Part shown: piece by piece, positions 1-64,000 of the stretch | Layout: each line of letters starts with the position of its first letter | Numbering within the stretch: the stretch's first letter is position 1 | Source: a virus | Reading direction: 5' to 3' (one strand) | Length of the DNA: 64,000 nucleotides | IMG/VR virus record: IMGVR_UViG_3300019472_000035 | Coordinates: 1 to 64,000 of that record | Program-made: the position numbers and the translations under genes | Notes under the pieces: generated by a model | What the model was told of the DNA's origin: nothing | What the model saw: the letters and a program-made list of their open reading frames with translations, nothing else | Databases searched by the model: none

Positions 1-459
1 CCCTCATAGCCAATATATCGACAAACATAAATATAAACACATGAGCATACATTCATATAATAAACCACGATACAAACAATTGTAAATGATAATGGTTGAG
101 AATGAATGTTACCCTTTGGGTATTCTATTACATTGCATCATTAGTTGCTATTGGTTGCCCCTAGTGTTATGTACTAATGTTATAGGCTTATGCAGTCCAA
201 TCATAGGGGACTACATACATCGAAAAATTTAGAAATTCCAAAAGGGATAACCATTATCAACTGGTGGCGGTTATATAACGACAAACCCAAGACCACCAAA
301 TTTAAACCCAAGCTACACATATGCACATACCCATGCTGCATACCCCAATATAAACAATGGTCTATACCAATGTTTCAATCTTTTGTTCTATACATAACCA
401 CTATAAACATAGGTTGTATCTATATGTTTTCAAACCATACATATCAATACATATGTATT

Positions 460-980
460 ATGCAATTGGATATACAATCGTTATCTACAATCGTTGATTA
501 CAATTGAGATACATATGTTACATACATAATCCGTTATATGTTTGAAAACAATTGAGTATCCAATCGACTGTATAATCGTTTAAAACGATTGGTTAAAATT
601 TATGTATAAAATTTTTTATGGAAAACATATGTGTTAGACATATGAGGTAAAACGTATATTACTTACCCTAGTAAAATGCATTTGAGATTATAAATGTTTG
701 ATGCTATATGGACATACATATACTGTTCTGTTTTAACAATCGTTAGTTACAATCAGTTTAATAGAAGTATGTTATAATATGTTTGTGATACGTTTATTAC
801 GCCATTTAAAAAATGGCAATCATCTCCATAGAGAGATGATTTACTATGTTCTTGATAGTCGGTTACATAAGATGGAAAAATACCAAACACAAACCGTTTA
901 CCGCCCTATGCGGAACACTATAGGGACGTACTTATGGCTGGCTTGGCGATGTATACAATCGTTGACTGACAATCGCTGCA
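460..980. repeat. Array of at least 7 copies of ACAATCG(T/C)T-type repeats, including a tandem pair at 472-494 and the palindrome AATCGTTTAAAACGATT at about 577-593
   Basis: Direct reading: tacaatcgtt at 472 and 485, acaatcgtt at 737, tacaatcgtt at 955, tgacaatcgctg at 966, and related ccaatcgac and ataatcgtt. Lies in an AT-rich noncoding region adjacent to the recombinase gene. Confidence 0.6.
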
Positions 981-1267
981 CAACGCCAGAAATCACATAA
1001 GACAAGCATTTGAACCCCATTAGGGTTCGCAGCGTGGTAAACTTGTGTGAACATAAAAATAAGCCATAATTGACACCGCTGGTGGCATCAAAAATGACCC
1101 TATGAATGGCATATGTAATTTTCCATAGTTACACTAATGAGTAAAAACTTACGCATATCTTCTAAAAAATTTTTTATGGCGTTCAACCTAGGTGGTTACT
1201 GGGTTTATGACGTAACGGAGAATGATTATTACTTCCGATAATTGAAAAATATCGTAACTTACCATAA

Positions 1268-1290
1268 CTTTTTGACACTATATATGAGGG
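1268..1290 (+). promoter_or_regulatory. Copy 1 of the conserved 23-mer TTTTTGACACTATAT(A/G)TGAGGGG (second copy at 17143-17165)
   Basis: Two near-identical copies (1 mismatch). One is in the junction region and one sits between the tape-measure and tail-tip genes. Candidate late promoter or operator. Confidence 0.4.
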
Positions 1291-1562
1291 GTTCCCAAAT
1301 TGGGTACTTAAGTTTGAAACCCAAAAACAACAACAAGAAAAACATAACAACCGTTGATAGTCCAAACTGTTTAACCGACTTTGAGAAAAACTTAAGCCGT
1401 AAGGCTTATGACGAAGTCATGAAAAACAAGTTTGAAACATACAGAATAGTAAACATAAGTTTTAAAACATATAAGATTTCTCTATCGAGAAATAATACTT
1501 CGTATTGATTATGTTTGTCGCTTATGCTTTAAGACACAAACCGTATAACAAACCATATGCAA

Positions 1563-1640
1563 CAAAGGGCATACATAAGTATTAAACATATATCACTCAT
1601 ATGTTGACACTTATGTATGCCCTTTGTTTTTCGTTTGTAT
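1563..1640. terminator. Bidirectional rho-independent terminator (17-bp stem AAAGGGCATACATAAGT / ACTTATGTATGCCCTTT followed by a T-run)
   Basis: Perfect long inverted repeat followed by ctttgtttttcg on + and T-rich on -. Sits immediately 3' of the minus-strand gene ending at 1642. Confidence 0.7.
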
Positions 1641-1641
1641 T

Positions 1642-1887
1642 CTATTTTAATAATTCTTCTTCTGAACCACGTTTGGGATATACATCCGTAATCTTACCAC
1701 CGATGCACCAGAAGATGATTGCTAAGACAAAGAAACCAAAGAATACGGAATATTCGTCATGAATGGCACTGGCGATACCAAGACCAAAGGATGCACTACC
1801 AATCCATTTGAATAACATACCGACAAAATGTGCCGATGTAAAATATCCGATGATTAATGTCAGACCAACCATTGCAAAAATAAACAT
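1642..1887 (-). CDS. Small integral membrane protein (2-3 TM helices)
   Basis: 81-aa ORF, very hydrophobic, immediately downstream of the recombinase in the same orientation. Confidence 0.55.
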   Translation of the reverse strand: MFIFAMVGLTLIIGYFTSAHFVGMLFKWIGSASFGLGIASAIHDEYSVFFGFFVLAIIFWCIGGKITDVYPKRGSEEELLK

Positions 1888-1900
1888 ATGTTACCTCCTG

Positions 1901-2431
1901 TTATAAAGCCATGATGGCGTAAACTTTATTATTCAGTTCCTCGGTTGTAATCCCAAGATAACGCATTGTGATTGCTTCCGATGAATGATTAAAAACTTGC
2001 ATAAGGTATGCAATTGGCACACCCTTGCGATACGCATGGTATCCGAATGTTTTACGCATGGAATGTGTACCGATGTTTTCAAGACCGCATTTAACGGATG
2101 CTGCCTTGATTTTTCTCCATGCTTGGGTGGTCGTAATATGACCATCGCCAGAACGACTTGGGAACAACCAATGTTTGCAACGAGATGCGTACTCACACAA
2201 CATCTCATAAATTTCTTTTGACAATGCAAACCGTTTGAACTTGCCTGTTTTTTGTTCACGCAATTCCATCATTGGTTTGACATCATCTACGGTCAACCCT
2301 ACTAGGTCGCTAATGCGTAGACCAGAGTTGATACCCAATGTGAACAACATTTTGTCACGGTCGTTTGTCAATGCTTCACGCATTTCATTCACCTTATTAA
2401 TATCTCTGATTGGTTCTGTTACTGTTGCCAT
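1901..2431 (-). CDS. Short tyrosine site-specific recombinase (catalytic domain only, 176 aa)
   Basis: Motifs GLRISDL (box I Arg), HSMRKTFG (H-x-x-R) and HSSEAITMRYLG (His and catalytic Tyr), in the order typical of the phage-integrase/XerD C-terminal domain. Confidence 0.75.
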   Translation of the reverse strand: MATVTEPIRDINKVNEMREALTNDRDKMLFTLGINSGLRISDLVGLTVDDVKPMMELREQKTGKFKRFALSKEIYEMLCEYASRCKHWLFPSRSGDGHITTTQAWRKIKAASVKCGLENIGTHSMRKTFGYHAYRKGVPIAYLMQVFNHSSEAITMRYLGITTEELNNKVYAIMAL

Positions 2432-2539
2432 AATTTATTTCCTCCGTTTGTTTTCTATCTCTACATATAGAATACACCACTCATGGAAATATGTCAACAC
2501 TTTATTTTGTAATTTTTAAAAATATTTTGGAGGTTCTTT

Positions 2540-3148
2540 ATGGAAGAACTACAATTAAAACGAAAGAAGTCGTTCGAGAATCGGATTGATTTCTTTGGAT
2601 TGCAAGACTCTGTGACCGAACAGAGAAACGCTGGTAAGTCTTATGTTGCCATCGCACGAGCGTTAAACAAAGACAACCAGCAACACTTACAAGGGATTAT
2701 CATTACGCCTAAGATGGTTGGTGACTGGTGTCGGTCAAACCTTGTGGAAGAAAAAGTATCCAACAAGGAATACGAGGTTGTCAACACATACAATGAACAA
2801 AAGAATTTGTTGGAAATGGTTGAAACACAAATCGAAATGATTCAAGTATTTATTGATGATTTACAATGTCAACAAGCCGAGGGAACAATGTCGCCAGACA
2901 TCCTGTATAAACGCATGAAAGACCTAATGGGCGACCAAGAGAAATACTTTGGTCGTAAACAAGCGATTTTAAAAGATATGCAAGCAACGATGGAGAAAAT
3001 CTTTACGTTCCAAGCAATGAACTCTATTATTGTTGAAATCATGCGTATTATCACGGAAAAAGACCCTAAGTTGGCAGAACAAATCACTAAAGAAATGAAA
3101 ACAAATCAAATCTTATTGTCAAATTATGCAAAAATCCAACAAAATTAA
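2540..3148 (+). CDS. Putative terminase small subunit / DNA-binding packaging protein
   Basis: 202-aa ORF with a GGAGG RBS, immediately upstream of the large terminase. Assignment is positional plus an N-terminal HTH-like segment, with no strong motif. Confidence 0.4.
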   Translation: MEELQLKRKKSFENRIDFFGLQDSVTEQRNAGKSYVAIARALNKDNQQHLQGIIITPKMVGDWCRSNLVEEKVSNKEYEVVNTYNEQKNLLEMVETQIEMIQVFIDDLQCQQAEGTMSPDILYKRMKDLMGDQEKYFGRKQAILKDMQATMEKIFTFQAMNSIIVEIMRIITEKDPKLAEQITKEMKTNQILLSNYAKIQQN

Positions 3149-3234
3149 GAATATTTATCTGAATATTATAGAAAAACCTTAACTTTTTACTGGATTTTTT
3201 CACTATAAGTGAGAACAATTACCACTTAGGAGGT

Positions 3235-4920
3235 GTGTCCGTGGCTGAAAACATTTTGGACTCGCTATTGGGTGTGTCCGTGGCGAACACAGAGCCGTCA
3301 AGTGACACTCCATCTGATAAAGATATTGGTGCAACAGACTTGGAATATTTTGCCAAGACATATTTTCCGCATATCTTCTCAACGCCATTCTGTGAATTTC
3401 ATCACTCAATGTTCCGTGATGCGGAGAACATGATATTGCACTTTGACAATCTACACAATAAGTTCGTTCGTGCAGCACCACGAGGTCACGGCAAAAGCCG
3501 TATTATATCCGTTGTGTTTCCGATATGGCTAATTGTGTATGGTTATCGCAAGAACATACTGATTATTTCAGATACCTTTGAACAAGCCAAAGAGTTCATT
3601 CAAACAATCAAGGACGAACTAGAAGATAATGAACGCTTAAAAGCAGACTTTGGTCTGTTAAAGGGTGATAAAACATGGGCGAGCGATAAGATTGTCACCA
3701 AGAATAAAATACAAGTGTTTGCAAAATCAAGTGGTCAATCCTTGCGTGGTTCTTCATATAACAACATTCGTCCAGAAGTCGTAATCTTAGACGACTTAGA
3801 AAATGACGAAGCGGTGGAAACTGAAAATCAACGCAAGAAATTATACGATTGGTTCATGAAAGTATTAATGCCAATCGGTAACCCAAGAACTGTATTTTTG
3901 TATGTCGGTTCGGTTTTGCATTATGAGGCTTTGTTATACAAAGTATTGACCGACTCCAAGTTTAATAACTGGAATCGTGCCATATATAAAGCCGTGTATT
4001 CTTTTTCCAAAAGTCCACGATGGACTGTATGGGAAGAATTATTTAACGACTTGTCTGACCCAGATGCCGCACAACACGCATCCGATTATTTTAATGAACA
4101 CAAAGAAGAAATGATGGATGGCGTAGAGGTTATGTGGGAGGGTCGTAACTTTGGTCTGTTTGAACATTTAGATTGCTCGTTTGACGATAAGATGAAACTA
4201 TCTAGGGATAACTGGTATCAAGAACTCATGATTCTCAAAATGCAAGATGATGAAGCATTTAACTCCGAGTATCAAAATAATCCAATGACCGAAGCCAGTC
4301 GAATATTTAAAGAATCGTGGATTAAATCCAATTACTATGACGAAACAAATCTACCGCATATGAAACAAATTTATGCGGCGGTCGATGTGTCTATGGGTAA
4401 ATCACGAACATCTGACTATTCGGCAATCCTTATTGTTGGTCGTGGCGTTGACAATTATTTCTATGTACTGGAAGCAGATGTCGAACGTAGACCACCAGAT
4501 GCAATCATTAATGATATTCTCTTGTATCTCGACAAATACAACGGAAGATTGGACGGTTTTATTGTCGAAGAAAACGTATTCCAAGAGTTCTTTTCTAAGA
4601 CATTGCAACAAACCGCACTTGACATGGGTTTATATGTCAACTGGGTATCCGTTCGGTCTACTGCAAGTGACAACAAAGGTACACGCATCCGTTCGCTTGC
4701 TCCGAAGATTAAGCAAGGGTATATCAAGTTTAATAAAAACCATCGTATCTTGGAAAGTCAACTAAAGAACTTTCCTAAAGACCACGATGATGCACCAGAT
4801 TGCTTAGAACGATGTATTGCGAAGTTCTTAGAAAACTCTGCGACTATTGCAGTCGGTTCTATTGGCAGTCAGAACAAACGTAAAAACATTTTATCATTCA
4901 TGAAAGGTTGGAAACGATGA
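3235..4920 (+). CDS. terL: Terminase large subunit (ATPase + nuclease)
   Basis: Walker A-like PRGHGKSRI, Walker B VVILDDLEND, terminase_6-like C-terminal nuclease region. A GTG start at 3235 or 3241 after AGGAGG; the exact start is ambiguous. Confidence 0.85.
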   Translation: MSVAENILDSLLGVSVANTEPSSDTPSDKDIGATDLEYFAKTYFPHIFSTPFCEFHHSMFRDAENMILHFDNLHNKFVRAAPRGHGKSRIISVVFPIWLIVYGYRKNILIISDTFEQAKEFIQTIKDELEDNERLKADFGLLKGDKTWASDKIVTKNKIQVFAKSSGQSLRGSSYNNIRPEVVILDDLENDEAVETENQRKKLYDWFMKVLMPIGNPRTVFLYVGSVLHYEALLYKVLTDSKFNNWNRAIYKAVYSFSKSPRWTVWEELFNDLSDPDAAQHASDYFNEHKEEMMDGVEVMWEGRNFGLFEHLDCSFDDKMKLSRDNWYQELMILKMQDDEAFNSEYQNNPMTEASRIFKESWIKSNYYDETNLPHMKQIYAAVDVSMGKSRTSDYSAILIVGRGVDNYFYVLEADVERRPPDAIINDILLYLDKYNGRLDGFIVEENVFQEFFSKTLQQTALDMGLYVNWVSVRSTASDNKGTRIRSLAPKIKQGYIKFNKNHRILESQLKNFPKDHDDAPDCLERCIAKFLENSATIAVGSIGSQNKRKNILSFMKGWKR

Positions 4921-6224
4921 ATCTTAAACAACGAATCTTATCATGGATGAGTAAAACTATATTAAGAGATACGGTTGCCAATCTAAAGAATACTTGGTTG
5001 TCTTCTTTTAGATTCAACAATCGAGCAACCGAAACAAAACTTAGTGTAGAAGAACTACGGAATCTATCAAGAACACCGATTGTACGTTCTGCAATCAATC
5101 AAATCCGAGAGGGTATTCTTGCGTTGCCTTGGGAAGTGGTTTCCATTGATGGCAACGCAAATAAGAAACAAATCAAACAGGTTACACAGATTATTCAAAA
5201 TCCGAACCCTGTTGATGATTACAACGACTTCATTGGTAAGCTATTTGAAGACTTGATTGTCTTAGACCTTGCGTTCTTTGAACAAAAGGTGGTCAAGGGA
5301 TACAGACCTCTGTATTTATTTCCAATTGACACAGAAACAATCGAGGTAGCAACCAATTGGAGCGGTGACTTAAATCAACCACGATTCTTGCAATCCGTAA
5401 ATGGACATCAAGAGTGGTACAAGGTTGATAAAATCGCCATGTTACAACGCACGAAGTTGACATATGACGAGTTTGGCTTATCACCATTAGAGCAAGCATA
5501 TCGACATATCAAGTACTTAGCAGAAGTACAAGAGTATGCAAACGATATTTCTTCTAATGCGATGCCAAAGTATCTTGTTAACATGGGTGCATCCGCAAGT
5601 GAAGAAGAAATCGAAAAAATTCGGTTATACATTGCGAATGAAATCCAAGGTCAATCTGCGGTTGCAATCGTTGGGTCTGCACAATTGGATGCCAAACAGA
5701 TTTCACCGATTGGTGACGAAGCTGCATCCTTGAATTGGCAGAAAATGTTGTTACAAATCATTGCGACTTGTTTCAATATCCCTCCAGAACGCCTAGGTGT
5801 AGCGATTTCAAATGACCGTTCTACCTCATCTGAAAAAGATAATGAAATGTTGGAATATACGATTAAACCTTGGGCGAAGATTTTTGAACGAGCGTTTAAT
5901 AAATACGTGATTACACGTTTGGGTTATTCCGATAGTATTAAATTCCAATTCGTATTCACTCCAACCAAGGCACAACAGGCAGATGCCGTTGAACGTGTTC
6001 GTAAACTCGTTGATGGTAATATTATCACATTAAACGAAGCACGTCAAGAGTTAAATGGTGTCCTTGGTATCGAACTGAAAGATATTCCGTCTGGCGATTC
6101 GTTGCTGGAAGAATATAAATCATCTTTGATTCAAAAGCGTGTACAAGACGATGAACAAAAAACTGACACGACCGATGAAACGAAGAAATCTACAGAGAAA
6201 GGAGAAGCCGATGGAAAAACGTAA
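4908..6224 (+). CDS. Portal protein
   Basis: 438 aa directly after terL with an overlapping start. Acidic, Lys-rich C-terminus; position and size are typical of a portal. Confidence 0.7.
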   Translation: METMNLKQRILSWMSKTILRDTVANLKNTWLSSFRFNNRATETKLSVEELRNLSRTPIVRSAINQIREGILALPWEVVSIDGNANKKQIKQVTQIIQNPNPVDDYNDFIGKLFEDLIVLDLAFFEQKVVKGYRPLYLFPIDTETIEVATNWSGDLNQPRFLQSVNGHQEWYKVDKIAMLQRTKLTYDEFGLSPLEQAYRHIKYLAEVQEYANDISSNAMPKYLVNMGASASEEEIEKIRLYIANEIQGQSAVAIVGSAQLDAKQISPIGDEAASLNWQKMLLQIIATCFNIPPERLGVAISNDRSTSSEKDNEMLEYTIKPWAKIFERAFNKYVITRLGYSDSIKFQFVFTPTKAQQADAVERVRKLVDGNIITLNEARQELNGVLGIELKDIPSGDSLLEEYKSSLIQKRVQDDEQKTDTTDETKKSTEKGEADGKT

Positions 6225-7128
6225 AGTACAACTTAGTGCGAGTGCAATTAAGGTTATACTAGATAACCAACATACGAACTCCATGCGTTTTACTGGCACG
6301 TGTATGTTCCTGAATGAGCCGTCTGATTATATTCCCGGTGGTGTTGATAAACCTATAATGTTATCATCCGAGGTTGCAGAAACTTGTGCATCTACGATGA
6401 ACCTTATGGGTATCAATTGTGATTATGACCCTTGGTTATTCCCAGACGAAGTTATGATGGCACATGACCGTAGAAATAAAATTGGTGTGGTTGAAAAGTG
6501 TTGGGTTGACGGTAACGAACTTAAATTCACTGGTATTATCTACAAGAATGACTTTCCAGACGTTGCAGAGTTTATTAAAAAGACTGTAGACTCTCTAGGA
6601 TTCTCTGTGGAAGCCATTTCCAATATCCACGAGTTTGAAGACCATATTGAAATGGCGGATGTTGAATTCACTGGTGTTGCAATGTTGTTTAAAAACGCAG
6701 CTGCATACCAAAATACGTATATTGCAGAAATTGCCGCAAAGGCGAAAGGAAAACAACTAATGAACGAACAAGAAATTAAAGCCTTGGTTGATGAAGCCGT
6801 TAAAGCATCTATTGAAGCACAAGCACAAGCTAAAGCACAAGCGGAAGAAGCTAAAGCACTAAAAGATGCAAAAGCAGAAGTTGAACGCTTGACTGCTGAA
6901 TGTTCCGCTAAAGATGCATTGATTGTTGAAAAAGATGCAAAAATCGCAGAACTTGAAAAATCTGTTGAAACAAAAGATGCAGAAATCGAAGCTGGTAAAG
7001 CCGAAGCAGAAAAACAAACTGTAATTTCCGATGTTAAAAACTTGGAAACTAAGGCAAAACTAGAAGCTGGTAAATCTGACAAAGAATTTGATAACTTTGC
7101 AGATGGCATCGAAGCTATGTGTAAATAA
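6211..7128 (+). CDS. Scaffolding protein (possibly protease-scaffold fusion) with an Ala/Glu/Lys-rich coiled coil
   Basis: AGGAGA RBS then ATG at 6211. The C-terminal half is a long AEAKAK-type coiled coil typical of scaffolds. Lies between portal and capsid. Confidence 0.65.
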   Translation: MEKRKVQLSASAIKVILDNQHTNSMRFTGTCMFLNEPSDYIPGGVDKPIMLSSEVAETCASTMNLMGINCDYDPWLFPDEVMMAHDRRNKIGVVEKCWVDGNELKFTGIIYKNDFPDVAEFIKKTVDSLGFSVEAISNIHEFEDHIEMADVEFTGVAMLFKNAAAYQNTYIAEIAAKAKGKQLMNEQEIKALVDEAVKASIEAQAQAKAQAEEAKALKDAKAEVERLTAECSAKDALIVEKDAKIAELEKSVETKDAEIEAGKAEAEKQTVISDVKNLETKAKLEAGKSDKEFDNFADGIEAMCK

Positions 7129-7179
7129 TTACACATACTATTATTGTTGATTTGATTTTATATCATAGGAGAAATAACT

Positions 7180-8199
7180 GTGGCAGTAACAAAATCCAAA
7201 TTTATTACAGCAGCTGCCGTTGCTGATTATAACCAATCTCACTACATCGAGTTGCCTAAATTCCAAAACTTAATGGTTGACTTGTTAAACCGTAACGTAA
7301 CAATTCGTAATCGTATCACACCTGTGATGGCGACTGGGTATCCATCTCGTTATTGGGAACAAACTAAGATTGCACACAATGCGAAATTCGTAAATCCACG
7401 TACAGGCGACAACGGTAAATACGGTGTTGATACTTACGATGAAGATTACGGTCGTGTTGAAAAGGCAGTATACTTAAAGGCGATTACATCTGGTATTAAA
7501 TACTCTTTGTTTGATACAGAAGTTGTAGCACAACAAGGTGATGCCTTGGCAAAATCTTTGTTAAACAAAGACATGGAAGATATGATTGTGGACTTACTAC
7601 AAACATCCAACAAAGGTATCTGGACAGGTGCAGCAACCTCTGCCGATGATTCCACATCCGATGAATACTGTGGTTTGGCTACACAAATTACAGATGCAGT
7701 AACTGTGGCTAACCCTTATAGCTTTGCTACAGGTTCTGGTGATTTTGTAACAGATACAATTCGTACAAAGATGGCACAAAACTTGGCATCCACAAAATAC
7801 ATCGGTATGCCTACTGCAATCTACGCTAACCCATTGACAATCGACTACTTAAGCCGTGCAGAATTAAAACGCCCGGGATTTGCAGTCAACCAATCTGCGG
7901 ATAAAATGGACTTGGGGAATGGTTTCGTTGTAAATACCATCCGTACACAAGCTGGTTATTTACCATTAATTCCAGATAACTACATTCCATTTGACCCAAC
8001 AAACAAAAAACATACATTGTATGTTGTCAATGAAAAATTGATTGAACGTCATTACTTGACTAATGCAGAACCACGCATCTTCAAAATGGGTCTTACTAAA
8101 GGTCTATTGGACGAATACGTTGCAGTAATGTTCGATGCAATCGTTGCCAAAGGTGCTAGTGCTGGTGCCCACTTCAAGGTTGAATTTACTGAAGCGTAA
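7180..8199 (+). CDS. Major capsid protein
   Basis: 339 aa, GTG start after AGGAGAAATAACT, HK97-like position after the scaffold, followed by a terminator. Confidence 0.75.
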   Translation: MAVTKSKFITAAAVADYNQSHYIELPKFQNLMVDLLNRNVTIRNRITPVMATGYPSRYWEQTKIAHNAKFVNPRTGDNGKYGVDTYDEDYGRVEKAVYLKAITSGIKYSLFDTEVVAQQGDALAKSLLNKDMEDMIVDLLQTSNKGIWTGAATSADDSTSDEYCGLATQITDAVTVANPYSFATGSGDFVTDTIRTKMAQNLASTKYIGMPTAIYANPLTIDYLSRAELKRPGFAVNQSADKMDLGNGFVVNTIRTQAGYLPLIPDNYIPFDPTNKKHTLYVVNEKLIERHYLTNAEPRIFKMGLTKGLLDEYVAVMFDAIVAKGASAGAHFKVEFTEA

Positions 8200-8225
8200 T
8201 AATGCTTAATTCAAACGATTAATCA

Positions 8226-8250
8226 CAGGGGTGTCTTTTGACACCCCAAT
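8226..8250 (+). terminator. Hairpin GGGGTGTC tttt GACACCCC after the capsid gene
   Basis: Perfect 8-bp stem with a weak T tail. Likely a partial terminator or attenuator that raises the capsid mRNA level. Confidence 0.5.
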
Positions 8251-8273
8251 GTTTTAACCGAATGGAGATACAT

Positions 8274-8486
8274 ATGTTAGTAACATTAAAAGATAGTGAT
8301 GCCAAACGCATTTATCTGTGTGGTCGCATTATTGAAGCTGATAACGGTCGCTTTGAGGTGTCCGAGGAAGAATACGCTTTGAATGAAGCCGTATTAGAGC
8401 CTGTGGACAAAAAAGCTGGTAAAGTTATCAAACCAAAAACACAATCCGTTGTAGACGACACAGAAGATTCCGTCAAGGAATCCTAG
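8274..8486 (+). CDS. Small head protein (hypothetical)
   Basis: GGAGA RBS then ATG at 8274. Acidic 70-aa protein. Confidence 0.5.
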   Translation: MLVTLKDSDAKRIYLCGRIIEADNGRFEVSEEEYALNEAVLEPVDKKAGKVIKPKTQSVVDDTEDSVKES

Positions 8487-8493
8487 GAGAATT

Positions 8494-9063
8494 ATGGTTT
8501 ACTTAGATGCAGCAGAAATTGACGATTATTGTCAAATGATTCCAGTTGATGAAAGTCACGTTCAGTTTGCATCGACTATGATTGATGCCTACGTTGGAAC
8601 AAACAATGGACAATCGAAATTTACATCCAACGAAATCACCGAAATTGTCAAACCGAATCGCAAAGGCGTGTTGATTCTAAAGAATGACCCTGTGATTGAC
8701 ATTCTATCAATCCAAGCAATTCACACACGAGATATAAACGAAGACGGAGTTGAGATTGAACCGTACTTGTATGACTTTGATGGTAGCAAGTATGTATATC
8801 TATTGAATAACGTATCCGCCATGACATATTCTCAAATATTCTCGCATAACGCAAGATTTTATAAAGTCCGTTACAACTATGGATTCGCTGAAATTCCACG
8901 AGAAGTAAAAACGGCTTGTGCGATGCTTGCGATGAATATATCACAGGTTTCCACATTCACCGCCTTAAATTCAATGACAACTTTGGATGCACGATTTTCA
9001 TTAACTGACCCAAACTTATTTACAAACGAAATCAAATCATTGTTATCACGATACAGATTTTAA
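8494..9063 (+). CDS. Head-tail connector / head completion protein (hypothetical)
   Basis: Position between capsid and tail genes; no specific motif. Confidence 0.4.
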   Translation: MVYLDAAEIDDYCQMIPVDESHVQFASTMIDAYVGTNNGQSKFTSNEITEIVKPNRKGVLILKNDPVIDILSIQAIHTRDINEDGVEIEPYLYDFDGSKYVYLLNNVSAMTYSQIFSHNARFYKVRYNYGFAEIPREVKTACAMLAMNISQVSTFTALNSMTTLDARFSLTDPNLFTNEIKSLLSRYRF

Positions 9064-9075
9064 ACGGAGGTATAT

Positions 9076-9663
9076 ATGCGAGAAAAATATACACCAAAGT
9101 TTGACTGTACACGAATGTTCGCATCATGGCGTGAAACCATTAAATGCGATGGTAAAAAACCAGAGTTTGTGTTGTTTACGCGAATTGGTCGTGGTACAAA
9201 ACGGTTTCTTGTGAATAATGTTCGTTGGGGAAACCTTATGTCAGATTCCTCGTTGGAAGCTGGCGATATATGCGAACGTAGAAACGGTGATACGTTATTC
9301 TTGGTCGCAAAAACTAACTCATTCAATGGTGACAAGGGTGAGTTTTACACAACAAATACAATCGTAAATATCTATGGTATCGAAACCACAACAGACGAGT
9401 ATGGCAATACCAGTGGTACATCTACTATTATAAAAGTAAAAGACTTAAAGTGTGTATACGAAGATGTGTCCGCCAAGATGCACTTGTTCGATTATGGTTT
9501 GTTACCGACTACTACTAAAAGATTTATCCTACCGAAAGACACCAATGTTGCACTATTGGATAGAATCGAAATCAATGGACAGTTTTTACAAATTGATGTA
9601 ATAAATAAGTTCGATTTTGCACCGTTCTTATATGTGCAATGTTCACCAGACGAGCGTGGCTAA
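9076..9663 (+). CDS. Head-tail joining protein (hypothetical)
   Basis: GGAGG RBS; position only. Confidence 0.4.
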   Translation: MREKYTPKFDCTRMFASWRETIKCDGKKPEFVLFTRIGRGTKRFLVNNVRWGNLMSDSSLEAGDICERRNGDTLFLVAKTNSFNGDKGEFYTTNTIVNIYGIETTTDEYGNTSGTSTIIKVKDLKCVYEDVSAKMHLFDYGLLPTTTKRFILPKDTNVALLDRIEINGQFLQIDVINKFDFAPFLYVQCSPDERG

Positions 9664-9665
9664 CA

Positions 9666-10258
9666 TGAAGACAATGCAAGATGTAATCGCTAAGATATTA
9701 GAAGACCATTTAGATGTACTGACTGACCGTATCAAACAAATATGGGCGGTTGCAGACGAGGACATCTATACTGACCACCATATAATCCTTAGAAGATTCA
9801 CACCAAGCGTCAACATGGTTAGACTTGGCTTAGACATTACAGGTCTTGGGGCGTTCATCCTAGAATATGGCTCTGGTTCGTTCATGGTAACGAATACAAG
9901 TGCGGAACTTGGGGATTTTGGCAACCCAGACTTACCAGAATATATGGCATCATCTTGGTTTAACGATAATCGTTCATCGCACGGCAATGCAATCATGGGT
10001 CGTGACAAGGGAGAAACTGTACATTCACCAACGATGGGTGTACCAGATTATAAATCCAAAGGTCACTTCAAGGGTATTAACTTAGAAGAACCCATGAAGA
10101 AATCCAAGCTAAAACCTTTAGAACCAAAAGAACCGATGTTTGTTGTCGAAACAGAAATCGTTCATTGGTTGAAAGAATTGGATGAAGCTATTGACGATGC
10201 AGTATCTGATTATATCGAAACCCAACTAGATAATGCTTTTAAAGGAGTAATCGCATGA
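9666..10258 (+). CDS. Tail completion / neck protein (hypothetical)
   Basis: ATG at 9666 overlapping the previous stop (TAACATG); position only. Confidence 0.4.
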
Positions 10259-10674
10259 AGTATACGGTACAACTATTGGACGAACTGTGGAATATCTTGC
10301 GACAAGACGAAGAAATGGCTTCGTTATTACGCATAAAAGATACACAATCAATCCAAGAGTGGAACTCTAAGATTAGGCGTGGTCTTGCTGGTGCGGAACT
10401 CGTTGATGAAAAACAAGATATTTACATAATTATGTCATTCATTCCATCTGTTGGTAATACCAAGAATTGGATGGTCAACAAGAATTTACTGGAGTTTAGA
10501 ATCATCGGTCGTTCTAACAATAGAAAACTTGTGAATGATTTATATATATATTTGAATAAACTATTAAAGGAACATTATCAAGAAATGTCCATCTATACCG
10601 AGGGTTCATTCTCTACTGGTACGGCTGGCTTAATCGGTTATATGTTTCGTGTTAGACCTTTTACATGGTCGTAA
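10255..10674 (+). CDS. Tail-associated hypothetical protein
   Basis: ATGA overlap with the upstream gene; position only. Confidence 0.4.
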   Translation: MKYTVQLLDELWNILRQDEEMASLLRIKDTQSIQEWNSKIRRGLAGAELVDEKQDIYIIMSFIPSVGNTKNWMVNKNLLEFRIIGRSNNRKLVNDLYIYLNKLLKEHYQEMSIYTEGSFSTGTAGLIGYMFRVRPFTWS

Positions 10675-10690
10675 TCATAGGAGATAATTA

Positions 10691-11494
10691 ATGGCACAAC
10701 AAACAGGCAAAAACTTTGTATTGAATGGTGTTGGCGAAGCATGGGCGAAACGAGTTGTAAACGGCAAAGTTGAAGCCTATAAACTCGGTACACTTCAAAC
10801 AATGAAACTATCTTTCAGTTCCTCTGATGAAAAAGTCTATGGTTCTGATGCTTTACCACCAATCTATATCTTGAATAAAGAATCCAATGTTCAAGCATCT
10901 TTCACCGAAGCACGTTTCAACCTTGATTACTTGGGTGTAACTGCTGGTGCTGATGTTGACAACAACGGTACTTTAATCTTTAGTGTAAAACCTACATTGA
11001 TTGCAAGCGGTACTGCATTTACCGTTCCAAGTGTAACAAATGTTATCCCAGAAGATACAATCGTTGTACTTGCGAATGACAATCAAATGGAAGACGAACG
11101 TGTGACACTAAAATACGTTAAATCTCAACTTCCATCTTCTGGCGAATTTACAATTACTGCAAGCGGTGTAATCACTTTAGGTGATTCTGTAACAAACAAA
11201 TACATCGAAGTATCTGGTCTTCGTACTGATACAACTAGCCGTAAAGCTACAATGAAAGCAACTAGCGTACCACAATTCGTTGAAATCCGTCACGTTTCCA
11301 ATCCTGTTGATATGGGCGATGGTAAGAAAGTTATCTTGCATACTCATATTTTCCGTGCTAGAGCGACTGGCAAAATGGACATTGACCATGAACGTCAAAA
11401 AGCATCTGCACCACAACTTGAATTTGAAGTTATGTATGATACTACTCGTACAGACGGAAAAATCTTGGAAATCACACAAGAAATCCAAGGCTAA
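10691..11494 (+). CDS. Major tail (tube) protein
   Basis: 267 aa, Ser/Thr/Val-rich beta-type sequence, GGAGA RBS, followed by the strongest terminator in the module. This is the classic major-tail position upstream of the chaperone and tape-measure genes. Confidence 0.7.
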   Translation: MAQQTGKNFVLNGVGEAWAKRVVNGKVEAYKLGTLQTMKLSFSSSDEKVYGSDALPPIYILNKESNVQASFTEARFNLDYLGVTAGADVDNNGTLIFSVKPTLIASGTAFTVPSVTNVIPEDTIVVLANDNQMEDERVTLKYVKSQLPSSGEFTITASGVITLGDSVTNKYIEVSGLRTDTTSRKATMKATSVPQFVEIRHVSNPVDMGDGKKVILHTHIFRARATGKMDIDHERQKASAPQLEFEVMYDTTRTDGKILEITQEIQG

Positions 11495-11496
11495 TC

Positions 11497-11528
11497 TCAT
11501 GGGGGCATCTTCGGATGCCCCTATTTTT
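11497..11528 (+). terminator. Rho-independent terminator GGGGGCATC ttcg GATGCCCC + TATTTTTTAT
   Basis: Perfect 9-bp GC-rich stem with a tetraloop and a T-run. Confidence 0.85.
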
Positions 11529-11558
11529 TATTATATGGAGTACTATGGAGATATATAG

Positions 11559-11966
11559 ATGTCAAACACTTTAATTCCACAAGAAAAATACATTATGCTT
11601 AATGGCAAAGAATACAAGATTTATCCGATGCTATTAAAAGATTACAACAAGGTTGAACGTCTATTGTCTAAAATAAATGACCAGTATTTATATTTGAACT
11701 TACCATCACCAATTTTAGACGAAGATGGCAAAGAAGTGTTAGATGCCAATGGCAAGGTGAAATATGACTATGTGGCATTTAACTCCATGTGTGAACTGTT
11801 TGAGATGGCGTTACGTATTCCACGGAAAGAACTAATTAACGCAATCGACTTAGACAATGGTGTTCAACTGTTGGATGAATATTTATCTATTAGCGGATTA
11901 AAAAAAAAGATGATGGGTCTAATGGCACAGGAACTACCGAAGATAAATCTACAGGACTTGACCTAG
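11559..11966 (+). CDS. Tail assembly chaperone (G-like, frame 0 product)
   Basis: 135 aa immediately upstream of the tape measure; contains the slippery A-run near its 3' end. Confidence 0.7.
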   Translation: MSNTLIPQEKYIMLNGKEYKIYPMLLKDYNKVERLLSKINDQYLYLNLPSPILDEDGKEVLDANGKVKYDYVAFNSMCELFEMALRIPRKELINAIDLDNGVQLLDEYLSISGLKKKMMGLMAQELPKINLQDLT

Positions 11967-12169
11967 TCATTGCATCTTTGGTACAACACACAAGTGAAAC
12001 CAGAGAATCACTAATGAGATATACTTTACCAGAACTAGAGGGGTTATCTGTTGCATTAAACGAAAATAATAAAACAGATACAGACGATAGTAATACTTTT
12101 GTTGACTCTGATTCCGTCACAGGGGCAGATGCGGTACGTGGTCTTTTGAGTTCTGGGTACGCATCATAG
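11559..12169 (+). CDS. Tail assembly chaperone GT-like fusion via a -1 programmed frameshift at A_AAA_AAG (11902-11908)
   Basis: Heptamer A AAA AAG at 11902-11908 in frame 0. The -1 frame is open from 11906 to 12169 with no start codon of its own until 11978. This is the canonical arrangement preceding a tape measure gene. Confidence 0.65.
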
Positions 12170-12180
12170 GAGAATAATTA

Positions 12181-15100
12181 ATGGGAAACAAAAAATTCGG
12201 ATATGACATAAAAATAGACTACAGTCAAGCAACCGAGAATACCAATCGAGTGACCTCTAGTATTCTACAGTTGCAACAAGCCGTAGAACGACTAAAAAGA
12301 AACTCTGACATTCAGATTAAATTCACTGGTCTTCCACGACAACTTGATAGCATCACAACAAAAACTGCTACATTGGCTAATGCGTTGGAAAGAACGGCTC
12401 AAAGTGGCAATCTTGCATCTAAGTCTTTTGATGGTATGTCTGCTAAAATGCAGTCGCTTAAAAAAGATGGTGAAGCACTTGCCAAGGGTTTACAAGATTC
12501 TGCCAATGCAATCAAGAAACTAGAGTCTTCAAACCATAGCACATTAAGAGATGGCAACAAGGCTATGACAGTTGGTACACAAATCAACCAACTTAAGAAC
12601 CAAGCCGATGTCTTATATCAAGCATGGAAAGCGAACAACGTAGGTAAAGAACAATATCTTCAACAAATGACGGCAATCCAAGGCAAGTTAAACACCTTGT
12701 ATGGTCAACAACGGAGAATTAATAAAATTACCGAAGAACATATTCCATTGTTAAAGCAATGGGGTTTTGAATTAGACAAAGTCGGTTCACGACTTGGGTA
12801 TTTTGCTACACGTTGGGCTGCATTATGGGTCGGTGATAAAGTCATGGATTCTCTATCTGCTTTACCAAAAGTAGAACAAGATATGGCTGGGTTCGCCCAA
12901 GTAATGAAACATGGCACAGGTGAAACAAATGCGTTCGCACATAGTTTAATGCAAGTTGACCCATCTCATATGGTCAATAGTTTGCAACTTAGCGGTGACG
13001 AAGCAGAACACTTTAAAACAGAACTAGGTAGTATGCAAGTAGAATTGCAAAACCTTGCTATAAAGTATGGTACAACAAGTCATGAAATGATTGAGTCTGC
13101 TAAGTTATGGGGTCGTGCATACAAGGACAATAACACAGTTCTTGCCTTAACAGATGCGGCTACAAAACTTGCGGTTGCCGATGCGTTCGACATTGTGTCT
13201 GCAAACAAAGCGTTGGAATCCTCAATCATGCAATGGGGTTTTCAAATCAAGAACTCCAATGATGCCATGAGTGTTTCAAGCCGTATTATTGACTCATGGA
13301 CATCTCTTGCACATAACTATACGGTTTCTGCACAAACATTATCCGAAGCAAACAAACGTATGGCACAATCCGCAGCTGAAGTCGGTGTATCATTCCATTC
13401 CGCACAAGCACTTGTTGCCGTTATGGCACGTAAAACGCAAGCAGAGGGTGGTGAAATCGGTAACGCCTTAAAGTCTATCTTCGGTTCTATCCACTCTAAG
13501 AAAGCTATTAAAGCATTACAAGATTTTGGTATCGAAGTTTACAAGGTTGGTGAAAACGGAGAGCGGTCATTCCGTAAAGTAGACGATGTGTTGCTTGATT
13601 TAATGATTAAAGCACAAGGGTCTAAGGAATCCATGGAAGACTTGCTAAAGGCAATCTCTGGCGGTAAATGGCAATGGAATAAAGCCGATGCCATGTTGGA
13701 CTTAAAAGAATACCTAGAAGCCTTACGATTGTCGTCTTCCGCTATGGGATTTACAAATGCACAAGTTGGTATGCAACTTGACACAATCCAAACCAAGATA
13801 AAACAAATTGCCGCACAATGGGAGAAAATGGTAACAACCAATGGTAATGTGTCTAAGACTATTAAAGCTGGACTAGACCTTGCTATGGGGTTCTTGCAAC
13901 TATTGAACAAAATCCCATCTAGCACATTTGTTGTCCTTGGTGGTTTGATGGCTGTTTCTTACGCTACATCAAAACTAGGGATAACCTCAAAAACTGTACA
14001 AACTTCTATTTCTCTTGGATGGAATAAGTTGACCGCAGCCGTTGCAAGATATAACTTTGCCGTATCTGCCACAGGCTCTAAAACTGCTGGTATGAAAGCT
14101 GCGTTCGCTGGTGCTGGCGGTGCAATCAAAGGTATGGGTCGTGCGGTACAATCTGCAACTGCCTTTATGGGTGGTTGGATAGGTATTATCCTTACGCTTG
14201 GCACTTTGTTGGTCGATTTTGTAATGAATATGGATTCTGCATCCGATGCAATCAAAAAAGATATTCAAACACAAAACGAACTATTGCAAAGACAAGAAGA
14301 ATACTATGGTCGATTGTCTGAATCTCAGAATGTCGTATCACAATATATTACCGCCCTTAGTGGTCTAAAAGAAAAGCTATTAGAGGTCGGTCAACAAACA
14401 GAAGAATATACACAAATCGAAGCCGAAATTAAAACCGCAAAAGACGGCTTAATTGAAATCCTTGGCGAAGAACAAACCGCATGGGTATTATCTGGCGACA
14501 CCATTGAGGAACAAAACCGTAGAGCATCACAAGCGGTTGAAGAAAAGAAAAAAGAAGTTCGCCATCAAATCGCAATGACGAGAGCAGCCGTTGTTGAAGC
14601 ATCTAAGAAACTAAGGGAAATGGCAAATGAAGACATTAAGTCAATCCAAAGTGAGGAAACTCCGTGGAAAAGACGGTTTGAAATCATTTATCATTTCTTA
14701 GATTTAATATCTGCGGTTCAAGATGCATGGAATAGACTCATGAGAACCATGAGTGAACAAGGGGCACAAGTTGCCGAAAGCACATATGCCAAAGCTGAAC
14801 TTGACAGGTCAGATTTACAATCTCAATATGACTATGCAGTAGCACATGGCGAAACTGTATCTGCCTTTATTTTAAAACAACGACTTGACCTTGCACAAAC
14901 ACAAGCAGCCGATGCACGAGCAGAGATGTATCGTATTAAAGAAAATGCTGATTATTATAACAAACAAGTTGAGGAAACAAACTCAAAAGTCGTCATTGCA
15001 GCATCTAAAGAAGCCTTAGAGGGTCTTGGCGGTGGTGGAGGAAGTACACTACCAGCTATTACCGACAGTAACACTGGCGGTGGCACAACTGGAGATTACG

Positions 15101-17133
15101 CACGAGATGAACTCGGTGATGATAGCGGTGGCGGTAGTTCTAAAAAAGGTTCTAAGGGTTCTAAAGGTAAGACCGTAAAACCAGCAGATGTCGCACCTAT
15201 TTTAGATGCGGCAAACGAACAACTTGGAAAGCCATATGAACTAGGGGCGGATGGCACATGGGCAACAGACTGTGGAAAACTATTCGCCGATGCAGTTCGT
15301 GAGTCATTTAACGTAGATATGCCACGATACGTTCCTGACATTATGGCTAAAGCAAGAGCAGCTGGTGCATGGCATGATGAGGGTGACGGCTATGTCGCAC
15401 GTGCTGGCGATGCAGTTGTTGTTCTCGGAGATAATCATGTTATTATTGCAGATGGTAAAGGTGGATATACAGGAGCAAACTCTAGTACAGGCGTTATTGC
15501 AAAACCATCTATTACTGGAGATTTTGGTGCGATAACAGGCACAATTGATATGTCTAAAATGCTTGGATATGCAAGTGCTTCCGAATCAAAAAGACAAAAC
15601 TCTTTAGCGAAAAAAGCAGAAACACGTAGAAAGAAAGCCGAAGAATTAACTGAAAAGTTAAACGCTAAAATGGAAGAAATGGAAGCCGCCATGATTCCGA
15701 AAGAGCAACAAGAGTTTACAAAAAGAACGGCTGAACTGCACAAGAAAATGACGGAACTTAATCGTCAACTGATTACTCTTGTCCAACTTGACCCAAAAGC
15801 AGATGTAAAAAAATATAAAGAAGTCATGGAAAAATACAATTCCATGATGGAACATCGTTTACAAGATGAACAACGTGATAAAAACTATGACGAAGCCACT
15901 CAAATGGCAAAAGACCGTCATGAGAGTGAAGACCTTGATATGGAAATCGCTGGTACATCTGAAAACTTTTGGACAAGAGATATTCGTAATGCACAACGCT
16001 TGGTTGAACTGTATATCATCAAGGTAAAACAATACAACGACATGGTTGCAGCCTTTAAGCGTGGTGACTCACAATATACCGAAGCAGACATCCGTAAGGC
16101 TGGTATTGAACTTAAGAAATTACAAGTACAAATTAACAAGACTGGTAATGACTTAAACAAAAACATCCGTCAACAAACTCATGATGTATTCCATTCGATG
16201 ATATTCGAGGGCAAGAAGTTTAAGGACGTTTGGAAAGACCTGTGGCGACAACTTGCGGAAGACACATTGAAAATGTTGTTTAAAATCGAAGATGGCAACG
16301 GTGGTTTAATCCAAAATCTGTTAAGGAAAACAGATAAGAAATACCAAAAGGGTATTAATCCACTCCAAGGACTTGTCAAAAAAGGTGGCGATGGTAACAT
16401 TGGTGGTGTTGACGAAACATTGAACCAACAACTATTGGCTACACAAGCGACACAAAATCTTGATAAAAACTTTGAAACATTTTTGGCTAATACGCAAAAC
16501 GGTACTGCATGGAATCAAGCGACATTTACCGATGCCGTAATCTATGGCAATGTCAATGGTGACAAAAACAGTATTGATTTACCAGAGGGTAACAAAGATT
16601 CCAAAGATAATAAAACCGATGTATCTAAGTATATTAATGCTGGCATAAAACTTGGTGGCTTAGGTAACAATAAGTGGTTGGGTGCATTGGGTACTGTTGC
16701 TGGGTTTGCACGACAGTTCGGTTTATTGAAATTCGCAAGCGGTGGTGCAGTCAATAAAGACCAATTGGTTCGTGTCGGTGAGGGCGATAAAAAAGAATGG
16801 ATTATTCCAACCAACGATAAGAAACGTGGATTACAACTGTTGAATCAAGCTGCACGTGACCTTGGGGTTGGTGAAACCAAAGGCATTGAACCTAATTGGA
16901 AAAATCCAAATACATCTACAGGGGCATTATCGGAACAAACCAAACGACAAGACCGAATGATGAATCAAATGGTCGCAAACACATCAGCTATGACTAAGGG
17001 GATGAACTATATGGCGAACAATGGTTCTACACATGAATCTATTGCACAACCTGTGTTTGTTAAACAAACGATTTCTGACCAAGACTTCTTGGCGAAGTAC
17101 AACAAGTTGGTGGCACTTGGGAAAATGAAATAA
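12181..17133 (+). CDS. Tail tape measure protein (1650 aa) with an embedded NlpC/P60- or CHAP-like peptidase domain
   Basis: Very long coiled-coil-rich ORF after the chaperones. A Gly-rich linker is followed by ...ATDCGKLF...GDNHVIIADG... (Cys/His peptidase signature) at nt ~15180-15520. Confidence 0.85.
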   Translation: MGNKKFGYDIKIDYSQATENTNRVTSSILQLQQAVERLKRNSDIQIKFTGLPRQLDSITTKTATLANALERTAQSGNLASKSFDGMSAKMQSLKKDGEALAKGLQDSANAIKKLESSNHSTLRDGNKAMTVGTQINQLKNQADVLYQAWKANNVGKEQYLQQMTAIQGKLNTLYGQQRRINKITEEHIPLLKQWGFELDKVGSRLGYFATRWAALWVGDKVMDSLSALPKVEQDMAGFAQVMKHGTGETNAFAHSLMQVDPSHMVNSLQLSGDEAEHFKTELGSMQVELQNLAIKYGTTSHEMIESAKLWGRAYKDNNTVLALTDAATKLAVADAFDIVSANKALESSIMQWGFQIKNSNDAMSVSSRIIDSWTSLAHNYTVSAQTLSEANKRMAQSAAEVGVSFHSAQALVAVMARKTQAEGGEIGNALKSIFGSIHSKKAIKALQDFGIEVYKVGENGERSFRKVDDVLLDLMIKAQGSKESMEDLLKAISGGKWQWNKADAMLDLKEYLEALRLSSSAMGFTNAQVGMQLDTIQTKIKQIAAQWEKMVTTNGNVSKTIKAGLDLAMGFLQLLNKIPSSTFVVLGGLMAVSYATSKLGITSKTVQTSISLGWNKLTAAVARYNFAVSATGSKTAGMKAAFAGAGGAIKGMGRAVQSATAFMGGWIGIILTLGTLLVDFVMNMDSASDAIKKDIQTQNELLQRQEEYYGRLSESQNVVSQYITALSGLKEKLLEVGQQTEEYTQIEAEIKTAKDGLIEILGEEQTAWVLSGDTIEEQNRRASQAVEEKKKEVRHQIAMTRAAVVEASKKLREMANEDIKSIQSEETPWKRRFEIIYHFLDLISAVQDAWNRLMRTMSEQGAQVAESTYAKAELDRSDLQSQYDYAVAHGETVSAFILKQRLDLAQTQAADARAEMYRIKENADYYNKQVEETNSKVVIAASKEALEGLGGGGGSTLPAITDSNTGGGTTGDYARDELGDDSGGGSSKKGSKGSKGKTVKPADVAPILDAANEQLGKPYELGADGTWATDCGKLFADAVRESFNVDMPRYVPDIMAKARAAGAWHDEGDGYVARAGDAVVVLGDNHVIIADGKGGYTGANSSTGVIAKPSITGDFGAITGTIDMSKMLGYASASESKRQNSLAKKAETRRKKAEELTEKLNAKMEEMEAAMIPKEQQEFTKRTAELHKKMTELNRQLITLVQLDPKADVKKYKEVMEKYNSMMEHRLQDEQRDKNYDEATQMAKDRHESEDLDMEIAGTSENFWTRDIRNAQRLVELYIIKVKQYNDMVAAFKRGDSQYTEADIRKAGIELKKLQVQINKTGNDLNKNIRQQTHDVFHSMIFEGKKFKDVWKDLWRQLAEDTLKMLFKIEDGNGGLIQNLLRKTDKKYQKGINPLQGLVKKGGDGNIGGVDETLNQQLLATQATQNLDKNFETFLANTQNGTAWNQATFTDAVIYGNVNGDKNSIDLPEGNKDSKDNKTDVSKYINAGIKLGGLGNNKWLGALGTVAGFARQFGLLKFASGGAVNKDQLVRVGEGDKKEWIIPTNDKKRGLQLLNQAARDLGVGETKGIEPNWKNPNTSTGALSEQTKRQDRMMNQMVANTSAMTKGMNYMANNGSTHESIAQPVFVKQTISDQDFLAKYNKLVALGKMK

Positions 17134-17142
17134 CACAACTTT

Positions 17143-17190
17143 TGTGTAATTTTTGACACTATATGTGAGGGGTGATAAACCCCTCGCATT
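17143..17190 (+). promoter_or_regulatory. Copy 2 of the 23-mer, followed by the hairpin GAGGGGT gataa ACCCCTC
   Basis: Same motif as at 1268; the hairpin includes the GAGGGG of the motif. Confidence 0.4.
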
Positions 17191-17196
17191 ATTACT

Positions 17197-17634
17197 ATGG
17201 GAGGTCATATGGAAGACATTACAAAATACTTGGGTCTGAAATACGGCTTTAATCATAAAAAGAATCAATATCATTGTGTCGATGTTTGCCGTATGTGGTA
17301 TAAAGACCACGGATACAAACATTGTTTTGACGATGGAAAGAAAGACCCAACATCATGCGAAGATTTTCACAAAAATCATCAACTAAGGGTGTTGCGGTAT
17401 TTATTGAAACACTTCGATAAGGTTCGTGATATTGATAAATTGCAACATGGCGATGTGATTGTATTCAACGTAGATGGCGACTTACATACTGGCGTATATC
17501 TACAGAATGGACAAATACTTGCGATGCAAGTTCCATGTATTGAAAACGTATCACTATCTGCCGTATTCAAACGTAGCTATTGGCAACCATTGTTTTACTG
17601 TGGTTTCCATCAAGAACGCAGCGAAAGGAATTAA
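17197..17634 (+). CDS. Tail protein with NlpC/P60-like domain (lambda gpK-like)
   Basis: YHCVDVCRMWY (catalytic Cys context) and HGDVIVF...DLHTGVYL (His). Confidence 0.6.
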   Translation: MGGHMEDITKYLGLKYGFNHKKNQYHCVDVCRMWYKDHGYKHCFDDGKKDPTSCEDFHKNHQLRVLRYLLKHFDKVRDIDKLQHGDVIVFNVDGDLHTGVYLQNGQILAMQVPCIENVSLSAVFKRSYWQPLFYCGFHQERSERN

Positions 17635-17636
17635 CA

Positions 17637-18011
17637 ATGGCGACATATCCAAAGTTTCCATTGCCGTATATATTCGAGGTTGAAAAAGGTCTAAAGTTTG
17701 CCACACAAGAAGTCACATTTGAATCTGGCAAGAAACAAGTGCGACAACTTGCGGTAACACCAAAGAGAACTTGGTCAATTTCTTTACGAGGAACAACAGA
17801 CCAACAAAAGATATTTGAAGACTTTTGTGAATCCGTTGGTGGTAACACAAGACCATTCTTGTTTACCGATGAATATGGCAAGGAACAGTTATGCAGATTC
17901 GCAACCAACGAATTTAACATGAAAGTACTACGAGATTTTACAATTGAGAATGGTACTCATGGTAATGCCGTTGGATTTACTGCGAATGTACAAATCGAAA
18001 AATTATTATAG
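17637..18011 (+). CDS. Minor tail protein (lambda M-like, hypothetical)
   Basis: GGAA RBS then ATG at 17637; position in the tail-tip module. Confidence 0.5.
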   Translation: MATYPKFPLPYIFEVEKGLKFATQEVTFESGKKQVRQLAVTPKRTWSISLRGTTDQQKIFEDFCESVGGNTRPFLFTDEYGKEQLCRFATNEFNMKVLRDFTIENGTHGNAVGFTANVQIEKLL

Positions 18012-18020
18012 GGAGTATAC

Positions 18021-18842
18021 ATGATTAATTTACCTGTGGCGTTTCGAGAAGCACTAGAAAGTGGCTCGGTATTTGACATTGAGTTATACGAAGTTCACAT
18101 ACCGAATTTAACACTTTATTTATGCTCTTGCGATGTCAACATTCAATTCAATGGTCATACATACTTGGCATTGCCAATCAGACGTGGTGAGATTGATAAA
18201 ACGGTAGATAATTCGATTGACTCTTGTGAGTTACAGATTTCTAATGCAACTGATAAATTTACTCAATTATTATTTAAGGGTATTCCATTCACAGGCAGTC
18301 GAGTGTATATCTACCGAATTTTATACCCAGATTCATTAACCAACGCAAACATGATTAAACCTGTGTTTATGGGGCGTGTTGATGCACCAGAATTAACAAC
18401 AGATGGCATCTTCAAAGTAACGGTCACAACAGATGTTCCGAACGTGCGTGGCGGTCGTAGAACACAATATTCTTGTACATCTGTATTCGGTGATGAGTCA
18501 TGTCAAGCACAAATCGAAACATTACAAACAACCGTTGATTCAATCACACAAGATGAACATGGTTTTCGTGTTGGTATCCGCAACCCAGCAGACCAAAAGA
18601 CATTCACAAATGGTGTCTTAATTATTAGCGGTGAAGCACGTAAGATTGTTGACTTTAAAGATGCTGGTGCTGGTATTTACTTGGAATATCCATTATTGCA
18701 ATCACCAGATATTCTAATTGGTCAACAAGCGACAATCCAATCTGGATGCGACAAGACACCAACGGATTGTAAACGACATGGCAATCAAAAACGATATGCT
18801 GGGTTCTTATCTGTACCATTTGAATTTACGGTACGGACTTAA
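18021..18842 (+). CDS. Tail tip protein (lambda L / BR0599-like) with a C-terminal Cys cluster
   Basis: C-terminal CTSVFGDESC...GCDKTPTDCKRHGNQKRYAGF resembles the Cys-containing C-terminus of L-type tail tip proteins. Confidence 0.55.
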   Translation: MINLPVAFREALESGSVFDIELYEVHIPNLTLYLCSCDVNIQFNGHTYLALPIRRGEIDKTVDNSIDSCELQISNATDKFTQLLFKGIPFTGSRVYIYRILYPDSLTNANMIKPVFMGRVDAPELTTDGIFKVTVTTDVPNVRGGRRTQYSCTSVFGDESCQAQIETLQTTVDSITQDEHGFRVGIRNPADQKTFTNGVLIISGEARKIVDFKDAGAGIYLEYPLLQSPDILIGQQATIQSGCDKTPTDCKRHGNQKRYAGFLSVPFEFTVRT

Positions 18843-18879
18843 TTTTTACAGTGAAGCAAAGCGAACGAGGTATTAATAT

Positions 18880-21800
18880 ATGGGTAAAGGCGGTGGCAAG
18901 GGCGGTAAAGGTCGTGTAGCAAAATTCATTGGTCTTGCTGCTGGTATTGCCTTTGGTTTTGGTGGTGGTGCTTGGGGGTTCTTAAAAGCGGCATCTGTAT
19001 TTAGTCGTGTAATGTACGGTTTATCCCTTGGTATGTCCATTGGTGGTTTATTCGATAAATCACCAAAGCAATCAACACCAGAATCAACATTCGACTCTAA
19101 GAATAACCAAGTAACATCCGAGGGTACAATCCCAATTGTCTATGGACAAACTAAAGTTGGTGGTCTACAGACATTCCATAAAATGGACGTTGGTGGTAAA
19201 CGCTTGGACAAAGACGTGGTTCTTTGCGAGGGTAAAATCCATGACATCTTCGGTGTTACTGCCAATGGTTATCTAACAAGCGTACAACGCTTGAACGAAA
19301 CAAAACAAACGAAAATACCTGTGTTTGGTATTCGTAATAATAAATATCCAGATGCGAAAATATCTGTTGAAACAGGCGTTGCGGAAAAACGTGGCTTTAT
19401 GGGTCATAAACCAAACGCATCGCAACAATCAATCTATCAAGATAATGTAGACTATGGGTCATTTAACAAGTTCAAAAAGCTGAAATTGACTGCCAATGGT
19501 AAAACTGTATATATCTTCTTAACAGATGATAATACAACGATTGACCTACAGTACTCATTGGCTTGTAATACGTTTGGTAAAATCTATCAAATCATCTTGG
19601 GTGACACATACCTATCCGACTTACAAACCGATGGTTGGGAGTTGGTCAATCCAGTGATTTGTCAAAACTCTCCATCCTGTTTAGATACCTTTGGTGAATC
19701 TCCATGTTATAAACGAGATGTGTACTGTATGACGAACGGTAGTCAAGACGGTAGTAATTCTACGGTTTATACACACCTTGGTGGTAAAGACCAAGATGCT
19801 CCAGACCAATACTTAACAACAGGCGGTTATCCGAATATGGCATACGTTCATGCGGATTTACGCTATTCGGAAAAAATGGGTGCTGGCAATCCAACGGTGA
19901 CTGCTATCGTGCAAGGTATGATTGTATACGATTGGCGTGATAAACAGTATAAATATTCTAAAAATCCTGTTGTATGTCTATATGACTACTTGACAAATAA
20001 AACATACGGTGCTGGTCGGTATGTTACATCAGATATTCTTGACATGGAATCGTTTACCGATGTGGCAAACTATTGTGACGAAGAAATCACATACAATGAC
20101 CCATACGGTGTCACAAAAACAGAACCAAGGTATCAGCTTGATATATGCTTGAACGAAACCAAAACACATCAAGAAAACATTCAATCAATCTTGAACTCAT
20201 TCCTTGGGTTCATTGTGTTTTCAAACAATTCAATCAAACTACGGTGTGAACGATTAGAACAACCTGTGTATGCGTTCAATGATGATAACATCGTGGAAGA
20301 AACCCTCAGTTATAAATCCGCATCTATTGACCAAAGTCCGAACAAGTTTAATTTAACGTACGTAGAACCAGCATTGGATTATACGGCGGTTAAATTAATC
20401 GTTGAAGATGCCACAAATCAACTACCTCCGCCAATCGGCATTGGTAGACCTGTGGAACAAGATATTGATTTCAAGGGTGTTCGCAGACAAACTCAATGTT
20501 TGCGACTTGGGAAGATTGCACGAGATATTATTCGTTTGTGTCCGATTACGGTAACATTCAAAACAGGTCTTATGGCTTCTCACTTGGAAGCTGGCGATAT
20601 TGTAACAATCTCCAAAACATACATTGATGAAGACGGTGTTAAACAAGAGTTATTCACCAACCAACAAGCACGTATCACCGAAATAAAAGAAGAAGACGGT
20701 ACATTTGAAATTACCGCACGACAATACAATCCATCTATCTATGATGATACATTCGGTGCATCTTTAAAGGTATTCGGTACAGTTGGTAACGACAAACCAA
20801 TCAGATTAACACCAGCAACTGTTAAACCTGTTGAGAACATTCAATTCAATCAAATCTACCGTGGTAAAGTCGATGGCTTACCAACGTATGACATCGTGTT
20901 GTCCTTTGATGAACCAGACGACATAGAGTTCCGTTCTGCATCGGTTTACATTCAAACCGTACACAATGGTATGGCTGGTGAATGGAAGAACTATGGTGAA
21001 TCCAAAGGTATCACAACTATTATGGGTCTTAAACGTGGCGACACAATCAACGCACGTATTATACCAAACGATTCCAAAGGTATTGAACATGAGGAATCCA
21101 TGTCTGCTCCATCGTATACTGTGGTTTCCAAGTTTGGTGCACCAGAGATGCCACAGAACTTACGACTTAAGGTTACAGACGAAGCACGTATCACATGGGA
21201 TATAATCAAGAATACCGATATAGACCATTATGAAATTTCAACCACTGGGTTCTTTAACAATGGTGCAGTTGTATCAGTTGACAATGAAGCACCGATTACA
21301 TTAACAATGCGTACTGGCAAGATTTATGTCCGTGGTGTAAACATTGATAATGTCGCTGGTCCAGCGAATTTTGTAACATACGATTATCCAGAATTAAATG
21401 TTCCTCAATTAAATTACATCAAATCACAATCTGGTGCGTTCCAAGTTGTTCTAAGGGATACACCAAAGACAAGTCCACCGATATTAAAAACCGTCTTTAG
21501 AGTCAACGATAAAGACTTTAGAACCGATACCAATGTGTTTACATATGTTGACGACCCAGCGGTATACAATGTGTCTTATGCATATGAAGATTACTTTGGT
21601 ACTGGTGCGTTTTCTAATGGTCAGAGTGCGGTGATTAAACAGAATATCAATCAAGATTTAATCAATCGTGCAACCGCAGCAATCCAAAGTGTTGAACAGA
21701 TGCAAGCAAACATTGACACTATCAATACACGGATTCAAAATGCGGTCACAGAACAAATCCAAAATTCAATCGGTGGTGCAAAATTAGAAATCACCAAAGC

Positions 21801-23883
21801 AGCCGAAGCCATGAAACAACAAATCACGGATGCACAACACCATATGGAATCCACGATTACACAAACGGCAAACGCTTTGGATGCAAAAATTAAAGACATT
21901 GACAACACAGTACAATCACGAGTAACACAGCTTGCAAGTACGATTGAGTCTTCTATTAAGTCTTTATCTGGTGATGAAATTCTAAGTAGAATCAATCAAT
22001 CAAGCGGTGGTACTCAAATTGACGGTAAATTGTTACACGTTACATCTGATTCCGTATTCGACAAAGGCGTTGTAGCGAAGAATATCGAAGCTGGCACAAT
22101 CAGTACTGACAAACTCATGAGTTCTATTCTTGACTTGCAAGAATCTGGTATGCAAATCAAGGGCGGTGGCGTTCGTATTGATGCCAGCGGTATCCGCATG
22201 AGTAATGAAAACGGTTCATTTACTGCATTAACCAAAGATGGCATCAAGTGGTATGACTCTAAAGGTGTTGCCTATAGTGCTATTCAACAAATGGTCTTTG
22301 GGATTGCAAACGATGGCGACCATATCGACTTGAATTGGGATTCAGAACCAATGGTGTTCGTTGTTCCCCAAAAGATGAACTTGGGTCAAAATATGAGTGC
22401 AGCTGACAATTATCTGCAAGGAACAATGGAAACCAAGGCAGTCAATGTGTCTAAAAAAGGCTTTGACATTCACGCACGTATCACCCAATATTGCAACGGT
22501 GAGATGTACTATGGGGGTAGACCTTGGGGGAGAACAAATCTTGATAACTTTGCACCATCAAGATACTCAACAGGCACACTTACTAATCGAGTTTACATCT
22601 ATAGTGAAGCCGATACGTATGTTTCCATAGAGATACCAGAAGTTGGTGTTGACGTATGGACATCCCTAGGAAAACAATACGATAGCGTAAATGTCGAGGG
22701 TGCTGGATGGGAAAATCCACCAGAGAACTCCAAAAAGTGGTTATCACCAATGGCATCTGGCAAAGGCAAAACTGTTTTTACTGGAAGTGGTAGTGGTTCT
22801 ACTTATAGTGGTCATTATGAGTTTCAACAATACAAACAATGGATGATTGACTATGAGAAGATACCAAGAAAAATCATCGCAATTCGTTTACGCAAGGGTC
22901 AAAACGTAATCGCTTGTTCAATTCCATCGTTTGCTATTACGCCAAGCAATCCTTGGTTTAAAATTGCGAACATACCATCGCTCCCAGAGGGAACATACTT
23001 TGGTATTCGTTCTCCAGAGCCTGTACAATGGTTTGCCGTGAATGTGCCAAAAGAAAACTATTTTGTTGCATCACACGCAAACTATAAGACAACTAAGTTT
23101 ACTGGTCGTGGAACATATACGTTTACACCGACTGGCAAACGATTTAAGATTACCATGATTGGTGCATCGGTTGCATCTAAGGGAGAAAGACCACAATCTT
23201 CTGAAACACGAATCGTTGGTAATGGCATTGATTATAAAACATCTGGTTACGCAACCAATTTATCACTCAATAATCAACAACCGTATAAACAATCGTTCCA
23301 TTCTGTGCATGAATCGTCAAAACATAACGAAAAAGGTTCTCTATACTTTATGGCTAATGCTTTCAAGGTCGGTACAGATTCCGTATCTACTTGGGGTGGC
23401 GATGGATTATCCATGCCTTGTTATGTCTTGGCTGGCAACAACGTGTCATTCTTTAATGCAAACTTTACCAATAGACGTAATCTACAAAACAATCCAACAG
23501 AGTTCTTACGTTTCCCAGACGGCAACTACCAAGGACGTGGCGATGTAAATGACGACACGAAAAACCTTGGTGTGTTTGGTGAACTCGTTGGTTGTCCATT
23601 GTTTACATTCACTGGTGGCGGTGGTGGTAATCCCGGCGGTTACGCTCGTGATATGTGGTGGAACATTGAATGGCAGATGGGGTTATCCAAAGCGGTCACA
23701 TATAATGTCAACGTACCAACAGGTGTATCAAATTACACGATTACCATTGGTGCTTGTCCAGATGTTACCGTTGGTAAAGAAATCCATTTCCCATCTGGAC
23801 CGTATGGTGACGATGGTGGCTATATTAGAATCACAAACACACAACCATTTGACGGTGCAGTATTTATTACGGAGGAATTGTAA
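18880..23883 (+). CDS. Host specificity / central tail fibre protein (lambda J-like, 1667 aa)
   Basis: N-terminus MGKGGGKGGKG resembles the lambda J start MGKGSSKG. Huge size immediately after the L-like gene. Confidence 0.8.
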   Translation: MGKGGGKGGKGRVAKFIGLAAGIAFGFGGGAWGFLKAASVFSRVMYGLSLGMSIGGLFDKSPKQSTPESTFDSKNNQVTSEGTIPIVYGQTKVGGLQTFHKMDVGGKRLDKDVVLCEGKIHDIFGVTANGYLTSVQRLNETKQTKIPVFGIRNNKYPDAKISVETGVAEKRGFMGHKPNASQQSIYQDNVDYGSFNKFKKLKLTANGKTVYIFLTDDNTTIDLQYSLACNTFGKIYQIILGDTYLSDLQTDGWELVNPVICQNSPSCLDTFGESPCYKRDVYCMTNGSQDGSNSTVYTHLGGKDQDAPDQYLTTGGYPNMAYVHADLRYSEKMGAGNPTVTAIVQGMIVYDWRDKQYKYSKNPVVCLYDYLTNKTYGAGRYVTSDILDMESFTDVANYCDEEITYNDPYGVTKTEPRYQLDICLNETKTHQENIQSILNSFLGFIVFSNNSIKLRCERLEQPVYAFNDDNIVEETLSYKSASIDQSPNKFNLTYVEPALDYTAVKLIVEDATNQLPPPIGIGRPVEQDIDFKGVRRQTQCLRLGKIARDIIRLCPITVTFKTGLMASHLEAGDIVTISKTYIDEDGVKQELFTNQQARITEIKEEDGTFEITARQYNPSIYDDTFGASLKVFGTVGNDKPIRLTPATVKPVENIQFNQIYRGKVDGLPTYDIVLSFDEPDDIEFRSASVYIQTVHNGMAGEWKNYGESKGITTIMGLKRGDTINARIIPNDSKGIEHEESMSAPSYTVVSKFGAPEMPQNLRLKVTDEARITWDIIKNTDIDHYEISTTGFFNNGAVVSVDNEAPITLTMRTGKIYVRGVNIDNVAGPANFVTYDYPELNVPQLNYIKSQSGAFQVVLRDTPKTSPPILKTVFRVNDKDFRTDTNVFTYVDDPAVYNVSYAYEDYFGTGAFSNGQSAVIKQNINQDLINRATAAIQSVEQMQANIDTINTRIQNAVTEQIQNSIGGAKLEITKAAEAMKQQITDAQHHMESTITQTANALDAKIKDIDNTVQSRVTQLASTIESSIKSLSGDEILSRINQSSGGTQIDGKLLHVTSDSVFDKGVVAKNIEAGTISTDKLMSSILDLQESGMQIKGGGVRIDASGIRMSNENGSFTALTKDGIKWYDSKGVAYSAIQQMVFGIANDGDHIDLNWDSEPMVFVVPQKMNLGQNMSAADNYLQGTMETKAVNVSKKGFDIHARITQYCNGEMYYGGRPWGRTNLDNFAPSRYSTGTLTNRVYIYSEADTYVSIEIPEVGVDVWTSLGKQYDSVNVEGAGWENPPENSKKWLSPMASGKGKTVFTGSGSGSTYSGHYEFQQYKQWMIDYEKIPRKIIAIRLRKGQNVIACSIPSFAITPSNPWFKIANIPSLPEGTYFGIRSPEPVQWFAVNVPKENYFVASHANYKTTKFTGRGTYTFTPTGKRFKITMIGASVASKGERPQSSETRIVGNGIDYKTSGYATNLSLNNQQPYKQSFHSVHESSKHNEKGSLYFMANAFKVGTDSVSTWGGDGLSMPCYVLAGNNVSFFNANFTNRRNLQNNPTEFLRFPDGNYQGRGDVNDDTKNLGVFGELVGCPLFTFTGGGGGNPGGYARDMWWNIEWQMGLSKAVTYNVNVPTGVSNYTITIGACPDVTVGKEIHFPSGPYGDDGGYIRITNTQPFDGAVFITEEL

Positions 23884-24533
23884 TGTATTATAACGTATCG
23901 TTCATGGGGCAAGACCCCATGAATTTTTATGTTTCCGCTATAGAAACAGACGAAACCGTATCATACGAAACATACCAATTGTATATGTCTGGCAATTACA
24001 TCAAGGGTAACGACGGAGAACCAAAACCAAAAGAACAAACAAATGTTCAATCAACCTCTGGTGCAACAGATGCGGTCATTCAAGAAGATACAACGCCTGT
24101 ATTGCCAGATTTACCAAACCTTGACCCATACGTTGCGTTAAACAATAAAATCAAAAAGTTGCGTAAACAGATGGAAGACACACAAACATCAACCGATAAC
24201 ATTTATCGTGTAGCACATGGAGATTTCATTCCAATTCCAAGTGGTAAAAACCCAAGTGATTTTGTGTATGAAATCTTAAGCGTTCAAGTATCTGGTGATA
24301 CATTTAATTCTCCAAATGTTGGTATGATTATACAACCTCCAGAACATCCGTTCTACCGAGATGCCAATATCACAATCGGCATTGTAAACACAAATCAGTC
24401 ATATGTTTCAAACAACGTAACAGACCCAACAAAACATATCACAGGTTGGTTGACCGTTAAAGTCAACGAGAAAACAAATGTTCCGCAAGATACGGATGGT
24501 CAACCACTTGTGCCAATACAACCATCTCTATAG
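23883..24533 (+). CDS. Tail fibre-associated hypothetical protein
   Basis: ATG overlaps the J stop (TAATG); position only. Confidence 0.45.
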   Translation: MYYNVSFMGQDPMNFYVSAIETDETVSYETYQLYMSGNYIKGNDGEPKPKEQTNVQSTSGATDAVIQEDTTPVLPDLPNLDPYVALNNKIKKLRKQMEDTQTSTDNIYRVAHGDFIPIPSGKNPSDFVYEILSVQVSGDTFNSPNVGMIIQPPEHPFYRDANITIGIVNTNQSYVSNNVTDPTKHITGWLTVKVNEKTNVPQDTDGQPLVPIQPSL

Positions 24534-24548
24534 AAAGGAGGTATACCA

Positions 24549-24872
24549 ATGAAAGATTGGATTCGTGTTGAAGACGAGATTATGCACGTTGGAGCAGATT
24601 GGAATCGGTTGTATTCCGTTGATGAATCAATTGATTTAACCGATGCAACTGCCGTGTGTAAAATCCGTGATTTGAAAGATAATGTTTTACTACAGGCAAC
24701 GTGTACTGTGTATGAACACGGCGTAGTCGTATGGTTTCCATATGAAGATACATTAACACTTAATCGTCAAATCAAGAGGGGCAAATACGATGTTTTCATT
24801 CAAAAAGATTCTAAATCGTGGAAACTTGTCATGGGTGAAATCGAAATTATCCACGACATTTCCATGCATTAA
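24549..24872 (+). CDS. Hypothetical protein (tail fibre assembly?)
   Basis: AGGAGG RBS; position only. Confidence 0.4.
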   Translation: MKDWIRVEDEIMHVGADWNRLYSVDESIDLTDATAVCKIRDLKDNVLLQATCTVYEHGVVVWFPYEDTLTLNRQIKRGKYDVFIQKDSKSWKLVMGEIEIIHDISMH

Positions 24873-24897
24873 TTTTAAACCAAAGGAGCATACAATC

Positions 24898-25980
24898 ATG
24901 CCAAACGAAGAAGCAATCCAAAAAATGTCTATTGTTGACCCAATTCAAGTCAACGTCAACATTCCAAACTTTGAGGGAAAACCCGGGAGAGATGGTACAG
25001 ATGGTCGAGATGGTGACGATGCATACCGTATTGCCGTCCGTAACGGTTTCTTGGGTACAGAAAAAGAATGGTTACTAACACTAAAGGGTCAAGATGGTAA
25101 ATCCGCATCTGCACCTACGGCACGACAAACGTTGTTACAAAACAATGTATGGTGCGAAGATGATACCGTGGATTCCGTGTTTACTGCCATTATTGGCAAC
25201 TGGGGAAAACCATTGCCACGTACAGATTATCGACCAATAGCTTTACAGTCCACAGTATTGGTTGGTTCACCAAATATAACATTTAGTGGCGAGCCTCATT
25301 TCAAAGTAAAGATTGACAATAAAACCGTTGAATTTAACTCTACTGGACTTGCTGATGTGACTGTTTCAAGTTCTAATACTGGTGATTCCTATGTGGCACA
25401 ATACTTTGGATATATTGACAATCATCTCTCGGATATTAATGTTGCTTTTGGCAATTTAAGTTCTATATTCAGTAAAGGCTCTCTAGTTGAAACAACAGAA
25501 CTTAGTGTAAGTTCAGATAGTCCAGTTAGAGTTTCAATTTATGATAACAAGGTTGTCGAGTTAGTTCATACAGGTAGCAACCTTGATTTGCAACCAACAC
25601 TAGATGCGAATAAAATCAAAACAATCAAAGATTATGTGTTAACAAAAATTAGCGACATAGACACATTAATCATTGACGATGTACTTACTAGCCAAATGTG
25701 GATACCTTTTGCTGCATCCGCTCTTAATGAAATTGCACGAGGTATTGGACATGGCGTAAATCTTAAGATTGATTTATCTTATTATAAAGAGCAAGGATAT
25801 GCACGTGATGAAGAAAGAATATTCACCTCTGTAGAAACAAGCAATAGATACTCTGCTCCTTATATTGGTAAAGCATTGCAAATTGGTACATCAAATGTAA
25901 TGATTTTTAAACCTACAGGCTTTAATATCATCTACCGATTTACTCCAAATACAATCCTTGAATCTCAAGACTCTCTATAA
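24898..25980 (+). CDS. Collagen-like-repeat tail fibre protein
   Basis: AAGGAG RBS then ATG at 24898. G-x-y repeats GKPGRDGTDGRDGDDA ... GQDGKS near the N-terminus; followed by a terminator. Confidence 0.65.
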   Translation: MPNEEAIQKMSIVDPIQVNVNIPNFEGKPGRDGTDGRDGDDAYRIAVRNGFLGTEKEWLLTLKGQDGKSASAPTARQTLLQNNVWCEDDTVDSVFTAIIGNWGKPLPRTDYRPIALQSTVLVGSPNITFSGEPHFKVKIDNKTVEFNSTGLADVTVSSSNTGDSYVAQYFGYIDNHLSDINVAFGNLSSIFSKGSLVETTELSVSSDSPVRVSIYDNKVVELVHTGSNLDLQPTLDANKIKTIKDYVLTKISDIDTLIIDDVLTSQMWIPFAASALNEIARGIGHGVNLKIDLSYYKEQGYARDEERIFTSVETSNRYSAPYIGKALQIGTSNVMIFKPTGFNIIYRFTPNTILESQDSL

Positions 25981-25983
25981 AAA

Positions 25984-26022
25984 ACACAAGGGGATACAAA
26001 CCAATGTATCCCCAATATTTTC
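25984..26022 (+). terminator. Rho-independent terminator GGGGATACA aaccaa TGTATCCCC + AATATTTTC
   Basis: Perfect 9-bp stem at the end of the structural module. Confidence 0.8.
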
Positions 26023-26049
26023 ACAAAATCTCTTATAGAAAGGACATCA

Positions 26050-26319
26050 ATGGAAATACTAACAATGGTATCTCTCATATGTGGTATCTTGGCATCTGTT
26101 GGGGCAATCATAGGGGTTATCTTCAAGTTTGTAATCATTAACCCTTTAAAGGTGTCAATCGACAATCTAACTAAAGTTGTTGAAACCATATTGAAAGATA
26201 TAGAAACAGGTCGAGTAGACCGATACAATCAAGCCATACGTTTAACATCTATAGAATCAGATGTTCGACACTTGGATTCTCGCATGGAGTCCATTGAGGA
26301 ATCCTTGAAAGGGCGGTGA
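26050..26319 (+). CDS. Holin-like small membrane protein (N-terminal TM + coiled coil)
   Basis: MEILTMVSLICGILASVGAIIGVIF TM segment; first gene of the lysis cassette. Confidence 0.5.
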   Translation: MEILTMVSLICGILASVGAIIGVIFKFVIINPLKVSIDNLTKVVETILKDIETGRVDRYNQAIRLTSIESDVRHLDSRMESIEESLKGR

Positions 26320-26696
26320 TACCAATGAATAACATTATTGATTCAATCAAGGGTTATTACACCAAAGTACGAACCGCCCATATTAACATCAAATCACTAC
26401 AGTTTGTAAAGTTTGTGATTACAACCTCGTTCATCCCAATATTTATGTACTTGGGTGTTTGGTTGTACGCAATCTATGCAATGCACGTTGGTTTAAACGT
26501 AACAATTCTGGTTTCTCTATTGTCGGAATTACGATTATTCGTATCCGTAATCTTCTCAACACAGACTGTTGCTGGCGTACTTGCGTATGGCGTGGCTTTA
26601 ATTGATTCAGATGGCAATGGAGAATCCGATGAATTAGATGCTAAAGCACACGCACAATCCACTTCTAGTATTAACACCACAGGAGATACAAAATGA
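26316..26696 (+). CDS. Holin/antiholin-like membrane protein (2-3 TM)
   Basis: Hydrophobic stretches FVITTSFIPIFMYLGVWLYAIYAMHVGLNVTILVSLL; immediately upstream of the endolysin. Confidence 0.5.
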   Translation: MIPMNNIIDSIKGYYTKVRTAHINIKSLQFVKFVITTSFIPIFMYLGVWLYAIYAMHVGLNVTILVSLLSELRLFVSVIFSTQTVAGVLAYGVALIDSDGNGESDELDAKAHAQSTSSINTTGDTK

Positions 26697-27271
26697 GAAC
26701 CATCGAAAAAGACGAACTAATGAGTATGGCTACAAGTGCAAGGGGTTATATCGACCATATATACTTGCATTGGTCTGCTGGTCACTACAACCAAAGCCAT
26801 ACCGATAAATACCACATTTGTATTGACAAAGACGGTAAAATGTATACCGATGTTGATTTACTAACGGAATACCGTGACCATACGTATATGCGAAACAGTC
26901 GTGCCATCGGTATCACTTTGAACGGTTGCTGGGATGCCATCAATCCGACAAACATGGGTACAGAACCACCGACTGAACAACAAATTTACGCCCTCAGCTG
27001 GCTGGTAGCATTATTGTGTATTCAAATCGGTATTCCATTGGACATCCAACACGTAATGACTCATGCGGAAGCCGCAGATAATAAAGATGGTATGGACTTG
27101 TGTTACAACGACCCAACGCCATACCCAAACAATACTTACGGTCCAGATTCCACGTGTGAACGATGGGATTTATGGGTTTTACACGAGAATGACCAACCGT
27201 GGTCTGGTGGCGACAACATTCGTGGTAACGCACGATACATCGCACATAATGAATGGGGTATTGACATATGA
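26693..27271 (+). CDS. Endolysin, N-acetylmuramoyl-L-alanine amidase (amidase_2 / PGRP family), no cell-wall binding domain
   Basis: HIYLHWSAGHY...SHTDKYHICIDKDG...AIGITLNGCWD resemble amidase_2/T7-lysozyme-like zinc-amidase signatures. Confidence 0.8.
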   Translation: MRTIEKDELMSMATSARGYIDHIYLHWSAGHYNQSHTDKYHICIDKDGKMYTDVDLLTEYRDHTYMRNSRAIGITLNGCWDAINPTNMGTEPPTEQQIYALSWLVALLCIQIGIPLDIQHVMTHAEAADNKDGMDLCYNDPTPYPNNTYGPDSTCERWDLWVLHENDQPWSGGDNIRGNARYIAHNEWGIDI

Positions 27272-27534
27272 TGCATTACAAAGTTGCAAAACCACCATTA
27301 ATGAAAACGATTGGTACTGTGTTTGCGGTATGTTTAATTGGTTTGTTCGTGTGTGTATATCTACTGTTTAGCGGTATACACGCACATGAACAACAATTGC
27401 GACAAACCGAAATTGAATTGCATAAAACACAATTGGAACTACAGGTGACACGACATGAGCGTTCAATGTTACAAAACAAAGTAAACGTGTTGGAGAACAT
27501 TGAATACGAACGTGGAACAATTGTTAAACCATAA
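27268..27534 (+). CDS. Spanin-like protein (N-terminal TM + periplasmic coiled coil)
   Basis: TM GTVFAVCLIGLFVCVYLLF, then a heptad-like EQQLRQTEIELHKTQLELQ. Confidence 0.45.
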   Translation: MMHYKVAKPPLMKTIGTVFAVCLIGLFVCVYLLFSGIHAHEQQLRQTEIELHKTQLELQVTRHERSMLQNKVNVLENIEYERGTIVKP

Positions 27535-27544
27535 CGGAGAAACA

Positions 27545-27997
27545 ATGAATGAACAAATTAAAACATATATTCGGTCAAATCCAAAGTATTCGATTTGGAT
27601 TGCTATTGGGGTTCTTATGTTTATTGCCATTGGGTTATTCTTATGGACAAGCTCCTCTAGTAACATTGACACAACACCAATACAAAACGCTACAAGAGAA
27701 CTTGACAACTCTAAACAGTACAATCGACAATCAATTGAGTACAATCAACGAATTGGAAATGCAGTTACAAGCAGCCAAGTTATCAACGAGCGAATCGAAC
27801 AAACAATTGATGGAAGCATCAACGCTAATCGTAGAACAACGGAAGCAATTGACCGAAGCACAGAACTTGTTAAAGCAGCAAGAACAGACGCTGCAAACGC
27901 AAAGAATCTCATTAGAGAAAGCCGAAATATACTTAACGCAGCAAAAAGAGATAATCAAGAAAGCACAACGGAGTCAACAACGAGCCAAACTCATTAA
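27545..27997 (+). CDS. i-spanin-like type-II membrane protein (one of two fully overlapping candidates)
   Basis: GGAGA RBS then ATG at 27545. N-terminal TM SIWIAIGVLMFIAIGLFLW followed by a polar domain. Confidence 0.4.
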   Translation: MNEQIKTYIRSNPKYSIWIAIGVLMFIAIGLFLWTSSSSNIDTTPIQNATRELDNSKQYNRQSIEYNQRIGNAVTSSQVINERIEQTIDGSINANRRTTEAIDRSTELVKAARTDAANAKNLIRESRNILNAAKRDNQESTTESTTSQTH

Positions 27998-28040
27998 TGT
28001 GTTATTGGGTGCAACGGTTGTATATCTTGCGGTTAAATGA
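27549..28040 (+). CDS. Alternative overlapping ORF: signal peptide + long coiled coil + C-terminal TM (u-spanin-like architecture)
   Basis: ATG 4 nt downstream of the previous one (acaATGaATGaac), a different frame, open for 163 codons. The coiled coil is strongly heptad-like. Confidence 0.4.
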   Translation: MNKLKHIFGQIQSIRFGLLLGFLCLLPLGYSYGQAPLVTLTQHQYKTLQENLTTLNSTIDNQLSTINELEMQLQAAKLSTSESNKQLMEASTLIVEQRKQLTEAQNLLKQQEQTLQTQRISLEKAEIYLTQQKEIIKKAQRSQQRAKLINVLLGATVVYLAVK

Positions 28041-28107
28041 TTGGATGGTGGTCTAATTATCTCTACAGTATACAGTAGCGGATGTATACAAATTCTCTGA
28101 TATAAAA

Positions 28108-28152
28108 CAAATGGGGATATACCTTAGTTGGTATATCCCCATTTTTTTGCGT
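28108..28152. terminator. Bidirectional terminator GGGGATATACC ttagtt GGTATATCCCC + TTTTTTTG between convergent lysis and dnaE genes
   Basis: Perfect 11-bp stem flanked by an A-run on the left and a T-run on the right. Confidence 0.85.
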
Positions 28153-28160
28153 TTATACGG

Positions 28161-31100
28161 TTATTTCTTTAATTCCAATGGTTTCATCTTGGTGATACAA
28201 TCGCCACGTAATTGGATGTAATACCCAACACCAGCTTTCATTTCAACCAAGTATGAAGACCACATAACATACTTGTTCCCCAGATGGTCAAACACATATG
28301 CCATTGGTTTACCAGTCTTGGTTGTTCTTTGTTTGAAATCAGAAACGATAATCGCCTTGACATCACGACCGTTTGCCAATTCTGTGTTATATTCCATTAA
28401 TGGGTTCTCAAAAGAACACCCAAGGTATTTATACCTGAGCGAAGCTAGAGGGGTCTTAGCGGTCAAATCTGGCGATTCTAGGAGGGTTATGGAGTCATAC
28501 TTAGATGTCCATTCTTGGATTTTCTTTTGTATGTTTGCTAATTTCTTTTCCATGGATTGTAATTGCTTTGGTGTTGCCGTTGGTGATTCTGTTTGTATCA
28601 ACTGTTGGTGGTCACGCAATTTATGATTCCATTCGTCAATCTTATTTTGTGCGTTCTTGCGGTCACTATCGAATGACTTATACTTGGGAATTAATGCCAT
28701 GAGTTCATTTGTTTCCCCCAAGAAGTCTAATGCACCACTACCAACTAAACCCTCTAGTTGCAACTTAGTGTATTTACTAAAGATGGCATCTATTGTATAC
28801 TCTTGTGGTTTCTCAATCTTGTTGATGCCTTTGATGTACGCAAGACCTACACGAATGGCATTACCATCGACTGACCACTGGCGGTCACTATGGCGTAAAT
28901 CTGGTGGTAATATCTCGATTCCCTTGCGTTTAATCTCTTGGATATACGGCAAGATTTTCTCTTGGTTGCCATCTTCGGAGTTGATGGTTGCAACATAAAA
29001 TTCCAACGGATAATGGGTCTTTAAGTATGCCGTTATGTATGCCATGTAGCCGTATGATTGACTGTGAGCCTTGTTAAATCCATAACTTGCCGCTGCAATA
29101 ATCATATCCAAGATTTGTTTCGCCACATCTTTATCTGTTCCGTTCGCAACCGCACGGTCAACAAATTCTGCCGTAATCTCTTGCATTAAATCGTGGTCTT
29201 TTTTACCAACCGCACGTCTTACGGTATCGGCTTCCGCCATTGAATACCCAGCGATAATCTGACATACACGCATGATTTGTTCTTGGAATACCATAATCCC
29301 ATATGTTTCACCCAATGGTTCTTCTAATCGTTCATCCAAGTATTCAAACGGTTTGCCTTGTCTGCGTTCGATATACTCATCCAACATACCTGTTAAAATA
29401 CACGCTGGTCGGTACAATGCTACTACGGCGATTAAATCAACAAAATTCTTTGGTGCAATACTTTTGAGAGTTCTAATCATTCCCGGTGATTTCATTTGAA
29501 ACACACCAAGCGTGTCACCCTTACATAACAAATCCAACGTAGGCTTATCATCCCAAGGTAATTTTGCTAAGTCAAGACTATCTTTGACACCAGCCATCGT
29601 TACACAATCATTGATTACATCCAAGGTTCTAAGACCAAGAATATCCTCTTTTAGAAAACCCATTGATTCTAAATGTTTAAAGTTTGTAGATGCCACAAAT
29701 GTTTCTTCTTTTGTTTTAGAATCTTTTTGCATTTCTAAAGAACAATACTTGGTAATATCTTGGTTTGACACAATGACTGCCGATGCATGTTTCCCAAAGC
29801 CAGTCATGATACCAACCAGTTTCTTAGCGAGTTCAAATAGCTCTGGATGCTTACCATCGTTTACATGGTCTAACTTAGCATACTCTAGGTCGTTATCGTG
29901 ATAATCTTCATCATCATCAAATGAAACATCCTTAATTTTCTTTGAGTATGCATCTGCAATGGTATGGTCTACACCTAGACATCGTGCGGCTTCTTTTAAA
30001 GCACCAGATGCTTTCATGTATGAAAATGTACGACATTGGTATACATATTTATATTTTTCTTCAAGATATTGAATGACTTCTCCACGTCTTACCTTAGAAC
30101 AATCGTTGTCAACGTCTGGGGGTGATACACGATTTGGGTTTGCAAACCGTTCAAAGTACAGATTGTTCGTAATAGCATCCAAAGATGTAATATCGAGTAA
30201 ATATGCACATTCGCATCCTCCGACCGAACCACGCCCATGACCAACTGGGATGTCACGCTTACGACAAGCATCGAGAATATCTTTGGTTATCAACAGATAA
30301 TCCATATACCCAACTTGTTCCAGAATATTAATCTCGTGTGGAACACGTTCGTCAACACGTTTTTTAAACTCTGGTGTGACCTTGCCGATAATCTTTTGTT
30401 TATATCCGTCACGCAAAGCCTGTAAAAACACAGGTTTTACATCCCCATCTTTAACATACTTTGGGTATACATCAAGGTCAAAATCAACCTGTGCGTTACA
30501 TTTGTCAAAAATAACATTGGTATTCTTAACCATCGTTTCAACCATATCAATACCGAATTGCGGATACAGACGGTCAAACACTTGTGCTTTCGATTGGATA
30601 AAGAAGTCGTTTGAACCATAATATTGGTCTTCATCATCATCTTGTGAACGACCACGGAACGCTTTATGTAAAGCATAGTCTTCCTCATGAACATAATGGC
30701 TATCGCAAGCTGCAATCAATGGTACATCATATTTTGCACCCATTTCTGCAACCATTGCATTAAAACGCTTTTGGTCTTCATGTTGATACGTATGGATTTC
30801 AAAATACAAGTCGTCACCGAAGATGTCTTTGAACTGCGGAATTAAAGACTCACGGTTATCACCTTTTAGCCATCCACCCATGCAAGCAGATGTACAGATT
30901 AAACCCTCGGAGTACTGCTTGATTATATCAAGGTCAATTCTTGACTTGTAATAATAATGTCGATGTGCTTCCGTTGTCAATCTAAACAGGTTTTCAAGAC
31001 CAACTTGATTCTTCGCAAGAAACAATATATGTGAATACGATTTATCTTTGATGGTCACATCATACGTATAGTACAACTCTGACCCCATCAACAGTTTCAA

Positions 31101-31307
31101 ATTCGTGTTGTGTTTCTTGTTATATTTCTGTAGATGCACATATGTGTCAATCAATCCAGAGCAACCGTTATGGTCTGTCAATGCAAAACCACGTTGCCCC
31201 AATTCGTGTACACGCTGGATGATGCCATCTACGGAACTGATTGCATCTTTCATCCCATAGTTTGAAAACTGTGAGTGTAGATGCGTATGAATAAAGTTAT
31301 CCGCCAT
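28161..31307 (-). CDS. dnaE: DNA polymerase III alpha-type replicative polymerase (DnaE family, PHP domain N-terminus), 1048 aa
   Basis: N-terminal PHP motifs HTHLHSQFS...DGII...ALTDHNGCSG. Later motifs GHGRGSVGGCECAYLLDITSLD and ...FDLDV... follow the usual DnaE domain order. Only large gene on the minus strand. Confidence 0.85.
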   Translation of the reverse strand: MADNFIHTHLHSQFSNYGMKDAISSVDGIIQRVHELGQRGFALTDHNGCSGLIDTYVHLQKYNKKHNTNLKLLMGSELYYTYDVTIKDKSYSHILFLAKNQVGLENLFRLTTEAHRHYYYKSRIDLDIIKQYSEGLICTSACMGGWLKGDNRESLIPQFKDIFGDDLYFEIHTYQHEDQKRFNAMVAEMGAKYDVPLIAACDSHYVHEEDYALHKAFRGRSQDDDEDQYYGSNDFFIQSKAQVFDRLYPQFGIDMVETMVKNTNVIFDKCNAQVDFDLDVYPKYVKDGDVKPVFLQALRDGYKQKIIGKVTPEFKKRVDERVPHEINILEQVGYMDYLLITKDILDACRKRDIPVGHGRGSVGGCECAYLLDITSLDAITNNLYFERFANPNRVSPPDVDNDCSKVRRGEVIQYLEEKYKYVYQCRTFSYMKASGALKEAARCLGVDHTIADAYSKKIKDVSFDDDEDYHDNDLEYAKLDHVNDGKHPELFELAKKLVGIMTGFGKHASAVIVSNQDITKYCSLEMQKDSKTKEETFVASTNFKHLESMGFLKEDILGLRTLDVINDCVTMAGVKDSLDLAKLPWDDKPTLDLLCKGDTLGVFQMKSPGMIRTLKSIAPKNFVDLIAVVALYRPACILTGMLDEYIERRQGKPFEYLDERLEEPLGETYGIMVFQEQIMRVCQIIAGYSMAEADTVRRAVGKKDHDLMQEITAEFVDRAVANGTDKDVAKQILDMIIAAASYGFNKAHSQSYGYMAYITAYLKTHYPLEFYVATINSEDGNQEKILPYIQEIKRKGIEILPPDLRHSDRQWSVDGNAIRVGLAYIKGINKIEKPQEYTIDAIFSKYTKLQLEGLVGSGALDFLGETNELMALIPKYKSFDSDRKNAQNKIDEWNHKLRDHQQLIQTESPTATPKQLQSMEKKLANIQKKIQEWTSKYDSITLLESPDLTAKTPLASLRYKYLGCSFENPLMEYNTELANGRDVKAIIVSDFKQRTTKTGKPMAYVFDHLGNKYVMWSSYLVEMKAGVGYYIQLRGDCITKMKPLELKK

Positions 31308-31335
31308 ATTTTACCTCCGATGAAAATTCTTAAAT

Positions 31336-31378
31336 TCACTATTGACAGTATACCACAACTTGTGCGATAATACAAGTG
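31336..31378. promoter_or_regulatory. Face-to-face divergent promoters: plus strand TTGACA(31344)-N19-ATAATA toward the SSB gene, minus strand TTGTAT-N17-TGgTATACT toward dnaE
   Basis: The -35 of the + promoter overlaps the -10 of the - promoter (TTGACAGTATACC). A GGAGGT RBS precedes dnaE on the - strand. Confidence 0.6.
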
Positions 31379-31429
31379 CGGAAAGTTTTACCGCAAAAGT
31401 ATTTTTCCACAGAAAAGGAACAAAAGAAT

Positions 31430-32032
31430 ATGGCAAAAGAAAAACCACTTGACAAGATTACTGATGTAATGACACCTGTTGGTGAATCTGTGTTTGTGAA
31501 AATCAATGGGGTTATTGACGACTTCGCTGGTGGTCGCAAGTATACGGTAACGATGCACTTGGACGATGCAGATGCAGAAGCCTTGAAAGAAAAGTTGGTT
31601 AAAATCTGGGAGTCTTCCAACACTTGCAAACAACGTGAAGAAAACGGTAAAGAAACAGACCGTCCAACATTCACTTTGACCAAGAAAAAAGACTATGGAT
31701 ACCAATTAAAGGCATCTACGCAAGTAGAGTTCACCGACAAAAATGGTGACACACGTGAGAATGTGGTACGTTTGGTTGACGGTGATAAAAAACCAATGGA
31801 TGAAAAGACTGCTATCTGGAGTGGCTCTAAGATTGCCCTTTGGATTGGTGTACGTCCATACGAAACTGCTATGATGTACGGTGTATCTCTCAAACTCAAA
31901 GGCATTCAAGTCATTGACCTTGTGACTGGTGGTGCTGGTGGTGATTTCGGTGGCTCTGCATCCGATGATGTTGGCTCTTATGGTTCTTCCATGAGTGACA
32001 CATTTGACACTTCCGAAGACATCCCATTCTAA
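31430..32032 (+). CDS. ssb: Single-stranded DNA-binding protein-like (acidic C-terminal tail ending DIPF)
   Basis: C-terminus ...SDTFDTSEDIPF mimics the canonical SSB D-D-D-I-P-F tail. A Gly-rich linker precedes it. The N-terminal domain is not a textbook OB fold by eye. Confidence 0.6.
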   Translation: MAKEKPLDKITDVMTPVGESVFVKINGVIDDFAGGRKYTVTMHLDDADAEALKEKLVKIWESSNTCKQREENGKETDRPTFTLTKKKDYGYQLKASTQVEFTDKNGDTRENVVRLVDGDKKPMDEKTAIWSGSKIALWIGVRPYETAMMYGVSLKLKGIQVIDLVTGGAGGDFGGSASDDVGSYGSSMSDTFDTSEDIPF

Positions 32033-32075
32033 CAAAAGAATTACCTTGGTCTACAACAGAATATTGAGAACTAAA

Positions 32076-32112
32076 ATCAACCCAAGTCAAATACGGCTTG
32101 GGTCTTTTGGCG
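32076..32112 (+). terminator. Terminator ACCCAAG tcaaatacggc TTGGGT + CTTTTGG
   Basis: 7-bp stem followed by a T-run after ssb. Confidence 0.6.
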
Positions 32113-32139
32113 TTCAATCAATGGTTGCATATTCTACAC

Positions 32140-32375
32140 AAAACATACGATTAAAATTCATAAAAATACATAAGAAAATCACTTGACAAAATTAGACTTT
32201 TGTGATACCCTATCAAACCTAAGTTTAAAACATAAGAAAATACTATAGTTTACCCTCCTATGTGAAAACAAAAGTTTCATACAAGGGTTTTCTCTCTTAT
32301 GTTTTTCACCTAGGTTTAAAACTTATGTCCATACCTAAGGTATGCTCCTAGGGTTAAAAACATAAGTGAATACTT
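32140..32375. repeat. Iteron-like cluster: at least 5 copies of (T)TTAAAAC(A/T)TAAG / AAAACATAAG in both orientations
   Basis: Copies at 32148(+), 32232(+), 32297(-), 32321(-), 32360(+). Each is preceded by cctaRgtttaaaac-like sequence. Confidence 0.6.
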
Positions 32376-32379
32376 GTTT

Positions 32380-32428
32380 GGTTATCTTTTGTATTCTTCA
32401 CTTACGTTCAGAAATACAAAAGATAACA
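32380..32428. repeat. Perfect 15-bp inverted repeat GTTATCTTTTGTATT ... AATACAAAAGATAAC (19-nt spacer)
   Basis: Direct reading; lies between the iteron cluster and the early promoter. Confidence 0.7.
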
Positions 32429-32498
32429 CGAAACTGGAGAAAACGGCAAAGCCGTAACCGCCCTTGGCGGTTGTTACAGGTCAGATAATAATTTGTGT

Positions 32499-32527
32499 TG
32501 ACTTGTCCATTTACGTATGGTACAATG
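32499..32527 (+). promoter_or_regulatory. Early promoter TTGACT-N17-TACAAT preceded by TATGG (family motif)
   Basis: ttgacttgtccatttacgtatggTACAATg; drives the 32569 operon. Confidence 0.75.
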
Positions 32528-32568
32528 TATGTGTATCAAGTCGGAAAGAAATGAAAGGAGGTCATACA

Positions 32569-32910
32569 ATGACTGCACAAAACTTTATCGACAAGGACTT
32601 TAAGAAGAAAGCATGGACACTTGCTATGATGTACTTCAAGAAATGTACAACCAATGGTGCGTTCCATAACGGCAAACCGTCTTCGGAATTTTTTAAAGTC
32701 CGTTCGTTCTTCATGCAGATTGACGAAAACTCAATGTTGAAACTGTACAAGTACATGGATACACTAGAGAAAACAGAAATGTCACTTACCGATGTGTTCA
32801 TTGCAGCAAACGCACTTAATTCACAACAGTTCGCAAAGAAGAATACGAATACGGTTGTTCGTGAACGACAAGCCTTTGATTTAGAGAAGTGGTTTGACGA
32901 TAATGCGTAA
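32569..32910 (+). CDS. Hypothetical early protein
   Basis: AAAGGAGG RBS then ATG at 32569. Confidence 0.6.
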   Translation: MTAQNFIDKDFKKKAWTLAMMYFKKCTTNGAFHNGKPSSEFFKVRSFFMQIDENSMLKLYKYMDTLEKTEMSLTDVFIAANALNSQQFAKKNTNTVVRERQAFDLEKWFDDNA

Positions 32911-33331
32911 AGTCAAACAACTTGGATTTTTGGTCGTGAACAAACAACAACCAAAACCAAAACGATACATCAGACGATTAACCGTCAACGGTCTAATCAG
33001 ACGAAAGAAACTTTTTAGATTTTGGTATACCTTGAATTGCACGAAAGAAGAAGATATTTTGACTGCATTAAAAGAACCAAAAGCAGTTGTTATCTTTGAT
33101 GCGTTTGCCGTTGGTTCTCTCATTAGACTAACCTTGAATGGGCGTGTCGAGTCACATACGCTAAATTCTGACAACTGTACATTCGGTTGGTACAAGCGAT
33201 GCATTACAACGTATTTGTTCATTGTTGACCATAATAGGAATCGCACATTTGTATTTGGTCACAAAAAACGTAAGATTACCACAGAACGAGAATTATGGGA
33301 ATCAAGCGATATAAATTATTGGGGGGCATAA
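32903..33331 (+). CDS. Hypothetical basic protein
   Basis: ATG at 32903 overlapping the previous stop. Confidence 0.5.
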   Translation: MRKVKQLGFLVVNKQQPKPKRYIRRLTVNGLIRRKKLFRFWYTLNCTKEEDILTALKEPKAVVIFDAFAVGSLIRLTLNGRVESHTLNSDNCTFGWYKRCITTYLFIVDHNRNRTFVFGHKKRKITTERELWESSDINYWGA

Positions 33332-33332
33332 C

Positions 33333-33971
33333 ATGGATTCATTTATTCGACTACAACTGACAACGGCAACGATTGTCAGACATAATCTAATACATCTGTT
33401 GGAGTTTATACGGATAAACCATATCAGTTCAATTCAGAAAACGGAAGATGGCTGGCTGGTATTGGAAAACGATAAAAACGCATGGACACGTAGGGCAACT
33501 GATTATACGTTCATTGGTATTAATGATGTTCTTCCAGATGGTGTTATATCGGTTGAAAACTTTTACCAAAATAGATATGAGTTCTTAGACAAGATATTTA
33601 CAGTCAACGAAGATATATCCCAAGCGATATACACTTTGTATGATGCTTTAATCAAGCTGGCGAATATCTACCAAGAGCCATACAATCCAAAGGATACATT
33701 GTTCTTGTATGACCATGCATCCATCTATAGTCTTGACAATAGCGGAGAACAACACTTTGTTACACACATTGAGAATGTACCAAAATACATTCCATTCAAA
33801 CAAGTGTGTCAAGACAAAGATATTATCTCGGTAAGAACGGCAGTCAGTCAACTGTATGATTTGAAATGTTGTATTGACCCATCTATTGACTATGAGATGC
33901 AACAACAGTTAAGAACACTACAGGAGGAATACCCAGATGAATACAATTTCAACCTTAAAGTACAAGATTGA
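33333..33971 (+). CDS. Hypothetical protein
   Basis: 212-aa ORF; no motif recognised. Confidence 0.5.
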   Translation: MDSFIRLQLTTATIVRHNLIHLLEFIRINHISSIQKTEDGWLVLENDKNAWTRRATDYTFIGINDVLPDGVISVENFYQNRYEFLDKIFTVNEDISQAIYTLYDALIKLANIYQEPYNPKDTLFLYDHASIYSLDNSGEQHFVTHIENVPKYIPFKQVCQDKDIISVRTAVSQLYDLKCCIDPSIDYEMQQQLRTLQEEYPDEYNFNLKVQD

Positions 33972-34851
33972 CTTACAGGAGTTAGTCGAGGAATATACCA
34001 CATTATCACGAAACGGTGGTAAAATTCCAAGGGGTACTTGTCCAATATGTCACGGTGACAATCCAACAGAGTTTTGTATACTTGGTGACAGATACTACTG
34101 TCATAAATGTGGTTCATCTGGTGATGCAATCGGTTTTTATTCCGAAGTAGAGGGTTTACCGTTCTATCAAGCGGTGGAAGCCTTGGCAGAAAAATATGAG
34201 GTATCAACAGACGACCCTGTGTATCAAAAACAGAAAAGCATCGTTGGTCAGAATACGAAAGTTGCTATCAAGTATCATAAAGCCGTTGATGCCGTTCGTG
34301 AATACATGAATGTCAAGCGAGGTATTAACGATGATACGTTGGAAGATTTTCTGATTGGTTATGACAAGGGTGGTTTCTTGGGTGTACAATCGTCTGGTAT
34401 CGTGATTCCAATTCAAGATGCCTATGGTCGTATTGTTGGGTTTTCCAAGAGAAGATTGGAAGAAACCAATGAACCAAAATACAAGAATACCAAAGAAGAC
34501 GATGTGTTTGTCAAACGACAACTGTTGTTTAATTACCATCGTGCGGTTAAAATGCTGCATCCGAATGGTGTGCTTCATGTTGCCGAGGGGTATCTTGATG
34601 TCATGTCTGCACACCAACAGGGTATTCCATGCGTTGGGTATCTTGGTGGACGATTGACAAAAGACCAGATTGGTTTACTCTGGGAGTTACAAAAGCGATA
34701 CAACGGAGATATTACGTTTGCATTGGCGGTTGATAATCCAGAGTGTGATGCGACTGGTCGTAAAGCATTGTTAAAAACAAGGGAAGACATTAATAAATAC
34801 GCACCAGATTTAAACGTGCGTGTGGTCAAGTATCCGAAAAATGATGAGTAA
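33937..34851 (+). CDS. dnaG: DNA primase (CHC2 zinc finger + TOPRIM, DnaG-like)
   Basis: CPICHGDNPTEFCILGDRYYCHKCGSSGD zinc finger, then TOPRIM-like VAEGYLDVMS...AVDNPECDATG. Confidence 0.8.
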   Translation: MNTISTLKYKIDLQELVEEYTTLSRNGGKIPRGTCPICHGDNPTEFCILGDRYYCHKCGSSGDAIGFYSEVEGLPFYQAVEALAEKYEVSTDDPVYQKQKSIVGQNTKVAIKYHKAVDAVREYMNVKRGINDDTLEDFLIGYDKGGFLGVQSSGIVIPIQDAYGRIVGFSKRRLEETNEPKYKNTKEDDVFVKRQLLFNYHRAVKMLHPNGVLHVAEGYLDVMSAHQQGIPCVGYLGGRLTKDQIGLLWELQKRYNGDITFALAVDNPECDATGRKALLKTREDINKYAPDLNVRVVKYPKNDE

Positions 34852-35020
34852 ATACGACAATTTACCAAAGCATATTGGTGTCAGAAAACAAATGTGGATT
34901 GATGCGAAATGTATGTATTGCGAGCCACCGTATAATTACGAGTGTAAATTATGCTTGCGTTGTTGTGTCAATCGCAAAGGTAAAGTCAGAAATCGTTGTG
35001 GTTTTAAGAAAGCTGGGTAA
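34820..35020 (+). CDS. Small Cys-rich protein (zinc ribbon CMYCEPPYNYECKLCLRCC)
   Basis: Cys cluster; the real start may be the internal ATGATG at ~34841. Confidence 0.4.
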   Translation: MWSSIRKMMSKYDNLPKHIGVRKQMWIDAKCMYCEPPYNYECKLCLRCCVNRKGKVRNRCGFKKAG

Positions 35021-35023
35021 ACA

Positions 35024-35275
35024 ATGGGATATGCACTATTAGATGGCACTTGTGTGTCTTCAATGATTAACAAAGAATATACTGTGAATGGTTATCGGTT
35101 TATCACTCAATTTGATAATGGGTGGATTTCCATTCGTTTTTTAGACGATGTTCCAACCAATTGTATCAACCAATTCAGTAACATTGGTGCGTTCAATGAA
35201 TACATCGAGTATTTAAAACGTAAGCCACATCATGATGATTACGTAGCACGAACAACGGAGGAAAACAATGGATAA
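35024..35275 (+). CDS. Hypothetical protein
   Basis: 83-aa ORF in operon context. Confidence 0.45.
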   Translation: MGYALLDGTCVSSMINKEYTVNGYRFITQFDNGWISIRFLDDVPTNCINQFSNIGAFNEYIEYLKRKPHHDDYVARTTEENNG

Positions 35276-35486
35276 AATAACATCAGATATATTGTTTTAT
35301 ATCAATCAAATGTTTAACTTTGTAGAGCCAATTAATAATCCAACAGAATTAACCATTGGTGATACGTTGTATAATATCCATGTTTACGCTGGGTATAAAA
35401 TCACGGTAGATAATACGGTAACACATACGTCTACCGATTTTAAAGACTTTATGTCGTTCCATGATTTCATGATGGGGGTCTTATAG
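35268..35486 (+). CDS. Hypothetical protein
   Basis: 72-aa ORF, ATGGATAAA overlap start. Confidence 0.45.
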   Translation: MDKITSDILFYINQMFNFVEPINNPTELTIGDTLYNIHVYAGYKITVDNTVTHTSTDFKDFMSFHDFMMGVL

Positions 35487-35981
35487 ATGAAAACATTATA
35501 TATGGTTAAATACGGTTGTGGTCAATGGGAAGATTACCATGAAGATATTGAATGTATGTATGAAACATTTGAAGATGCCAAACATAAATGTCTACAGTTG
35601 CAATCTGAAATCGACAAACGATTACAAGATAATCAACATTGGTATGATACATTGAATAAACTGGATAATGAAGACATCGAAAGTGTTTATAATGAAATTG
35701 TTGGACAGACAACCTTTGTTGTTGCATTTTTTGAATTTGTTGATTCACCCAAGGATTTCCCAGAAATCTTAGGTTTGTTTGACAAAGATATGCAAGATAA
35801 GTTTCTATTGTATGCCGAAGCCGAAGAATACGTCAATTCAATCAGTATTTTTGATAACGAATGGGATAATCCACATTACTTTATGTCTATATACGAATGG
35901 TCAGACGATGGTTCGATGAAATGGGTTGATACCTTTGGTTCTGAAAAATTGGAGAATATGTCATGCTTCAAACAGAATTAA
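35487..35981 (+). CDS. Hypothetical acidic protein
   Basis: 164-aa ORF. Confidence 0.5.
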   Translation: MKTLYMVKYGCGQWEDYHEDIECMYETFEDAKHKCLQLQSEIDKRLQDNQHWYDTLNKLDNEDIESVYNEIVGQTTFVVAFFEFVDSPKDFPEILGLFDKDMQDKFLLYAEAEEYVNSISIFDNEWDNPHYFMSIYEWSDDGSMKWVDTFGSEKLENMSCFKQN

Positions 35982-36709
35982 TCACACGAGTGATGTTGTT
36001 TGACCAAGTAAATCAATGCCAAGGATTTTGCTGGGATACAAAACGTAAGCAGTTTATCTTGGCTACTATATCTGGTGATAATAAAACCCAAGATATTTTC
36101 CGTATTAGCTACGATGGCTCAATCACTATCAACTATCACTTTAACGATAGACCACGCCTTGGTCACATGAACACGTTGACATATCGGCGTGATACCGATG
36201 TGATATATACCACAAATGCAACAATAGATGGCTTCTTGTTGACGGCTTTGGATGCAAAATACCTATCAGTCAAAGAAGAAATAAAAATGCCATACAAGGT
36301 CTTTAACGTGGCGTATGACCCATTCACGCACAAGTTTGTATCCATTAGACCATACAAGAAAAATATTCGTTTAATTCAAGAATATAAATGCGTGGCAAAC
36401 GACAATAAACCGCAGTTCGTTCGTGAATATGAACTTGATTGTGAAAACGAAGATATTAATAATAATGGTGCTTTTGTGTTTTTAGATAATATTATTTTTA
36501 CAACCTTGACACATCTCGTAATCTATGATACATTTAATAATGTAAAGACGATGGTTGAACTGCCAAAGAACTTCGAGGTAGAAGACATTGATATTGTCGA
36601 TGGTCAGTTATACTGTAGTGTATACAGACCAAAAGGTATCGTTGAAATCCATCGTATTTTGGGATTAGATTCCCAATTGACAAAAAATGTTCGTCCTATT
36701 GGGTTTTAA
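35963..36709 (+). CDS. Hypothetical protein
   Basis: 248-aa ORF. Confidence 0.5.
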   Translation: MLQTELITRVMLFDQVNQCQGFCWDTKRKQFILATISGDNKTQDIFRISYDGSITINYHFNDRPRLGHMNTLTYRRDTDVIYTTNATIDGFLLTALDAKYLSVKEEIKMPYKVFNVAYDPFTHKFVSIRPYKKNIRLIQEYKCVANDNKPQFVREYELDCENEDINNNGAFVFLDNIIFTTLTHLVIYDTFNNVKTMVELPKNFEVEDIDIVDGQLYCSVYRPKGIVEIHRILGLDSQLTKNVRPIGF

Positions 36710-36742
36710 ATCCCAGTTTTTTTAACACGGAGGTAGAAAATT

Positions 36743-36909
36743 ATGAAAGTGGTATCTTACGAAGATTTATTTGGTTCAAATAATATTATCGCTTATTGCG
36801 AAGACCTAGCCATTGAAAAAGACGGCAAAAAGTACTTTTCTGTAGAGGTACTAAAGACAACATATTTTGAGTATTTAGACAGATGGGTACAGGAGGTAGA
36901 GTTTGAATG
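36743..36909 (+). CDS. Small hypothetical protein (55 aa, below the ORF-track cutoff)
   Basis: ACGGAGGTAGAAAATT RBS then ATG at 36743. The stop overlaps the next start (ATGA). Confidence 0.5.
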
Positions 36910-37638
36910 AACGTATTAATCGCTTGCGAGGAATCACAAACAGTATGTAAAGCGTTTAGACAACTTGGGTTTAATGCCTATAGTTGTGACATTGTGGAGT
37001 GTTCTGGAGAACATCCAGAGTGGCATTTCAAAGAAGACATCTTTGACGTAATCAAACGCAAAGGAGGTGTCACCCAAAGTGGCAATCTTGTGTTTGTTGA
37101 CAAATGGGATTTAATGATTGCACATCCACCATGTACGTTTTTATCATCCAGTGGTGCAAAATGGTATTATCACCCAGACGATAAGGATTTACCAATTGAA
37201 CAACGTAGACCGCATCCACGGTTTCCACATCGGAAACAAGACCAAGATGCAGCCGTTGATTTCTTCTTGGCGTTATACAATACGAACATTCCGTATATTG
37301 CCATTGAAAATCCTGTTGGTGTCATGTCAACACGTTTTCGTAAACCAGACCAGATTGTACAACCGTATATGTTTGGTAACGCAGCACGTAAGACCACTTG
37401 TTTGTGGCTTAAGGGTCTACCACTTTTAGAACCAACGAAACTTGTTTCGGAGGGCGAATCCATCGTATTCCGTAGTGGTAAAAAAATGCCAAAGTGGTAC
37501 TGCGATGCGTTGACAAATGCGAAAACCGATGCAGAACGCAGAAAACTACGGTCTAAAACATTTGATGGCATCGCACAAGCAATGGCATCTCAATGGGGAA
37601 CATTTGTTAAACACGAAATGGAGAAACGTAATGATTGA
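36907..37638 (+). CDS. Atypical DNA C5-cytosine methyltransferase-like protein. Motif IV PC and motif VI ENx present; AdoMet-binding Gly loop replaced by CEESQ.
   Basis: DLMIAHPPCTFLSSSG matches the D-h-h-x-A-x-x-P-C-x-x-F-S-x-x-G pattern of motif IV. IAIENPVG matches ENV. N-terminal VLIACEESQTVCKAFRQLGF aligns to motif I-II (hVLxLFxGxGG...AhxxxGF) but lacks the glycines. Confidence 0.55.
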   Translation: MNVLIACEESQTVCKAFRQLGFNAYSCDIVECSGEHPEWHFKEDIFDVIKRKGGVTQSGNLVFVDKWDLMIAHPPCTFLSSSGAKWYYHPDDKDLPIEQRRPHPRFPHRKQDQDAAVDFFLALYNTNIPYIAIENPVGVMSTRFRKPDQIVQPYMFGNAARKTTCLWLKGLPLLEPTKLVSEGESIVFRSGKKMPKWYCDALTNAKTDAERRKLRSKTFDGIAQAMASQWGTFVKHEMEKRND

Positions 37639-37897
37639 TTTCTTGGAAAAACATTATATCTTTTTCACACGATTTGTTTGGATTGTAACCTATATCGTTC
37701 TATTAGGTGTGCTTGATTTTTACAACGTATATAAAATCAACGATGTACCGACATTCATCTGTTTTATCTTCGGTATCTATTGGCTTGCCAAGATATTGAC
37801 TGCTATGATTGTCATTGGTGTTGCAGCCTTGTTACAAATCAATGTTGACATCGAATTAAAATCATCGTTTACAATCAACAATAAATACATTTTTTAG
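37631..37897 (+). CDS. Small membrane protein (2 TM)
   Basis: ATG at 37631 overlapping the upstream stop; hydrophobic FVWIVTYIVLLGVL ... IVIGVAALL. Confidence 0.5.
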   Translation: MIDFLEKHYIFFTRFVWIVTYIVLLGVLDFYNVYKINDVPTFICFIFGIYWLAKILTAMIVIGVAALLQINVDIELKSSFTINNKYIF

Positions 37898-37930
37898 ATT
37901 TAGTGTAGCGAAGCGAAACGAGGAAAAATT

Positions 37931-38845
37931 ATGAAATACAGAAACGGAAATGCGGTTGTCACCTTGGATTTACGAGATGGCACACGCATTATTGAATACC
38001 CAGACAACGAACCATTGACACTAGAAACGCCACTCAATATTGATATTCGTGTATCTACACAATGTCCATATGGCTATAATATGGAAACGCAGAAATCCAC
38101 TTGTGCATTTTGTCACGAATCTGCATTGGTTAGCGGAGTAGAATGTCACTATGGTGTTCTACAACAAGTATTGATGGATGCAAAATTACCACGTGGGACA
38201 GAAATCGCTCTAGGTGTAAACGAAGTCACAGATGATTTAATCCAGTTTGTAAAGAATTTATACCGACTTGGATTGGTTGTTAACATTACAATGAACGAAC
38301 GTTATATCTTACAATATGGCGATACAGGGTTAAAACAAATGTTACCCTATGTGTTTGGTCTTGGCATTTCTTATCGTTCGTTACAGGGGTGTTTATCACT
38401 GCCAGATTGGATTGCAGAATATCCACACACGGTTATTCATGTAATCAACGGTATTGACGACTTTGACGATGTAAAAGAATTAGGGGTTAAATACCGTAAG
38501 TTATTGGTCTTGGGTGAAAAAGACTTTGGGTTCAACCGTGGTAAAGTTAACTTGGATACACCAGAACACAAACAATGGAAATCCAACATTATGCAATTGA
38601 CAAAAATCTTTGACATTGTATCTTTTGATAACTTGGGGTTGCAACAATTAGAAATCCGTGGTAAAATTACAGATGAAGAATACAAATCGTTTTACCAAGG
38701 CGAACATTCCATGTATATTAATGCGGTGGAACAATATTTTGCTCCATCCAGTCGTACACGAAATAACATCAAGCACTTTGGTGAAACCGATTTACGTTCG
38801 TATTTTCAATGTTGCGAATTACAGGAGGTGTCGCATGATAATTAA
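37931..38845 (+). CDS. Cys-containing enzyme-like protein with a CX12CX2C cluster (possible variant radical-SAM/QueE-like or other metal-binding enzyme)
   Basis: RVSTQCPYGYNMETQKSTCAFCHES. Functional assignment is speculative. Confidence 0.35.
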   Translation: MKYRNGNAVVTLDLRDGTRIIEYPDNEPLTLETPLNIDIRVSTQCPYGYNMETQKSTCAFCHESALVSGVECHYGVLQQVLMDAKLPRGTEIALGVNEVTDDLIQFVKNLYRLGLVVNITMNERYILQYGDTGLKQMLPYVFGLGISYRSLQGCLSLPDWIAEYPHTVIHVINGIDDFDDVKELGVKYRKLLVLGEKDFGFNRGKVNLDTPEHKQWKSNIMQLTKIFDIVSFDNLGLQQLEIRGKITDEEYKSFYQGEHSMYINAVEQYFAPSSRTRNNIKHFGETDLRSYFQCCELQEVSHDN

Positions 38846-39374
38846 GCGAGTAGGTGTGTTTGAAACCAACAGTTCATCCGCACATTCTCTTGCGTATGGC
38901 ACAGACTATATCTTAAGGGGTTCTCGTTGGTATCAACCAACCGAAGAACACGACTTTAGTAATCCAATGTATCGTTTAGATAAAGTACCAGACCACTACC
39001 GAGGATACACATTTTATGAATGGCTTGGTGAGTACGGTTGGGGATACGATGTATTGACTACACCACAAGAAAAGTTTTCGTATCTGTTGACACAAATGGC
39101 GGATACATCGGAAGAATTACATGAATCAACCGATTACGAAACCATAAAAGAAATGATTGAAGATATTGGTTGTGAAATTATTCGATGTAATGACCAAGAT
39201 GGTTACGTTGACCATGAAAGCTATGGTATTGTTAACACATCGTTATTTAAGTCCAAAAAAGACTTGATTACGTATCTGTTTAATGATAACATTAGAGTAT
39301 ACATTGAAAACGACAATAGCGAATACCAAGAATGGTACACAGGTGAAAAACGTCACTCTTGGGGGTGCATATGA
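38835..39374 (+). CDS. Hypothetical protein (begins MIIKRVGVFETNSSSAHS)
   Basis: GGAGGTG RBS then ATG at 38835; no family recognised. Confidence 0.5.
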   Translation: MIIKRVGVFETNSSSAHSLAYGTDYILRGSRWYQPTEEHDFSNPMYRLDKVPDHYRGYTFYEWLGEYGWGYDVLTTPQEKFSYLLTQMADTSEELHESTDYETIKEMIEDIGCEIIRCNDQDGYVDHESYGIVNTSLFKSKKDLITYLFNDNIRVYIENDNSEYQEWYTGEKRHSWGCI

Positions 39375-39589
39375 CATATTCAGAAATACTAGATACAATA
39401 TCTATCGGCTCAAAGTGTTATCGAGAGTCGTGGAATGGAAGTGTTTATTTACGATATAAGGTTATGTTTGATGCCAATGGTATTCCTGTGGATAATGCAT
39501 TGGTTGAAATGACAGACCGTGAATACATTGGTATTTATACACCAGAGCCACGTGACCAGTTTGCAAACGATTGGATAATTGTCGAATGA
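39371..39589 (+). CDS. DUF2829-like small protein (possible Tad2-type anti-Thoeris sponge family)
   Basis: N-terminus MTYSEILDTISIGSKCYRESWNG fits the DUF2829 pattern (M.F.EAL.A.K.GK.V.R.GWNG) as recalled; 72 aa; ATGA overlap start. Confidence 0.45.
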   Translation: MTYSEILDTISIGSKCYRESWNGSVYLRYKVMFDANGIPVDNALVEMTDREYIGIYTPEPRDQFANDWIIVE

Positions 39590-40479
39590 AATTTATAGAT
39601 TTATTCTCTGGCATCGGTGGTTTTCACTCTGGCTTAACCAAAGCTGGTATGAAATGCGTTGGTTGGTGCGAACAAGATAAATACGCACAAGCATCATACC
39701 GTGCGTTATACCCAACAGATAATCTTTGGTTTTCACCAGATATTCGTGCATTAAACGGTACAGAGATGCCGTATGCAGACTTATGGTGCTTCGGTTTCCC
39801 ATGCCAAGATGTGTCTATTGCTGGACTAAAAGATGGTATGGGAAATACACGAAGCGGTTTATTTTACGAAGTCACGAGGTTACTACATGAAACAAAACAT
39901 AAACCCAAATGGTTGCTTATTGAGAATGTTAAAAACCTCTTGTCAATCAGTAATGGATGGGGATTTTACGGCGTTTTGTCTGAAATGGACAAAGCAGGGT
40001 ACAGTATCGCATGGCGTGTGTATAACACAAAAGACTTTGGACTACCACAAAACCGTGAAAGGTTGTTCATTATCGGACATCTTGGAAACGACTGTCCATC
40101 CGAAGTATTATACCGACCCAACCAAAGCGAACAATCTATTGTTCAAGTCGGAAATATAATACGTACAACATCTTTTGATGGGAATCCACAACGAGGTCGC
40201 ATATATTCACCACATGGGTTATCCCCAACTTTGACGTGTGTCAAGGGCGGTGGTATTGAACCAAAGATATTATTAAGTCGCAATCCCAATGTAATACGCA
40301 AGTTGACCCCAAGAGAGTTCTGGCGACTACAGGGTTTTACAGACCAACAATTTGAAACTTGTGCTAAGATACAGTCCAACGCACAATTGTATAAACAGGC
40401 TGGGAATTCCGTGTCTATACCGATTGTATATGAACTTGGGAAGAAGATTGTTGAATACCACAGGAGGTTACATGGATAA
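39586..40479 (+). CDS. dcm: DNA (cytosine-5)-methyltransferase, canonical
   Basis: Motif I FIDLFSGIGGF, motif IV GFPCQDVSIAG, motif VI ENVKNL, motif X QAGNSVSIPIV. Confidence 0.9.
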   Translation: MKFIDLFSGIGGFHSGLTKAGMKCVGWCEQDKYAQASYRALYPTDNLWFSPDIRALNGTEMPYADLWCFGFPCQDVSIAGLKDGMGNTRSGLFYEVTRLLHETKHKPKWLLIENVKNLLSISNGWGFYGVLSEMDKAGYSIAWRVYNTKDFGLPQNRERLFIIGHLGNDCPSEVLYRPNQSEQSIVQVGNIIRTTSFDGNPQRGRIYSPHGLSPTLTCVKGGGIEPKILLSRNPNVIRKLTPREFWRLQGFTDQQFETCAKIQSNAQLYKQAGNSVSIPIVYELGKKIVEYHRRLHG

Positions 40480-48638: not shown

Positions 48639-49432
48639 ACATCGCAGAACATTCTTTAAACGCAAACAAATTAGATATGCGTGTGGATGCAGACCGTGCA
48701 TATGTTGCCGATGTATCCGATATACACGTTGGGAACATTTATCACAACCGACAAAAGTTCGAGGAGTTTCTATCAAAAGTACAATCCATTGATAATCTGT
48801 ATTTGATTATCGGTGGTGATTCTACGGATAATGCAACCACAAGTTCCGCATCATCTGTATTTGAACAATCGGAACACGGTGGCGACCAAGTGTTGACCGC
48901 TTATCATCTGTTAGAACCGATTAAAGACCGTATCTTGTTTTGCCGTAGCGGTAATCACGGATATGAACGTGCGTTGAAGCACAATAAATTAATCCCAGAG
49001 CAGATGTTAGCAGAGTTGTTGGGTGTTCCGTTTTATCATGGTATGGCAAGTGTATTCTTTAATGTCAACAAGAATTTGTACGTTATTGGTACATGGCACA
49101 ACGCAAAGAAACCAACGGCAATGGAATGGTTACATACCGATATTACATTCTATGAACACTTGCATAAAACCAATTGGGAGAAAACTCATGTGGCAACACC
49201 AAACCGTATTGCCAAGGCTTGGTCAATGATGGAGCATTATGATATTCAATCTGGTTCATTCCTTGGTTGGGGCGGTTATTCCGCAGACAAGGGTTATCGT
49301 CCATTGGATTGTGGAACATCCATCGTAGAGTTATCTGGGGAAAGAAACAAGAAGTCAATTCGTGTTCATTCCGACATTGACCATGTATTGGAACTACAGG
49401 AATTGCGAAAGTGTGTACAAGATGCCACTTAA
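48602..49432 (+). CDS. Calcineurin-like metallophosphoesterase
   Basis: DVSDIHVG, GGDSTD and SGNHG motifs in the canonical order. The likely true start is TTG at 48635 after GGAGGAA. Confidence 0.7.
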   Translation: MHTIKRYGGTHLNIAEHSLNANKLDMRVDADRAYVADVSDIHVGNIYHNRQKFEEFLSKVQSIDNLYLIIGGDSTDNATTSSASSVFEQSEHGGDQVLTAYHLLEPIKDRILFCRSGNHGYERALKHNKLIPEQMLAELLGVPFYHGMASVFFNVNKNLYVIGTWHNAKKPTAMEWLHTDITFYEHLHKTNWEKTHVATPNRIAKAWSMMEHYDIQSGSFLGWGGYSADKGYRPLDCGTSIVELSGERNKKSIRVHSDIDHVLELQELRKCVQDAT

Positions 49433-49655
49433 GGGAACACGCAAGAAAACAACAAAGAAACCAACCAAGAATCAAACCAAGGTTGTTAAGCCAAAGGCTG
49501 CACCAAAACGTAAACGCAAGCCACCAAAGCCAAAGTCACCACTTGATGCCATTCATAAGAAATGTCGTGAATGTTGTTGTGGCACACTTGCGGAAGTACA
49601 GGCTTGTGAAATTGACGATTGTGCATTATGGCATTACAGATTGACGGAAGATTAA
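49422..49655 (+). CDS. Small basic Cys-rich protein (Lys/Pro-rich N-terminus, CRECCCG...C..C zinc ribbon)
   Basis: ATG at 49422; 77 aa. Confidence 0.5.
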   Translation: MPLKGTRKKTTKKPTKNQTKVVKPKAAPKRKRKPPKPKSPLDAIHKKCRECCCGTLAEVQACEIDDCALWHYRLTED

Positions 49656-49672
49656 TTTCTTCCGTCTTTTTT
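49636..49672 (+). terminator. Terminator ACGGAAGA ttaatt TCTTCCGT + CTTTTTTTATTTTG
   Basis: 8-bp stem overlapping the stop codon, followed by a T-run. Confidence 0.8.
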
Positions 49673-49750
49673 TATTTTGTTATTGACATAAATGTAATCA
49701 TGTGATATTCTTATATCAGAACAACAAATGATTAAACATCGGAGGTTCAC

Positions 49751-49885
49751 ATGAAAAGATGCTACAAGATACCACATGGGTTTTATTATATGGATGTCTT
49801 ACAACCGTATTTTGAACAGGGGTGGTCTTTAACAAAAGTTATACGTATCGGTCAAGATATGTCGGTTATTATTATGCACCCATAG
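49751..49885 (+). CDS. Small hypothetical protein (44 aa, below the ORF-track cutoff)
   Basis: GGAGGTTCACATG RBS then ATG at 49751. Confidence 0.45.
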   Translation: MKRCYKIPHGFYYMDVLQPYFEQGWSLTKVIRIGQDMSVIIMHP

Positions 49886-49895
49886 GGAGGAAATT

Positions 49896-50348
49896 ATGTT
49901 ACAATCAAAATATCTAACGGAAGATGGTTTAAAGTTCTTTTTAAAAAGGCTTCATGCAAAAGGATTTCGATTTTTGTTTTATGACCCAACGATAAATATT
50001 TATATTGCATCTGAACAAGAACCATGCTTTGAAGATGGCAAATATATGCATTGTTATGGAAATAAGAAAATTGCTATTGTGAGTCAATTGGAAACGGCTA
50101 TTATAGCAGAGTTATTAGAACAATATTTATATATTGAGATTGAAAAATACGTTGATTGTGTTGACTGGGAAAATGTTCCTGTGGATACAAAAATAATTGT
50201 GTCACATTCACCAAACAGTCCAGACTATTGTCGCTATTTTGCAGAATACAAAGATGGAAAAGTATATGCTTGGGGTTATGGTGCAACGTCATGGAGTAGC
50301 GATGTTAAATCAAAAAGCTGGTGGGAACACGCCAAACTGGTGAAATAA
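49896..50348 (+). CDS. Hypothetical protein
   Basis: GGAGGAAATTATG start. Confidence 0.55.
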   Translation: MLQSKYLTEDGLKFFLKRLHAKGFRFLFYDPTINIYIASEQEPCFEDGKYMHCYGNKKIAIVSQLETAIIAELLEQYLYIEIEKYVDCVDWENVPVDTKIIVSHSPNSPDYCRYFAEYKDGKVYAWGYGATSWSSDVKSKSWWEHAKLVK

Positions 50349-50349
50349 C

Positions 50350-50634
50350 ATGGCATACAAGGGATTTGGCGGTGGTAGAACACTACCAGACAAACGTGAG
50401 TATTTTTTAGAATATGGCGATGGGTTTGATTCTGTTTTAGACCGATGTCAAACAACAGTCGGTTGTCGTAAGTGTCACACAAAACCTGTTGCCATTGTCG
50501 AACATAAACGGTCAAAAGATTCACAATGGATTTATCTTGCGTGTCCAAAGCATCCCAAGAATAGAACCTATGTGAATCTGGACTATGATATCTTGTTTAA
50601 ATCTTGGGAATTACTACAGAGGAGGAAATTATGA
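50350..50634 (+). CDS. Hypothetical protein with a Cys4 zinc-ribbon-like motif (C..GC.KC ... C.KH)
   Basis: 94-aa ORF. Confidence 0.5.
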   Translation: MAYKGFGGGRTLPDKREYFLEYGDGFDSVLDRCQTTVGCRKCHTKPVAIVEHKRSKDSQWIYLACPKHPKNRTYVNLDYDILFKSWELLQRRKL

Positions 50635-50843
50635 AACGAAAAGCACAAACCAAACGATACATCGAGGACGACATTCTACGGATGATACGATTGGGTTCAG
50701 TTGTATTATTGCTTGGGTCTTTCATTCGATTGTTTTGGTTCAATGATTCTGACTGGTTCGCAGCAATGGTTATATCAATCATGTCAATCACATTGCTACC
50801 AACTAAGTTAGACCACCAACAGGAGGACGAAGATGAGATTTAG
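50631..50843 (+). CDS. Small membrane protein
   Basis: GGAGGAAATTATG start; hydrophobic VVLLLGSFIRLFWF. Confidence 0.5.
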   Translation: MKRKAQTKRYIEDDILRMIRLGSVVLLLGSFIRLFWFNDSDWFAAMVISIMSITLLPTKLDHQQEDEDEI

Positions 50844-51087
50844 CACGGCTTTTGAACATATGTTGAATGGTAAAGCCATTCGTAGATACCACTGGAAACC
50901 AGAGTCTTGTTTGCGACTCAAACGAGGGAAAATATATGTGTGTACATCAACGGAACACAAGTTACTACAAGCACTTAATGCTTCTGCTATTATGGCTTCC
51001 GATTGGCAAGTCCTTGGCGAAGAAACATACGCTAAAAAAGATGAAAGCATTATGCAATTCTTTGAAACTTTAAATCATACATTGTAA
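50833..51087 (+). CDS. Hypothetical protein
   Basis: CAGGAGGACGAAGATG start. Confidence 0.5.
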   Translation: MRFSTAFEHMLNGKAIRRYHWKPESCLRLKRGKIYVCTSTEHKLLQALNASAIMASDWQVLGEETYAKKDESIMQFFETLNHTL

Positions 51088-51105
51088 ACGAAAGTGAGAA
51101 AACAA

Positions 51106-52296
51106 ATGAACAACACAACAAAAACAACAATTTTATCCGCAGTATTCGCAATGGCAACAATGGGTGCGTTCGCAAATCCAGTTGCGTTTGGCTCTTTAGA
51201 ACCCTCTGCCGTAAACCCAACCGTTAATGGTTATAATTCTGTTGCCGTTGGTGCAAACACAAGTATTAATGGTACAAATACAATCGTTGTTGGTCGAGAT
51301 AATACGGTTAATGGTGACGATAATATCATCCTAGGGGGTGGCAACGGTACAATCACGGCAAACCAAACGACTGTACTTGGGTATAATAATTACGCTGGCA
51401 ATCATCAAGAACAAACCATTGTTGGTGCAAACAACACGTTGGATGCACAAGGTGCAATCTCCGTTGGTACACACAATGTTGTCCGTGGTATGGATGCCGT
51501 TGTAATTGGCAACAACGCATCTGCCCCAGTACAAAATTCTATTGCGGTTGGTACAAATTCTCAAACGTATGAACCTAAGGGGTTTGGTCAAATGGACATC
51601 AACGGAACAACACACGTATTCGCTGGTGAAAACCCTAATTCTACAGTTAGCTTCGGTTCTAAAAAGTCTGATACCTATAGCCACATAGATAATTATAGCC
51701 GACAATTGCAGAATGTATCTGCTGGAAGAATCCAAGCAGATTCTTTAGATGCAGTCAATGGTTCTCAATTGTATGCAGCCATTGATGAAATCAATACAAA
51801 CGGTACACGTATTACCAATCTCACCACACAGGTAAACACAATTAATGGTCGTGTGGCAACCAATACCGCAGACATCCGTGCAAACGAACACGCAATTCTT
51901 GACCATGAACAACGGATTACCACATTGGAAAGTCATGGTCAACAACTGTTGGGTGACATTGATAATAAAATCAATCAATTGGAACGTGGCACAAACCACG
52001 CTATTGCATCCGTATCTGCCCTAAGTGCATTACATTGGAATGGTTTCGATGCACATAATAAATTTTCTCTAAGTGCTGGCTTTGGTCATTACAAAAATGC
52101 AAACGCTGGTGCATTGGGTGCGTTCTATGCACCGAATGAAAACATCATGTTTTACGTTGGTCAATCTTTTGGTTCTGCTAAGGTAACAAACGCATCCGTT
52201 AATTTCAAAATCGGTAAAACAACGAATGTCAAACGTGATGAATTAAAAGAACTAAAAGAACGTGTTGAAATGTTGGAAAATCTATTGACGAAGTAA
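51106..52296 (+). CDS. YadA-like trimeric autotransporter adhesin-like protein with a signal peptide, head repeats, neck, coiled-coil stalk and YadA-type anchor, plus a 26-aa C-terminal extension
   Basis: Signal MNNTTKTTILSAVFAMATMGAFA. Repeats of N.VGANTSINGTN..VVG type. Neck DAVNGSQLYAAIDEIN. Anchor AIASVSALSAL...FSLSAGFGHYKNANAGALGAFYA...VNFKI. Confidence 0.65.
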   Translation: MNNTTKTTILSAVFAMATMGAFANPVAFGSLEPSAVNPTVNGYNSVAVGANTSINGTNTIVVGRDNTVNGDDNIILGGGNGTITANQTTVLGYNNYAGNHQEQTIVGANNTLDAQGAISVGTHNVVRGMDAVVIGNNASAPVQNSIAVGTNSQTYEPKGFGQMDINGTTHVFAGENPNSTVSFGSKKSDTYSHIDNYSRQLQNVSAGRIQADSLDAVNGSQLYAAIDEINTNGTRITNLTTQVNTINGRVATNTADIRANEHAILDHEQRITTLESHGQQLLGDIDNKINQLERGTNHAIASVSALSALHWNGFDAHNKFSLSAGFGHYKNANAGALGAFYAPNENIMFYVGQSFGSAKVTNASVNFKIGKTTNVKRDELKELKERVEMLENLLTK

Positions 52297-52336
52297 TATA
52301 CATGGGCGGTGTTAAACCGCCCTATAAGGAGATATA

Positions 52337-52702
52337 ATGAAGATTGAATTATATGGTAAAACCTATGAACTGAAGAAAACCGCAAAACCAGATGAGGTTA
52401 TCGACTTGTTGATTGATGCTATTGGTCAACACGAGAATGTAACACCTACTGATGTCTTATCAAGTGTAAAAGACCAATATATACATGGACTTGTACCGAT
52501 GTATATAAACTTAAGAATGGCATTAAGTAACGCTGGTGTAATGCAAAAGGAATTGGCGGATGTTCTCTGTATGACACCACAAGATGTCAACCGTAGGTTC
52601 TCTGGTGTCACAAAATGGAAACCACTGGAAAAACGTGCGATTGTGCAATTTTTGGAAGACCGTGGTTTTGGTTATACGGAAGAAATCTTGTTTACAGAAT
52701 AA
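52337..52702 (+). CDS. HTH DNA-binding regulator (XRE-like helix-turn-helix in the C-terminal half)
   Basis: MQKELADVLCMTPQDVNRRFSG. Confidence 0.5.
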   Translation: MKIELYGKTYELKKTAKPDEVIDLLIDAIGQHENVTPTDVLSSVKDQYIHGLVPMYINLRMALSNAGVMQKELADVLCMTPQDVNRRFSGVTKWKPLEKRAIVQFLEDRGFGYTEEILFTE

Positions 52703-52719
52703 TGTATGTGTGATATAAT
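52691..52719 (+). promoter_or_regulatory. Promoter TTTACA-N17-TGtgaTATAAT overlapping the 3' end of the upstream gene
   Basis: tttacagaataatgtatgtgtgaTATAATg. Confidence 0.65.
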
Positions 52720-52740
52720 GTATGTATTGGAGGTTTTATT

Positions 52741-53262
52741 ATGTCAGAATTTCAACAAGGTATGATTTTAAGAAATATTTGTAACGGTAAACATCGTGTA
52801 TATATTCAAGATATTCCAGATGCTGGTTATGGTAAAAACTGTATTGTATACTGTTTAGATACAGACAGATATATCGTTGCCGATGATACCGTATACAAAC
52901 CAATCGAAGACGATTGTCCAGTGGTCAACGTATTATATACTAAAGCACTTATGAATGAATCTTATAATGCATACATCCGTAATGCATCTGTTGGTGCAGA
53001 GTTTATTGCAGAGCAAGTGTTGAAACATTTCCAACAACTAATGGGTTCAGACTTAATCTTGACAGACGAAAGTACATTTATTGTACAAAGCGTTTGTATC
53101 AATAAAGTGTTGTCAACCGATTGGAAACAACATATTGTCTTTACTGGTGTCCGTCAATGTGGTTTTAAAACCAGACGACAAACCAGTGCTTTAAATGAGT
53201 TGCAACCAAACAGTATTCTATTGGATGCGTTATGCAAGTCAATCGAGGAAGTAGGCAAATGA
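52741..53262 (+). CDS. Hypothetical protein
   Basis: GGAGGTTTTATTATG start. Confidence 0.55.
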   Translation: MSEFQQGMILRNICNGKHRVYIQDIPDAGYGKNCIVYCLDTDRYIVADDTVYKPIEDDCPVVNVLYTKALMNESYNAYIRNASVGAEFIAEQVLKHFQQLMGSDLILTDESTFIVQSVCINKVLSTDWKQHIVFTGVRQCGFKTRRQTSALNELQPNSILLDALCKSIEEVGK

Positions 53263-53435
53263 AGAAGTCATTAGATAGACACGAGATACGACCAATCGTT
53301 GACACCCTAGAAACCATTGAACGTGACTTAGTGACGGCTTTAATGCTGCATGATGTTTCATACGACAGACTCTGTATGCAATATGCCGTTGCTGACATTC
53401 GTGACATCTTAAATGATTTACAATCGGAGGATTAA
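53259..53435 (+). CDS. Small hypothetical protein
   Basis: ATGA overlap start. Confidence 0.45.
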   Translation: MKKSLDRHEIRPIVDTLETIERDLVTALMLHDVSYDRLCMQYAVADIRDILNDLQSED

Positions 53436-53665
53436 TGAAGAAGTACGGTGGTTATACAATAGACAATGACGGAATTATGCACAAGGTTATGTCTATAGAT
53501 TCATACGATGATGCTTGCCGTCAATTACAGAAATTATGTATGGAACTTGAGTGTTACAAAACAGGATATGCCGTTGGTGAACACGAAGACCCAGATGGCA
53601 AGATTTTCTATTTTGAATACCTAGATGTGTATTGGATGAATGAATATGGAGAGTGGGTCGGTTAA
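53435..53665 (+). CDS. Small hypothetical protein
   Basis: TAATG overlap start. Confidence 0.45.
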   Translation: MKKYGGYTIDNDGIMHKVMSIDSYDDACRQLQKLCMELECYKTGYAVGEHEDPDGKIFYFEYLDVYWMNEYGEWVG

Positions 53666-53886
53666 TGTATTCAGTATATTGGGTAAAACCACAGAAACAA
53701 ATCAAAGAATACCACGGTTCATATGATACGTTTGAACAAGCGATGCAATCCATTAGAGATTGGTGGCGAGAAAACGATTATCGACCACGGTATTATCGTG
53801 TGATTGAACATGGTCAATCTTTTACGATTGATTATGGATTATACAATTGTTTTTATGAGATTGAGTATCATAGGGAGAAAAATTAA
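53665..53886 (+). CDS. Small hypothetical protein
   Basis: TAATG overlap start. Confidence 0.45.
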   Translation: MYSVYWVKPQKQIKEYHGSYDTFEQAMQSIRDWWRENDYRPRYYRVIEHGQSFTIDYGLYNCFYEIEYHREKN

Positions 53887-54149
53887 TGTATGTGCAAATT
53901 GAAGACTTTAACAAAGTCATTGATACTGTAAAGCAACAAGCCAAAGCCACGGAATCACAAGCATCCCTTGCTCGCAACCTAGATGAACTAGCTAGATTAC
54001 AACACATCCGCATCAACAGTTTAGAAGACCAATGTGACTTCTTGTTTAAACGCATCTGTAGAATCCACAGACAAATCTTTTGGTATTTAATTGCGGTTAT
54101 TGTTGTGAATGTCTGTGGATTGATTGCGTTTCATATGGTGACACCCTAG
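53886..54149 (+). CDS. Small protein with a coiled coil + C-terminal TM
   Basis: TAATG overlap; IFWYLIAVIVVNVCGLIAF. Confidence 0.45.
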   Translation: MYVQIEDFNKVIDTVKQQAKATESQASLARNLDELARLQHIRINSLEDQCDFLFKRICRIHRQIFWYLIAVIVVNVCGLIAFHMVTP

Positions 54150-54158
54150 GAGGTACAC

Positions 54159-54428
54159 ATGATACAAAAATACATAGAACAAGCCAAAGAAGTAATCGGT
54201 AACGTAAAAGCGACCGAAGAAAATTATACGTTTGAGGAATCAAGGGCGGAAGACATAGATTTCTATAGTGAATCCTTTTGGTCTTTGGTTACTTTAATCG
54301 AAAAAGCCACAGGTACTACACTTGCGGAAGACGACAAAGAGCCATTGATTATAACAGAGCGTTTTCCGTCACCAATGGATGATTTTATGGAGAGGTTACA
54401 TGAAAAGAATAGACAAAAACAAGGTTAG
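54159..54428 (+). CDS. Small acidic hypothetical protein
   Basis: GGAGGTACACATG start. Confidence 0.45.
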   Translation: MIQKYIEQAKEVIGNVKATEENYTFEESRAEDIDFYSESFWSLVTLIEKATGTTLAEDDKEPLIITERFPSPMDDFMERLHEKNRQKQG

Positions 54429-54570
54429 AACCATGGTTGATGTCGTGAAAGAGTTTGAAAAAGCCTATGAGAGTATGCCAATTCCGACATGGAATCAAAT
54501 CCATTTTTACAATACGGCTTTCCATGAATTAGTCAGAGTAATTGAAGATGATTTAGGAGAAAAGTTATGA
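54400..54570 (+). CDS. Small hypothetical protein
   Basis: GGAGAGG RBS then ATG at 54400. Confidence 0.4.
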   Translation: MKRIDKNKVRTMVDVVKEFEKAYESMPIPTWNQIHFYNTAFHELVRVIEDDLGEKL

Positions 54571-54749
54571 AGACTTCTACATTTGATAAAAAGTTTTGGA
54601 AAATTGTTGACGAAGTTTCAGAGCATCAAGAGGATTGGGAAGAAACTGGTGCAACGAATGATGATATGATTTGGATATACGAAAGAGCATATGAGGATTT
54701 AGTATCTCTTGTTAGTACATATCTAAATGATTTAAAAACGGAGAAATAA
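54567..54749 (+). CDS. Small acidic hypothetical protein
   Basis: ATGA overlap. Confidence 0.4.
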   Translation: MKTSTFDKKFWKIVDEVSEHQEDWEETGATNDDMIWIYERAYEDLVSLVSTYLNDLKTEK

Positions 54750-55415
54750 ATGCAAGTAACATTACAGAACTATACACCGCTTGATACGGCTGTACACGCA
54801 ATGGGTCAATGCTATGGAAAAACCCTTGGGGTGGATGCATTGGTGCGAGCCGTTCATAGCGGTCATTTATCACTATTGGAACACACGCTGGTAACATTCG
54901 ATATTGAAATGTCGCAAAAATGCCTTGCACAGATTACACGACACAGACATTTGTCTTTCACGGTCAAATCTACACGTGGCACAGACTTTGCGGATTCTAC
55001 ATGGTTTGATTCAACCGAACATCCAGAAATTACCAAAGACATGGGTCAACTCATGAATAAATTAATCGAAAATCAAATTCTGGAATACAGACGGTTGGTT
55101 GATGCTGGTGTGCCGTACCAAGTTGCAGCCTATGTGTTACCATTGGCAACCAATGTAACAATGACCGTAAGTGGTTCGCTTAGAACATGGATGGAGTATT
55201 TACCCAAGCGGTTATGCAAACGTGCATCTACGGAACACCAACAAGTGGCACGAGAGATTTACCACAAATTAAATGCGGTTTATCCATCGTTGGTAAATTT
55301 GGAGATGCTTGGGATGTGTAGCGGTTGTAAAGAAACCTCATGTGATTTTACAACACATAAGAAACAACCGAAAACACCTGTTGTTGTTGAATTACGGAAA
55401 TCGGAGGATAAATAA
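54750..55415 (+). CDS. thyX: Flavin-dependent thymidylate synthase ThyX
   Basis: ThyX signature ITRHRHLSFTVKSTR (RHR-x7-S). Confidence 0.8.
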   Translation: MQVTLQNYTPLDTAVHAMGQCYGKTLGVDALVRAVHSGHLSLLEHTLVTFDIEMSQKCLAQITRHRHLSFTVKSTRGTDFADSTWFDSTEHPEITKDMGQLMNKLIENQILEYRRLVDAGVPYQVAAYVLPLATNVTMTVSGSLRTWMEYLPKRLCKRASTEHQQVAREIYHKLNAVYPSLVNLEMLGMCSGCKETSCDFTTHKKQPKTPVVVELRKSEDK

Positions 55416-55690
55416 TGAAAATCTTGAAAAACATTCTATTGGTTATCATCGGCATTTTAAGCGGCATCGGTATCGTCTTGGTAGTCATGGCAACAAAACT
55501 TGCATGGCTTGCCACAGGGATTGCCTTTGTGTTATATCTATTACAATTCTATGTGACGGACTGGGGAACGGTCGCAATGATTTTTTGGATTGCCATTAAG
55601 TTATCTATTGTCTTGGCAATTGTCTTAATTATTCTTGCTTTGGGTAAAGTCTTGGTTGATACGGAGGAACGCAATGGAAAAGGTCTATAA
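55415..55690 (+). CDS. Small membrane protein (3 TM)
   Basis: TAATG overlap; highly hydrophobic. Confidence 0.5.
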   Translation: MKILKNILLVIIGILSGIGIVLVVMATKLAWLATGIAFVLYLLQFYVTDWGTVAMIFWIAIKLSIVLAIVLIILALGKVLVDTEERNGKGL

Positions 55691-55895
55691 TGTCACCTAT
55701 AGTGGCACATTCTATGGAGAAGCACGGATTACTGCTTCTAGTGAAGAAGAAGCATATGATATTGCATCTGGTTTAACCGACTGTTTCGACATAAACACAA
55801 TCACTTGTGACTATGATGTAAATGGTCAAATCGAAGAAGTTACTGTATGTGACATCGAAGAAGAAGAACCAGATTACGAGGAAGACTATGAGTAA
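55674..55895 (+). CDS. Small acidic hypothetical protein
   Basis: GGAGGAACGCAATG start at 55674. Confidence 0.45.
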   Translation: MEKVYNVTYSGTFYGEARITASSEEEAYDIASGLTDCFDINTITCDYDVNGQIEEVTVCDIEEEEPDYEEDYE

Positions 55896-56145
55896 AACAC
55901 ATGACTTTAAGCGTGGCGACCTTGTGTATGCCAATGGTTTACCAGCCGTTATATATTATGTGTCACCACTACAAATACGCATACTTATGTTAAAACGTGG
56001 TGACTTAAAGGCATATCGTATCAATCGTGATAGAATCCATGACCGATACGGCGGTGTTGCCATTGATTATATCACAGGTTCTGACTTAGAAAAGACCATT
56101 GATTCTGTTATGGATTTTTTACATAAGATTGGAGAAAAGAAATGA
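55888..56145 (+). CDS. Small hypothetical protein
   Basis: ATG at 55888 overlapping the upstream stop. Confidence 0.4.
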   Translation: MSKTHDFKRGDLVYANGLPAVIYYVSPLQIRILMLKRGDLKAYRINRDRIHDRYGGVAIDYITGSDLEKTIDSVMDFLHKIGEKK

Positions 56146-56576
56146 CCCCTCAATTCAAATGTGGCGACATTATCTCATGTGAATCTGGGAATACATGGAT
56201 TGTCGCCCAAGCAAGCAATGATACTGGGTGTTATTTTGGGTTTAATGCAAACTCAACGTATACATTGCCATATGAAAGACAAGATAATTTCAAGAAGATT
56301 GGTGAGTTCCCAATCAATTCCATACAGGATGCCATTGACGATGCCAAACGACAATCTCTTGATTTACAAACCCAAGTCAATATCGCAGTCAATCTAATGG
56401 GGCAACTGTTGGGTGCGAATGATGCATTACTATTGGTGTTGACCGATATGCGTGTTGACAAAGATAAAAACATTGTATTACTTCGATGTTCAGATGGCAT
56501 CGGTAGACCAGATAAATGGATGTCTGTGGTTGACATATGCGAAGACTATGGGGTAGACAAACATGGAGTTCAATAG
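56142..56576 (+). CDS. Hypothetical protein
   Basis: ATGA overlap. Confidence 0.5.
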   Translation: MTPQFKCGDIISCESGNTWIVAQASNDTGCYFGFNANSTYTLPYERQDNFKKIGEFPINSIQDAIDDAKRQSLDLQTQVNIAVNLMGQLLGANDALLLVLTDMRVDKDKNIVLLRCSDGIGRPDKWMSVVDICEDYGVDKHGVQ

Positions 56577-57081
56577 ACATAATCTATTGGTTCTCTGGGG
56601 TTTACCAGCCAGTGGAAAGTCAACCTTTGTGAAAGAACATGGGTTGACTGACTGGTGTGTATCATATGACCAAATTCGTGACATCATCGGTGGTAAACAT
56701 TATGCGTTCCAATATGGGAAGCTGCTGGTAGACCCAGATGTGGAACGTGCTGCACACCAGATGTCATTATACGCAATCTCATGCCGTATGCGTACTGGTG
56801 ATTTTATCGTGTATGACAACACAAATACATTACCACAAGACGTTCTAAACCAAGAGATGCAGTTGTTGAAAGACTTGTGTGATATACACGATTATACATT
56901 ATGGTATAAGCGGTTTGACACAGATATTGAAACGTGTCTAAAGCGGTCTAAAGAACGCTCACAGTATGAACCAACGGAAGAAGTCATGCGACAACAAGAG
57001 TTATACTTTAGAAACGCACAGATGCCATCGTTTGTACGCAATTTTGATTATAGTGGATATGATGGATTTTTACACAAGTAA
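56563..57081 (+). CDS. P-loop polynucleotide-kinase-like protein (kinase domain only)
   Basis: Walker A LVLWGLPASGKSTF, ...SYDQIRD..., DNTNTL, reminiscent of the T4 Pnk N-terminal kinase domain. Confidence 0.45.
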   Translation: MEFNRHNLLVLWGLPASGKSTFVKEHGLTDWCVSYDQIRDIIGGKHYAFQYGKLLVDPDVERAAHQMSLYAISCRMRTGDFIVYDNTNTLPQDVLNQEMQLLKDLCDIHDYTLWYKRFDTDIETCLKRSKERSQYEPTEEVMRQQELYFRNAQMPSFVRNFDYSGYDGFLHK

Positions 57082-57093
57082 AAGGAGTTAGTT

Positions 57094-57495
57094 ATGGATT
57101 TTCAAATCGGTGATGTTGTCATGTTTATGGGTCATGGCTATATGGTGGTTGATTTTGATGAAGATGTCAATCTATTGATTTTAACCGATGGTATTTCAAC
57201 CACAAGTGATGTAGATTATGAGGATGTTGTTAAAATCGGTCATGATGATACGTTTGAACGTGACATTATCAATAGAATTAAACACATCCAGTTGACACAC
57301 GAACAAGACTTGATGGAAAACAGATTACATTTAATTGATTGTATCGAAGCCGAAGATTTTACGCATAATGGCGACAATTATACCGTCACTAATAAAACAA
57401 AAAAAGACAACCAGTATTTATATTGTCAGATACATGGTAAAAATGGCTATGAGTGGATTCTCATGGAAGAATTATTGGATAAATTCTTTAAGTAA
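57094..57495 (+). CDS. Hypothetical acidic protein
   Basis: GGAGTTAGTTATG start. Confidence 0.5.
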   Translation: MDFQIGDVVMFMGHGYMVVDFDEDVNLLILTDGISTTSDVDYEDVVKIGHDDTFERDIINRIKHIQLTHEQDLMENRLHLIDCIEAEDFTHNGDNYTVTNKTKKDNQYLYCQIHGKNGYEWILMEELLDKFFK

Positions 57496-57524
57496 ACAAC
57501 TTTTGTAAATTTCAAAATAAATAC

Positions 57525-57552
57525 TTGACACAAAACTACCGTATGGTATAAT
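57525..57552 (+). promoter_or_regulatory. Promoter P1 AATACTTGACA-N16-TGgTATAAT
   Basis: Consensus -35 and extended -10. Its -10 lies in the left arm of a 24-bp inverted repeat (57531-57558 / 57585-57610). Confidence 0.7.
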
Positions 57553-57649
57553 GTAATCAACGACAGGGAAATAACCCCAAGTCAGAACATTATATCATAC
57601 GGTAGTTTTGTTTATCGTAATTAATCTTTAAAAATTCTCAAATTAATAC

Positions 57650-57677
57650 TTGACAGAATATGTCGGTATGATATAAT
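57650..57677 (+). promoter_or_regulatory. Promoter P2 AATACTTGACA-N16-TGaTATAAT (tandem with P1, ~125 bp apart)
   Basis: Shares the AATACTTGACA upstream element and ggtatgRTATAATG with P1. Confidence 0.7.
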
Positions 57678-57737
57678 GATTACAGAAGTTAGAAATTAGT
57701 ATTAGTAATGGGGTTTATCCCCTCTAGGAGGAACATT

Positions 57738-58067
57738 ATGTTATTCAAATTTTCAAATCAAACAACAACAACATTCGTAAAAACGTTTATCTTCAATGCC
57801 AAAACGGCAGACATCATCATTCTGGATAATGAATTGTCGAACATGAAAATTCATGTTCCAGTCAGTCGAATTGATGCAGATTTGTTGAACAAAATGTTCA
57901 ATACTATGACGCATAAATTGCTGAACGATGCGTTGGATAACAACATTCCATACGTATACGTCAACTTGCGATTGTTCGTTGAGAACTATGAAAAGTCACT
58001 TGCTGCTGGTTATGAATCCATTGGATACGACCGAACAACTGGTTGCAAGAAAAGCGTTACGTTTTAA
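57738..58067 (+). CDS. Hypothetical protein
   Basis: TAGGAGGAACATTATG start at 57738. Confidence 0.55.
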   Translation: MLFKFSNQTTTTFVKTFIFNAKTADIIILDNELSNMKIHVPVSRIDADLLNKMFNTMTHKLLNDALDNNIPYVYVNLRLFVENYEKSLAAGYESIGYDRTTGCKKSVTF

Positions 58068-58418
58068 TTGGGGGTGACACAATTGGCAGATTTACCACGG
58101 TTTTTACAACACTTGAAATGTTTCGATGGTTGGAAAGTCCAAAGTGACCCCAAAGAAGCCGTTAAGCGGTACTATGAAAAGCATCCGAATGAACTAAAGA
58201 AGAAACGCAAGCCAAAGCCAAAGCCAAAACGAATGTATGGCAAAAGTTATGGAGCGTTGGATTTACCACCACGACCATGTGAAGAGTGTGGTCAAATGTT
58301 TAAACCACGTCAAATACGTTCTCGGTTTTGTTCACACAAATGCAGTGGTCGTTACCACAGTCGTAAACAGTATGCAAAACTGAGGGAACAAGATTTATAC
58401 TTACAGGAGGGAATATAA
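58068..58418 (+). CDS. Basic zinc-ribbon protein (KRKPKPKPK, CEECG...CSHKC)
   Basis: Start uncertain (TTG 58068, GTG 58074 or TTG 58083 after GGGGGTGA). Confidence 0.45.
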   Translation: MGVTQLADLPRFLQHLKCFDGWKVQSDPKEAVKRYYEKHPNELKKKRKPKPKPKRMYGKSYGALDLPPRPCEECGQMFKPRQIRSRFCSHKCSGRYHSRKQYAKLREQDLYLQEGI

Positions 58419-58419
58419 A

Positions 58420-58617
58420 TTGAATATCATAACACAAATCAAAAATGATTGTTACTCACGTGCCAAATGGGTGCGTGAACAAACTGCACAGGGCATCCCA
58501 TTAGATGAACTAGAGTTGCAATCTGCACGTAATCTGGCGTATAACGCCTTTAAATGGGATTTTGATTCAGCAGCAACTGAACTACAAGAAGCCATTGCAG
58601 AAAACCAAACCTTATAA
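58420..58617 (+). CDS. Small hypothetical protein
   Basis: GGAGGGAATATAAATTG start. Confidence 0.4.
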   Translation: MNIITQIKNDCYSRAKWVREQTAQGIPLDELELQSARNLAYNAFKWDFDSAATELQEAIAENQTL

Positions 58618-58641
58618 TTAAAATACAAAGGAGATAAAACA

Positions 58642-59079
58642 TTGTCAAACAGAACTTACAAACCACGGAATTTACTATTGGATGCTACTGTAGGGTATCC
58701 ATTGGCACACTATGTTGAAAACTTAGCCAGCAACATTGATATGAACAAAGATAATACCAATGTAGAACTGAATACGTTACGCTTGTCCATTTACAAGGGT
58801 ATCTTAAATGTGTTACAACAAGATGCACTAAGCGTTGAAAAATTACAGGGACAAATCGCAGAATGGAAAGCCATTAAGAAAATCGAAGACATCTCCAAGT
58901 TAATTAATGACGTAGACACATCTACGTTGACTAAAGATGATTTAAAGAACGTCAAACGTGCTATTAAGGAGTTAGACGAAGTCGTGACATCTATTGTCGC
59001 TGGGATAAACAAGGTCATGGACAAATGTGCCACACTTGCGAACAAGCATGAAAACCTAGTAGAAAAAACGGAGGATTAG
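58642..59079 (+). CDS. Hypothetical coiled-coil protein
   Basis: AAGGAGATAAAACATTG start. Confidence 0.5.
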   Translation: MSNRTYKPRNLLLDATVGYPLAHYVENLASNIDMNKDNTNVELNTLRLSIYKGILNVLQQDALSVEKLQGQIAEWKAIKKIEDISKLINDVDTSTLTKDDLKNVKRAIKELDEVVTSIVAGINKVMDKCATLANKHENLVEKTED

Positions 59080-59083
59080 AACA

Positions 59084-59443
59084 TTGTCATACAGAACATT
59101 TAGCCAAGTCATGTACCGTGTGGAAAACGTATATCGTTTATTACCACCAGATTTCTTTAAGGGCAACTATGAAACCTATGTCGTGAATACGGAAGACGGT
59201 CATATGTTAGCGTTCAATCGTAAACGCAAAGAATACGATGTGGTCAAACAAACTACTGAATTGTTTTTCTACAGAAACAACGGTATGTTGACACATTATT
59301 CTCACAGTCACGGTATTTTCGATGGTGAACCAACGATGCATTGGGTCAAACGTGACGACCAATTTAATGACGAAGAATACGACTTCATTTGTCAAATTGA
59401 TGATGCCTTATTGTGTCAGTCTTCCGAGGAGGGGTGGTTATAA
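59084..59443 (+). CDS. Hypothetical protein
   Basis: GGAGGATTAGAACATTG start. Confidence 0.5.
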   Translation: MSYRTFSQVMYRVENVYRLLPPDFFKGNYETYVVNTEDGHMLAFNRKRKEYDVVKQTTELFFYRNNGMLTHYSHSHGIFDGEPTMHWVKRDDQFNDEEYDFICQIDDALLCQSSEEGWL

Positions 59444-59463
59444 AAACCACCCATGATACCATT

Positions 59464-59778
59464 ATGAATGAACAACAATTGATGAAAACCATCGAAGACC
59501 AAAACCAAGTGATTATCGCCAAGGATGCCACAATTGAGTTGTTGCGTAAAGACTTAAGGGATGCAAAATGTGAATTAAACGAGTTGTATTTCGACAGGTC
59601 ATGGCAGAAGATGCAAAGAGAATATTTGACCGAAGCTATAATGCAAAAGTCAGTCAAAATCATTGGTGGCTTTGAATACGGCACCAGATATATACCATTG
59701 TATTTTGCTATTACGTTAAACATTGCAACTATTGCCTTTGGATTGTTTATATTGTCTACGATGGGAGTATTCAAATGA
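59464..59778 (+). CDS. Small protein with a coiled coil + C-terminal TM
   Basis: ATG at 59464. Preceded by an 8-bp hairpin GGGTGGTT ataa AACCACCC that spans the upstream stop. Confidence 0.45.
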   Translation: MNEQQLMKTIEDQNQVIIAKDATIELLRKDLRDAKCELNELYFDRSWQKMQREYLTEAIMQKSVKIIGGFEYGTRYIPLYFAITLNIATIAFGLFILSTMGVFK

Positions 59779-60197
59779 TTATAGAACCAATGGACGACTT
59801 TTGGAAACAAATGTTGGACGAACTGGAGAATACAACGAATGAAGAATGGATGCAGCTTATTGAAGACTACGAAAGGGAGAACCGACCAATGCTAGAAGCC
59901 ATTGAATTATGCAATCAAATATTGGAACTGATTGAAGACTTGAATGAGCCACGGCTTTTACGTTTCGATGATATTACCATCGTTTCTAGTTTTGGTTCAT
60001 ACAATTGCTATGGCGACGAATGTTATTCTATGGTTGTTAAAATCTATACAGAAGAAAAATTAGATTTATTCATTGACAAAACAACGCACTATGGTTTAGA
60101 ATATGAAGTAACAAATAGAGAAATTGATAAAATTTCATTTTTACAACATATCGTTGAATTGTTAAAACTAAGATTGGAGCGTAACAAACATGAGTAA
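59775..60197 (+). CDS. Acidic hypothetical protein
   Basis: ATGA overlap. Confidence 0.5.
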   Translation: MIIEPMDDFWKQMLDELENTTNEEWMQLIEDYERENRPMLEAIELCNQILELIEDLNEPRLLRFDDITIVSSFGSYNCYGDECYSMVVKIYTEEKLDLFIDKTTHYGLEYEVTNREIDKISFLQHIVELLKLRLERNKHE

Positions 60198-60227
60198 CAT
60201 TCGTCGCCATCTGGAGAAGAATCTATT

Positions 60228-60488
60228 GTGAGTTCTTTTATTACTAAACTAGAAGAATTAAACAATAAACCAAAGAAACAATACAAAATCAAGGCACATT
60301 ATGGTACAATCTACAGATTTGTTACCGTTGAAAGCCATAGAACGGCAACAGAATTATTGGATTATTATGTGGCACTCATCCATAGTGGCAGACATGTGTA
60401 TATCCAAAACATGGATAACAACGATAATGAAGCCTGTGTTTTAAAACTTAATGATGCCGATGCGTTTGCCGTTCTATCTCTGGAATAA
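60228..60488 (+). CDS. Small hypothetical protein
   Basis: GTG start. Confidence 0.4.
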   Translation: MSSFITKLEELNNKPKKQYKIKAHYGTIYRFVTVESHRTATELLDYYVALIHSGRHVYIQNMDNNDNEACVLKLNDADAFAVLSLE

Positions 60489-60500
60489 CAGGAGGATTAA

Positions 60501-60899
60501 ATGTATATCACCGACAAAAACACCTACTGTTGGACTACCGATGATTCTTGTGGTGAACCGCAAAAGACCATTGCAGATGCCATTCAAGATTTCTATGCAG
60601 ACGATTGGGAAAATCTTGATTGTCCAACGGTTGACATCGGACATCCATCGTATTATATCCCAGATATGTTTAACGCAGAGCAACTAATGTGGGATATGAA
60701 CGACAAAATCGAAGAAGATTATGACATCGCATTAAACGATGAATTAACCGTTGAACAAGACATGGAATTGGAAGAACGGTTACAACAGACGTTGTATCAA
60801 TTCTTAAAAGAACATAATCTTGACAAGCGTATATGGACTGTGTTTGAATCAACGGAATACAGACCAGAAGATTTTGGTATTAACCTACAGGATTTCTAA
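60501..60899 (+). CDS. Acidic hypothetical protein
   Basis: CAGGAGGATTAAATG start. Confidence 0.5.
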   Translation: MYITDKNTYCWTTDDSCGEPQKTIADAIQDFYADDWENLDCPTVDIGHPSYYIPDMFNAEQLMWDMNDKIEEDYDIALNDELTVEQDMELEERLQQTLYQFLKEHNLDKRIWTVFESTEYRPEDFGINLQDF

Positions 60900-60913
60900 C
60901 CAACGGAGGGAAC

Positions 60914-61222
60914 ATGGAAGTTTATATTTTTCAAAAGAACAAACGATGTCCGTATCTGCACTACAGTTTTCTAGTAATAGAAATAGAACAGTATGCCAAT
61001 GAGAACTTGGACTGGACTAAAGCGGAACACCAAGTTGATATTCCGTTTTTATACAAATGGTTATCTGATGCACACCAACGGAAAGAATCTTATCTAAAAG
61101 ATTGTAATGAAACACAAGGTCTTATTTATCGAATATCATTAGATACGTTGCAAGATATTATTGATATTGTAGAACCTATGAGTGGAGAAAGTCATTTTCA
61201 GGTTTATTTAACACGATTTTAA
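60914..61222 (+). CDS. Hypothetical protein
   Basis: ACGGAGGGAACATG start. Confidence 0.5.
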   Translation: MEVYIFQKNKRCPYLHYSFLVIEIEQYANENLDWTKAEHQVDIPFLYKWLSDAHQRKESYLKDCNETQGLIYRISLDTLQDIIDIVEPMSGESHFQVYLTRF

Positions 61223-61237
61223 CCCCTAGGAGGACAC

Positions 61238-61999
61238 ATGGAATACTTAAATATTATCGAAGAAAATTTTACAAAAGCCGACTATGTTGCATACCTAAGA
61301 GGTAGCATACTGATGTGGTTATTGGAAGACAAACCTTTTGATACAACACAGTTCAAGTTATATGCAGATAAACTTGTGGAAGTTTTAAGCGAGCAACCAG
61401 CAGATGAAAAACCTGTTAAAATAGATGTTTTCCGCCCAATTGTTAAATCTATTGAAGAAACACATGCCGAACCAACTGTTGACACAGATGAACCAAAGGT
61501 GCAACCAAAACACAAGTTCAAACTTGGTGACCATGTTGTGGTCGGTAAAGGCACAGAAGATGAACGCACAGGTGTAATTGTTAGATTACCGATGGATGGC
61601 GTAGATTGTCGCACAAGCTATGTTGTTGATTTAGACGACAAAAACTTGGGATGGGAAGCCTCGGTTGCAGTCGATGGTGTCGATTGTAAAAACGCATGGG
61701 TTGCTGGTGCGAATAAAATGGAGTTGTTGCCAAAGCAACCAAAAACCCTAAAGAAAGACACATGGTATCATACCAAAGATTTCACACTAGAAGAATTGAA
61801 AGAACTGTTGCCAAAGGGAACAACCATCCTAGTTGAAAAACCAGTATTATACGATGGTATTGAAACAACGCCACCAACAGAAACACGAACAACTACGGTT
61901 GAAAATATTACAACTTCTTTTTTGACTGAAGAACCGTTGATTGAAACTACAAGTGGAACATTTTTAAAAGAATGGTTTATGCTGCAAGGGGAGGAATAA
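61238..61999 (+). CDS. Hypothetical protein
   Basis: TAGGAGGACACATG start. Confidence 0.55.
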   Translation: MEYLNIIEENFTKADYVAYLRGSILMWLLEDKPFDTTQFKLYADKLVEVLSEQPADEKPVKIDVFRPIVKSIEETHAEPTVDTDEPKVQPKHKFKLGDHVVVGKGTEDERTGVIVRLPMDGVDCRTSYVVDLDDKNLGWEASVAVDGVDCKNAWVAGANKMELLPKQPKTLKKDTWYHTKDFTLEELKELLPKGTTILVEKPVLYDGIETTPPTETRTTTVENITTSFLTEEPLIETTSGTFLKEWFMLQGEE

Positions 62000-62000
62000 T

Positions 62001-62300
62001 ATGACACATACGGAAGCACAACTTTTAGATAAATTACTAAGGGAAGATGGTAATACGGAATTATTACCAGAATTAATCTGGGACACACCAGAGTTCTTAA
62101 ATCAGATTGATGAAAAGCTAAGAGATGTAGACGAGTACTATCATACCAAAGATTACATCTATGAATGTGACGATGGTCGATACTTTTGTCTAACAGTCAC
62201 ACAACACAGTTCTATGGGTGACTTTGGAAGTGCATACTTCTATGAGGTATTCCCAAAAGAAGTTACTACTACTGTTTATTTGTCAGAGAAAGACCAATGA
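62001..62300 (+). CDS. Acidic hypothetical protein
   Basis: GGGGAGGAATAATATG start. Confidence 0.5.
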   Translation: MTHTEAQLLDKLLREDGNTELLPELIWDTPEFLNQIDEKLRDVDEYYHTKDYIYECDDGRYFCLTVTQHSSMGDFGSAYFYEVFPKEVTTTVYLSEKDQ

Positions 62301-62447
62301 ATGATAGACACAGACAACGCAGAAAGATTCTAAAAAGAAACTATGATTTGTTGATTTTGCATCTAGTGGCTTTACTGGATGAAGAAACCAAGCAACAAAT
62401 TCGCCAAGGTGTAAGACATTTAGCAAGAGAAAGTGAGGACTTATAAT
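62298..62447 (+). CDS. Small basic protein (49 aa, below the ORF-track cutoff)
   Basis: ATGA overlap at both ends (62298 and 62444-62448), consistent with translational coupling. Confidence 0.4.
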
Positions 62448-62868
62448 GGACATCGAAATTAATAACCAAGGTGCAGCCGTTGTAGAACCCAAAAATAAGA
62501 AACCAAAAATGCCATTACGGTATCAACTAGAGATGGAATTATTAGCGAACCAAAACTCACGTTTGCTGGAGCAACGGAATAAATTATTGGATATGGTCGA
62601 ACGGTTACAATCTACGGAACATAAACCAGCAGATGTCAAAATCGAAATGATGCAAACACCAGCTGGATATGTCAAAGTCGGTGATGTGATTGGGTACGAC
62701 CGCAGTAATAAACGTATCCGATTTGGTACTGTTAGTAAGCTAAATAAAGCTGGAGTGATTTGGCTGACACATTCGTATTGCGTTGTGTTTGGTGACGATG
62801 GCAAACAGGCGATTTACCAATCGATGGATGGTGCTATTGAGCGGTATCGTGTATGCAAGGTGTTATAA
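62446..62868 (+). CDS. Hypothetical protein (last gene of the long + operon)
   Basis: 140-aa ORF. Confidence 0.55.
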   Translation: MDIEINNQGAAVVEPKNKKPKMPLRYQLEMELLANQNSRLLEQRNKLLDMVERLQSTEHKPADVKIEMMQTPAGYVKVGDVIGYDRSNKRIRFGTVSKLNKAGVIWLTHSYCVVFGDDGKQAIYQSMDGAIERYRVCKVL

Positions 62869-62962
62869 TCCAATAATGCACAACCCAATTCCAAAAAATT
62901 AAAAACCAAAAAATAAAAAACAAGATTTCAAAAAATAAAACGCAGAATTTTCATAATTCGTG

Positions 62963-62992
62963 TTGACGTTTACAATCTTGATATGGTATAAT
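62963..62992 (+). promoter_or_regulatory. Promoter TTGACG-N18-TGgTATAAT (same TATGGTATAATG family)
   Basis: gtgttgacgtttacaatcttgatatggTATAATg. Confidence 0.65.
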
Positions 62993-62998
62993 GTGGTT

Positions 62999-63179
62999 GT
63001 CGGTGGTTAGTCACCTCTATAATATGTCTAATTTATACACTACAAAACAAAAACCACCTTCATTAACTCGTTGTGTAGTCAATCGAAACCACCGACAAAC
63101 ATTTGATATAAACCACGGTATATCACGGTAACACCACCGTTTGGTGTGACCATTGTCCACGATACCGTGGTCTTTTTTT
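62999..63179 (+). ncRNA. Candidate ~180-nt small noncoding RNA (promoter to terminator, no ORF with RBS)
   Basis: A 12-bp perfect long-range stem TTGTCGGTGGTT (62997-63008) / AACCACCGACAA (63087-63098). Then a compound terminator hairpin ACCACGGTAT...ATACCGTGG (63112-63170) + T8. Confidence 0.5.
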
Positions 63180-63660
63180 ATGTCTATACATATGAATGAT
63201 TGTCCATGTGTTCATCCATGTGTTGCACGTGGTCAATCTACGGTGCGTACCATCATCACATACATACGCACATATCAAACAATATCTAATGTTTGCACAT
63301 ATTACATATATTCCACATAATAAATACGTTGACCGCATCGCACGCTGCATCCATTATTAATACCATTGATAATACCATGTGTGACAACCATAATTAATGC
63401 CGTTCGTATGACCATGTGATACAACCCATGTATCAACCACATGATATTCTATGATGATAATACCAATAAAATCCATTCTATGGCTCTCTGTGGTGCGTTT
63501 ACACGAAGTGACGTATGTTTATATACCCCACCTATTTTAAACGCCATATAACGCAAATAAACGAATTTTCGTATATCTCCACGGAATTTTTAACCCTATA
63601 TATACATATGCTACCCCATATATAATAAACAATGATTATCACCACGGATTTTTTATTTAT

Positions 63661-63724
63661 AGATACATATATATATACATATGTCCACCTATTTTTTAAT
63701 ACATATGTATATATATATGTATCT
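63661..63724. repeat. Perfect 24-bp inverted repeat AGATACATATATATATACATATGT / ACATATGTATATATATATGTATCT separated by 16 bp
   Basis: Direct reading; (TA)n-rich palindrome in the noncoding junction region. Confidence 0.7.
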
Positions 63725-64000
63725 ATTTGTTTTTTCATCGGTACTTCTAGTTGACCGCCCAAGTCGTTCTCAATGCGTTCTCAATCAGTAGTCACACGCT
63801 GCACACACGACCATTCCATGGATTACTTTTTGTAATACACTCATGCGTTTTAATCAATCGAAGAAATTCAATATATTTATATCGAATGTTTTCTATATGG
63901 TTGCATACAATAGGAATATACAAAATCGTTCTATGGTGTAGACAATTGAACACAACTATAATTATAACAATTGTATTGTATACAATATAATAACGTACGT

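Follow-up and report, generated by a model that had tools for sequence, protein, structure and literature searches.

The origin of replication of the Ceduovirus phage c2 is a non-coding segment between PE1 and PE2, its first two early promoters, and the non-coding PE1 transcript is needed (PMC7150918). Within a type, Ceduovirus origins are over 90% conserved; different types are unrelated (PMC7150918). The c2 origin works without phage proteins. In T4, the R-loop origins oriF and oriG consist of a promoter followed by an A+T-rich downstream element, which needs no specific sequence for unwinding, and there is no dedicated initiator protein. Iteron origins, such as lambda ori with its O protein and the plasmid Rep-iteron systems, carry 3–8 clustered direct repeats of 17–22 bp beside an A+T-rich region, and in lambdoid phages the N-terminal domains of O are linked to their iterons. 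Tandem 13-mers are found in the unwinding regions of oriC and RK2 oriV. Finally, in R1 parC/ParR, the pSM19035 omega heptads and tubC/TubR, many contiguous 7–12 bp repeats lie in phase around a promoter, and a small protein from a downstream gene binds them cooperatively.

Here we describe a 536-bp gap between an SSB gene and a primase operon of an uncultured phage, found in the 64-kb stretch of DNA that was analysed (the window). This gap is a conserved non-coding unit that contains its own promoter, a phased short-repeat array, a base-paired hairpin domain and a terminator (Table 1), and by its features it is most likely an origin-type, cis-acting replication control element. It is set in the replication module, with the SSB gene on one side, the primase/helicase operon on the other, and DnaE divergent just upstream. 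A+T content is about 70–80% over the region, 70–82% at 32113–32250 and about 69% across the array. The combination of a phage primase, a helicase and a phage SSB resembles the T4-type replisome (PMC3016281). A sequence-only reading had pointed to AAAAC(A/T)TAAG-type repeats in both orientations, a perfect 15-bp inverted repeat, a small GC hairpin and a TTGACT-N17-TACAAT promoter that leads to primase and helicase genes, with the SSB gene ending just upstream. Every one of these features was found in place and far above chance, within an element that is larger and more ordered than that reading had described.

Table 1. Features of the SSB–primase gap and its neighbours, in window coordinates
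Feature	Position	Strand	Basis
Gp2.5-like ssDNA-binding protein gene (SSB)	31376–32032	+	phrog_112, E = 1.4e-17; Pfam SBB_T7 just below cut-off
Hairpin CCCAAGTC-aaatac-GGCTTGGG, then TCTTTT	32080–32108	+	read from sequence
Phased array, ~19 units of ~13 nt, consensus ACnTAWGTTTaaa	32139–32385	+	printed in register; autocorrelation; motif statistics; repeat families D1–D7
Predicted promoter P1: -35 TTGACA (32183–88), TGTG -16 motif, -10 TACCCT (32206–11)	32183–32211	+	strict pattern; conservation
Hypervariable patch, core of fourth array unit	32252–32266	+	comparison of 18 clade members
Loop-to-upstream pairing, TAAGTGAA (32363–70) with TTCACTTA (32397–404)	32363–32404	+	kept in every clade
Block GAATACTTGTTTGG, joins array to hairpin	32368–32381	+	conserved in all clades
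Hairpin H3, perfect 15-bp inverted repeat GTTATCTTTTGTATT / AATACAAAAGATAAC (arms 32381–32395 / 32413–32427)	32381–32427	+	
Hairpin H4, ACGGC-aaa-GCCGT	32443–32455	+	not listed in the sequence-only reading
Hairpin H5 (the small GC hairpin), AACCGCC-ctt-GGCGGTT (32456–32472), then GTTACA	32456–32478	+	clade comparison
Predicted promoter P2, TTGACT-17-TATGg-TACAAT	32498–32526	+	10/12 consensus positions and TG; strict pattern match
RBS AAAGGAGG (32554–61) and gp32569 (113 aa), first gene of operon	32554–32910	+	sequence; ATG at 32569
gp32903 (142 aa, basic, beta-rich) and gp33333 (212 aa, acidic)	32903–33971	+	most clade-divergent genes
DnaG-type primase	33937–34851	+	Pfam Zn_ribbon_DnaG, DNAG_N, Toprim; PHROG DNA primase
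DnaB-type helicase	40764–41921		

The gap carries two predicted promoters. P1, with the layout TTGACA-N17-TGTGA-TACCCT, would start transcription at about 32217–32219. Its -35, TGTG and TACCCT elements are invariant in the 45 unique versions collected from relatives while the spacer varies, a conservation pattern typical of genuine promoters. The strict pattern TTGAC[ACT]-N11-13-[AT][AG]TGN-TANNNT has 7 sites in the 64 kb against 0.25 expected, with P1 and P2 being two of the seven. A strict-pattern promoter stands at the P2 position in 45/45 unique versions, where its presence was a filter criterion for the versions; the conservation of P2 across clades is seen in clade alignments. Both appear to be host sigma-A-type promoters, and not MotA-dependent promoters as in T4 or T7 RNA polymerase promoters. 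No ORF with an RBS lies downstream of P1. The P1–P2 interval holds only non-ATG ORFs that lack an RBS and are not kept between clades, which rules out a protein-coding role. The predicted P1 transcript would hence be non-coding, with a length of about 260 nt (about 310 nt in sister clades). With its own conserved P1 and a clear intrinsic terminator in three of four clades, the region is predicted to form a discrete non-coding transcription unit 5' of P2, and the repeats and the inverted repeat are inside it.

This architecture is close to that of the c2, bIL67 and 923 origins, where a non-coding segment of about 290–330 bp lies between tandem host-type promoters that head the early operon. The distance from the P1 -10 to the P2 -35 is 286 nt, compared with about 333 nt from the EP1 -10 to the EP2 -35 of c2, and in neither case does an ORF or RBS follow the first promoter. 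As in those phages, conservation is high within a type, and types are hardly alignable with each other in otherwise similar genomes (PMC7150918). However, there is no sequence similarity to c2, either by eye against the c2 interval or by blastn (near and distant), and the c2 interval lacks a phased array and shows no unusual structure (z = -0.17 versus -6.6 here), so that the parallel is architectural only. A terminator ends the unit here, unlike in c2, and the array co-varies with adjacent phage genes. Moreover, origin function has been tested for c2 and is a prediction here. The T7 primary origin was compared alongside oriF and oriG of T4, and the SSB of this phage is Gp2.5-like, as in T7. 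The T4 parallel extends to a promoter with an A+T-rich element downstream; in contrast to T4, that element is phased, repeated and strongly conserved here, with a selected hairpin domain and a terminator after it.

The array contains the repeat words of the sequence-only reading. AAAACATAAG occurs exactly at 32227(+), 32296(-) and 32357(+), and with one mismatch at 32140, 32165 and 32265. Over the whole window, 24 hits compare with 12.25 expected, and none of 100 shuffles gave 24 or more. The longer unit CCTAGGTTTAAAACATAAG, with up to three mismatches allowed, occurs 3 times, always in the array region, against 0.02 expected. Autocorrelation z-scores were 4.6 at lag 13 and 5.1 at lag 39, and the lag-13 signal belongs to the top 0.2% of 170-nt segments of the window. 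P1 sits within the array and in phase with its units, of which 13 lie downstream of the promoter and about 6 upstream of or across it. The array thus runs past P1 in both directions, some of it falls outside the P1 transcript, and this points to a role at the DNA level. The window clade has one inverted unit, and the arrays of sister clades have a 14–15 nt period and different cores. Like iteron origins, the locus has clustered direct repeats of one unit, above chance, adjoining an A+T-rich stretch in a replication module, and the 13-nt unit length recalls the 13-mers of oriC and RK2 oriV. In contrast to iteron origins, its units are numerous (about 19), short (13–15 nt) and degenerate in their cores, the promoter lies inside the array, and the whole unit is predicted to be transcribed. 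No initiator family (Rep, lambda O, DnaA-like or RepA) was detected in the 32 ORFs scanned with PHROGs and/or Pfam.

The repeats are under purifying selection. Within the window clade, 9–13% of columns vary in 32217–32568 and none in 32376–32430, whereas 39–60% of columns vary at codon position 3 of the flanking genes; over 18 clade members, 32155–32568 is far less variable than flanking synonymous sites. The sole strongly variable stretch within 32155–32568 in these 18 members is the hypervariable patch, which reads CCTATGTGAAA in the window and has CCTAGG-type variants in relatives; gene conversion between repeat units possibly lies behind it. The 14-mer block linking array and hairpin has no second exact copy in the window. 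Part of it, GAATACTTGTTTG, was the search anchor, and the versions gathered with it do not test the conservation of the block.

The type of array follows the genes downstream. Array class equals the class of gp32569, gp32903 and gp33333 in 33/34 genomes, L170 being a partial exception. In the recombinant L159, linkage of the array with SSB and primase is broken and linkage with the three genes is intact; in L170 the break is with the SSB only, and its primase class B is also found with array B. This co-segregation resembles that of iterons with their binding protein, the repeat type being linked to a fast-diverging neighbour gene as for lambdoid O; physical linkage alone could also give the pattern. 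The three genes 3' of the array form a variable block between DnaE (90% conserved) and primase (92% conserved), both of which are 90–97% identical between clades, and such a block marks a specificity or arms-race module. Between the window clade and the others, identity is 38–45% for gp32903 and 25–35% for gp33333, compared with 92–97% for the primase, which makes gp32903 and gp33333 candidates for the repeat-binding factor. The SSB is 93–97% identical within the window clade and 62–68% between clades; its start was taken as the first GTG of the ORF, and the true start may be later.

gp32569 has no Pfam or PHROG hit, and its homologues are confined to this phage group, at 70–91% identity over the full length. 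No family (Pfam, PHROG), PDB or fold match was obtained for gp32903 or gp33333. For gp33333, which has only 5 representative clusters among 1.84 billion, there was no PDB sequence hit and the AlphaFold model (pLDDT 53) was too poor for use. gp32903, also without a PDB sequence hit, gave a model of pLDDT 71, for which Foldseek against the PDB found nothing below E = 0.018; a weak resemblance to a PH/PTB-like beta-sandwich (TM about 0.4) was noted.

Another possibility is that the repeats are operators. A small DNA-binding regulator, for example gp32569, could polymerise over P1 in the manner of ParR or omega and act as a P1/P2 timing switch, with no direct role in initiation. The array does surround and overlap P1 and its start site, in phase; its class co-segregates with the downstream genes, selection on it is strong, and the weak -10 of P1 (TACCCT) beside a perfect -35 is typical of a regulated promoter. 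As in the centromere and operator arrays, the repeats surround a promoter and small ORFs follow. Nevertheless, we regard this explanation as distinctly unlikely. About 170 bp of the array is downstream of the presumed P1 start, far beyond what repression of one promoter needs, and this mostly downstream position sets it apart from those arrays. The repeats lie more than 110 bp upstream of P2 and are therefore badly placed as P2 operators. No known product is expressed from P1 for a switch to serve, no HTH or RHH family was detected by Pfam or PHROG in gp32569, gp32903 or gp33333, and no ParM, ParA or TubZ-type motor was found among the scanned genes. The hairpin/terminator domain, with its compensatory changes and conserved loop, has no counterpart in such arrays and would be left unexplained.

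The 3' part of the unit is maintained as base-paired hairpins. H3 is invariant within the window clade, and its 17-nt loop holds a conserved CACT(T)ACGTTC. Among relatives the H3 stem exists in at least 6 distinct fully paired versions, with one more variant in which the inner stem is disrupted; in the H3 core, 3 of 9 pairs have double changes and all cells pair. In other clades H4 becomes ATTGC-ttc-GCAAT, with two pairs changed on both sides, and H5 becomes AATCGGC-aa-GCCGATT, followed by GTTTTTT, GTATTTTTCTT or GATTTTTCTT; in L018 it is AATCGCC/GGCGATT, a C-G to U-A change. In a compensatory test over the 3' domain (H3–H5), 168/168 cells were paired and 14/14 pairs were 100% paired, 5 of them with double changes. 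None of 500 shuffles reached the observed value, and slid controls paired in 28–46% of cells. The stems tested contain no G-U pair, and all changes are Watson-Crick. The loop of H3 also pairs with an upstream segment, through 8 bp in the window clade and through GTAGTGG/TCACTAC in others (7 bp, with one G-U on the + strand), and this helix interleaves with the 15-bp hairpin to give a pseudoknot topology. Because of the compensatory changes, the conserved loop and its pairing with the upstream segment, the inverted repeat and the GC hairpins look like selected hairpins and do not look like a dimer operator. No second copy of the 3' hairpin domain was found in the window.

H5 is probably the terminator of the P1 transcript. 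A clear T-run follows the hairpin in the L019, L023 and L170 clades; the signal is weak in the window clade, where the U-tail is poor. We read H5 as a terminator since the T-run is present in three of four clades. A further hairpin at 32080–32108, which is nearly invariant in every clade and was not flagged by a simple terminator scan, would serve as the SSB terminator.

Conserved hairpins behind a promoter raise the possibility that the P1 RNA is itself functional. Acting in cis as a leader or attenuator, it could determine read-through into the replication operon. Acting in trans, it could serve as a multivalent scaffold or sponge in which 12–13 phased units bind an oligomeric, co-evolving phage protein, with the 3' pseudoknot-hairpin as a stability element or second binding site. 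This would account for the retention of P1 in 45/45 versions, for the + strand intrinsic terminator, for the absence of a conserved ORF or RBS, for the strong folding (z = -6.6 on the + strand) and for the compensatory changes in H3, H4 and H5. In addition, the pseudoknot pairing, kept in all clades, needs a single strand, its one G-U is possible only on the + strand, and a period of 13 in one clade and 14–15 in others is more readily accepted if the ligand is single-stranded than if the sites are DNA in helical phase. Despite these points, we hold a functional P1 RNA to be somewhat unlikely. The first 80 bp or so of the array lie before the presumed start and hence outside the RNA, and the inverted unit of the window clade would give the complement of the motif in RNA, not the motif. 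The 5' two-thirds of the unit has no common fold between clades: it forms long hairpins in the window clade and consists of simple tandem direct repeats in the others. The structure fits either strand, because the stem changes are Watson-Crick only and the folding energy is at least as favourable for the minus strand (-90.5 kcal/mol, versus -79.1 for the plus strand). Searches with Rfam 15 returned only tRNAs at gathering thresholds; up to E = 10 the region gave chance-level matches, none below E = 0.18. P2 directly downstream would also make an attenuator partly redundant.

One version of the RNA explanation would be a new kind of phage ncRNA of 260–310 nt, in which the 5' two-thirds, an array of 12–13 units with a 13–15-nt period, wraps around or sequesters a co-evolving, oligomeric phage protein (gp32903, gp33333 or the Gp2.5-like SSB) and the pseudoknotted hairpin is the anchor, so that an RNA-protein particle, and not a classical DNA-bound initiator, would control the start of replication. 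The element does combine its own promoter and intrinsic terminator on the same strand with compensatory base pairs in the 3' domain, as expected of a structured ncRNA. We consider such a particle unlikely. If the RNA explanation is true, the element would represent a new phage RNA class.

The order promoter, tandem direct repeats, terminator, ORF is also superficially that of a type III toxin-antitoxin system or a decoy repeat RNA. The units of ToxI, CptI and TenpI are 34–45 nt long and near-identical, whereas those found here are 13–15 nt and degenerate. A strong separate promoter lies between the terminator and the ORF, and gp32569 has no ToxN-like or other Pfam/PHROG match; an assignment of this kind is hardly credible. 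Type III antitoxins, a CRISPR mini-array, a phi29-like pRNA and a retron msr/msd were ruled out by unit size, missing partner genes, or both. Some sister-clade units resemble AUACAuuGGuUGU, as in a CsrB-like GGA sponge, but GGA is not kept, and the cores in the window clade are AAG/AGG, which removes this candidate.

Taken together, we favour the reading of the gap as a transcription-activated origin, with a c2-like two-promoter layout, the promoter-plus-A+T-rich logic of T4 oriF and a module-specific repeat-binding protein, and we give it a probability of roughly 0.4. P1, sitting in an A+T-rich 13-nt array, would transcribe about 260 nt that end in the pseudoknotted hairpin, two GC hairpins and the terminator, just 5' of P2. 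A clade-specific phage protein, perhaps the adjacent, fast-evolving gp32903 or gp33333, or else gp32569, would coat the array. Transcription from P1 would then open the A+T-rich array or leave an RNA-DNA hybrid there, and the conserved hairpin domain, as RNA or as displaced strand, may be the entry or priming site for the conserved primase, helicase and DnaE machinery. The anatomy, the purifying selection, the promoter-type conservation, the compensatory upkeep of the hairpins and the co-segregation of the array type with its neighbours are observed; firing of P1, binding of a protein and initiation at the element are inferred. The lack of an initiator homologue among the scanned genes fits a transcription- or structure-based start. 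The earlier proposal of a "candidate origin or operator array" still names the best class of explanation, given the phased and selected repeats, the co-segregation and the A+T-richness, while the anatomy differs from what was proposed in having P1, a terminator and selected hairpins.

Several observations stand against the origin reading. The P1 unit closes with a Rho-independent terminator, which is more in keeping with release of the RNA than with a primer hybrid that persists, and the GC skew of the P1 transcript (-0.10 to +0.13) shows no R-loop-favouring G-richness. No DNA-binding fold or family was found in any neighbouring protein. The 13–15 bp periods are out of helix phase, differ between clades and are unusual compared with 17–22-bp iterons. 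The cumulative GC-skew check suggested with the sequence-only reading gave no origin signal, as skew (GC and AT) follows gene orientation only. Furthermore, a much larger non-coding region at 62869–64000 and 1–1640, with its own 13-nt phased array (355–760) and many other repeats, is an equally good or better origin candidate. In clade B this left-end array keeps the 13-nt period, while the clade B array of the gap has 14–15 nt; with no concerted change between clades, the idea that one protein reads both arrays has no support.

With blastn (near and distant), 31300–34000 had no match among 50,697 phage records, c2 included; by tblastn against the phage collection, the SSB matched only Pelagibacter phage SSBs of about 29% identity, and DnaE was at most about 33% identical to any record. 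Hence there is no cultured relative for comparison. A primase profile scan of isolate genomes found no relatives, and so gave no host or prophage context. In a wider viral scan with the same profile all real relatives were at least 91% identical, so that no clades of intermediate distance could deepen the covariation test.

The locus is a defined element with testable parts: a promoter that lies within a phased repeat array, hairpins that covary, a terminator, and a block of three genes that co-segregates with the array. If the origin reading is true, transcription-dependent initiation in the style of c2 and T4 oriF would extend to a replisome of DnaE, DnaG, DnaB and Gp2.5, and gp32903 and gp33333 would be nominated as a new origin-binding function. 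The phage group itself is common in human-associated metagenomes.

The gap between the SSB gene and the primase operon lies in a phage genome of about 38% G+C and, judged from its sequence, appears to be a new, non-homologous form of phage origin or early-control region with a predicted non-coding transcript. The sequence-only reading had proposed a candidate origin or operator array here, on the basis of iteron-like repeats, a perfect inverted repeat, a GC hairpin and a promoter. All of these features were found inside the gap, as listed in the table; the observation itself was confirmed and extended, and its functional interpretation is partly supported.

Features of the gap, its neighbours and other sites in the window; identity is that of proteins of the window clade to those of other clades
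Feature	Position	Strand	Identity	Remarks
Second phased array	355-760
25-bp inverted repeat	1561-1628			92% complementary, 18-nt loop
ORF	1642-1887	-
Tyrosine recombinase gene	1901-2431	-		176 aa
DnaE-type polymerase gene	28161-31307	-	90-93%
Gp2.5-like SSB gene	31376-32032	+	62-70%
Gap	32033-32568			536 bp, between SSB gene and three unassigned ORFs
Phased repeat array	32139-32385
P1	32183-32211	+		TTGACA (32183-88), 12-nt spacer, TGTGA, TACCCT (32206-11)
Hypervariable patch	32252-32266			15 nt
15-bp inverted repeat	32381-95 / 32413-27			perfect, loop 17 nt
Further hairpin	32443-55			beside GC hairpin
GC hairpin	32456-72
P2	32498-32526	+		TTGACT-17-TACAAT
Sites flanking P2	32480-32486, 32549-32555			GTCAGAT, GTCGGAA
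gp32569	32569-32910		69-74%	no family match
gp32903	32903-33331		37-45%	no family match
gp33333	33333-33971		25-35%	no family match
DnaG-type primase	33937-34851		92-97%
DnaB-type helicase	40764-41921
Extra Rfam tRNA matches	42670-42727, 43459-43515
Large non-coding region	62869-64000 and 1-1640
Promoter-like site and hairpin	62964-63180

The claimed repeat word, AAAACATAAG, occurs exactly at 32227(+), 32296(-) and 32357(+) and with one mismatch at 32140, 32165 and 32265; its total count in the window was equalled by no shuffle of the window. A longer unit, CCTAGGTTTAAAACATAAG, occurs three times against 0.02 expected, always in the gap. When the array was set in 13-nt rows, about 19 units with the consensus ACnTAWGTTTaaa were obtained, and P1, the promoter inside the array, is embedded in phase with them. 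Autocorrelation peaked at lag 13 (z = 4.6), lag 26 and lag 39 (z = 5.1), and the lag-13 signal belongs to the top 0.2% of all 170-nt windows in the sequence. Because the repeat copies stand in opposite orientations, a single strand folds into long hairpins (-79.1 kcal/mol, z = -6.6, for the plus strand; -90.5 kcal/mol, z = -7.35, for the minus strand).

No DNA match for the phage was found in 50,697 phage records, and its proteins reach no more than about 30-33% identity with those of cultured phages. Its kin are metagenomic genomes of 64-72 kb that form a tight group. The element belongs to an uncultured phage group, and its parts are clearly testable. In these relatives, 102 loci yielded the complete unit in 45 distinct versions, of four types. 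In the 18 genomes of the window clade, third codon positions of the flanking genes vary in 39-60%, array columns in only 12.5%, columns of 32376-32430 in 0%, and about 9% of columns from 32430 to the start codon. As the non-coding sequence varies far less than these codon positions, the comparison indicates that it is under purifying selection. The sole exception is the hypervariable patch, which falls within the core of a single unit; its variants (CCTAGGTTTTAAAC, CCTAGGGGTAAAC) look like other units of the array, suggesting gene conversion among the units. Between clades, conservation is confined to islands, namely the SSB terminator hairpin, P1, the first ~30 nucleotides of the predicted transcript, the block GAATACTTGTTTGG, the hairpin loop CACT(T)ACGTTC, a short AGTCAGA and P2. 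Between them, the array is exchanged for one of tandem units 14-15 nt long (e.g. ATACATTGGTTGTTC, AAAACCAYAGTTGWT), whose autocorrelation at lags 14-15 has z = 4-6.5. In sister clades (L019-L024), the DnaE gene lying upstream of SSB holds an intein (1317 aa vs 1048 aa in the window) or, alternatively, is broken up by an HNH endonuclease gene inserted into it.

A strict Gram-positive-style promoter pattern (TTGAC[ACT]-N11-13-[AT][AG]TGN-TANNNT) matches only seven sites in 64 kb, where Markov simulations predict 0.25; all seven are plus-strand sites, and P1 and P2 are two of them. The -35, TGTG and TACCCT of P1 are invariant in 45/45 versions, while its spacer and the base preceding the -10 vary; this pattern reads as a promoter signature. 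Between P1 and P2 we found no ORF with a start codon and RBS, no conserved ORF, and no Rfam match. The sites flanking P2, at about -15 relative to its -35 and at about +20, may form a separate operator pair for P2; in the L019 clade these two positions carry AGTCAGACAAAAACT and AGTCAGAAACAAACT, which are 87% alike.

Downstream of the array, at least six different versions of the 15-bp stem are fully paired, and in one more variant the inner stem is disrupted. In an alignment of 12 distinct 3' domains, the 14 pairs of the stem core and first GC hairpin showed Watson-Crick pairing in 168/168 cells, with two-sided changes in five pairs and one-sided changes in none. This result was matched by 0/500 shuffles, and pairing fell to 28-46% when the partner was slid by 1-3 columns. 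These data indicate selection for the hairpins as such. The tested stems contain no G-U pair, and are therefore compatible with either strand and with RNA as well as single-stranded DNA. In every clade the hairpin loop is complementary to the segment immediately 5' of the conserved block (TAAGTGAA / TTCACTTA in the window clade; GTAGTGG / TCACTAC in others, flanking pairs altered on both sides). Since the loop and stem helices interleave, the topology is that of a pseudoknot, which requires a single strand. In one clade member the last hairpin, AACCGCC/GGCGGTT, has become AATCGCC/GGCGATT. In other clades it is AATCGGC/GCCGATT, followed on the plus strand by GTTTTTT, GTATTTTTCTT or GATTTTTCTT, and this T-run tail marks it as an intrinsic terminator; members of the window clade have just GTTACA here.

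In 33/34 distinct genomes, the array and the three ORFs after P2 (gp32569, gp32903 and gp33333) fall in one and the same class; L170 is a partial exception. The array is unlinked from both SSB and primase in the recombinant L159, and from SSB in L170, and remains linked with gp32569 in both. The L170 array resembles the L023 type at ~80% and differs in the unit cores; in this genome gp32903 and gp33333 have also diverged (40-52%) and gp32569 is 86% identical. Such co-segregation would be expected of an iteron-initiator pair, but simple physical linkage would give the same. At 90% identity, gp33333 forms 102 clusters, gp32569 22 and gp32903 8. No fold assignment was obtained for gp33333 or gp32903, and the gp33333 family is tiny, with only five representative clusters among 1.84 billion proteins. 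The exceptional diversity of gp33333 inside an otherwise tight phage group possibly reflects diversifying selection, for example against host defence.

Taken together, the proposed layout would consist of an A+T-rich phased array, a host-type promoter (P1) directed into it, a selected hairpin domain, a terminator and the primase-operon promoter. No recognisable initiator gene was present among the genes scanned, and by architecture this candidate lies closest to transcription-dependent phage origins. For this reason we rank first, at a probability of roughly 40%, a transcription-activated origin with a module-specific repeat-binding protein. In Ceduovirus c2, the ori occupies the non-coding stretch that separates the first two early promoters and requires its own non-coding transcript; Ceduovirus ori sequences of one type are conserved, those of different types unrelated (PMC7150918). 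In T4, oriF and oriG consist of a promoter and an A+T-rich unwinding element, used via an R-loop (PMC3016281). The c2 record has an EP1-EP2 spacing of ~333 nt, compared with 286 nt for P1-P2 here; however, the two intervals have neither sequence nor strong structure in common, which counts against an origin, as do a predicted P1 RNA that is not G-rich and a repeat period out of helical phase. The terminator, moreover, suits a released RNA, and the main rival is that the P1 RNA itself is the product, as a leader/attenuator or trans-acting scaffold. The array reaches upstream of P1, which favours a DNA-level role. We consider the RNA rival somewhat less likely than an origin, and a pure operator array for P1 more doubtful still. 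Type III antitoxin-like and other repeat-RNA ideas were rejected on unit size and partner genes.

The origin could equally lie in the larger non-coding region, which contains the second phased array and, provided the two ends join, would span ~2.8 kb; this region is an alternative origin or packaging-site candidate. The second array, ~31.7 kb from that of the gap, has ~28 units of ~13 nt (e.g. ACAATCGTTATCT, ACATATGTTACAT, ACGATTGGTTAAA), shares the skeleton ACAnnnGTT with it, and gives the only lag-13 signal in the window exceeding it. In clade B this left-end array keeps the 13-nt period, and the gap array there has 14-15 nt. The large region abounds in direct and inverted repeats and CATATG-type words, and both it and the gap are enriched in the heptamer ACATAAG (5/17 window sites each). 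Read by eye, the region also holds a strong promoter-like TTGACG-17-TGgTATAAT, then ~190 nt without an obvious ORF, and after these the hairpin CCACGataCCGTGG and a T run, possibly a second small RNA gene. The 25-bp inverted repeat, whose arms contain ACATAAG, is followed by TTTTCGTTT, lies just upstream of the end of a minus-strand ORF and is probably a bidirectional terminator. Adjoining the region is a gene for a tyrosine recombinase catalytic domain only (Pfam Phage_integrase, E = 1e-24), with integration, dimer resolution or other candidate roles. In the tRNA cluster, Rfam gave five matches and ARAGORN three; the extra matches, only 57-58 nt long, are accordingly truncated or unusual tRNA-like elements.

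Follow-up and report, generated by a model that had tools for sequence, protein, structure and literature searches.

Positions 36,907 to 40,479 of the window (the whole stretch of viral DNA that was analysed, 64,000 nucleotides) probably comprise three functionally independent units inside tightly packed early/replication-module genes, with a probability of about 0.6 for this division together with the assignment of the units. The first unit would be a working, compact C5-cytosine methyltransferase of 243 aa from the clade of the strand-specific M2 enzymes in LlaJI-type McrBC-like systems. The second, comprised of a radical-SAM enzyme, a 179-aa protein and a Tad2-like protein, would be a conserved two-component phage cassette, and the third is predicted to be an ordinary orphan C5-methyltransferase of the Dcm type. 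The methyltransferase lacking the SAM loop belongs to a long-annotated family that is very common in phages and restriction systems, and new chemistry is not needed to explain it. The useful outcome is the re-partitioned locus, which exposes a strictly linked radical-SAM/partner pair that is widespread and unstudied.

Table 1. Genes and sequence motifs of the locus, with positions in the window
Feature	Positions	Strand	Remarks
55-aa ORF	36743..36910	+	ATGA overlap onto the 243-aa gene; matches no Pfam/PHROG family
243-aa mini C5-cytosine methyltransferase (predicted)	36907..37638	+	phrog_757, M2-of-LlaJI type
Degenerate motif I loop A-C-E-E-S-Q, residues 6-11	36922..36939	+	invariant in 21 close homologues
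Motif IV H-P-P-C-T, residues 73-77, predicted catalytic Cys76	37123..37137	+	invariant
Motif VI I-E-N-P, residues 133-136, Glu134	37303..37314	+	E134 and N135 invariant, P136 nearly so (close homologues)
88-aa hydrophobic small protein	37631..37897	+	between the 243-aa and 304-aa genes
304-aa radical-SAM enzyme (predicted)	37931..38845	+	phrog_16999, label 'Fe-S oxidoreductase'
Cluster motif C45-X12-C58-X2-C61	38063..38113	+	aligns as CX3CX2C with a 9-residue loop insertion
179-aa partner protein	38835..39374	+	phrog_28997; start MIIKRVGVFETNSSSAHS
N-terminal motif F-E-T-N-S-S-S-A-H-S, residues 9-18	38859..38888	+	in 149/152 unique family ORFs
72-aa Tad2-like/DUF2829 protein	39371..39589	+	PF11195
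297-aa canonical orphan C5-cytosine methyltransferase (Dcm-type)	39586..40479	+	PF00145, TIGR00675
DUF6275 protein	40472..40777	+	PF19791, E 4.5e-23
DnaB-like helicase	40764-41921		downstream of the DUF6275 gene (ORF list)

Locus organization and gene co-occurrence

The gene calls and motifs of the original prediction were confirmed, including the amino terminus of the 179-aa protein, MIIKRVGVFETNSSSAHS. The description of these genes as a chain of overlaps held for most junctions (4, 8, 11, 4, 4, 8 and 14 nt) but not for that at 37897/37931, where 33 nt containing an RBS separate the two genes. Because the same packing extends upstream and into the downstream DnaB-like helicase gene, the dense arrangement does not set a module apart; the DUF6275 gene is a continuation of the replication module and lies outside any modification unit. 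The 88-aa ORF at 37631-37897, which had gone unmentioned, gave no family match in Pfam or PHROG; confident matches (>=86% identity) were confined to a subset of the closest relatives, and a few others gave weak ones (24-31%).

The two methylase genes and the three genes between them had been grouped into a single DNA modification module. Across 49 distant phage loci carrying the radical-SAM gene, the 179-aa family was found in 49/49, the 243-aa family in 1/49 and Dcm in 0/49. Neither methylase travels with the radical-SAM/partner pair, and a single co-functional module is therefore not supported. A pathway of all five genes for cytosine hypermodification, with the CEESQ protein placing a C5 adduct other than methyl (or working with a different cofactor) and the radical-SAM enzyme and its partners building on that adduct, is very improbable. 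The nucleotide-metabolism genes that had been cited in its favor are indeed present in the window (ThyX, 54750-55415; dUTPase, 47150-47650; dNMP kinase, 44906-45580). GATC, GGCC, GCGC and CCWGG sites are all absent from the 64-kb window and GACGC occurs 3 times; this extreme restriction-site avoidance argues against blanket base modification, global cytosine hypermodification included.

A probable compact methyltransferase with a derived motif I

Fold comparison placed the 243-aa protein in the class I catalytic-domain fold common to M.HhaI, M.HaeIII and the DNMTs, bearing out the C5-methyltransferase fold proposed for it rather than an unrelated one. As had been noted, motifs IV (HPPCT) and VI (IENP) are kept in the translation and motif I carries CEESQ, both glycines of F-x-G-x-G being replaced (ACEESQ); SCD is also present at residues 26-28. 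The protein's HPPCT, and no other stretch of it, was paired by hhalign with FPC of the Dcm encoded in the window, and none of the distant family members in the alignment has lost ENP. No Pfam or NCBIfam family, PF00145 and TIGR00675 included, was matched at E values up to 1, and the profile of phrog_757, a very large family of 'mini' C5-methyltransferases of ~200-245 aa, matched along the full length (residues 1-241, E 4.2e-61). Compared to canonical C5-methyltransferases (PF00145; M.HhaI, M.HaeIII, CmoX), with which it shares 10-15% identity, the protein is without the PF00145 match and without the glycine loop, and its target-recognition region spans ~40 residues as opposed to at least 80.

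With its glycine-rich SAM loop lost, the protein could be a pseudoenzyme devoid of catalysis that serves, for instance, to regulate through DNA binding or to act as a decoy for restriction complexes, and the CEESQ in place of FxGxG, the absent PF00145 match and the very small stretch between motifs VIII and IX would fit such a protein. This explanation is nevertheless improbable: neither Cys76 nor Glu134 of ENP varies in 21 homologues across phyla, which is unexpected of a dead enzyme, and the loop's own Glu, Ser and Gln are invariant as well, suggesting a functional ligand-binding loop. As part of the main reading, CEESQ is considered a derived motif I rather than an indication of lost catalysis. 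Its counterparts in more distant family members read CEYSG, CEFSG, CDFTG and FDGSG, and CEESQ thus appears as the far end of a graded series (FDGSG, CDFTG, CEFSG, CEESQ). The family keeps 65% identity across phyla with Cys76, Glu134 and an RSKTF motif invariant, and has evolved under strong purifying selection, judged from these sequences. For the CEESQ clade, SAM binding of the ordinary kind is assumed, and its mini C5-methyltransferases may bind the methyl donor in a non-canonical way. To our knowledge, how this glycine-less clade binds its cofactor has been asked by nobody.

In addition to the invariant Cys76 and Glu134, the pseudoenzyme or exotic cofactor of the original prediction is disfavored by two relationships of the 243-aa protein, namely its common phrog_757 membership with a 5mC-making Dcm and its place as the M2 of LlaJI-type operons. 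The Dcm of Drexlerviridae (T1-like) phages, which is the trigger of retron Ec86, falls in the same PHROG with a profile E value of 1.6e-80, and likewise has a compact layout (~231-236 aa) with P(P/S)C, ENP, (R/K)K-TC-W and RS-T-G-A motifs. The two proteins are only ~27% identical, however; the Drexlerviridae enzyme has a glycine-containing motif I (LFDGSG rather than ACEESQ), is missing the RRPHPxFP insertion, and targets CCWGG, a site absent from the window. Production of 5mC by the 236-aa Drexlerviridae (K42) Dcm was demonstrated by LC-MS, with a mutant in catalytic and substrate-binding residues as the negative control (bioRxiv 10.1101/2023.08.16.553469). By its size, the residue numbers published for it and the PHROG of Drexlerviridae Dcm, the K42 enzyme is a putative member of phrog_757.

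Relationship to LlaJI-type restriction systems

The closest bacterial relatives of the 243-aa protein (57-66% identical) are the second methylase genes of LlaJI-type operons, in which the order is M1 (PF00145, ~415 aa), the 243-aa homologue (M2), R1 (AAA_5/McrB-like) and R2 (RE_LlaJI). An M1-type PF00145 methylase lies directly upstream of the homologue in 72/80 bacterial loci and a McrB-like R1 downstream in 55/80, three H. pylori strains included; counterparts include LlaJI of L. lactis pNP40 and the H. pylori, Campylobacter and Macrococcus systems. The bacterial M2 homologues are equal in size to the phage protein and have CEESQ, HPPCT, RRPHP, IENP and RSKTF in common with it, whereas the phage gene is an orphan that has neither M1 nor R1 or R2 alongside. 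Operon architecture and position, size and PHROG membership together suggest equivalence to the pNP40 M2.LlaJI prototype.

LlaJI consists of two 5mC methylases, R1 and R2 and acts on GACGC/GCGTC (PMC1459862; PMC12707154), and in LlaJI-type operons complete modification and survival of the host depend on both methylases (PMC12707154), which further argues against a dead M2-like enzyme. On the basis of its 62-66% identity to the operon-borne bacterial M2 genes, the 243-aa protein would probably act on a single strand of GACGC/GCGTC, and the phage most likely carries this orphan methylase to blunt LlaJI-type restriction. The near-absence of GACGC (3 copies) is not obviously expected of a phage that methylates GACGC/GCGTC, and the specificity may differ.

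The radical-SAM enzyme and its partner

The CX12CX2C protein of 304 aa is, by its alignment to relatives, a true if variant radical-SAM enzyme, as had been proposed, but the likeness to QueE did not stand. At the putative [4Fe-4S] motif most relatives read C-x3-C-x2-C-H-E, with which all three window cysteines align (alignment A2); C45 and C61 do not vary, conservation at C58 is 90% or more, and inteins interrupt the motif exactly in P0344 and P0359. A partial TIM-barrel radical-SAM fold was found for the protein. Its own sequence gave no match to PF04055, which is matched by 29/49 aligned relatives (best E 1.9e-10), and at the GGE-type SAM-binding position the relatives have A-I-G-G-G-N-P and the window A-L-G-V-N-E-V. 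QueE was rejected as an identity from the closest fold and profile, although both proteins have extra residues between the first two cluster cysteines. The nearest folds are instead peptide/protein maturases (SkfB, SuiB, EpeE, PqqE, anSME).

Comparison to these radical-SAM maturases (SkfB, SuiB, EpeE/YydG, PqqE, anSME) and to HxsB/HxsC of the HXS defence system revealed several differences. In alignment A2 the only conserved cysteines were C45, C58 and C61, so the phage family is without the SPASM/twitch auxiliary-cluster cysteines of the maturases. Its partners are proteins of 120-300 aa as opposed to short peptides, and unlike in known maturase systems enzyme and partner are in some cases a single fusion protein (P0256, P0333, P0348, P0355, P0380, P0381); modification of the partner is here a proposal. 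The radical-SAM family comprises ~975 clusters at 50% identity from gut phages, jumbo phages, Lak megaphages and the cultured cyanophage Ma-LMM01, and neither annotations nor publications that address its function were found.

In Ma-LMM01, as in the 49 distant loci, the 179-aa family adjoins the radical-SAM gene, often in 2-5 divergent copies beside a single radical-SAM gene. A third conserved family is absent from the surroundings, the next best being present in 8/49 loci. The 179-aa protein is the enzyme's obligate partner. Its sole universally kept feature is FETNSSSxHS; DHxS is kept in only 87/152 and NDN in only 88/152 family ORFs (~57%), and 58/152 paralogues (38%) keep the N-terminal motif only, with both others lost. 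The adjoining DUF2829-like gene of the original prediction was verified as PF11195 over the full length of the 72-aa protein (E 9.8e-10, 39.3 bits against a cut-off of 25), with weak sequence matches to the PDB chains of Tad2 (E 0.006) and AcrIIA7. This domain, whose binding of gcADPR or other signalling nucleotides is putative, is a separate gene here and the C-terminal domain of the 179-aa family in many relatives (262-aa homologues), an architecture not described for Tad2.

The preferred mechanism for the cassette is that the radical-SAM enzyme acts as a protein maturase on the FETNSSSxHS loop of its partners, and that the matured partner, often joined to the nucleotide-binding Tad2-like domain, executes the function, possibly counter-defence. 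In its full form, this would be an undescribed phage protein-maturation system, in which a radical-derived change (e.g., Ser/His oxidation or a cross-link) in FETNSSSxHS of 1-5 partners creates an active or ligand site from modified residues and, with the Tad2-like domain, acts on host immune signalling or nucleotides; so specified, the proposal is quite doubtful. DHxS and NDN look catalytic and count against a maturase, and the fusions would be explained no less well by a two-domain enzyme than by a maturase and its substrate. The alternative is a small-molecule or nucleotide pathway, with the radical-SAM and 179-aa proteins as two enzymes or domains (e.g., for a viperin-like conversion of a nucleotide, or to destroy or alter a nucleotide of immune signalling) and the Tad2-like domain binding the ligand. 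This is possible, if on the unlikely side, as the 58 paralogues without DHxS and NDN speak against it, 2-5 divergent paralogues per radical-SAM gene would be more usual for substrates than for the enzymes of a pathway, and the partner matches no known hydrolase in Pfam, PDB, NCBIfam or PADLOC. The cassette may also have a role in nucleic-acid modification. The fusions, the paralogue arrays and the Tad2-like link could lead to a new radical-SAM reaction in phage biology.

The canonical Dcm

The 297-aa protein is the textbook Dcm it was taken for, matching PF00145 (E 4.6e-66) and TIGR00675 (E 4.2e-64) with FSGIGG, FPC and ENV motifs present and M.HhaI as the best PDB relative (6.8e-39). It is missing or truncated in four close relatives of the phage (L028, L029, L031, L032), consistent with an ordinary orphan C5-methyltransferase that would be gained and lost among them.

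Organization of the locus

Fold assignments and linkage statistics show that the locus splits into three units. The motifs quoted in the original prediction were all found in place in the window, and its two fold calls (C5-methyltransferase and radical-SAM) are right; its model of one cytosine-hypermodification module of five genes is not what the comparative data support. Seven of the eight junctions between the 55-aa open reading frame and the helicase are overlaps of 4 to 14 nt, the remaining one being a 33-nt spacer. Equally tight packing continues upstream of these genes and into the helicase, and gene overlap therefore marks no module.

Coordinates of genes and other features discussed in the window
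Feature	Position	Strand
Pol III alpha-type replicase, 1048 aa	28161-31307	-
248-aa gene	35963-36709	
55-aa ORF, function unassigned	36743-36910	+
243-aa protein (mini C5-methyltransferase)	36907-37638	+
88-aa hydrophobic ORF	37631-37897	+
304-aa protein (radical-SAM enzyme)	37931-38845	+
179-aa protein (partner)	38835-39374	+
72-aa protein (Tad2-like)	39371-39589	+
297-aa Dcm	39586-40479	+
DUF6275 protein	40472-40777	+
DnaB-like helicase	40764-41921	+
ORF-poor stretch	42000-43700	
Three tRNA genes (Ser-GCT, Thr-TGT, Ser-TGA)	42826-43300	

A whole phage genome of ~64-70 kb, or nearly all of one, seems to be contained in the window; related sequences come from uncultured Caudoviricetes contigs 64-73 kb long, and no near-identical DNA was found among cultured phages. 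Additional genes encode ThyX, dUTPase, a dNMP kinase, a DnaG-type primase, Pol III alpha and RusA. The Pol III alpha-type replicase (with PHP, DNA_pol3_alpha and finger domains) is the sole large minus-strand gene, the rest of the genome being plus-strand, and the clustered tRNA genes fall within an ORF-poor stretch directly after the helicase. The 248-aa gene, upstream of the locus in the window, lies between the 179-aa gene and Dcm in five related loci (L013, L016, L022, L026 and L027), and this differing position reveals local gene shuffling within the region.

Two ordinary methylases

Both methylases in the window are ordinary: the 243-aa protein is an orphan member of a known compact C5-methyltransferase family, and the other is a canonical Dcm. 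The 243-aa protein matched phrog_757 ("DNA methyltransferase", 4.2e-61), with no match in Pfam or NCBIfam and nothing useful when the protein and its family profile were searched by sequence against the PDB. Because the hhalign alignment of the family with C5-methyltransferases was confined to the PC-motif stretch, homology to them rests on fold, motifs and a weak link to phrog_363 (T1-like Dcm). A protein search retrieved at least 8000 relatives, with identity still at 63-66% in Campylobacter, Macrococcus and an alphaproteobacterial metagenome bin; homologues also occur in 338 cultured-phage records, annotated as DNA methyltransferase, cytosine methyltransferase or hypothetical. Invariant in the alignment are ACEESQ, SCD, HPPCT, RRPHP, E134-N135, K-TC-W and RSKTF.

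Motif I is graded across the family, from LFDGSG (Drexlerviridae Dcm) through LCDFTG (P1-like plasmids) and CEFSG/CEYSG (Rhodovastum, Burkholderia phage) to ACEESQ in the clade of the window. All four sequences tested from this series belong to phrog_757, and the Drexlerviridae Dcm additionally touches canonical phrog_363. Both motif I glycines are genuinely lost, a change peculiar to the ACEESQ clade, on whose mode of SAM binding no study was found in the literature.

A scan of bacterial genomes with the 243-aa protein placed its homologues in a restriction-modification setting. Within the 80 best loci (57-66% identity, including three Helicobacter pylori strains), an M1-type PF00145 methylase ends at the start of the homologue in 72, and a McrB-like AAA_5 gene stands just 3' of it in 55, often followed by an RE_LlaJI gene. 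This layout matches that of LlaJI, the named prototype being compared by operon architecture only; in LlaJI, R1 and R2 come after a pair of 5mC methylases, the target is GACGC/GCGTC, and full modification requires both methylases (PMC1459862, PMC12707154, PMC11779793). A probable member of the family, the 236-aa Dcm of a KarlJaspers-like Drexlerviridae phage (catalytic Cys82, Glu128 and Lys175/176), puts 5mC on retron Ec86 msDNA according to LC-MS, with a catalytic and substrate-binding residue mutant as the negative control (bioRxiv 10.1101/2023.08.16.553469). These residue numbers correspond to the PSC, ENP and RKK positions of a 231-aa Klebsiella-phage homologue, as matched by numbers alone.

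The altered motif I had suggested a pseudoenzyme or an enzyme with a new cofactor; phrog_757 membership, LlaJI-type second-methylase relatives and the 5mC precedent speak against both. We infer that the 243-aa protein is a 5mC-forming enzyme whose target is probably one strand of GACGC/GCGTC; such a mark would counter LlaJI-type or HgaI-type restriction.

Two plasmid copies were also observed. In ~90-kb P1-like phage-plasmids, the phrog_757 gene runs into the 5' end of a Dam-family adenine methylase gene, as in E. coli plasmid pRHB04-C06_3 (L171, 1430-2978), where the member has motif I LCDFTG and is annotated hypothetical. Levilactobacillus brevis plasmid pl12112-1 (L170, ~3000-3600) carries an unannotated mini-methylase copy with an apparent frameshift near its 3' end, probably a pseudogene.

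Restriction-site avoidance

Site counts on both strands of the 64-kb window revealed extreme avoidance of restriction sites.

Observed and expected numbers of restriction sites
Site	Observed	Expected
GATC	0	~504
GGCC	0	~143
GCGC	0	~106
CGCG	2	~123
CCGG	10	~162
CCWGG	0	~36 (CCAGG alone)
GAGAC	0	~52
GACGC	3	52 ± 7 (shuffling), 34 (Markov model)

CCTTC has a single copy in the window, and many 6-bp palindromes are depleted (AAGCTT 0, TTCGAA 0, TCTAGA 0, ATCGAT 2, GATATC 2). Such strong site selection indicates that the phage DNA meets ordinary restriction enzymes, an exposure with which blanket base modification is hard to reconcile, and the proposed cytosine hypermodification thereby loses ground. 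By the same avoidance, the phage genome lacks classical Dcm-type target sites. The counts imply that site loss is the main protection of this phage and that its host is rich in restriction systems.

The radical-SAM enzyme

An exhaustive profile search gathered 975 representative clusters of the 304-aa family. Most relatives align with the pattern D-x-K-I-T-N-x-C-x3-C-x2-C-H-E, and in the window protein and its nearest clade the spacing of the first two cysteines is enlarged, giving CX12CX2C. The three cluster cysteines are invariant or nearly so, no further conserved cysteine appears in the alignment, and PF04055 was matched in 29 of 49 aligned members. The AF2 model of the 304-aa protein is very confident (pLDDT 95.1). 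For the protein itself, Pfam yielded no match above threshold and NCBIfam weak generic radical-SAM matches, none above threshold; PDB sequence searches with the protein and the family profile likewise gave weak generic radical-SAM matches and nothing else useful, and BFVD returned unnamed phage radical-SAM proteins only. The QueE-type resemblance noted in the original prediction is not supported, and a QueE/7-deazaguanine assignment was rejected on fold ranking.

In two homologues (P0344 and P0359), inteins with a Hint domain interrupt the cluster motif precisely at the junction of C-x3-C-P-M and C-H-E, that of P0359 having an additional homing-endonuclease-like insert. Catalytic sites are frequent intein insertion points, and the intein position points to the cluster-motif loop as the functional core.

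The partner family and its linkage

Of 80 IMG/VR loci retrieved with the radical-SAM gene, 49 are distant (32-60% identity), and an HMM of the 179-aa family detected at least one partner adjoining the radical-SAM gene in all 49. The partner gene typically ends at the radical-SAM gene start, and 2-5 paralogues are common. Against a single co-functional module, the 243-aa family occurs in one of these loci and Dcm in none; no other family is present in more than 8, leaving no third conserved component. The partner and radical-SAM domains share one chain in six homologues (P0256, P0333, P0348, P0355, P0380 and P0381). Many 262-aa partner homologues end with a PF11195 Tad2-like domain, which in the window is a standalone 72-aa gene. 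The close relatives L005, L006 and L008 (~5700-8000) have three partner paralogues 3' of the radical-SAM gene, one of them Tad2-like-fused; the window cassette, with one paralogue and a split-off Tad2-like gene, looks reduced by comparison.

The 179-aa family falls in phrog_28997 (unassigned function), with no match above threshold in Pfam or NCBIfam and none in the PDB (by sequence) or PADLOC. From the DH...N...NDN motifs of the 179-aa protein, a His-Me (HNH-like) nuclease was considered as a possible identity. Among 152 unique partner-family ORFs, DHxS was found in 87 and NDN in 88; the N-terminal motif [F]-E-[TS]-N-S-S-S-x-H was found in 149 and is the sole motif kept in 58.

Possible function of the cassette

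The cassette is an uncharacterised, very widespread variant of the pattern of a radical-SAM enzyme plus a dedicated partner. In fold, the enzyme comes closest to peptide and protein maturases; a single enzyme gene accompanies divergent paralogue arrays, and a short Ser/His-rich loop is the only universal feature of the paralogues. Combined, these features favour a maturase model, in which the radical-SAM enzyme would modify the Ser/His-rich N-terminal loop of its partner; we tentatively assign this a probability of about 0.35. A precedent is the HXS defence effector, whose SHRSS motif is matured by a radical-SAM enzyme. The main rival, rated only slightly lower, is that the two proteins act as a two-enzyme nucleotide pathway, to which the partner/radical-SAM fusions, viperin similarity and the Tad2-like domain lend weight.

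No relevant literature was found on the cassette, on Ma-LMM01 gp128 or on DUF2829 combined with radical SAM, and the radical-SAM/FETNSSSxHS cassette is the part of the locus that merits experiments. The radical-SAM gene is present in Lak megaphages. The cultured cyanophage Ma-LMM01 (L085, NC_008562.1 129804-131610) is a potentially tractable experimental system; there, the pair is gp128 ("Fe-S oxidoreductase") and the hypothetical gp130, which has the motif VFETNSSSTHS, and a neighbouring gene is annotated as histidyl tRNA synthetase.

Follow-up and report, generated by a model that had tools for sequence, protein, structure and literature searches.

Within the window analysed here (64,000 nucleotides of viral DNA, positions 1 to 64,000 of IMG/VR record IMGVR_UViG_3300019472_000035), the open reading frame at 51106-52296 raises a double question: what use does a phage have for what looks like a complete bacterial surface adhesin, and why does its chain run on beyond the membrane anchor? 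As judged from sequence comparisons and structural models, its product is a complete YadA-like trimeric autotransporter adhesin (TAA, type Vc), composed of signal peptide, head, neck, stalk, anchor and tail. It is very probably a functional TAA of the Negativicutes kind, encoded by a conserved gene of a phage of about 68 kb with a likely Veillonella host, and serving as a surface adhesin of infected cells. Its biological role is proposed below with lower confidence than its identity.

The gene comprises 396 codons plus stop on the plus strand, from the ATG at 51106 to the stop codon at 52294-52296 (ORF list and translation; product of 396 aa), and an independent gene caller agreed on the start codon in identical metagenome contigs. 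A purine-rich Shine-Dalgarno-like stretch read from the sequence, GAAAGTGAG (51090..51098, plus strand), lies 7 nt 5' of the ATG. The stop codon of the upstream gene occupies 51085-51087, and the remaining 18-nt gap is too short for a separate promoter, so that co-transcription with the upstream genes is probable. Eight nt past the stop codon of the TAA gene stands a GC-rich hairpin, GGGCGGTGTTAAACCGCCC (52304..52322), which displays no T-run on the plus strand, was flagged by the terminator scan on the minus strand only and precedes the Shine-Dalgarno sequence and ATG (52337) of the next gene; perhaps it stabilises the mRNA or acts in attenuation. Scans for promoters and terminators, run near the TAA gene here and in two temperate relatives, detected nothing above shuffled expectation. 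In the phage collection, a nucleotide search gave no match, and tblastn returned a single generic Hep_Hag match on a Salmonella scaffold and no Eib prophage.

All three Pfam families concerned (YadA_head, YadA_stalk and YadA_anchor) exceeded their curated cut-offs. The AlphaFold2 monomer model (mean pLDDT 83) displayed the elements in TAA order, namely a beta-roll (residues 46-183), a single helix (219-307), four strands (320-367) and a terminal helix (375-395). PDB sequence matches were found with CbpF, UspA1, AtaA and the YadA anchor. The signal peptide, beta-roll head, DAVNGSQL neck, coiled-coil stalk and 4-strand YadA anchor proposed in the initial annotation were thereby confirmed by Pfam, the AlphaFold2 monomer and Foldseek, the signal peptide being recognised by inspection. 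This predicted Sec-type peptide covers residues 1-23 (51106..51174, plus strand), with putative cleavage after AFA. By eye, the N-terminus (MNNTTKTTILSAVFAMATMGAFA, followed by NP) displays the n/h/c layout, with a Lys-containing n-region, a hydrophobic core and the A-F-A motif, and there is no lipobox Cys at the cleavage site. It forms a short helix of low pLDDT in the model, and a putative signal peptide is common to all phage homologues.

The passenger head, a YadA-like left-handed beta-roll with its connector, extends over residues 24-195 (51175..51690, plus strand) according to Pfam, PDB, model and Foldseek evidence. It is built from repeats of about 14 residues, with strands 46-183 modelled at pLDDT above 90. 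Pfam located YadA_head at residues 128-152 (both passenger families, PF05658 and PF05662, scored above cut-off), the PDB sequence search matched the UspA1 and AtaA heads, and Foldseek retrieved the AtaA Ylhead, UspA1, YadA and BoaA. The neck region follows at residues 196-218 (51691..51759, plus strand) and includes the start of the DAVNGSQL motif (residues 215-222); the YadA_stalk match spans residues 200-244. The coiled-coil stalk and predicted pore-traversing helix occupy residues 219-307 (51760..52026, plus strand), forming in the model one uninterrupted helix of 89 residues in which 16-17 hydrophobic residues fall in the a/d heptad registers versus 4-7 elsewhere. Homologues measure 361, 389, 396 and 431 aa, the differences being multiples of 7 residues caused by stalk indels. 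The neck evolved at a dN/dS of 0.07 and the stalk at 0.35.

The YadA-type membrane anchor covers residues 308-369 (52027..52212, plus strand), i.e. four beta-strands at 320-367 and their linkers. It was recognised by Pfam (YadA_anchor PF03895 at residues 315-368, E 5.7e-9, 36.4 bits versus a cut-off of 22.7), by alignment with 2lme and 9gh4, and by Foldseek, which matched it to Hia 2gr7, YadA 2lme and AtaA 9vnj with target TM-scores of 0.70-0.85. Its dN/dS of 0.065 makes it the part under the tightest constraint. In the alignment with the YadA anchor (PDB 2lme), 'NASFNI' corresponded to residues 362-367, two residues short of the end of the YadA chain; the extension past the YadA-type C-terminus therefore consists of residues 370-396, or 27 aa. 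The last strand retains a V-N-F-K-I type motif, which is internally placed.

The extension itself (GKTTNVKRDELKELKERVEMLENLLTK, 52213..52293, plus strand) is, on model, spacing and conservation grounds, a predicted post-anchor periplasmic coiled coil. A helix was modelled at 375-395 with a pLDDT of about 67, preceded by a linker (371-379) below 50, and the L/V residues are spaced 3-4-3-4. The tail is conserved in at least 120 homologue clusters, where conservative substitutions keep the heptad core positions. Among the 39 IMG/VR loci, the 19 near-full-length copies that belong to the 68-kb phage group all keep it, and more distant loci display coiled-coil tails of other kinds. The dN/dS of the tail is 0.11 (anchor 0.065, stalk 0.35), and on this evidence the tail is a real, selected coiled coil. 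The initial annotation was thus right about the presence of a coiled coil behind the anchor, but counted 26 residues instead of the 27 given by the 2lme alignment. Since the fourth strand of TAA anchors ends on the periplasmic side (an established topology, Dorison et al. 2026, bioRxiv 10.64898/2026.01.22.700529), the tail would be located in the periplasm.

Is such a tail exceptional? An exhaustive HMMER search with residues 270-396 against 1.84 billion representatives revealed a post-anchor tail in 150 of the 150 best representatives: 65 with a coiled coil only, 84 with a coiled coil and over 100 aa besides (SLH-like motifs in all sampled members) and one truncated fragment of 14 aa. Among 185,579 species-representative genomes, the best 80 loci belonged almost all to Veillonella, plus Megasphaera and Dialister. 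The phage anchor displayed 38-49% identity to the nearest Veillonellaceae anchors, with alignments extending into the tail, and by sequence-search ranking it appears to group with Negativicutes anchors. In TAAs of Negativicutes, Synergistia and Synechococcus, a periplasmic coiled coil behind the barrel is the rule, whether or not an SLH domain accompanies it, and 62% of Fusobacteriia TAAs carry one (PMC7549365; bioRxiv 10.64898/2026.01.22.700529). For V. parvula VtaA, VtaE and VtaF, the periplasmic domain is needed for protein stability (bioRxiv 10.64898/2026.01.22.700529). Dorison et al. recognise a periplasmic domain by more than 10 residues past the barrel, and the short kind is an alpha-helical coiled coil of under 100 residues; the phage protein, with 27 residues past the YadA C-terminus in a helical coiled coil of fewer than 100 residues, falls in the short category. 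As a 'short periplasmic domain' is present in nearly all Negativicutes TAAs, the extension would therefore be a host-lineage adaptation and no anomaly. The non-C-terminal anchor, which had been taken for an atypical architecture in conflict with BAM recognition, is already explained in the literature and, as far as sequence can tell, marks a Negativicutes-type TAA; the tail occurs in all 150 closest anchors and the last-strand motif is kept internally.

Likewise, V. parvula VtaA, VtaE and VtaF display a signal peptide, a YadA-like passenger and a YadA anchor followed by a coiled coil (Bechon et al. 2020, PMC7549365; Dorison et al. 2026). Yet these are chromosomal proteins of about 3000 aa, whereas the phage TAA is phage-encoded and 396 aa long, with a periplasmic domain of 27 aa (45-63 aa were deleted in the Vta experiments) and a plain 23-aa signal peptide instead of an extended one. 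The Vta tail was tested by deletion, while function is predicted for the phage TAA. Fusobacterium nucleatum CbpF (PDB 9gh4, 9gh5; PMC12012533), whose ligands are CEACAM1 and CEACAM5, was the best PDB sequence match for the phage anchor and is also a small TAA with a beta-roll head, although from another phylum and chromosomal. About 48 residues lie beyond its predicted barrel (378-431), so that CbpF too has a post-barrel tail; barrel and tail are unresolved in the cryo-EM maps, and hence no solved structure shows such a tail. YadA (Yersinia), UspA1 (Moraxella) and AtaA (Acinetobacter), which are the classical proteobacterial TAAs, agree with the phage TAA in their head, neck, stalk and anchor folds, and the last-strand motif NASxN[FI] aligns, but these proteins end at the barrel whereas the phage TAA has 27 residues more.

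Phage carriage of TAAs is not new as such. EibA, EibC, EibD, EibE and EibG are prophage-encoded, immunoglobulin-binding E. coli TAAs located in temperate phages (Sandt et al. 2002, as quoted in PMC8065619). Like the phage TAA, they are small and carried by phages, and they set a precedent for phages moving complete type Vc adhesins. At the fold level, the EibD fragment 2xqh was a generic match (Foldseek, E 3.8e-4), and identity with EibD was only 17%, so no specific relationship is indicated. Eib anchors are of the proteobacterial type and end the protein, without periplasmic domain, whereas the phage TAA possesses a tail. Furthermore, eib genes are moron-like and expressed in the prophage state, in contrast to a TAA gene that is operon-embedded and present in every family contig checked of a phage never seen integrated.

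The window contains terminase, portal, tail, DNA polymerase, primase, helicase and endolysin (26693-27271) genes. In line with the location far from the tail genes given in the initial annotation, the TAA gene lies about 25 kb downstream of them, in the neighbourhood of dUTPase, exonuclease and ThyX genes, and is directly adjoined by a Tad2-like anti-defence gene. It appears to belong to a long co-directional replication and nucleotide-metabolism block, 'early' timing being suggested by the neighbouring genes. The TAA gene was present in 16 of the 16 family contigs recovered via the neighbouring exonuclease gene, and several independent contigs of about 68.6 kb had an identical copy flanked by the same phage genes. 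This phage group is human-associated and widespread (over 120 protein clusters when grouped at 90% identity, contigs of 60-73 kb), and the same anchor type gave at least 564 matches in IMG/VR viral contigs.

The host of the phage of about 68 kb is most likely Veillonella. The GC content of the window is about 38-39%, versus 39.8% in Veillonellaceae loci. Endolysin relatives bearing a genus name (Propionispora, Thermosinus, Sporomusa) are all Negativicutes, the remaining named matches being unclassified Firmicutes/Bacillota MAGs. Sister phages (L001 and L002) were found in Veillonella MAGs, and a homologous prophage module (L071) resides inside an 850-kb scaffold of a V. parvula MAG. The Negativicutes-type TAA also points to this host.

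Regarding lifestyle, a short tyrosine recombinase of 176 aa (1901-2431, minus strand), reduced to its catalytic domain, may leave the phage compatible with either one. No repressor was detected when the small ORFs near the two ends of the window were scanned with PHROG. All contigs carrying the phage's TAA or endolysin measured at most 73 kb, so none was embedded in host DNA, and the 185,579 species-representative genomes contained no TAA copy above 49% identity. Temperate relatives of about 40 kb, equipped with integrase, CI-like repressor and excisionase, carry homologous TAAs (about 50% identity) located after the CI/Cro/Xis switch, and in two loci (L108 and L071) the TAA gene ends in a stop codon that overlaps the start of its downstream neighbour. 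The TAA gene seems to sit in early-type operons in this phage as well as in temperate Veillonella prophages.

A sister phage with flanks about 90% identical gave no DNA alignment (E <= 1e-10) to window positions 51193-51701, which correspond roughly to the head; being unalignable between such flanks, the head seems to move as an exchangeable cassette. One phage had a type-B head (32% identity) although its tail-fibre region, over the whole 8.5 kb, agreed with that of type-A phages at 90-92%, and a type-A head was also found with a different J C-terminus. Head type did not co-vary with the two variable tail modules, i.e. the C-terminus of J and that of the tail protein at 24790-25980. Such co-variation is what a receptor-masking model predicts, and with head cassettes swapped independently of tail-fibre modules, action on the phage's own receptor is unlikely.

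The following sequence of events, derived from established TAA biology, can be envisaged. The TAA would be produced inside the infected cell along with the co-directional replication and nucleotide-metabolism genes and be exported through Sec by means of its 23-residue signal peptide. BamA would then build a 12-strand barrel from three copies of the 4-strand anchor, with the stalk passing through the pore, the small beta-roll head shown on the cell surface and the 27 residues past the last strand remaining in the periplasm as a short trimeric coiled coil. Once displayed, the head would alter the adhesion partners of the infected cell (other cells, partner species or host surfaces) or, alternatively, coat the cell surface. 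A spanin-like role of the periplasmic coil was discarded, the endolysin being distant and a diversifying surface head pointless for a spanin.

Explanations that would remove the adhesin from the cell surface, or from the phage altogether, carry little weight. The chance that a frameshift or an assembly error created the C-terminal extension, or that host DNA was mis-joined to the phage contig, is negligible: the same tail, heptad kept, recurs in the independent clusters and IMG/VR loci of the phage group mentioned above, it is under purifying constraint as its dN/dS indicates, and identical genes with the same phage neighbours occur on independent contigs. The frameshift that the initial annotation had itself raised against its reading is refuted on these grounds. 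Its other counter-case, an anchorless tail fibre with Hep_Hag repeats, failed as well, since the profile search finds the anchor above cut-off. More generally, a virion component, be it a fibre or a decoration made of TAA-like repeats without true membrane anchor, is very improbable. Phage fibres do contain TAA-like beta-rolls and coiled coils, and the top PHROG match was a 'tail / adhesin' family (phrog_17426); yet the protein has a conserved signal peptide, its 4-strand anchor is recognised both by Pfam and by fold and is more constrained than any other part, the tail module is about 25 kb away, and a protein exported through Sec and inserted by BAM has no access to virion assembly in the cytoplasm. 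The phage-displayed decoration and the repurposed TAA fold that had been suggested are both disfavoured by the conserved signal peptide and by strong purifying selection on the anchor.

With a surface-displayed adhesin, the question becomes who benefits from it. Superinfection exclusion or progeny protection, in which an early TAA coats or masks the outer membrane and blocks phage adsorption, is possible but rather doubtful; it would be analogous in purpose to the T5 Llp or Cor proteins. The phages blocked could be the same phage, released progeny binding debris, or competitors. The position among early-type genes beside a Tad2-like anti-defence gene, or after the CI/Cro/Xis switch in temperate relatives, is consistent with this reading, as is a diversified surface-exposed head, which fits an arms race. 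Moreover, presence in all 16 family contigs of a phage never seen integrated calls for a benefit in lytic growth. However, the independence of head type from both variable tail modules weakens the self-receptor-masking version, which would predict coupling. No Cys occurs at the cleavage site, so that with its uncoupled head the protein differs from exclusion lipoproteins of the Llp/Cor type, and the known role of YadA-like heads is that of adhesins, not receptor blockers. A lysogenic-conversion adhesin, i.e. a moron expressed from the prophage and providing the lysogen with adhesion or serum/immune-evasion traits as the E. coli Eib TAAs do, is quite unlikely as the general explanation: possible for the temperate relatives, it is less so for the phage of about 68 kb, where the gene is embedded in an operon and is no free-standing moron. 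Prophage-encoded Eib TAAs are established (PMC8065619), homologous TAAs do occur in temperate phages of about 40 kb and in the prophage module of the V. parvula scaffold, and the window holds a tyrosine-recombinase gene. Against this stand the catalytic-domain-only nature of that recombinase (176 aa) without a repressor found, contigs of at most 73 kb none of which lies inside host DNA, the lack of any copy above 49% identity among the species-representative genomes, the lack of an own promoter or terminator above chance, and a gene translationally coupled or tightly packed in rightward early operons.

A further suggestion, speculative and of low probability, is that during lytic growth the phage changes what the infected cell adheres to and so glues it to neighbouring Veillonella, partner streptococci or host surfaces. 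To this suggestion we add, with equal reserve, that the burst would thereby be placed beside new hosts, which would make the TAA a transmission strategy and not a means of lysogenic conversion or exclusion.

A literature search for phage-encoded TAAs in Veillonella found nothing, and the word 'phage' is absent from both key TAA papers (PMC7549365; bioRxiv 10.64898/2026.01.22.700529). The new points here are the presence of the gene in all 16 family contigs recovered via a neighbouring gene, its placement in early-type operons and the apparent exchange of head cassettes independently of tail-fibre modules. If true, lytic adhesion reprogramming would be a general trait of Negativicutes phages, unmentioned in the papers searched. 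With 396 aa and a 27-aa periplasmic domain, phage TAAs also offer compact natural test cases for the need of a periplasmic coiled coil. Veillonella are bridging species in oral and gut biofilms, where their TAAs drive aggregation and co-aggregation. The evidence gathered here indicates that small, complete adhesins with shuffled heads are routine cargo of Veillonella phages and prophages, and such phage-borne adhesins could therefore alter community structure.

The ORF at 51106-52296 (+ strand, 396 aa) is a complete, selected gene for a trimeric autotransporter adhesin (TAA) of Negativicutes type, which is phage-borne and embedded in an operon. A separate gene caller chose the same start codon in identical metagenome contigs of ~68.6 kb. 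Three Pfam TAA families were detected, all over their curated cut-offs: YadA_head (residues 128-152), YadA_stalk (200-244) and YadA_anchor (315-368, E 5.7e-9). Sequence matches in the Protein Data Bank were exclusively TAAs (F. nucleatum CbpF, UspA1, AtaA, SadA, the YadA anchor and Hia). The AlphaFold2 monomer model (30-sequence alignment, mean pLDDT 83) displayed a beta-roll (residues 46-183), a single helix (219-307), four strands (320-329, 332-344, 347-355 and 361-367) and, beyond a low-confidence linker, a terminal helix (375-395). Foldseek matched the head fold to AtaA, UspA1, YadA and BoaA, and the anchor fold to Hia, YadA and AtaA (target TM-scores 0.70-0.85). By inspection of the translated ORF, the protein starts with what looks like an ordinary Sec signal peptide, putatively cleaved at AFA|N, in which no lipobox was found. 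The signal peptide, head, DAVNGSQL neck, stalk and YadA-type four-strand anchor proposed in the initial annotation are thus all borne out. By every testable criterion the protein is a TAA and falls in the terrabacterial subclass whose periplasmic domain is short.

The YadA anchor aligned as far as residues 362-367 (NASVNF versus NASFNI) and YadA ends two residues later, so that the extension comprises residues 370-396. The anchor is indeed not C-terminal, as initially stated, but the extension is 27 aa long instead of 26. It displayed L/V at 3-4-3-4 spacing and was kept in 120 of 120 cluster representatives (81-97% identity), with conservative variation only (L/V/I, K/Q/E, D/E). Nei-Gojobori estimates on 20 sequences gave it a dN/dS of 0.11, compared with 0.065 for the anchor, 0.07 for the neck, 0.16 for the head and 0.35 for the stalk. 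A frameshift artefact, which had been envisaged as a possible source of the extension, is excluded by this conservation, dN/dS value and heptad spacing. Among IMG/VR loci, 37 of 39 ended with anchor plus coiled coil. The two exceptions were damaged copies (L101, 3300045988_088110, and L118, 3300045988_077276), the first kind interrupted by a premature stop that follows residue 161, the other internally shortened to 253 aa, which could reflect occasional loss or sequencing error.

The architecture had first been considered atypical, a view that wider comparison does not support for this lineage. An exhaustive HMMER search of 1.84 billion representatives with residues 270-396 yielded 2453 matches, and alignments reached the phage tail region in most of those listed. 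Residues after the anchor were present in all of the best 150 of these 2453: 65 carried a coiled-coil tail of 21-100 aa, 84 a longer tail (over 100 aa) in which, among the members sampled, SLH-like motifs (e.g. FPDVPENHWAYEYV) came after the coiled coil, and none a tail of five residues or fewer. Likewise, a one-genome-per-species scan (185,579 species) with the anchor-plus-tail alignment recovered 428 relatives, the best 80 of which were nearly all from Veillonella, with some from Megasphaera and Dialister (38-49% identity). The literature agrees: deletion of the coiled coil in the Veillonella parvula TAAs VtaA, VtaE or VtaF led to degradation and lost function, and its authors suggested that periplasmic domains offset the reduced BAM complex of such bacteria (bioRxiv 10.64898/2026.01.22.700529). 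The phage protein retains the usual last-strand motif V-N-F-K-I internally, and its extension is ordinary for the host clade.

Homologues P0083, P0088 and L094 illustrated length variants of 361, 389, 396 and 431 aa, differing by exactly 7 or 35 residues in the stalk (window 51796-52020), which preserves the heptad register. In sister phage 3300014290_000001, DNA was ~90% identical to window 44001-51192 and again from 51702 onward, with unrelated sequence in place of 51193-51701 (residues 30-199, the head). Identity was 32% in the head and 93% in anchor plus tail. Breakpoints were sharp, at the signal-peptide/head and head/neck borders, and the alignment reads as a clean head-cassette exchange.

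The window is a siphovirus-like genome with large terminase (3235-4920), portal (4908-6224), a 1650-aa ORF between head and tail-fibre genes (12181-17133; tape-measure candidate by size and position only), J-like central fibre (18880-23883) and endolysin (26693-27271). DNA polymerase (28161-31307, minus strand), primase (33937-34851), helicase (40764-41921), three tRNAs (Ser-GCT, Thr-TGT and Ser-TGA, 42826-43300), dNMP kinase (44906-45580), dUTPase (47150-47650), exonuclease (48602-49432) and ThyX (54750-55415) follow. The TAA gene lies within this replication and nucleotide-metabolism block, in agreement with the early-type location first proposed. A strong terminator-like hairpin with T-run (49643-49666) precedes the best + strand promoter-like site in the scanned region upstream (49683-49711; TTGACA, 17 nt, TATTCT, with TG), and 49643-49711 may mark the start of the transcription unit containing the TAA gene. 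Two genes upstream, a small, very hydrophobic 70-aa ORF (50631-50843, +; LGSVVLLLGSFIRLFWF...AAMVISIMSITLL) probably encodes a membrane protein. The intervening 84-aa gene (50833-51087, +), ending 18 nt before the TAA start, matched Pfam Tad2-like (Thoeris anti-defence 2; E 6.7e-6, 27 bits versus a cut-off of 25), so that an anti-defence candidate adjoins the adhesin. A perfect 7-bp GC-rich hairpin (52304-52322) occurred 8 nt past the TAA stop codon; it lacked a T-run on the coding strand and was directly followed by the next gene's ribosome-binding site.

Several indirect indications point to a Veillonella-type host. GC content was ~38-39%, against 39.8% in Veillonellaceae loci, and the anchor's nearest relatives among species-representative genomes were from Veillonellaceae (best 80 of 428). 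Genus-named bacterial endolysin relatives were all from Negativicutes (Propionispora, Thermosinus and Sporomusa), the remaining named matches being unclassified Firmicutes/Bacillota MAGs. TAAs with 42-48% full-length identity also occurred on two phage-like contigs (L001 and L002) that are more distant, share other window genes and are binned in Veillonella MAGs. Lifestyle is ambiguous: a 176-aa tyrosine recombinase (1901-2431, minus strand) has the Phage_integrase catalytic domain in full (phrog_216, E 1e-53) and lacks the N-terminal DNA-binding domain; it may be a resolvase or what is left of an integrase. No repressor was found by PHROG scan of small ORFs at both window ends. Since all contigs with a window-type TAA or close endolysin were at most 73 kb and no close TAA copy occurred in species-representative genomes (185,579 species), the phage was never seen integrated.

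The TAA was present in 16 of 16 IMG/VR contigs recovered via the neighbouring exonuclease gene, and an anchor-profile scan added three family contigs, one of them 55.6 kb long and the other two full-length. In IMG/VR viral contigs, many of them 30-42 kb long, at least 564 relatives of anchor plus tail were detected; carriage of such TAAs by phages or prophages looks common. Temperate phages of ~40 kb (L108 and L113 by PHROG scan, L109 by ORF inspection) encoded a ~50% identical TAA, whose gene immediately followed those for integrase, CI-like and Cro-like proteins and excisionase and preceded Erf or replication genes. A prophage early module in an 850-kb V. parvula MAG scaffold (L071; NZ_JAWFZJ010000001.1, 521588-527866) displayed CI-like, Cro-like, a 472-aa TAA (head 55% identical to the window's) and then replication genes. 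In L108 and L071 the TAA stop overlaps the next gene's start.

By analogy with established TAA biology, the protein would be exported by Sec and assembled by BamA into a trimeric 12-strand barrel, with the head displayed at the cell's surface and a periplasmic three-helix tail stabilising the protein. We tentatively favour altered adhesion of the infected cell, or of the lysogenic cell in temperate relatives. The main rivals are lysogenic conversion and exclusion, the latter possibly by general surface shielding. Exclusion through masking of the receptor that the phage itself uses would predict that head type and receptor-binding modules vary together. They did not: one type-B-head phage had its whole 8.5-kb tail-fibre region 90-92% identical to several type-A-head phages, the type-A head (95% identity) was also found with a different J C-terminus, and same-head phages differed in the variable C-terminus of tail protein 24790-25980. 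This independence weakens self-receptor masking.

The tail modules themselves were mosaic among phages otherwise 90-99% identical, at the J C-terminus (~21280-23883) and at 25150-25980. Some relatives had no detectable J protein match past ~residue 800, and the 396-aa tail protein 24790-25980 fell to 40-50% identity in its C-terminus (25150-25980), against 93-99% in its N-terminus. These modules are likely host-range cassettes.

The prophage eib genes (PMC8065619) are an earlier example of TAAs carried by phages; membership of the window TAA in the Eib family was rejected. No mention of TAAs in Veillonella phages was found in the literature searched. On the phage-biology side, an adhesin conserved in the family contigs checked, placed in an early operon and with shuffled heads, is of moderate interest.

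Follow-up and report, generated by a model that had tools for sequence, protein, structure and literature searches.

A candidate small non-coding RNA gene with its own promoter and terminator in a frequent lineage of human-associated phages

Results

Organisation of the locus

The DNA analysed here, referred to as the window, covers 64,000 bases out of the 68,569 bp of a phage genome (IMG/VR record IMGVR_UViG_3300019472_000035); the Logan (SRR6059110) and JGI (Ga0242631_100005) contigs are identical over the region compared. Close to the end of the window, on the plus strand and downstream of a gene whose stop lies at 62868, a promoter, a long-range helix and an intrinsic terminator follow one another, and an initial annotation had flagged them as a candidate for a structured small RNA of ~180 nt. 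The neighbouring genes, both upstream and downstream, gave no Pfam or PHROG annotation, and the gene context therefore offers no functional clue. The features of the locus are:

62880-62953, plus strand: A-tract-rich upstream element with three CAAAAAAT(T/A)AAAA units, at -119 to -46 from the predicted start
62963-62992, plus strand: sigma-70-type promoter, with -35 TTGACG (62963-62968), an 18-nt spacer and extended -10 TGgTATAAT (62984-92)
62999-63008, plus strand: 5' arm of helix P1, GUCGGUGGUU, beginning at the predicted start G62999
63009-63086, plus strand: P1 interior, 78 nt here and 69-90 nt in relatives, C/A-rich and G-poor (8% G)
63039-63079, plus strand: hairpin P2, ACUACA (63039-44) with UGUAGU (63074-79), and a 20-27-nt loop
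63087-63096, plus strand: 3' arm of P1, AACCACCGAC
63097-63111, plus strand: single-stranded A/U-rich linker, AAACAUUUGAUAUAA here and AACCAUUUNAYAUAA in most relatives
63112-63179, plus strand: two-tier intrinsic terminator, with basal stem 63112-21 / 63162-71, apical stem 63127-36 / 63142-51 and U7 at 63173-79
32498, 43678, 57525 and 57650: other promoters of the same family, with a shared extended -10

The promoter belongs to a phage-specific family

The near-consensus promoter that had been proposed (TTGACG-N18-TGgTATAAT) was recovered both by reading the sequence and by a pattern scan, exactly where it had been placed. Its hexamers match the consensus at 11 of 12 positions, in addition to the TG extension. 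The pattern TTGAC-N15-19-TGNTAYAAT occurs three times in the window against an expectation of 0.17, a number reached in none of 100 shuffles, while a looser version gives seven matches against 1.05 expected, and all of these fall within the non-structural part of the genome, at 32.5-63 kb. Five of these seven share a common extended -10, TATGRTAYAAT or TCTGATATAAT, and a sixth such promoter lies ahead of the next gene cluster, just past the end of the window. The phrase 'family-type early promoter' is thus a fair description, since the family is shared and is confined to the non-structural half (32-63 kb). Two of the members, starting at 57525 and 57650, stand in tandem with no ORF between them; there, an element at 57588-57611 is the reverse complement of the spacer/-10 region of both promoters, forming perfect inverted repeats of 16 and 13 bp.

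In relatives of the phage the hexamers remain TTGACR and TAYAAT, and the TG is retained in all but one, with the hexamers persisting even as the spacer occurs in two unrelated versions. The A-tract element upstream is nearly invariant in 23-27 relatives (95-98% column identity) and is the best conserved part of the 1.6 kb compared. It is possibly an UP element, a stretch of curved DNA, a protein-binding site or a DNA-unwinding element.

A clamped, largely unstructured interior followed by a compound terminator

The perfect 12-bp long-range helix enclosing ~78 nt that the initial annotation described is present in the sequence as read: TTGTCGGTGGTT (62997-63008) and AACCACCGACAA (63087-63098) are perfectly complementary inverted copies, with the arms 78 nt apart. 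Across the window, ~12 loci hold a perfect inverted repeat of 12 bp or more around a loop of at most 100 nt, against ~0.5 in shuffles, and the other loci are mostly terminators or are associated or overlapping with promoters. The gap between promoter and helix had been put at ~8 nt and is in fact 4 nt between the -10 hexamer and the start of the helix. Placing the start site by the customary 7-nt spacing after the -10 hexamer gives G62999, which falls inside the repeat, so that the helix in the RNA (P1) is probably 10 bp long (62999-63008 / 63087-63096). A longer P1 reaching into the -10 region (22 nt with 82% complementarity) was considered and set aside, as inspection of the relatives gave no compensatory pattern.

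The P1 arms can pair in all 27 sequences available (98.9% of cells paired), and seven of their ten pairs show no variation, against a background of turnover in the enclosed sequence. The changes that do occur comprise one G-C to A-U double change (in two sequences), one A.C exception and two U.G wobbles. The distance between the arms ranges from 69 to 90 nt across relatives, and this variable spacing fits an RNA helix better than phased protein sites on double-stranded DNA.

Between the arms lies the least conserved segment of the unit, with a mean pairwise identity of 72%, and it evolves at about the rate of unconstrained sequence. Its identity between relatives does not follow that of the flanks (r = 0.11), and the interior is therefore mosaic. 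Its poverty in G is not specific to the RNA, given that the flanking non-coding DNA is likewise G-poor. Predicted folding of the interior is weak (-2 to -8 kcal/mol, mean z = -0.6), whereas the whole RNA folds at -48.5 kcal/mol (z = -3.5). The description of a structured RNA of ~180 nt was accordingly half right: P1, P2 and the terminator are supported, and the 78 nt enclosed by P1 are nearly unstructured.

P2 is a weak hairpin that cannot be aligned across variants and was judged from individual folds. By this measure, a hairpin occupies its position in the minimum-energy fold of ~24 of the 27 variants, built from differing sequences: ACUACA/UGUAGU, ACUACG/UGUAGU, ACUACG/CGUAGU, UACAC-ACUA/UAGU-GUGUA and ACACGGC/GUUGUGU, which include the series A-U, G.U, G-C. 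Its loop contains CCUUCAU (63057-63063), and the motif CCUYYAU is absent from just 2 of the 27 variants.

Downstream of P1, the linker is unpaired in every fold computed, and column identity over 63100-63119 is 96%; it may serve as a seed or as a chaperone-binding site. The compound terminator that had been proposed resolves into two tiers and a T run. Its basal stem pairs ACCACGGTAT with ATACCGTGGT (63112-21 / 63162-71) and carries an apex at 63127-63151, after which come a C and T7. The basal stem is unchanged in 25-27 of the 27 sequences and the 3' internal loop, UUGUCCACG, is invariant, while the apical stem has double changes at six pairs, with several alternative solutions. A terminator scan also reported a small alternative hairpin at 63157-63170, followed by the T run. 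The same scan found no other terminator between the stop of the upstream gene (62868) and 63112, so that the terminator of the unit also ends the upstream operon.

Conservation and covariation among relatives

Conservation in related genomes, on which the small-RNA proposal had been made to depend, was found throughout: the unit lies at the same locus, as a single copy, in all 27 distinct relatives found in human-associated metagenomes. The 27 distinct versions were aligned by a covariance model, which returned exactly one copy per genome, and neither this model nor BLAST detected paralogues of the RNA in the phage genome. Mean pairwise identities by segment are as follows:

Upstream gene, 3' part: 80%
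130 nt upstream of the start: 92%
Helix interior: 72%
Linker and terminator: 89%
150 nt after the terminator: 83%

The promoter region (92%) and the 3' domain (89%) are therefore under tighter constraint than the neighbouring protein (80%), although in a family this shallow part of the conservation is shared ancestry.

In the 27-sequence alignment fitted to the structure model, 95.1% of cells are paired. Double changes occur at nine pairs, compared with 2.2 +/- 1.1 in column shuffles (nine being reached in 0 of 500) and with 0-3 in controls in which the partner had been slid. Six of the nine lie in the terminator apex, two in P2 and one in P1, where covariation thus amounts to a single pair with one violation, counted on the model-fitted alignment. 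RNAalifold, making its own structure prediction from the relatives as the initial annotation had suggested, independently recovered P1 and both tiers of the terminator. Furthermore, read on the minus strand, the wobbles of P1 (U.G) and of the terminator apex (G.U) would turn into A.C mismatches. With a family of ~80-90% identity, the covariation evidence is modest.

Coding potential

The sole ATG-initiated frame had been given as 17 codons without a ribosome-binding site. It in fact runs for 35 codons (63024-63131), and the lack of a Shine-Dalgarno sequence holds. The ATG of the window is ACG in most relatives, and indels disrupt the frame. ATG-initiated ORFs occur in just 10 of the 27 variants, in differing frames and lengths, two variants contain no ORF of at least 10 codons, and the length differences of the interior are not multiples of 3. 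No ORF is conserved across the 27 variants.

Family membership and candidate targets

At the gathering threshold, Rfam 15 matched five tRNAs and nothing else in the whole window. A permissive Rfam scan of 62800-64000 gave a single hit over the unit, to MIR827 (16.7 bits, E = 6.7). As predicted from its sequence, the unit has an independent promoter, ends in a rho-independent terminator with a U-tail and lacks an ORF, as expected of a trans-acting, chaperone-dependent sRNA.

Several more specific classes were tried and rejected. A type III toxin-antitoxin RNA of the ToxI kind does not fit, as there are no tandem repeats in 62999-63179 and ~1.0 kb downstream is free of genes. A retron msr-msd would account for the inverted repeat, but no gene lies within 1 kb downstream and no reverse transcriptase was found among the 40 ORFs scanned, which are part of the genome's total. 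All 27 variants keep the same G-poor strand, which speaks against an invertible segment; a MITE is contradicted by the presence of just one copy in the phage and by the lack of BLAST similarity between the unit and the 29 matches to its structural pattern in species-representative genomes; and the polarity of the arms, on inspection, is opposite to that of an integron attC site.

Target prediction against phage sequences, which the initial annotation had put forward, yielded a best duplex within the range of shuffled queries: in the phage-genome duplex-energy scan the best value was -29.8 kcal/mol, against -31.1 +/- 1.6 kcal/mol for shuffled queries. Exact complementary words in the phage genome are at chance level, and no complements of the linker or of the internal loop were found at phage start codons. 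A 16-nt site at 63876-91 is complementary to the linker of the window and is conserved in relatives; it does not covary with the linkers of those relatives and is therefore probably a coincidence. Read by eye, the interior has at least one 4-mer complementary to the Shine-Dalgarno sequence (CCUC, UCCU or CUCC) in 25 of the 27 variants. Our own estimate from base composition puts the expected share at ~57%, and since the variants are phylogenetically non-independent this represents a mild enrichment only.

The gene-free region downstream

The region after the terminator is itself conserved and free of genes for 1.0 kb, covering 63180-64000 and ~220 nt past the window (8735-9775 in contig L159), and includes a 37-nt tandem pair at 63348-63421. 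Operator-like palindromes (TTGTATACAA) surround a promoter near 63964-91, and at least seven independent assemblies break within the region. We regard it as a candidate origin or control region.

The phage and its likely host

The phage encodes Pol III alpha, DnaG, DnaB, a T7-like SSB, a C5 methylase, ThyX and a dUTPase. Its large terminase (561 aa) reaches an identity of only ~35% to the best GenBank phage, and no DNA similarity to the genome was found among ~50,000 GenBank phage records. Searches of species-representative bacterial genomes with the neighbouring protein and with the structural DNA pattern returned chance matches only, and hence no prophage copy was found; none of the 29 pattern matches in those genomes is BLAST-similar to the RNA unit. 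The lineage is very frequent in human-associated metagenome assemblies, with hundreds of assembled genomes of ~68-72 kb. Our best reading is a virulent-type phage of an uncultured, diderm, human-associated host.

The diderm assignment draws on a YadA-like trimeric autotransporter (51094-52296, plus strand) with head, stalk and membrane-anchor domains, which is 81-97% conserved in at least 120 relatives and implies a host with an outer membrane. Its nearest named bacterial homologues come from Klebsiella, Pseudomonas and Bartonella; these proteobacterial matches are just 28-42% identical and repeat-driven, and the host call is not decisive for that reason. Counts of uptake sequences gave no pointer to the host either. 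The Chi-like octamer GSTGGTGG occurs eight times on the plus strand (1078, 15031, 18961, 23620, 31526, 31934, 47039 and 50317) and not at all on the minus strand, against ~0.7 expected, a bias that hints at a host with RecBCD, i.e. a proteobacterium and not a Firmicute.

Other features of the genome deserve mention. Restriction-site avoidance is extreme across the window (observed/expected: GATC 0/251, GGCC 0/71, GCGC 0/53, CGCG 1/61, CCGG 5/81) and extends to 6-mers (TTCGAA 0/14, GATATC 1/25, GAATTC 2/21, ATCGAT 1/20, AAGCTT 0/6); CCWGG likewise has a count of 0 in the window, for which no expectation was computed. A tRNA cluster at 42670-43515 contains five Rfam tRNA matches against three by ARAGORN (Ser-GCT, Thr-TGT and Ser-TGA), the extra Rfam matches (42670-42727 and 43459-43515) being just 57-58 nt long. 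A second large gene-free region, of ~2.5 kb and low GC, spans positions 1-1900 of the window and ~600 nt before it (13277-15764 in contig L159), precedes the minus-strand gene (1901-2431) of a 176-aa tyrosine recombinase, and contains a perfect 20-bp inverted repeat (1561-1580 / 1609-1628).

Discussion

A probable stand-alone gene for a trans-acting RNA

The proposal that this unit specifies a small RNA is supported by our analysis. We assign a probability of roughly 55% to its being a stand-alone gene for a trans-acting non-coding RNA of ~176-181 nt (62999 to ~63177, plus strand), made by the host RNA polymerase. Its layout matches the usual plan of such RNAs: a strong promoter of its own, a shielded 5' end, C-rich single strands left exposed, the conserved A/U-rich linker and a strong hairpin with a U-tail. 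As a gene the unit is well supported, and it would constitute a new RNA family of a known kind. A separate promoter from this family serves the next gene cluster, ~0.7 kb downstream, and the promoter of the unit is thus not needed there.

According to the mechanism that we propose, the host RNA polymerase would transcribe the unit strongly from the onset of infection, and the ends of the RNA would be shielded by P1 and by the terminator. The RNA would then act in trans, most likely with its unpaired C-rich segments CACCUC and CCUUCAU, both resembling the anti-Shine-Dalgarno sequence, or the linker pairing with purine-rich ribosome-binding regions of host mRNAs. Linker, hairpin and U-tail may together form a module for stability and for binding a chaperone of the Hfq or ProQ type. 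In a close alternative, the clamped loop would titrate a single-stranded-RNA-binding protein. Against a seed in the interior stands the fact that the usual location of a seed is here the least conserved part.

If transcribed, this would be a signature small RNA of a common human-associated phage lineage that has no cultured relative. To our knowledge, phage-encoded small RNAs with an assigned function are still few. Its promoter and terminator are both clean and 27 variants exist in nature, so that the unit offers a ready mutational series for studies of targets and chaperones; the promoter and terminator would also be usable as parts.

Alternative explanations

The unit may instead be part of a replication origin or of another DNA-level control element, in which the promoter activates, primes or shields and the RNA is a by-product or primer; the terminator would then keep RNA polymerase from entering the origin. 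We consider this reading unlikely. With the unit begins a gene-free stretch of 1.35 kb, which shows 78-95% conservation among relatives and contains iteron-like repeats (CCATGTG ~6 times by eye, TCCATGTGTT twice, TGATAATACCA twice and the 37-nt tandem pair) as well as a perfect 26-bp AT-only palindrome (63659-63726), and it is this combination that makes a role connected with an origin conceivable. Three invariant A-rich 13-15-mers just upstream resemble a DNA-unwinding element, DnaB, DnaG, Pol III alpha and SSB are all phage-encoded, the genome has no assigned origin, and the sign of the GC skew switches at the unit. However, the skew switch is equally explained by the absence of genes, no initiator gene is adjacent and the neighbours have no family match. 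The strong terminator lies 480 nt ahead of the AT-rich palindrome, and the transcript consequently stops short of it; the transcript-primed origins that we know of (T7, T4, ColE1) have no such terminator. The covariation of P2 and of the terminator apex at the RNA level, together with the strand-specific wobbles, argues, like the terminator, against a primer role.

There is also a slim chance that P1, linker and terminator form a scaffold displaying a fast-evolving, G-poor, unstructured loop of 70-90 nt, which would itself be the active part. Such a loop could be a decoy for a host factor binding single-stranded RNA, for instance Rho, Hfq, a ribonuclease or a defence nuclease; it resembles a rut site in its length and its excess of C over G, as would suit Rho, and has A-rich ARN-like runs, as would suit Hfq. 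Alternatively, it could act as a strain-specific determinant, different in each of the phage lineages that circulate together. A role of either type would account for the exchange of the loop independently of its flanks.

The unit is unlikely to be a cis-acting leader like those of lambda PR'-tR' ('6S RNA') or HK022 put, in which transcription would terminate after ~180 nt unless antiterminated. Here a phage factor or the folded P1 domain would render RNA polymerase resistant to the terminator and so give access to the downstream genes. In lambdoid late leaders a promoter is followed by a terminator with no ORF, and this arrangement is found in the unit. The downstream genes are all on the same strand, with the structural genes starting ~8 kb downstream on the circular map, and the 5' arm of P1 could, by inspection, pair with six consecutive bases of the 5' arm of the terminator (AACCAC). 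Nonetheless, the next gene lies ~1.0 kb past the terminator and has its own family promoter (TTGCAT-N17-TATGGTATAAT) with palindromic operator-like sites, no Q-, N- or other antiterminator-like protein was found in 40 ORFs searched against Pfam (10 also against PHROGs), and the alternative hairpin at 63157-70 with its U-tract would still terminate transcription. An antitermination leader resembling the lambda 6S RNA is improbable on these grounds.

It is at similarly long odds that the unit has no separate function at all, the terminator merely ending the 43.7-62.9 kb operon, with the promoter and helix carried along and tolerated because the phylogeny is shallow. A terminator is required at this point in any case, as no other separates the last gene from 63112; divergence within the family is only 10-20%, and the interior evolves about like unconstrained sequence. 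This reading is weakened by the conservation of the promoter, whose hexamers and TG survive replacement of the spacer and which fits the promoter family of the phage itself. Identity over the 130 nt that precede the start is 92%, compared with 80% for the adjacent gene, and the P1 arms stay invariant at seven of ten pairs amid turnover between them. Finally, the notion that the unit codes for a small protein, which has the 35-codon frame in its favour, is for practical purposes excluded by the missing Shine-Dalgarno sequence, the change of ATG to ACG and the lack of any conserved ORF.

Comparison with known systems

[quoted passage not shown] 2024, PMC10914365, which cites Chevallereau 2016, Gerovac 2021 and Bloch 2021 for phage ncRNAs). 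These candidates are abundant RNAs of 90-210 nt that run from a promoter or processing site to an intrinsic terminator, lie at operon ends or close to the ends of the genome, show conservation only within a genus and lack a known function (PMC10914365). The unit described here is alike in size, boundaries and promoter-to-terminator layout. They are, however, supported by RNA-seq and Northern blots, whereas the unit is a prediction from sequence and comparison. The PAK_P3 RNAs are processed 3'UTRs, while the unit has its own consensus promoter and adds a 5' clamp helix around a hypervariable loop; it has no sequence or Rfam relationship to any of these RNAs.

A second point of reference is provided by chaperone-dependent trans-acting sRNAs, for example DicF and the StxS RNA from lambdoid PR'-tR'. 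The unit shares with them an own promoter, a rho-independent terminator, a U tail of at least 6-7, the lack of an ORF and an A/U-rich single strand immediately 5' of the terminator hairpin. It differs in that its 5' end is locked in a helix instead of forming a free seed, and in that no conserved seed with a target in the phage genome was identified.

With the 6S leader of lambda PR'-tR' the unit has in common a promoter, ~180-190 nt without an ORF and a strong terminator; on the circular map it also precedes the morphogenesis genes and shares their strand. In contrast to the PR'-tR'/Q system, its downstream genes are ~1 kb away with their own promoter and an antiterminator gene was not recognised; nor does it contain the two-hairpin motif of the HK022 put RNA.

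The pRNA of the phi29 family (RF00044) is similar in its length of ~170-180 nt, its early promoter, its 5'-end helix and interior loops that diverge strongly between relatives. In phi29 pRNA, however, the two ends of the molecule pair with each other, whereas in the unit the partner of the 5' end is the internal segment nt 89-98. A pRNA of this type was rejected, as there is no match to RF00044 and the phage, with its ordinary 561-aa large terminase, is not phi29-like. On present evidence, therefore, the unit extends a known category of phage RNAs and reveals no new one.
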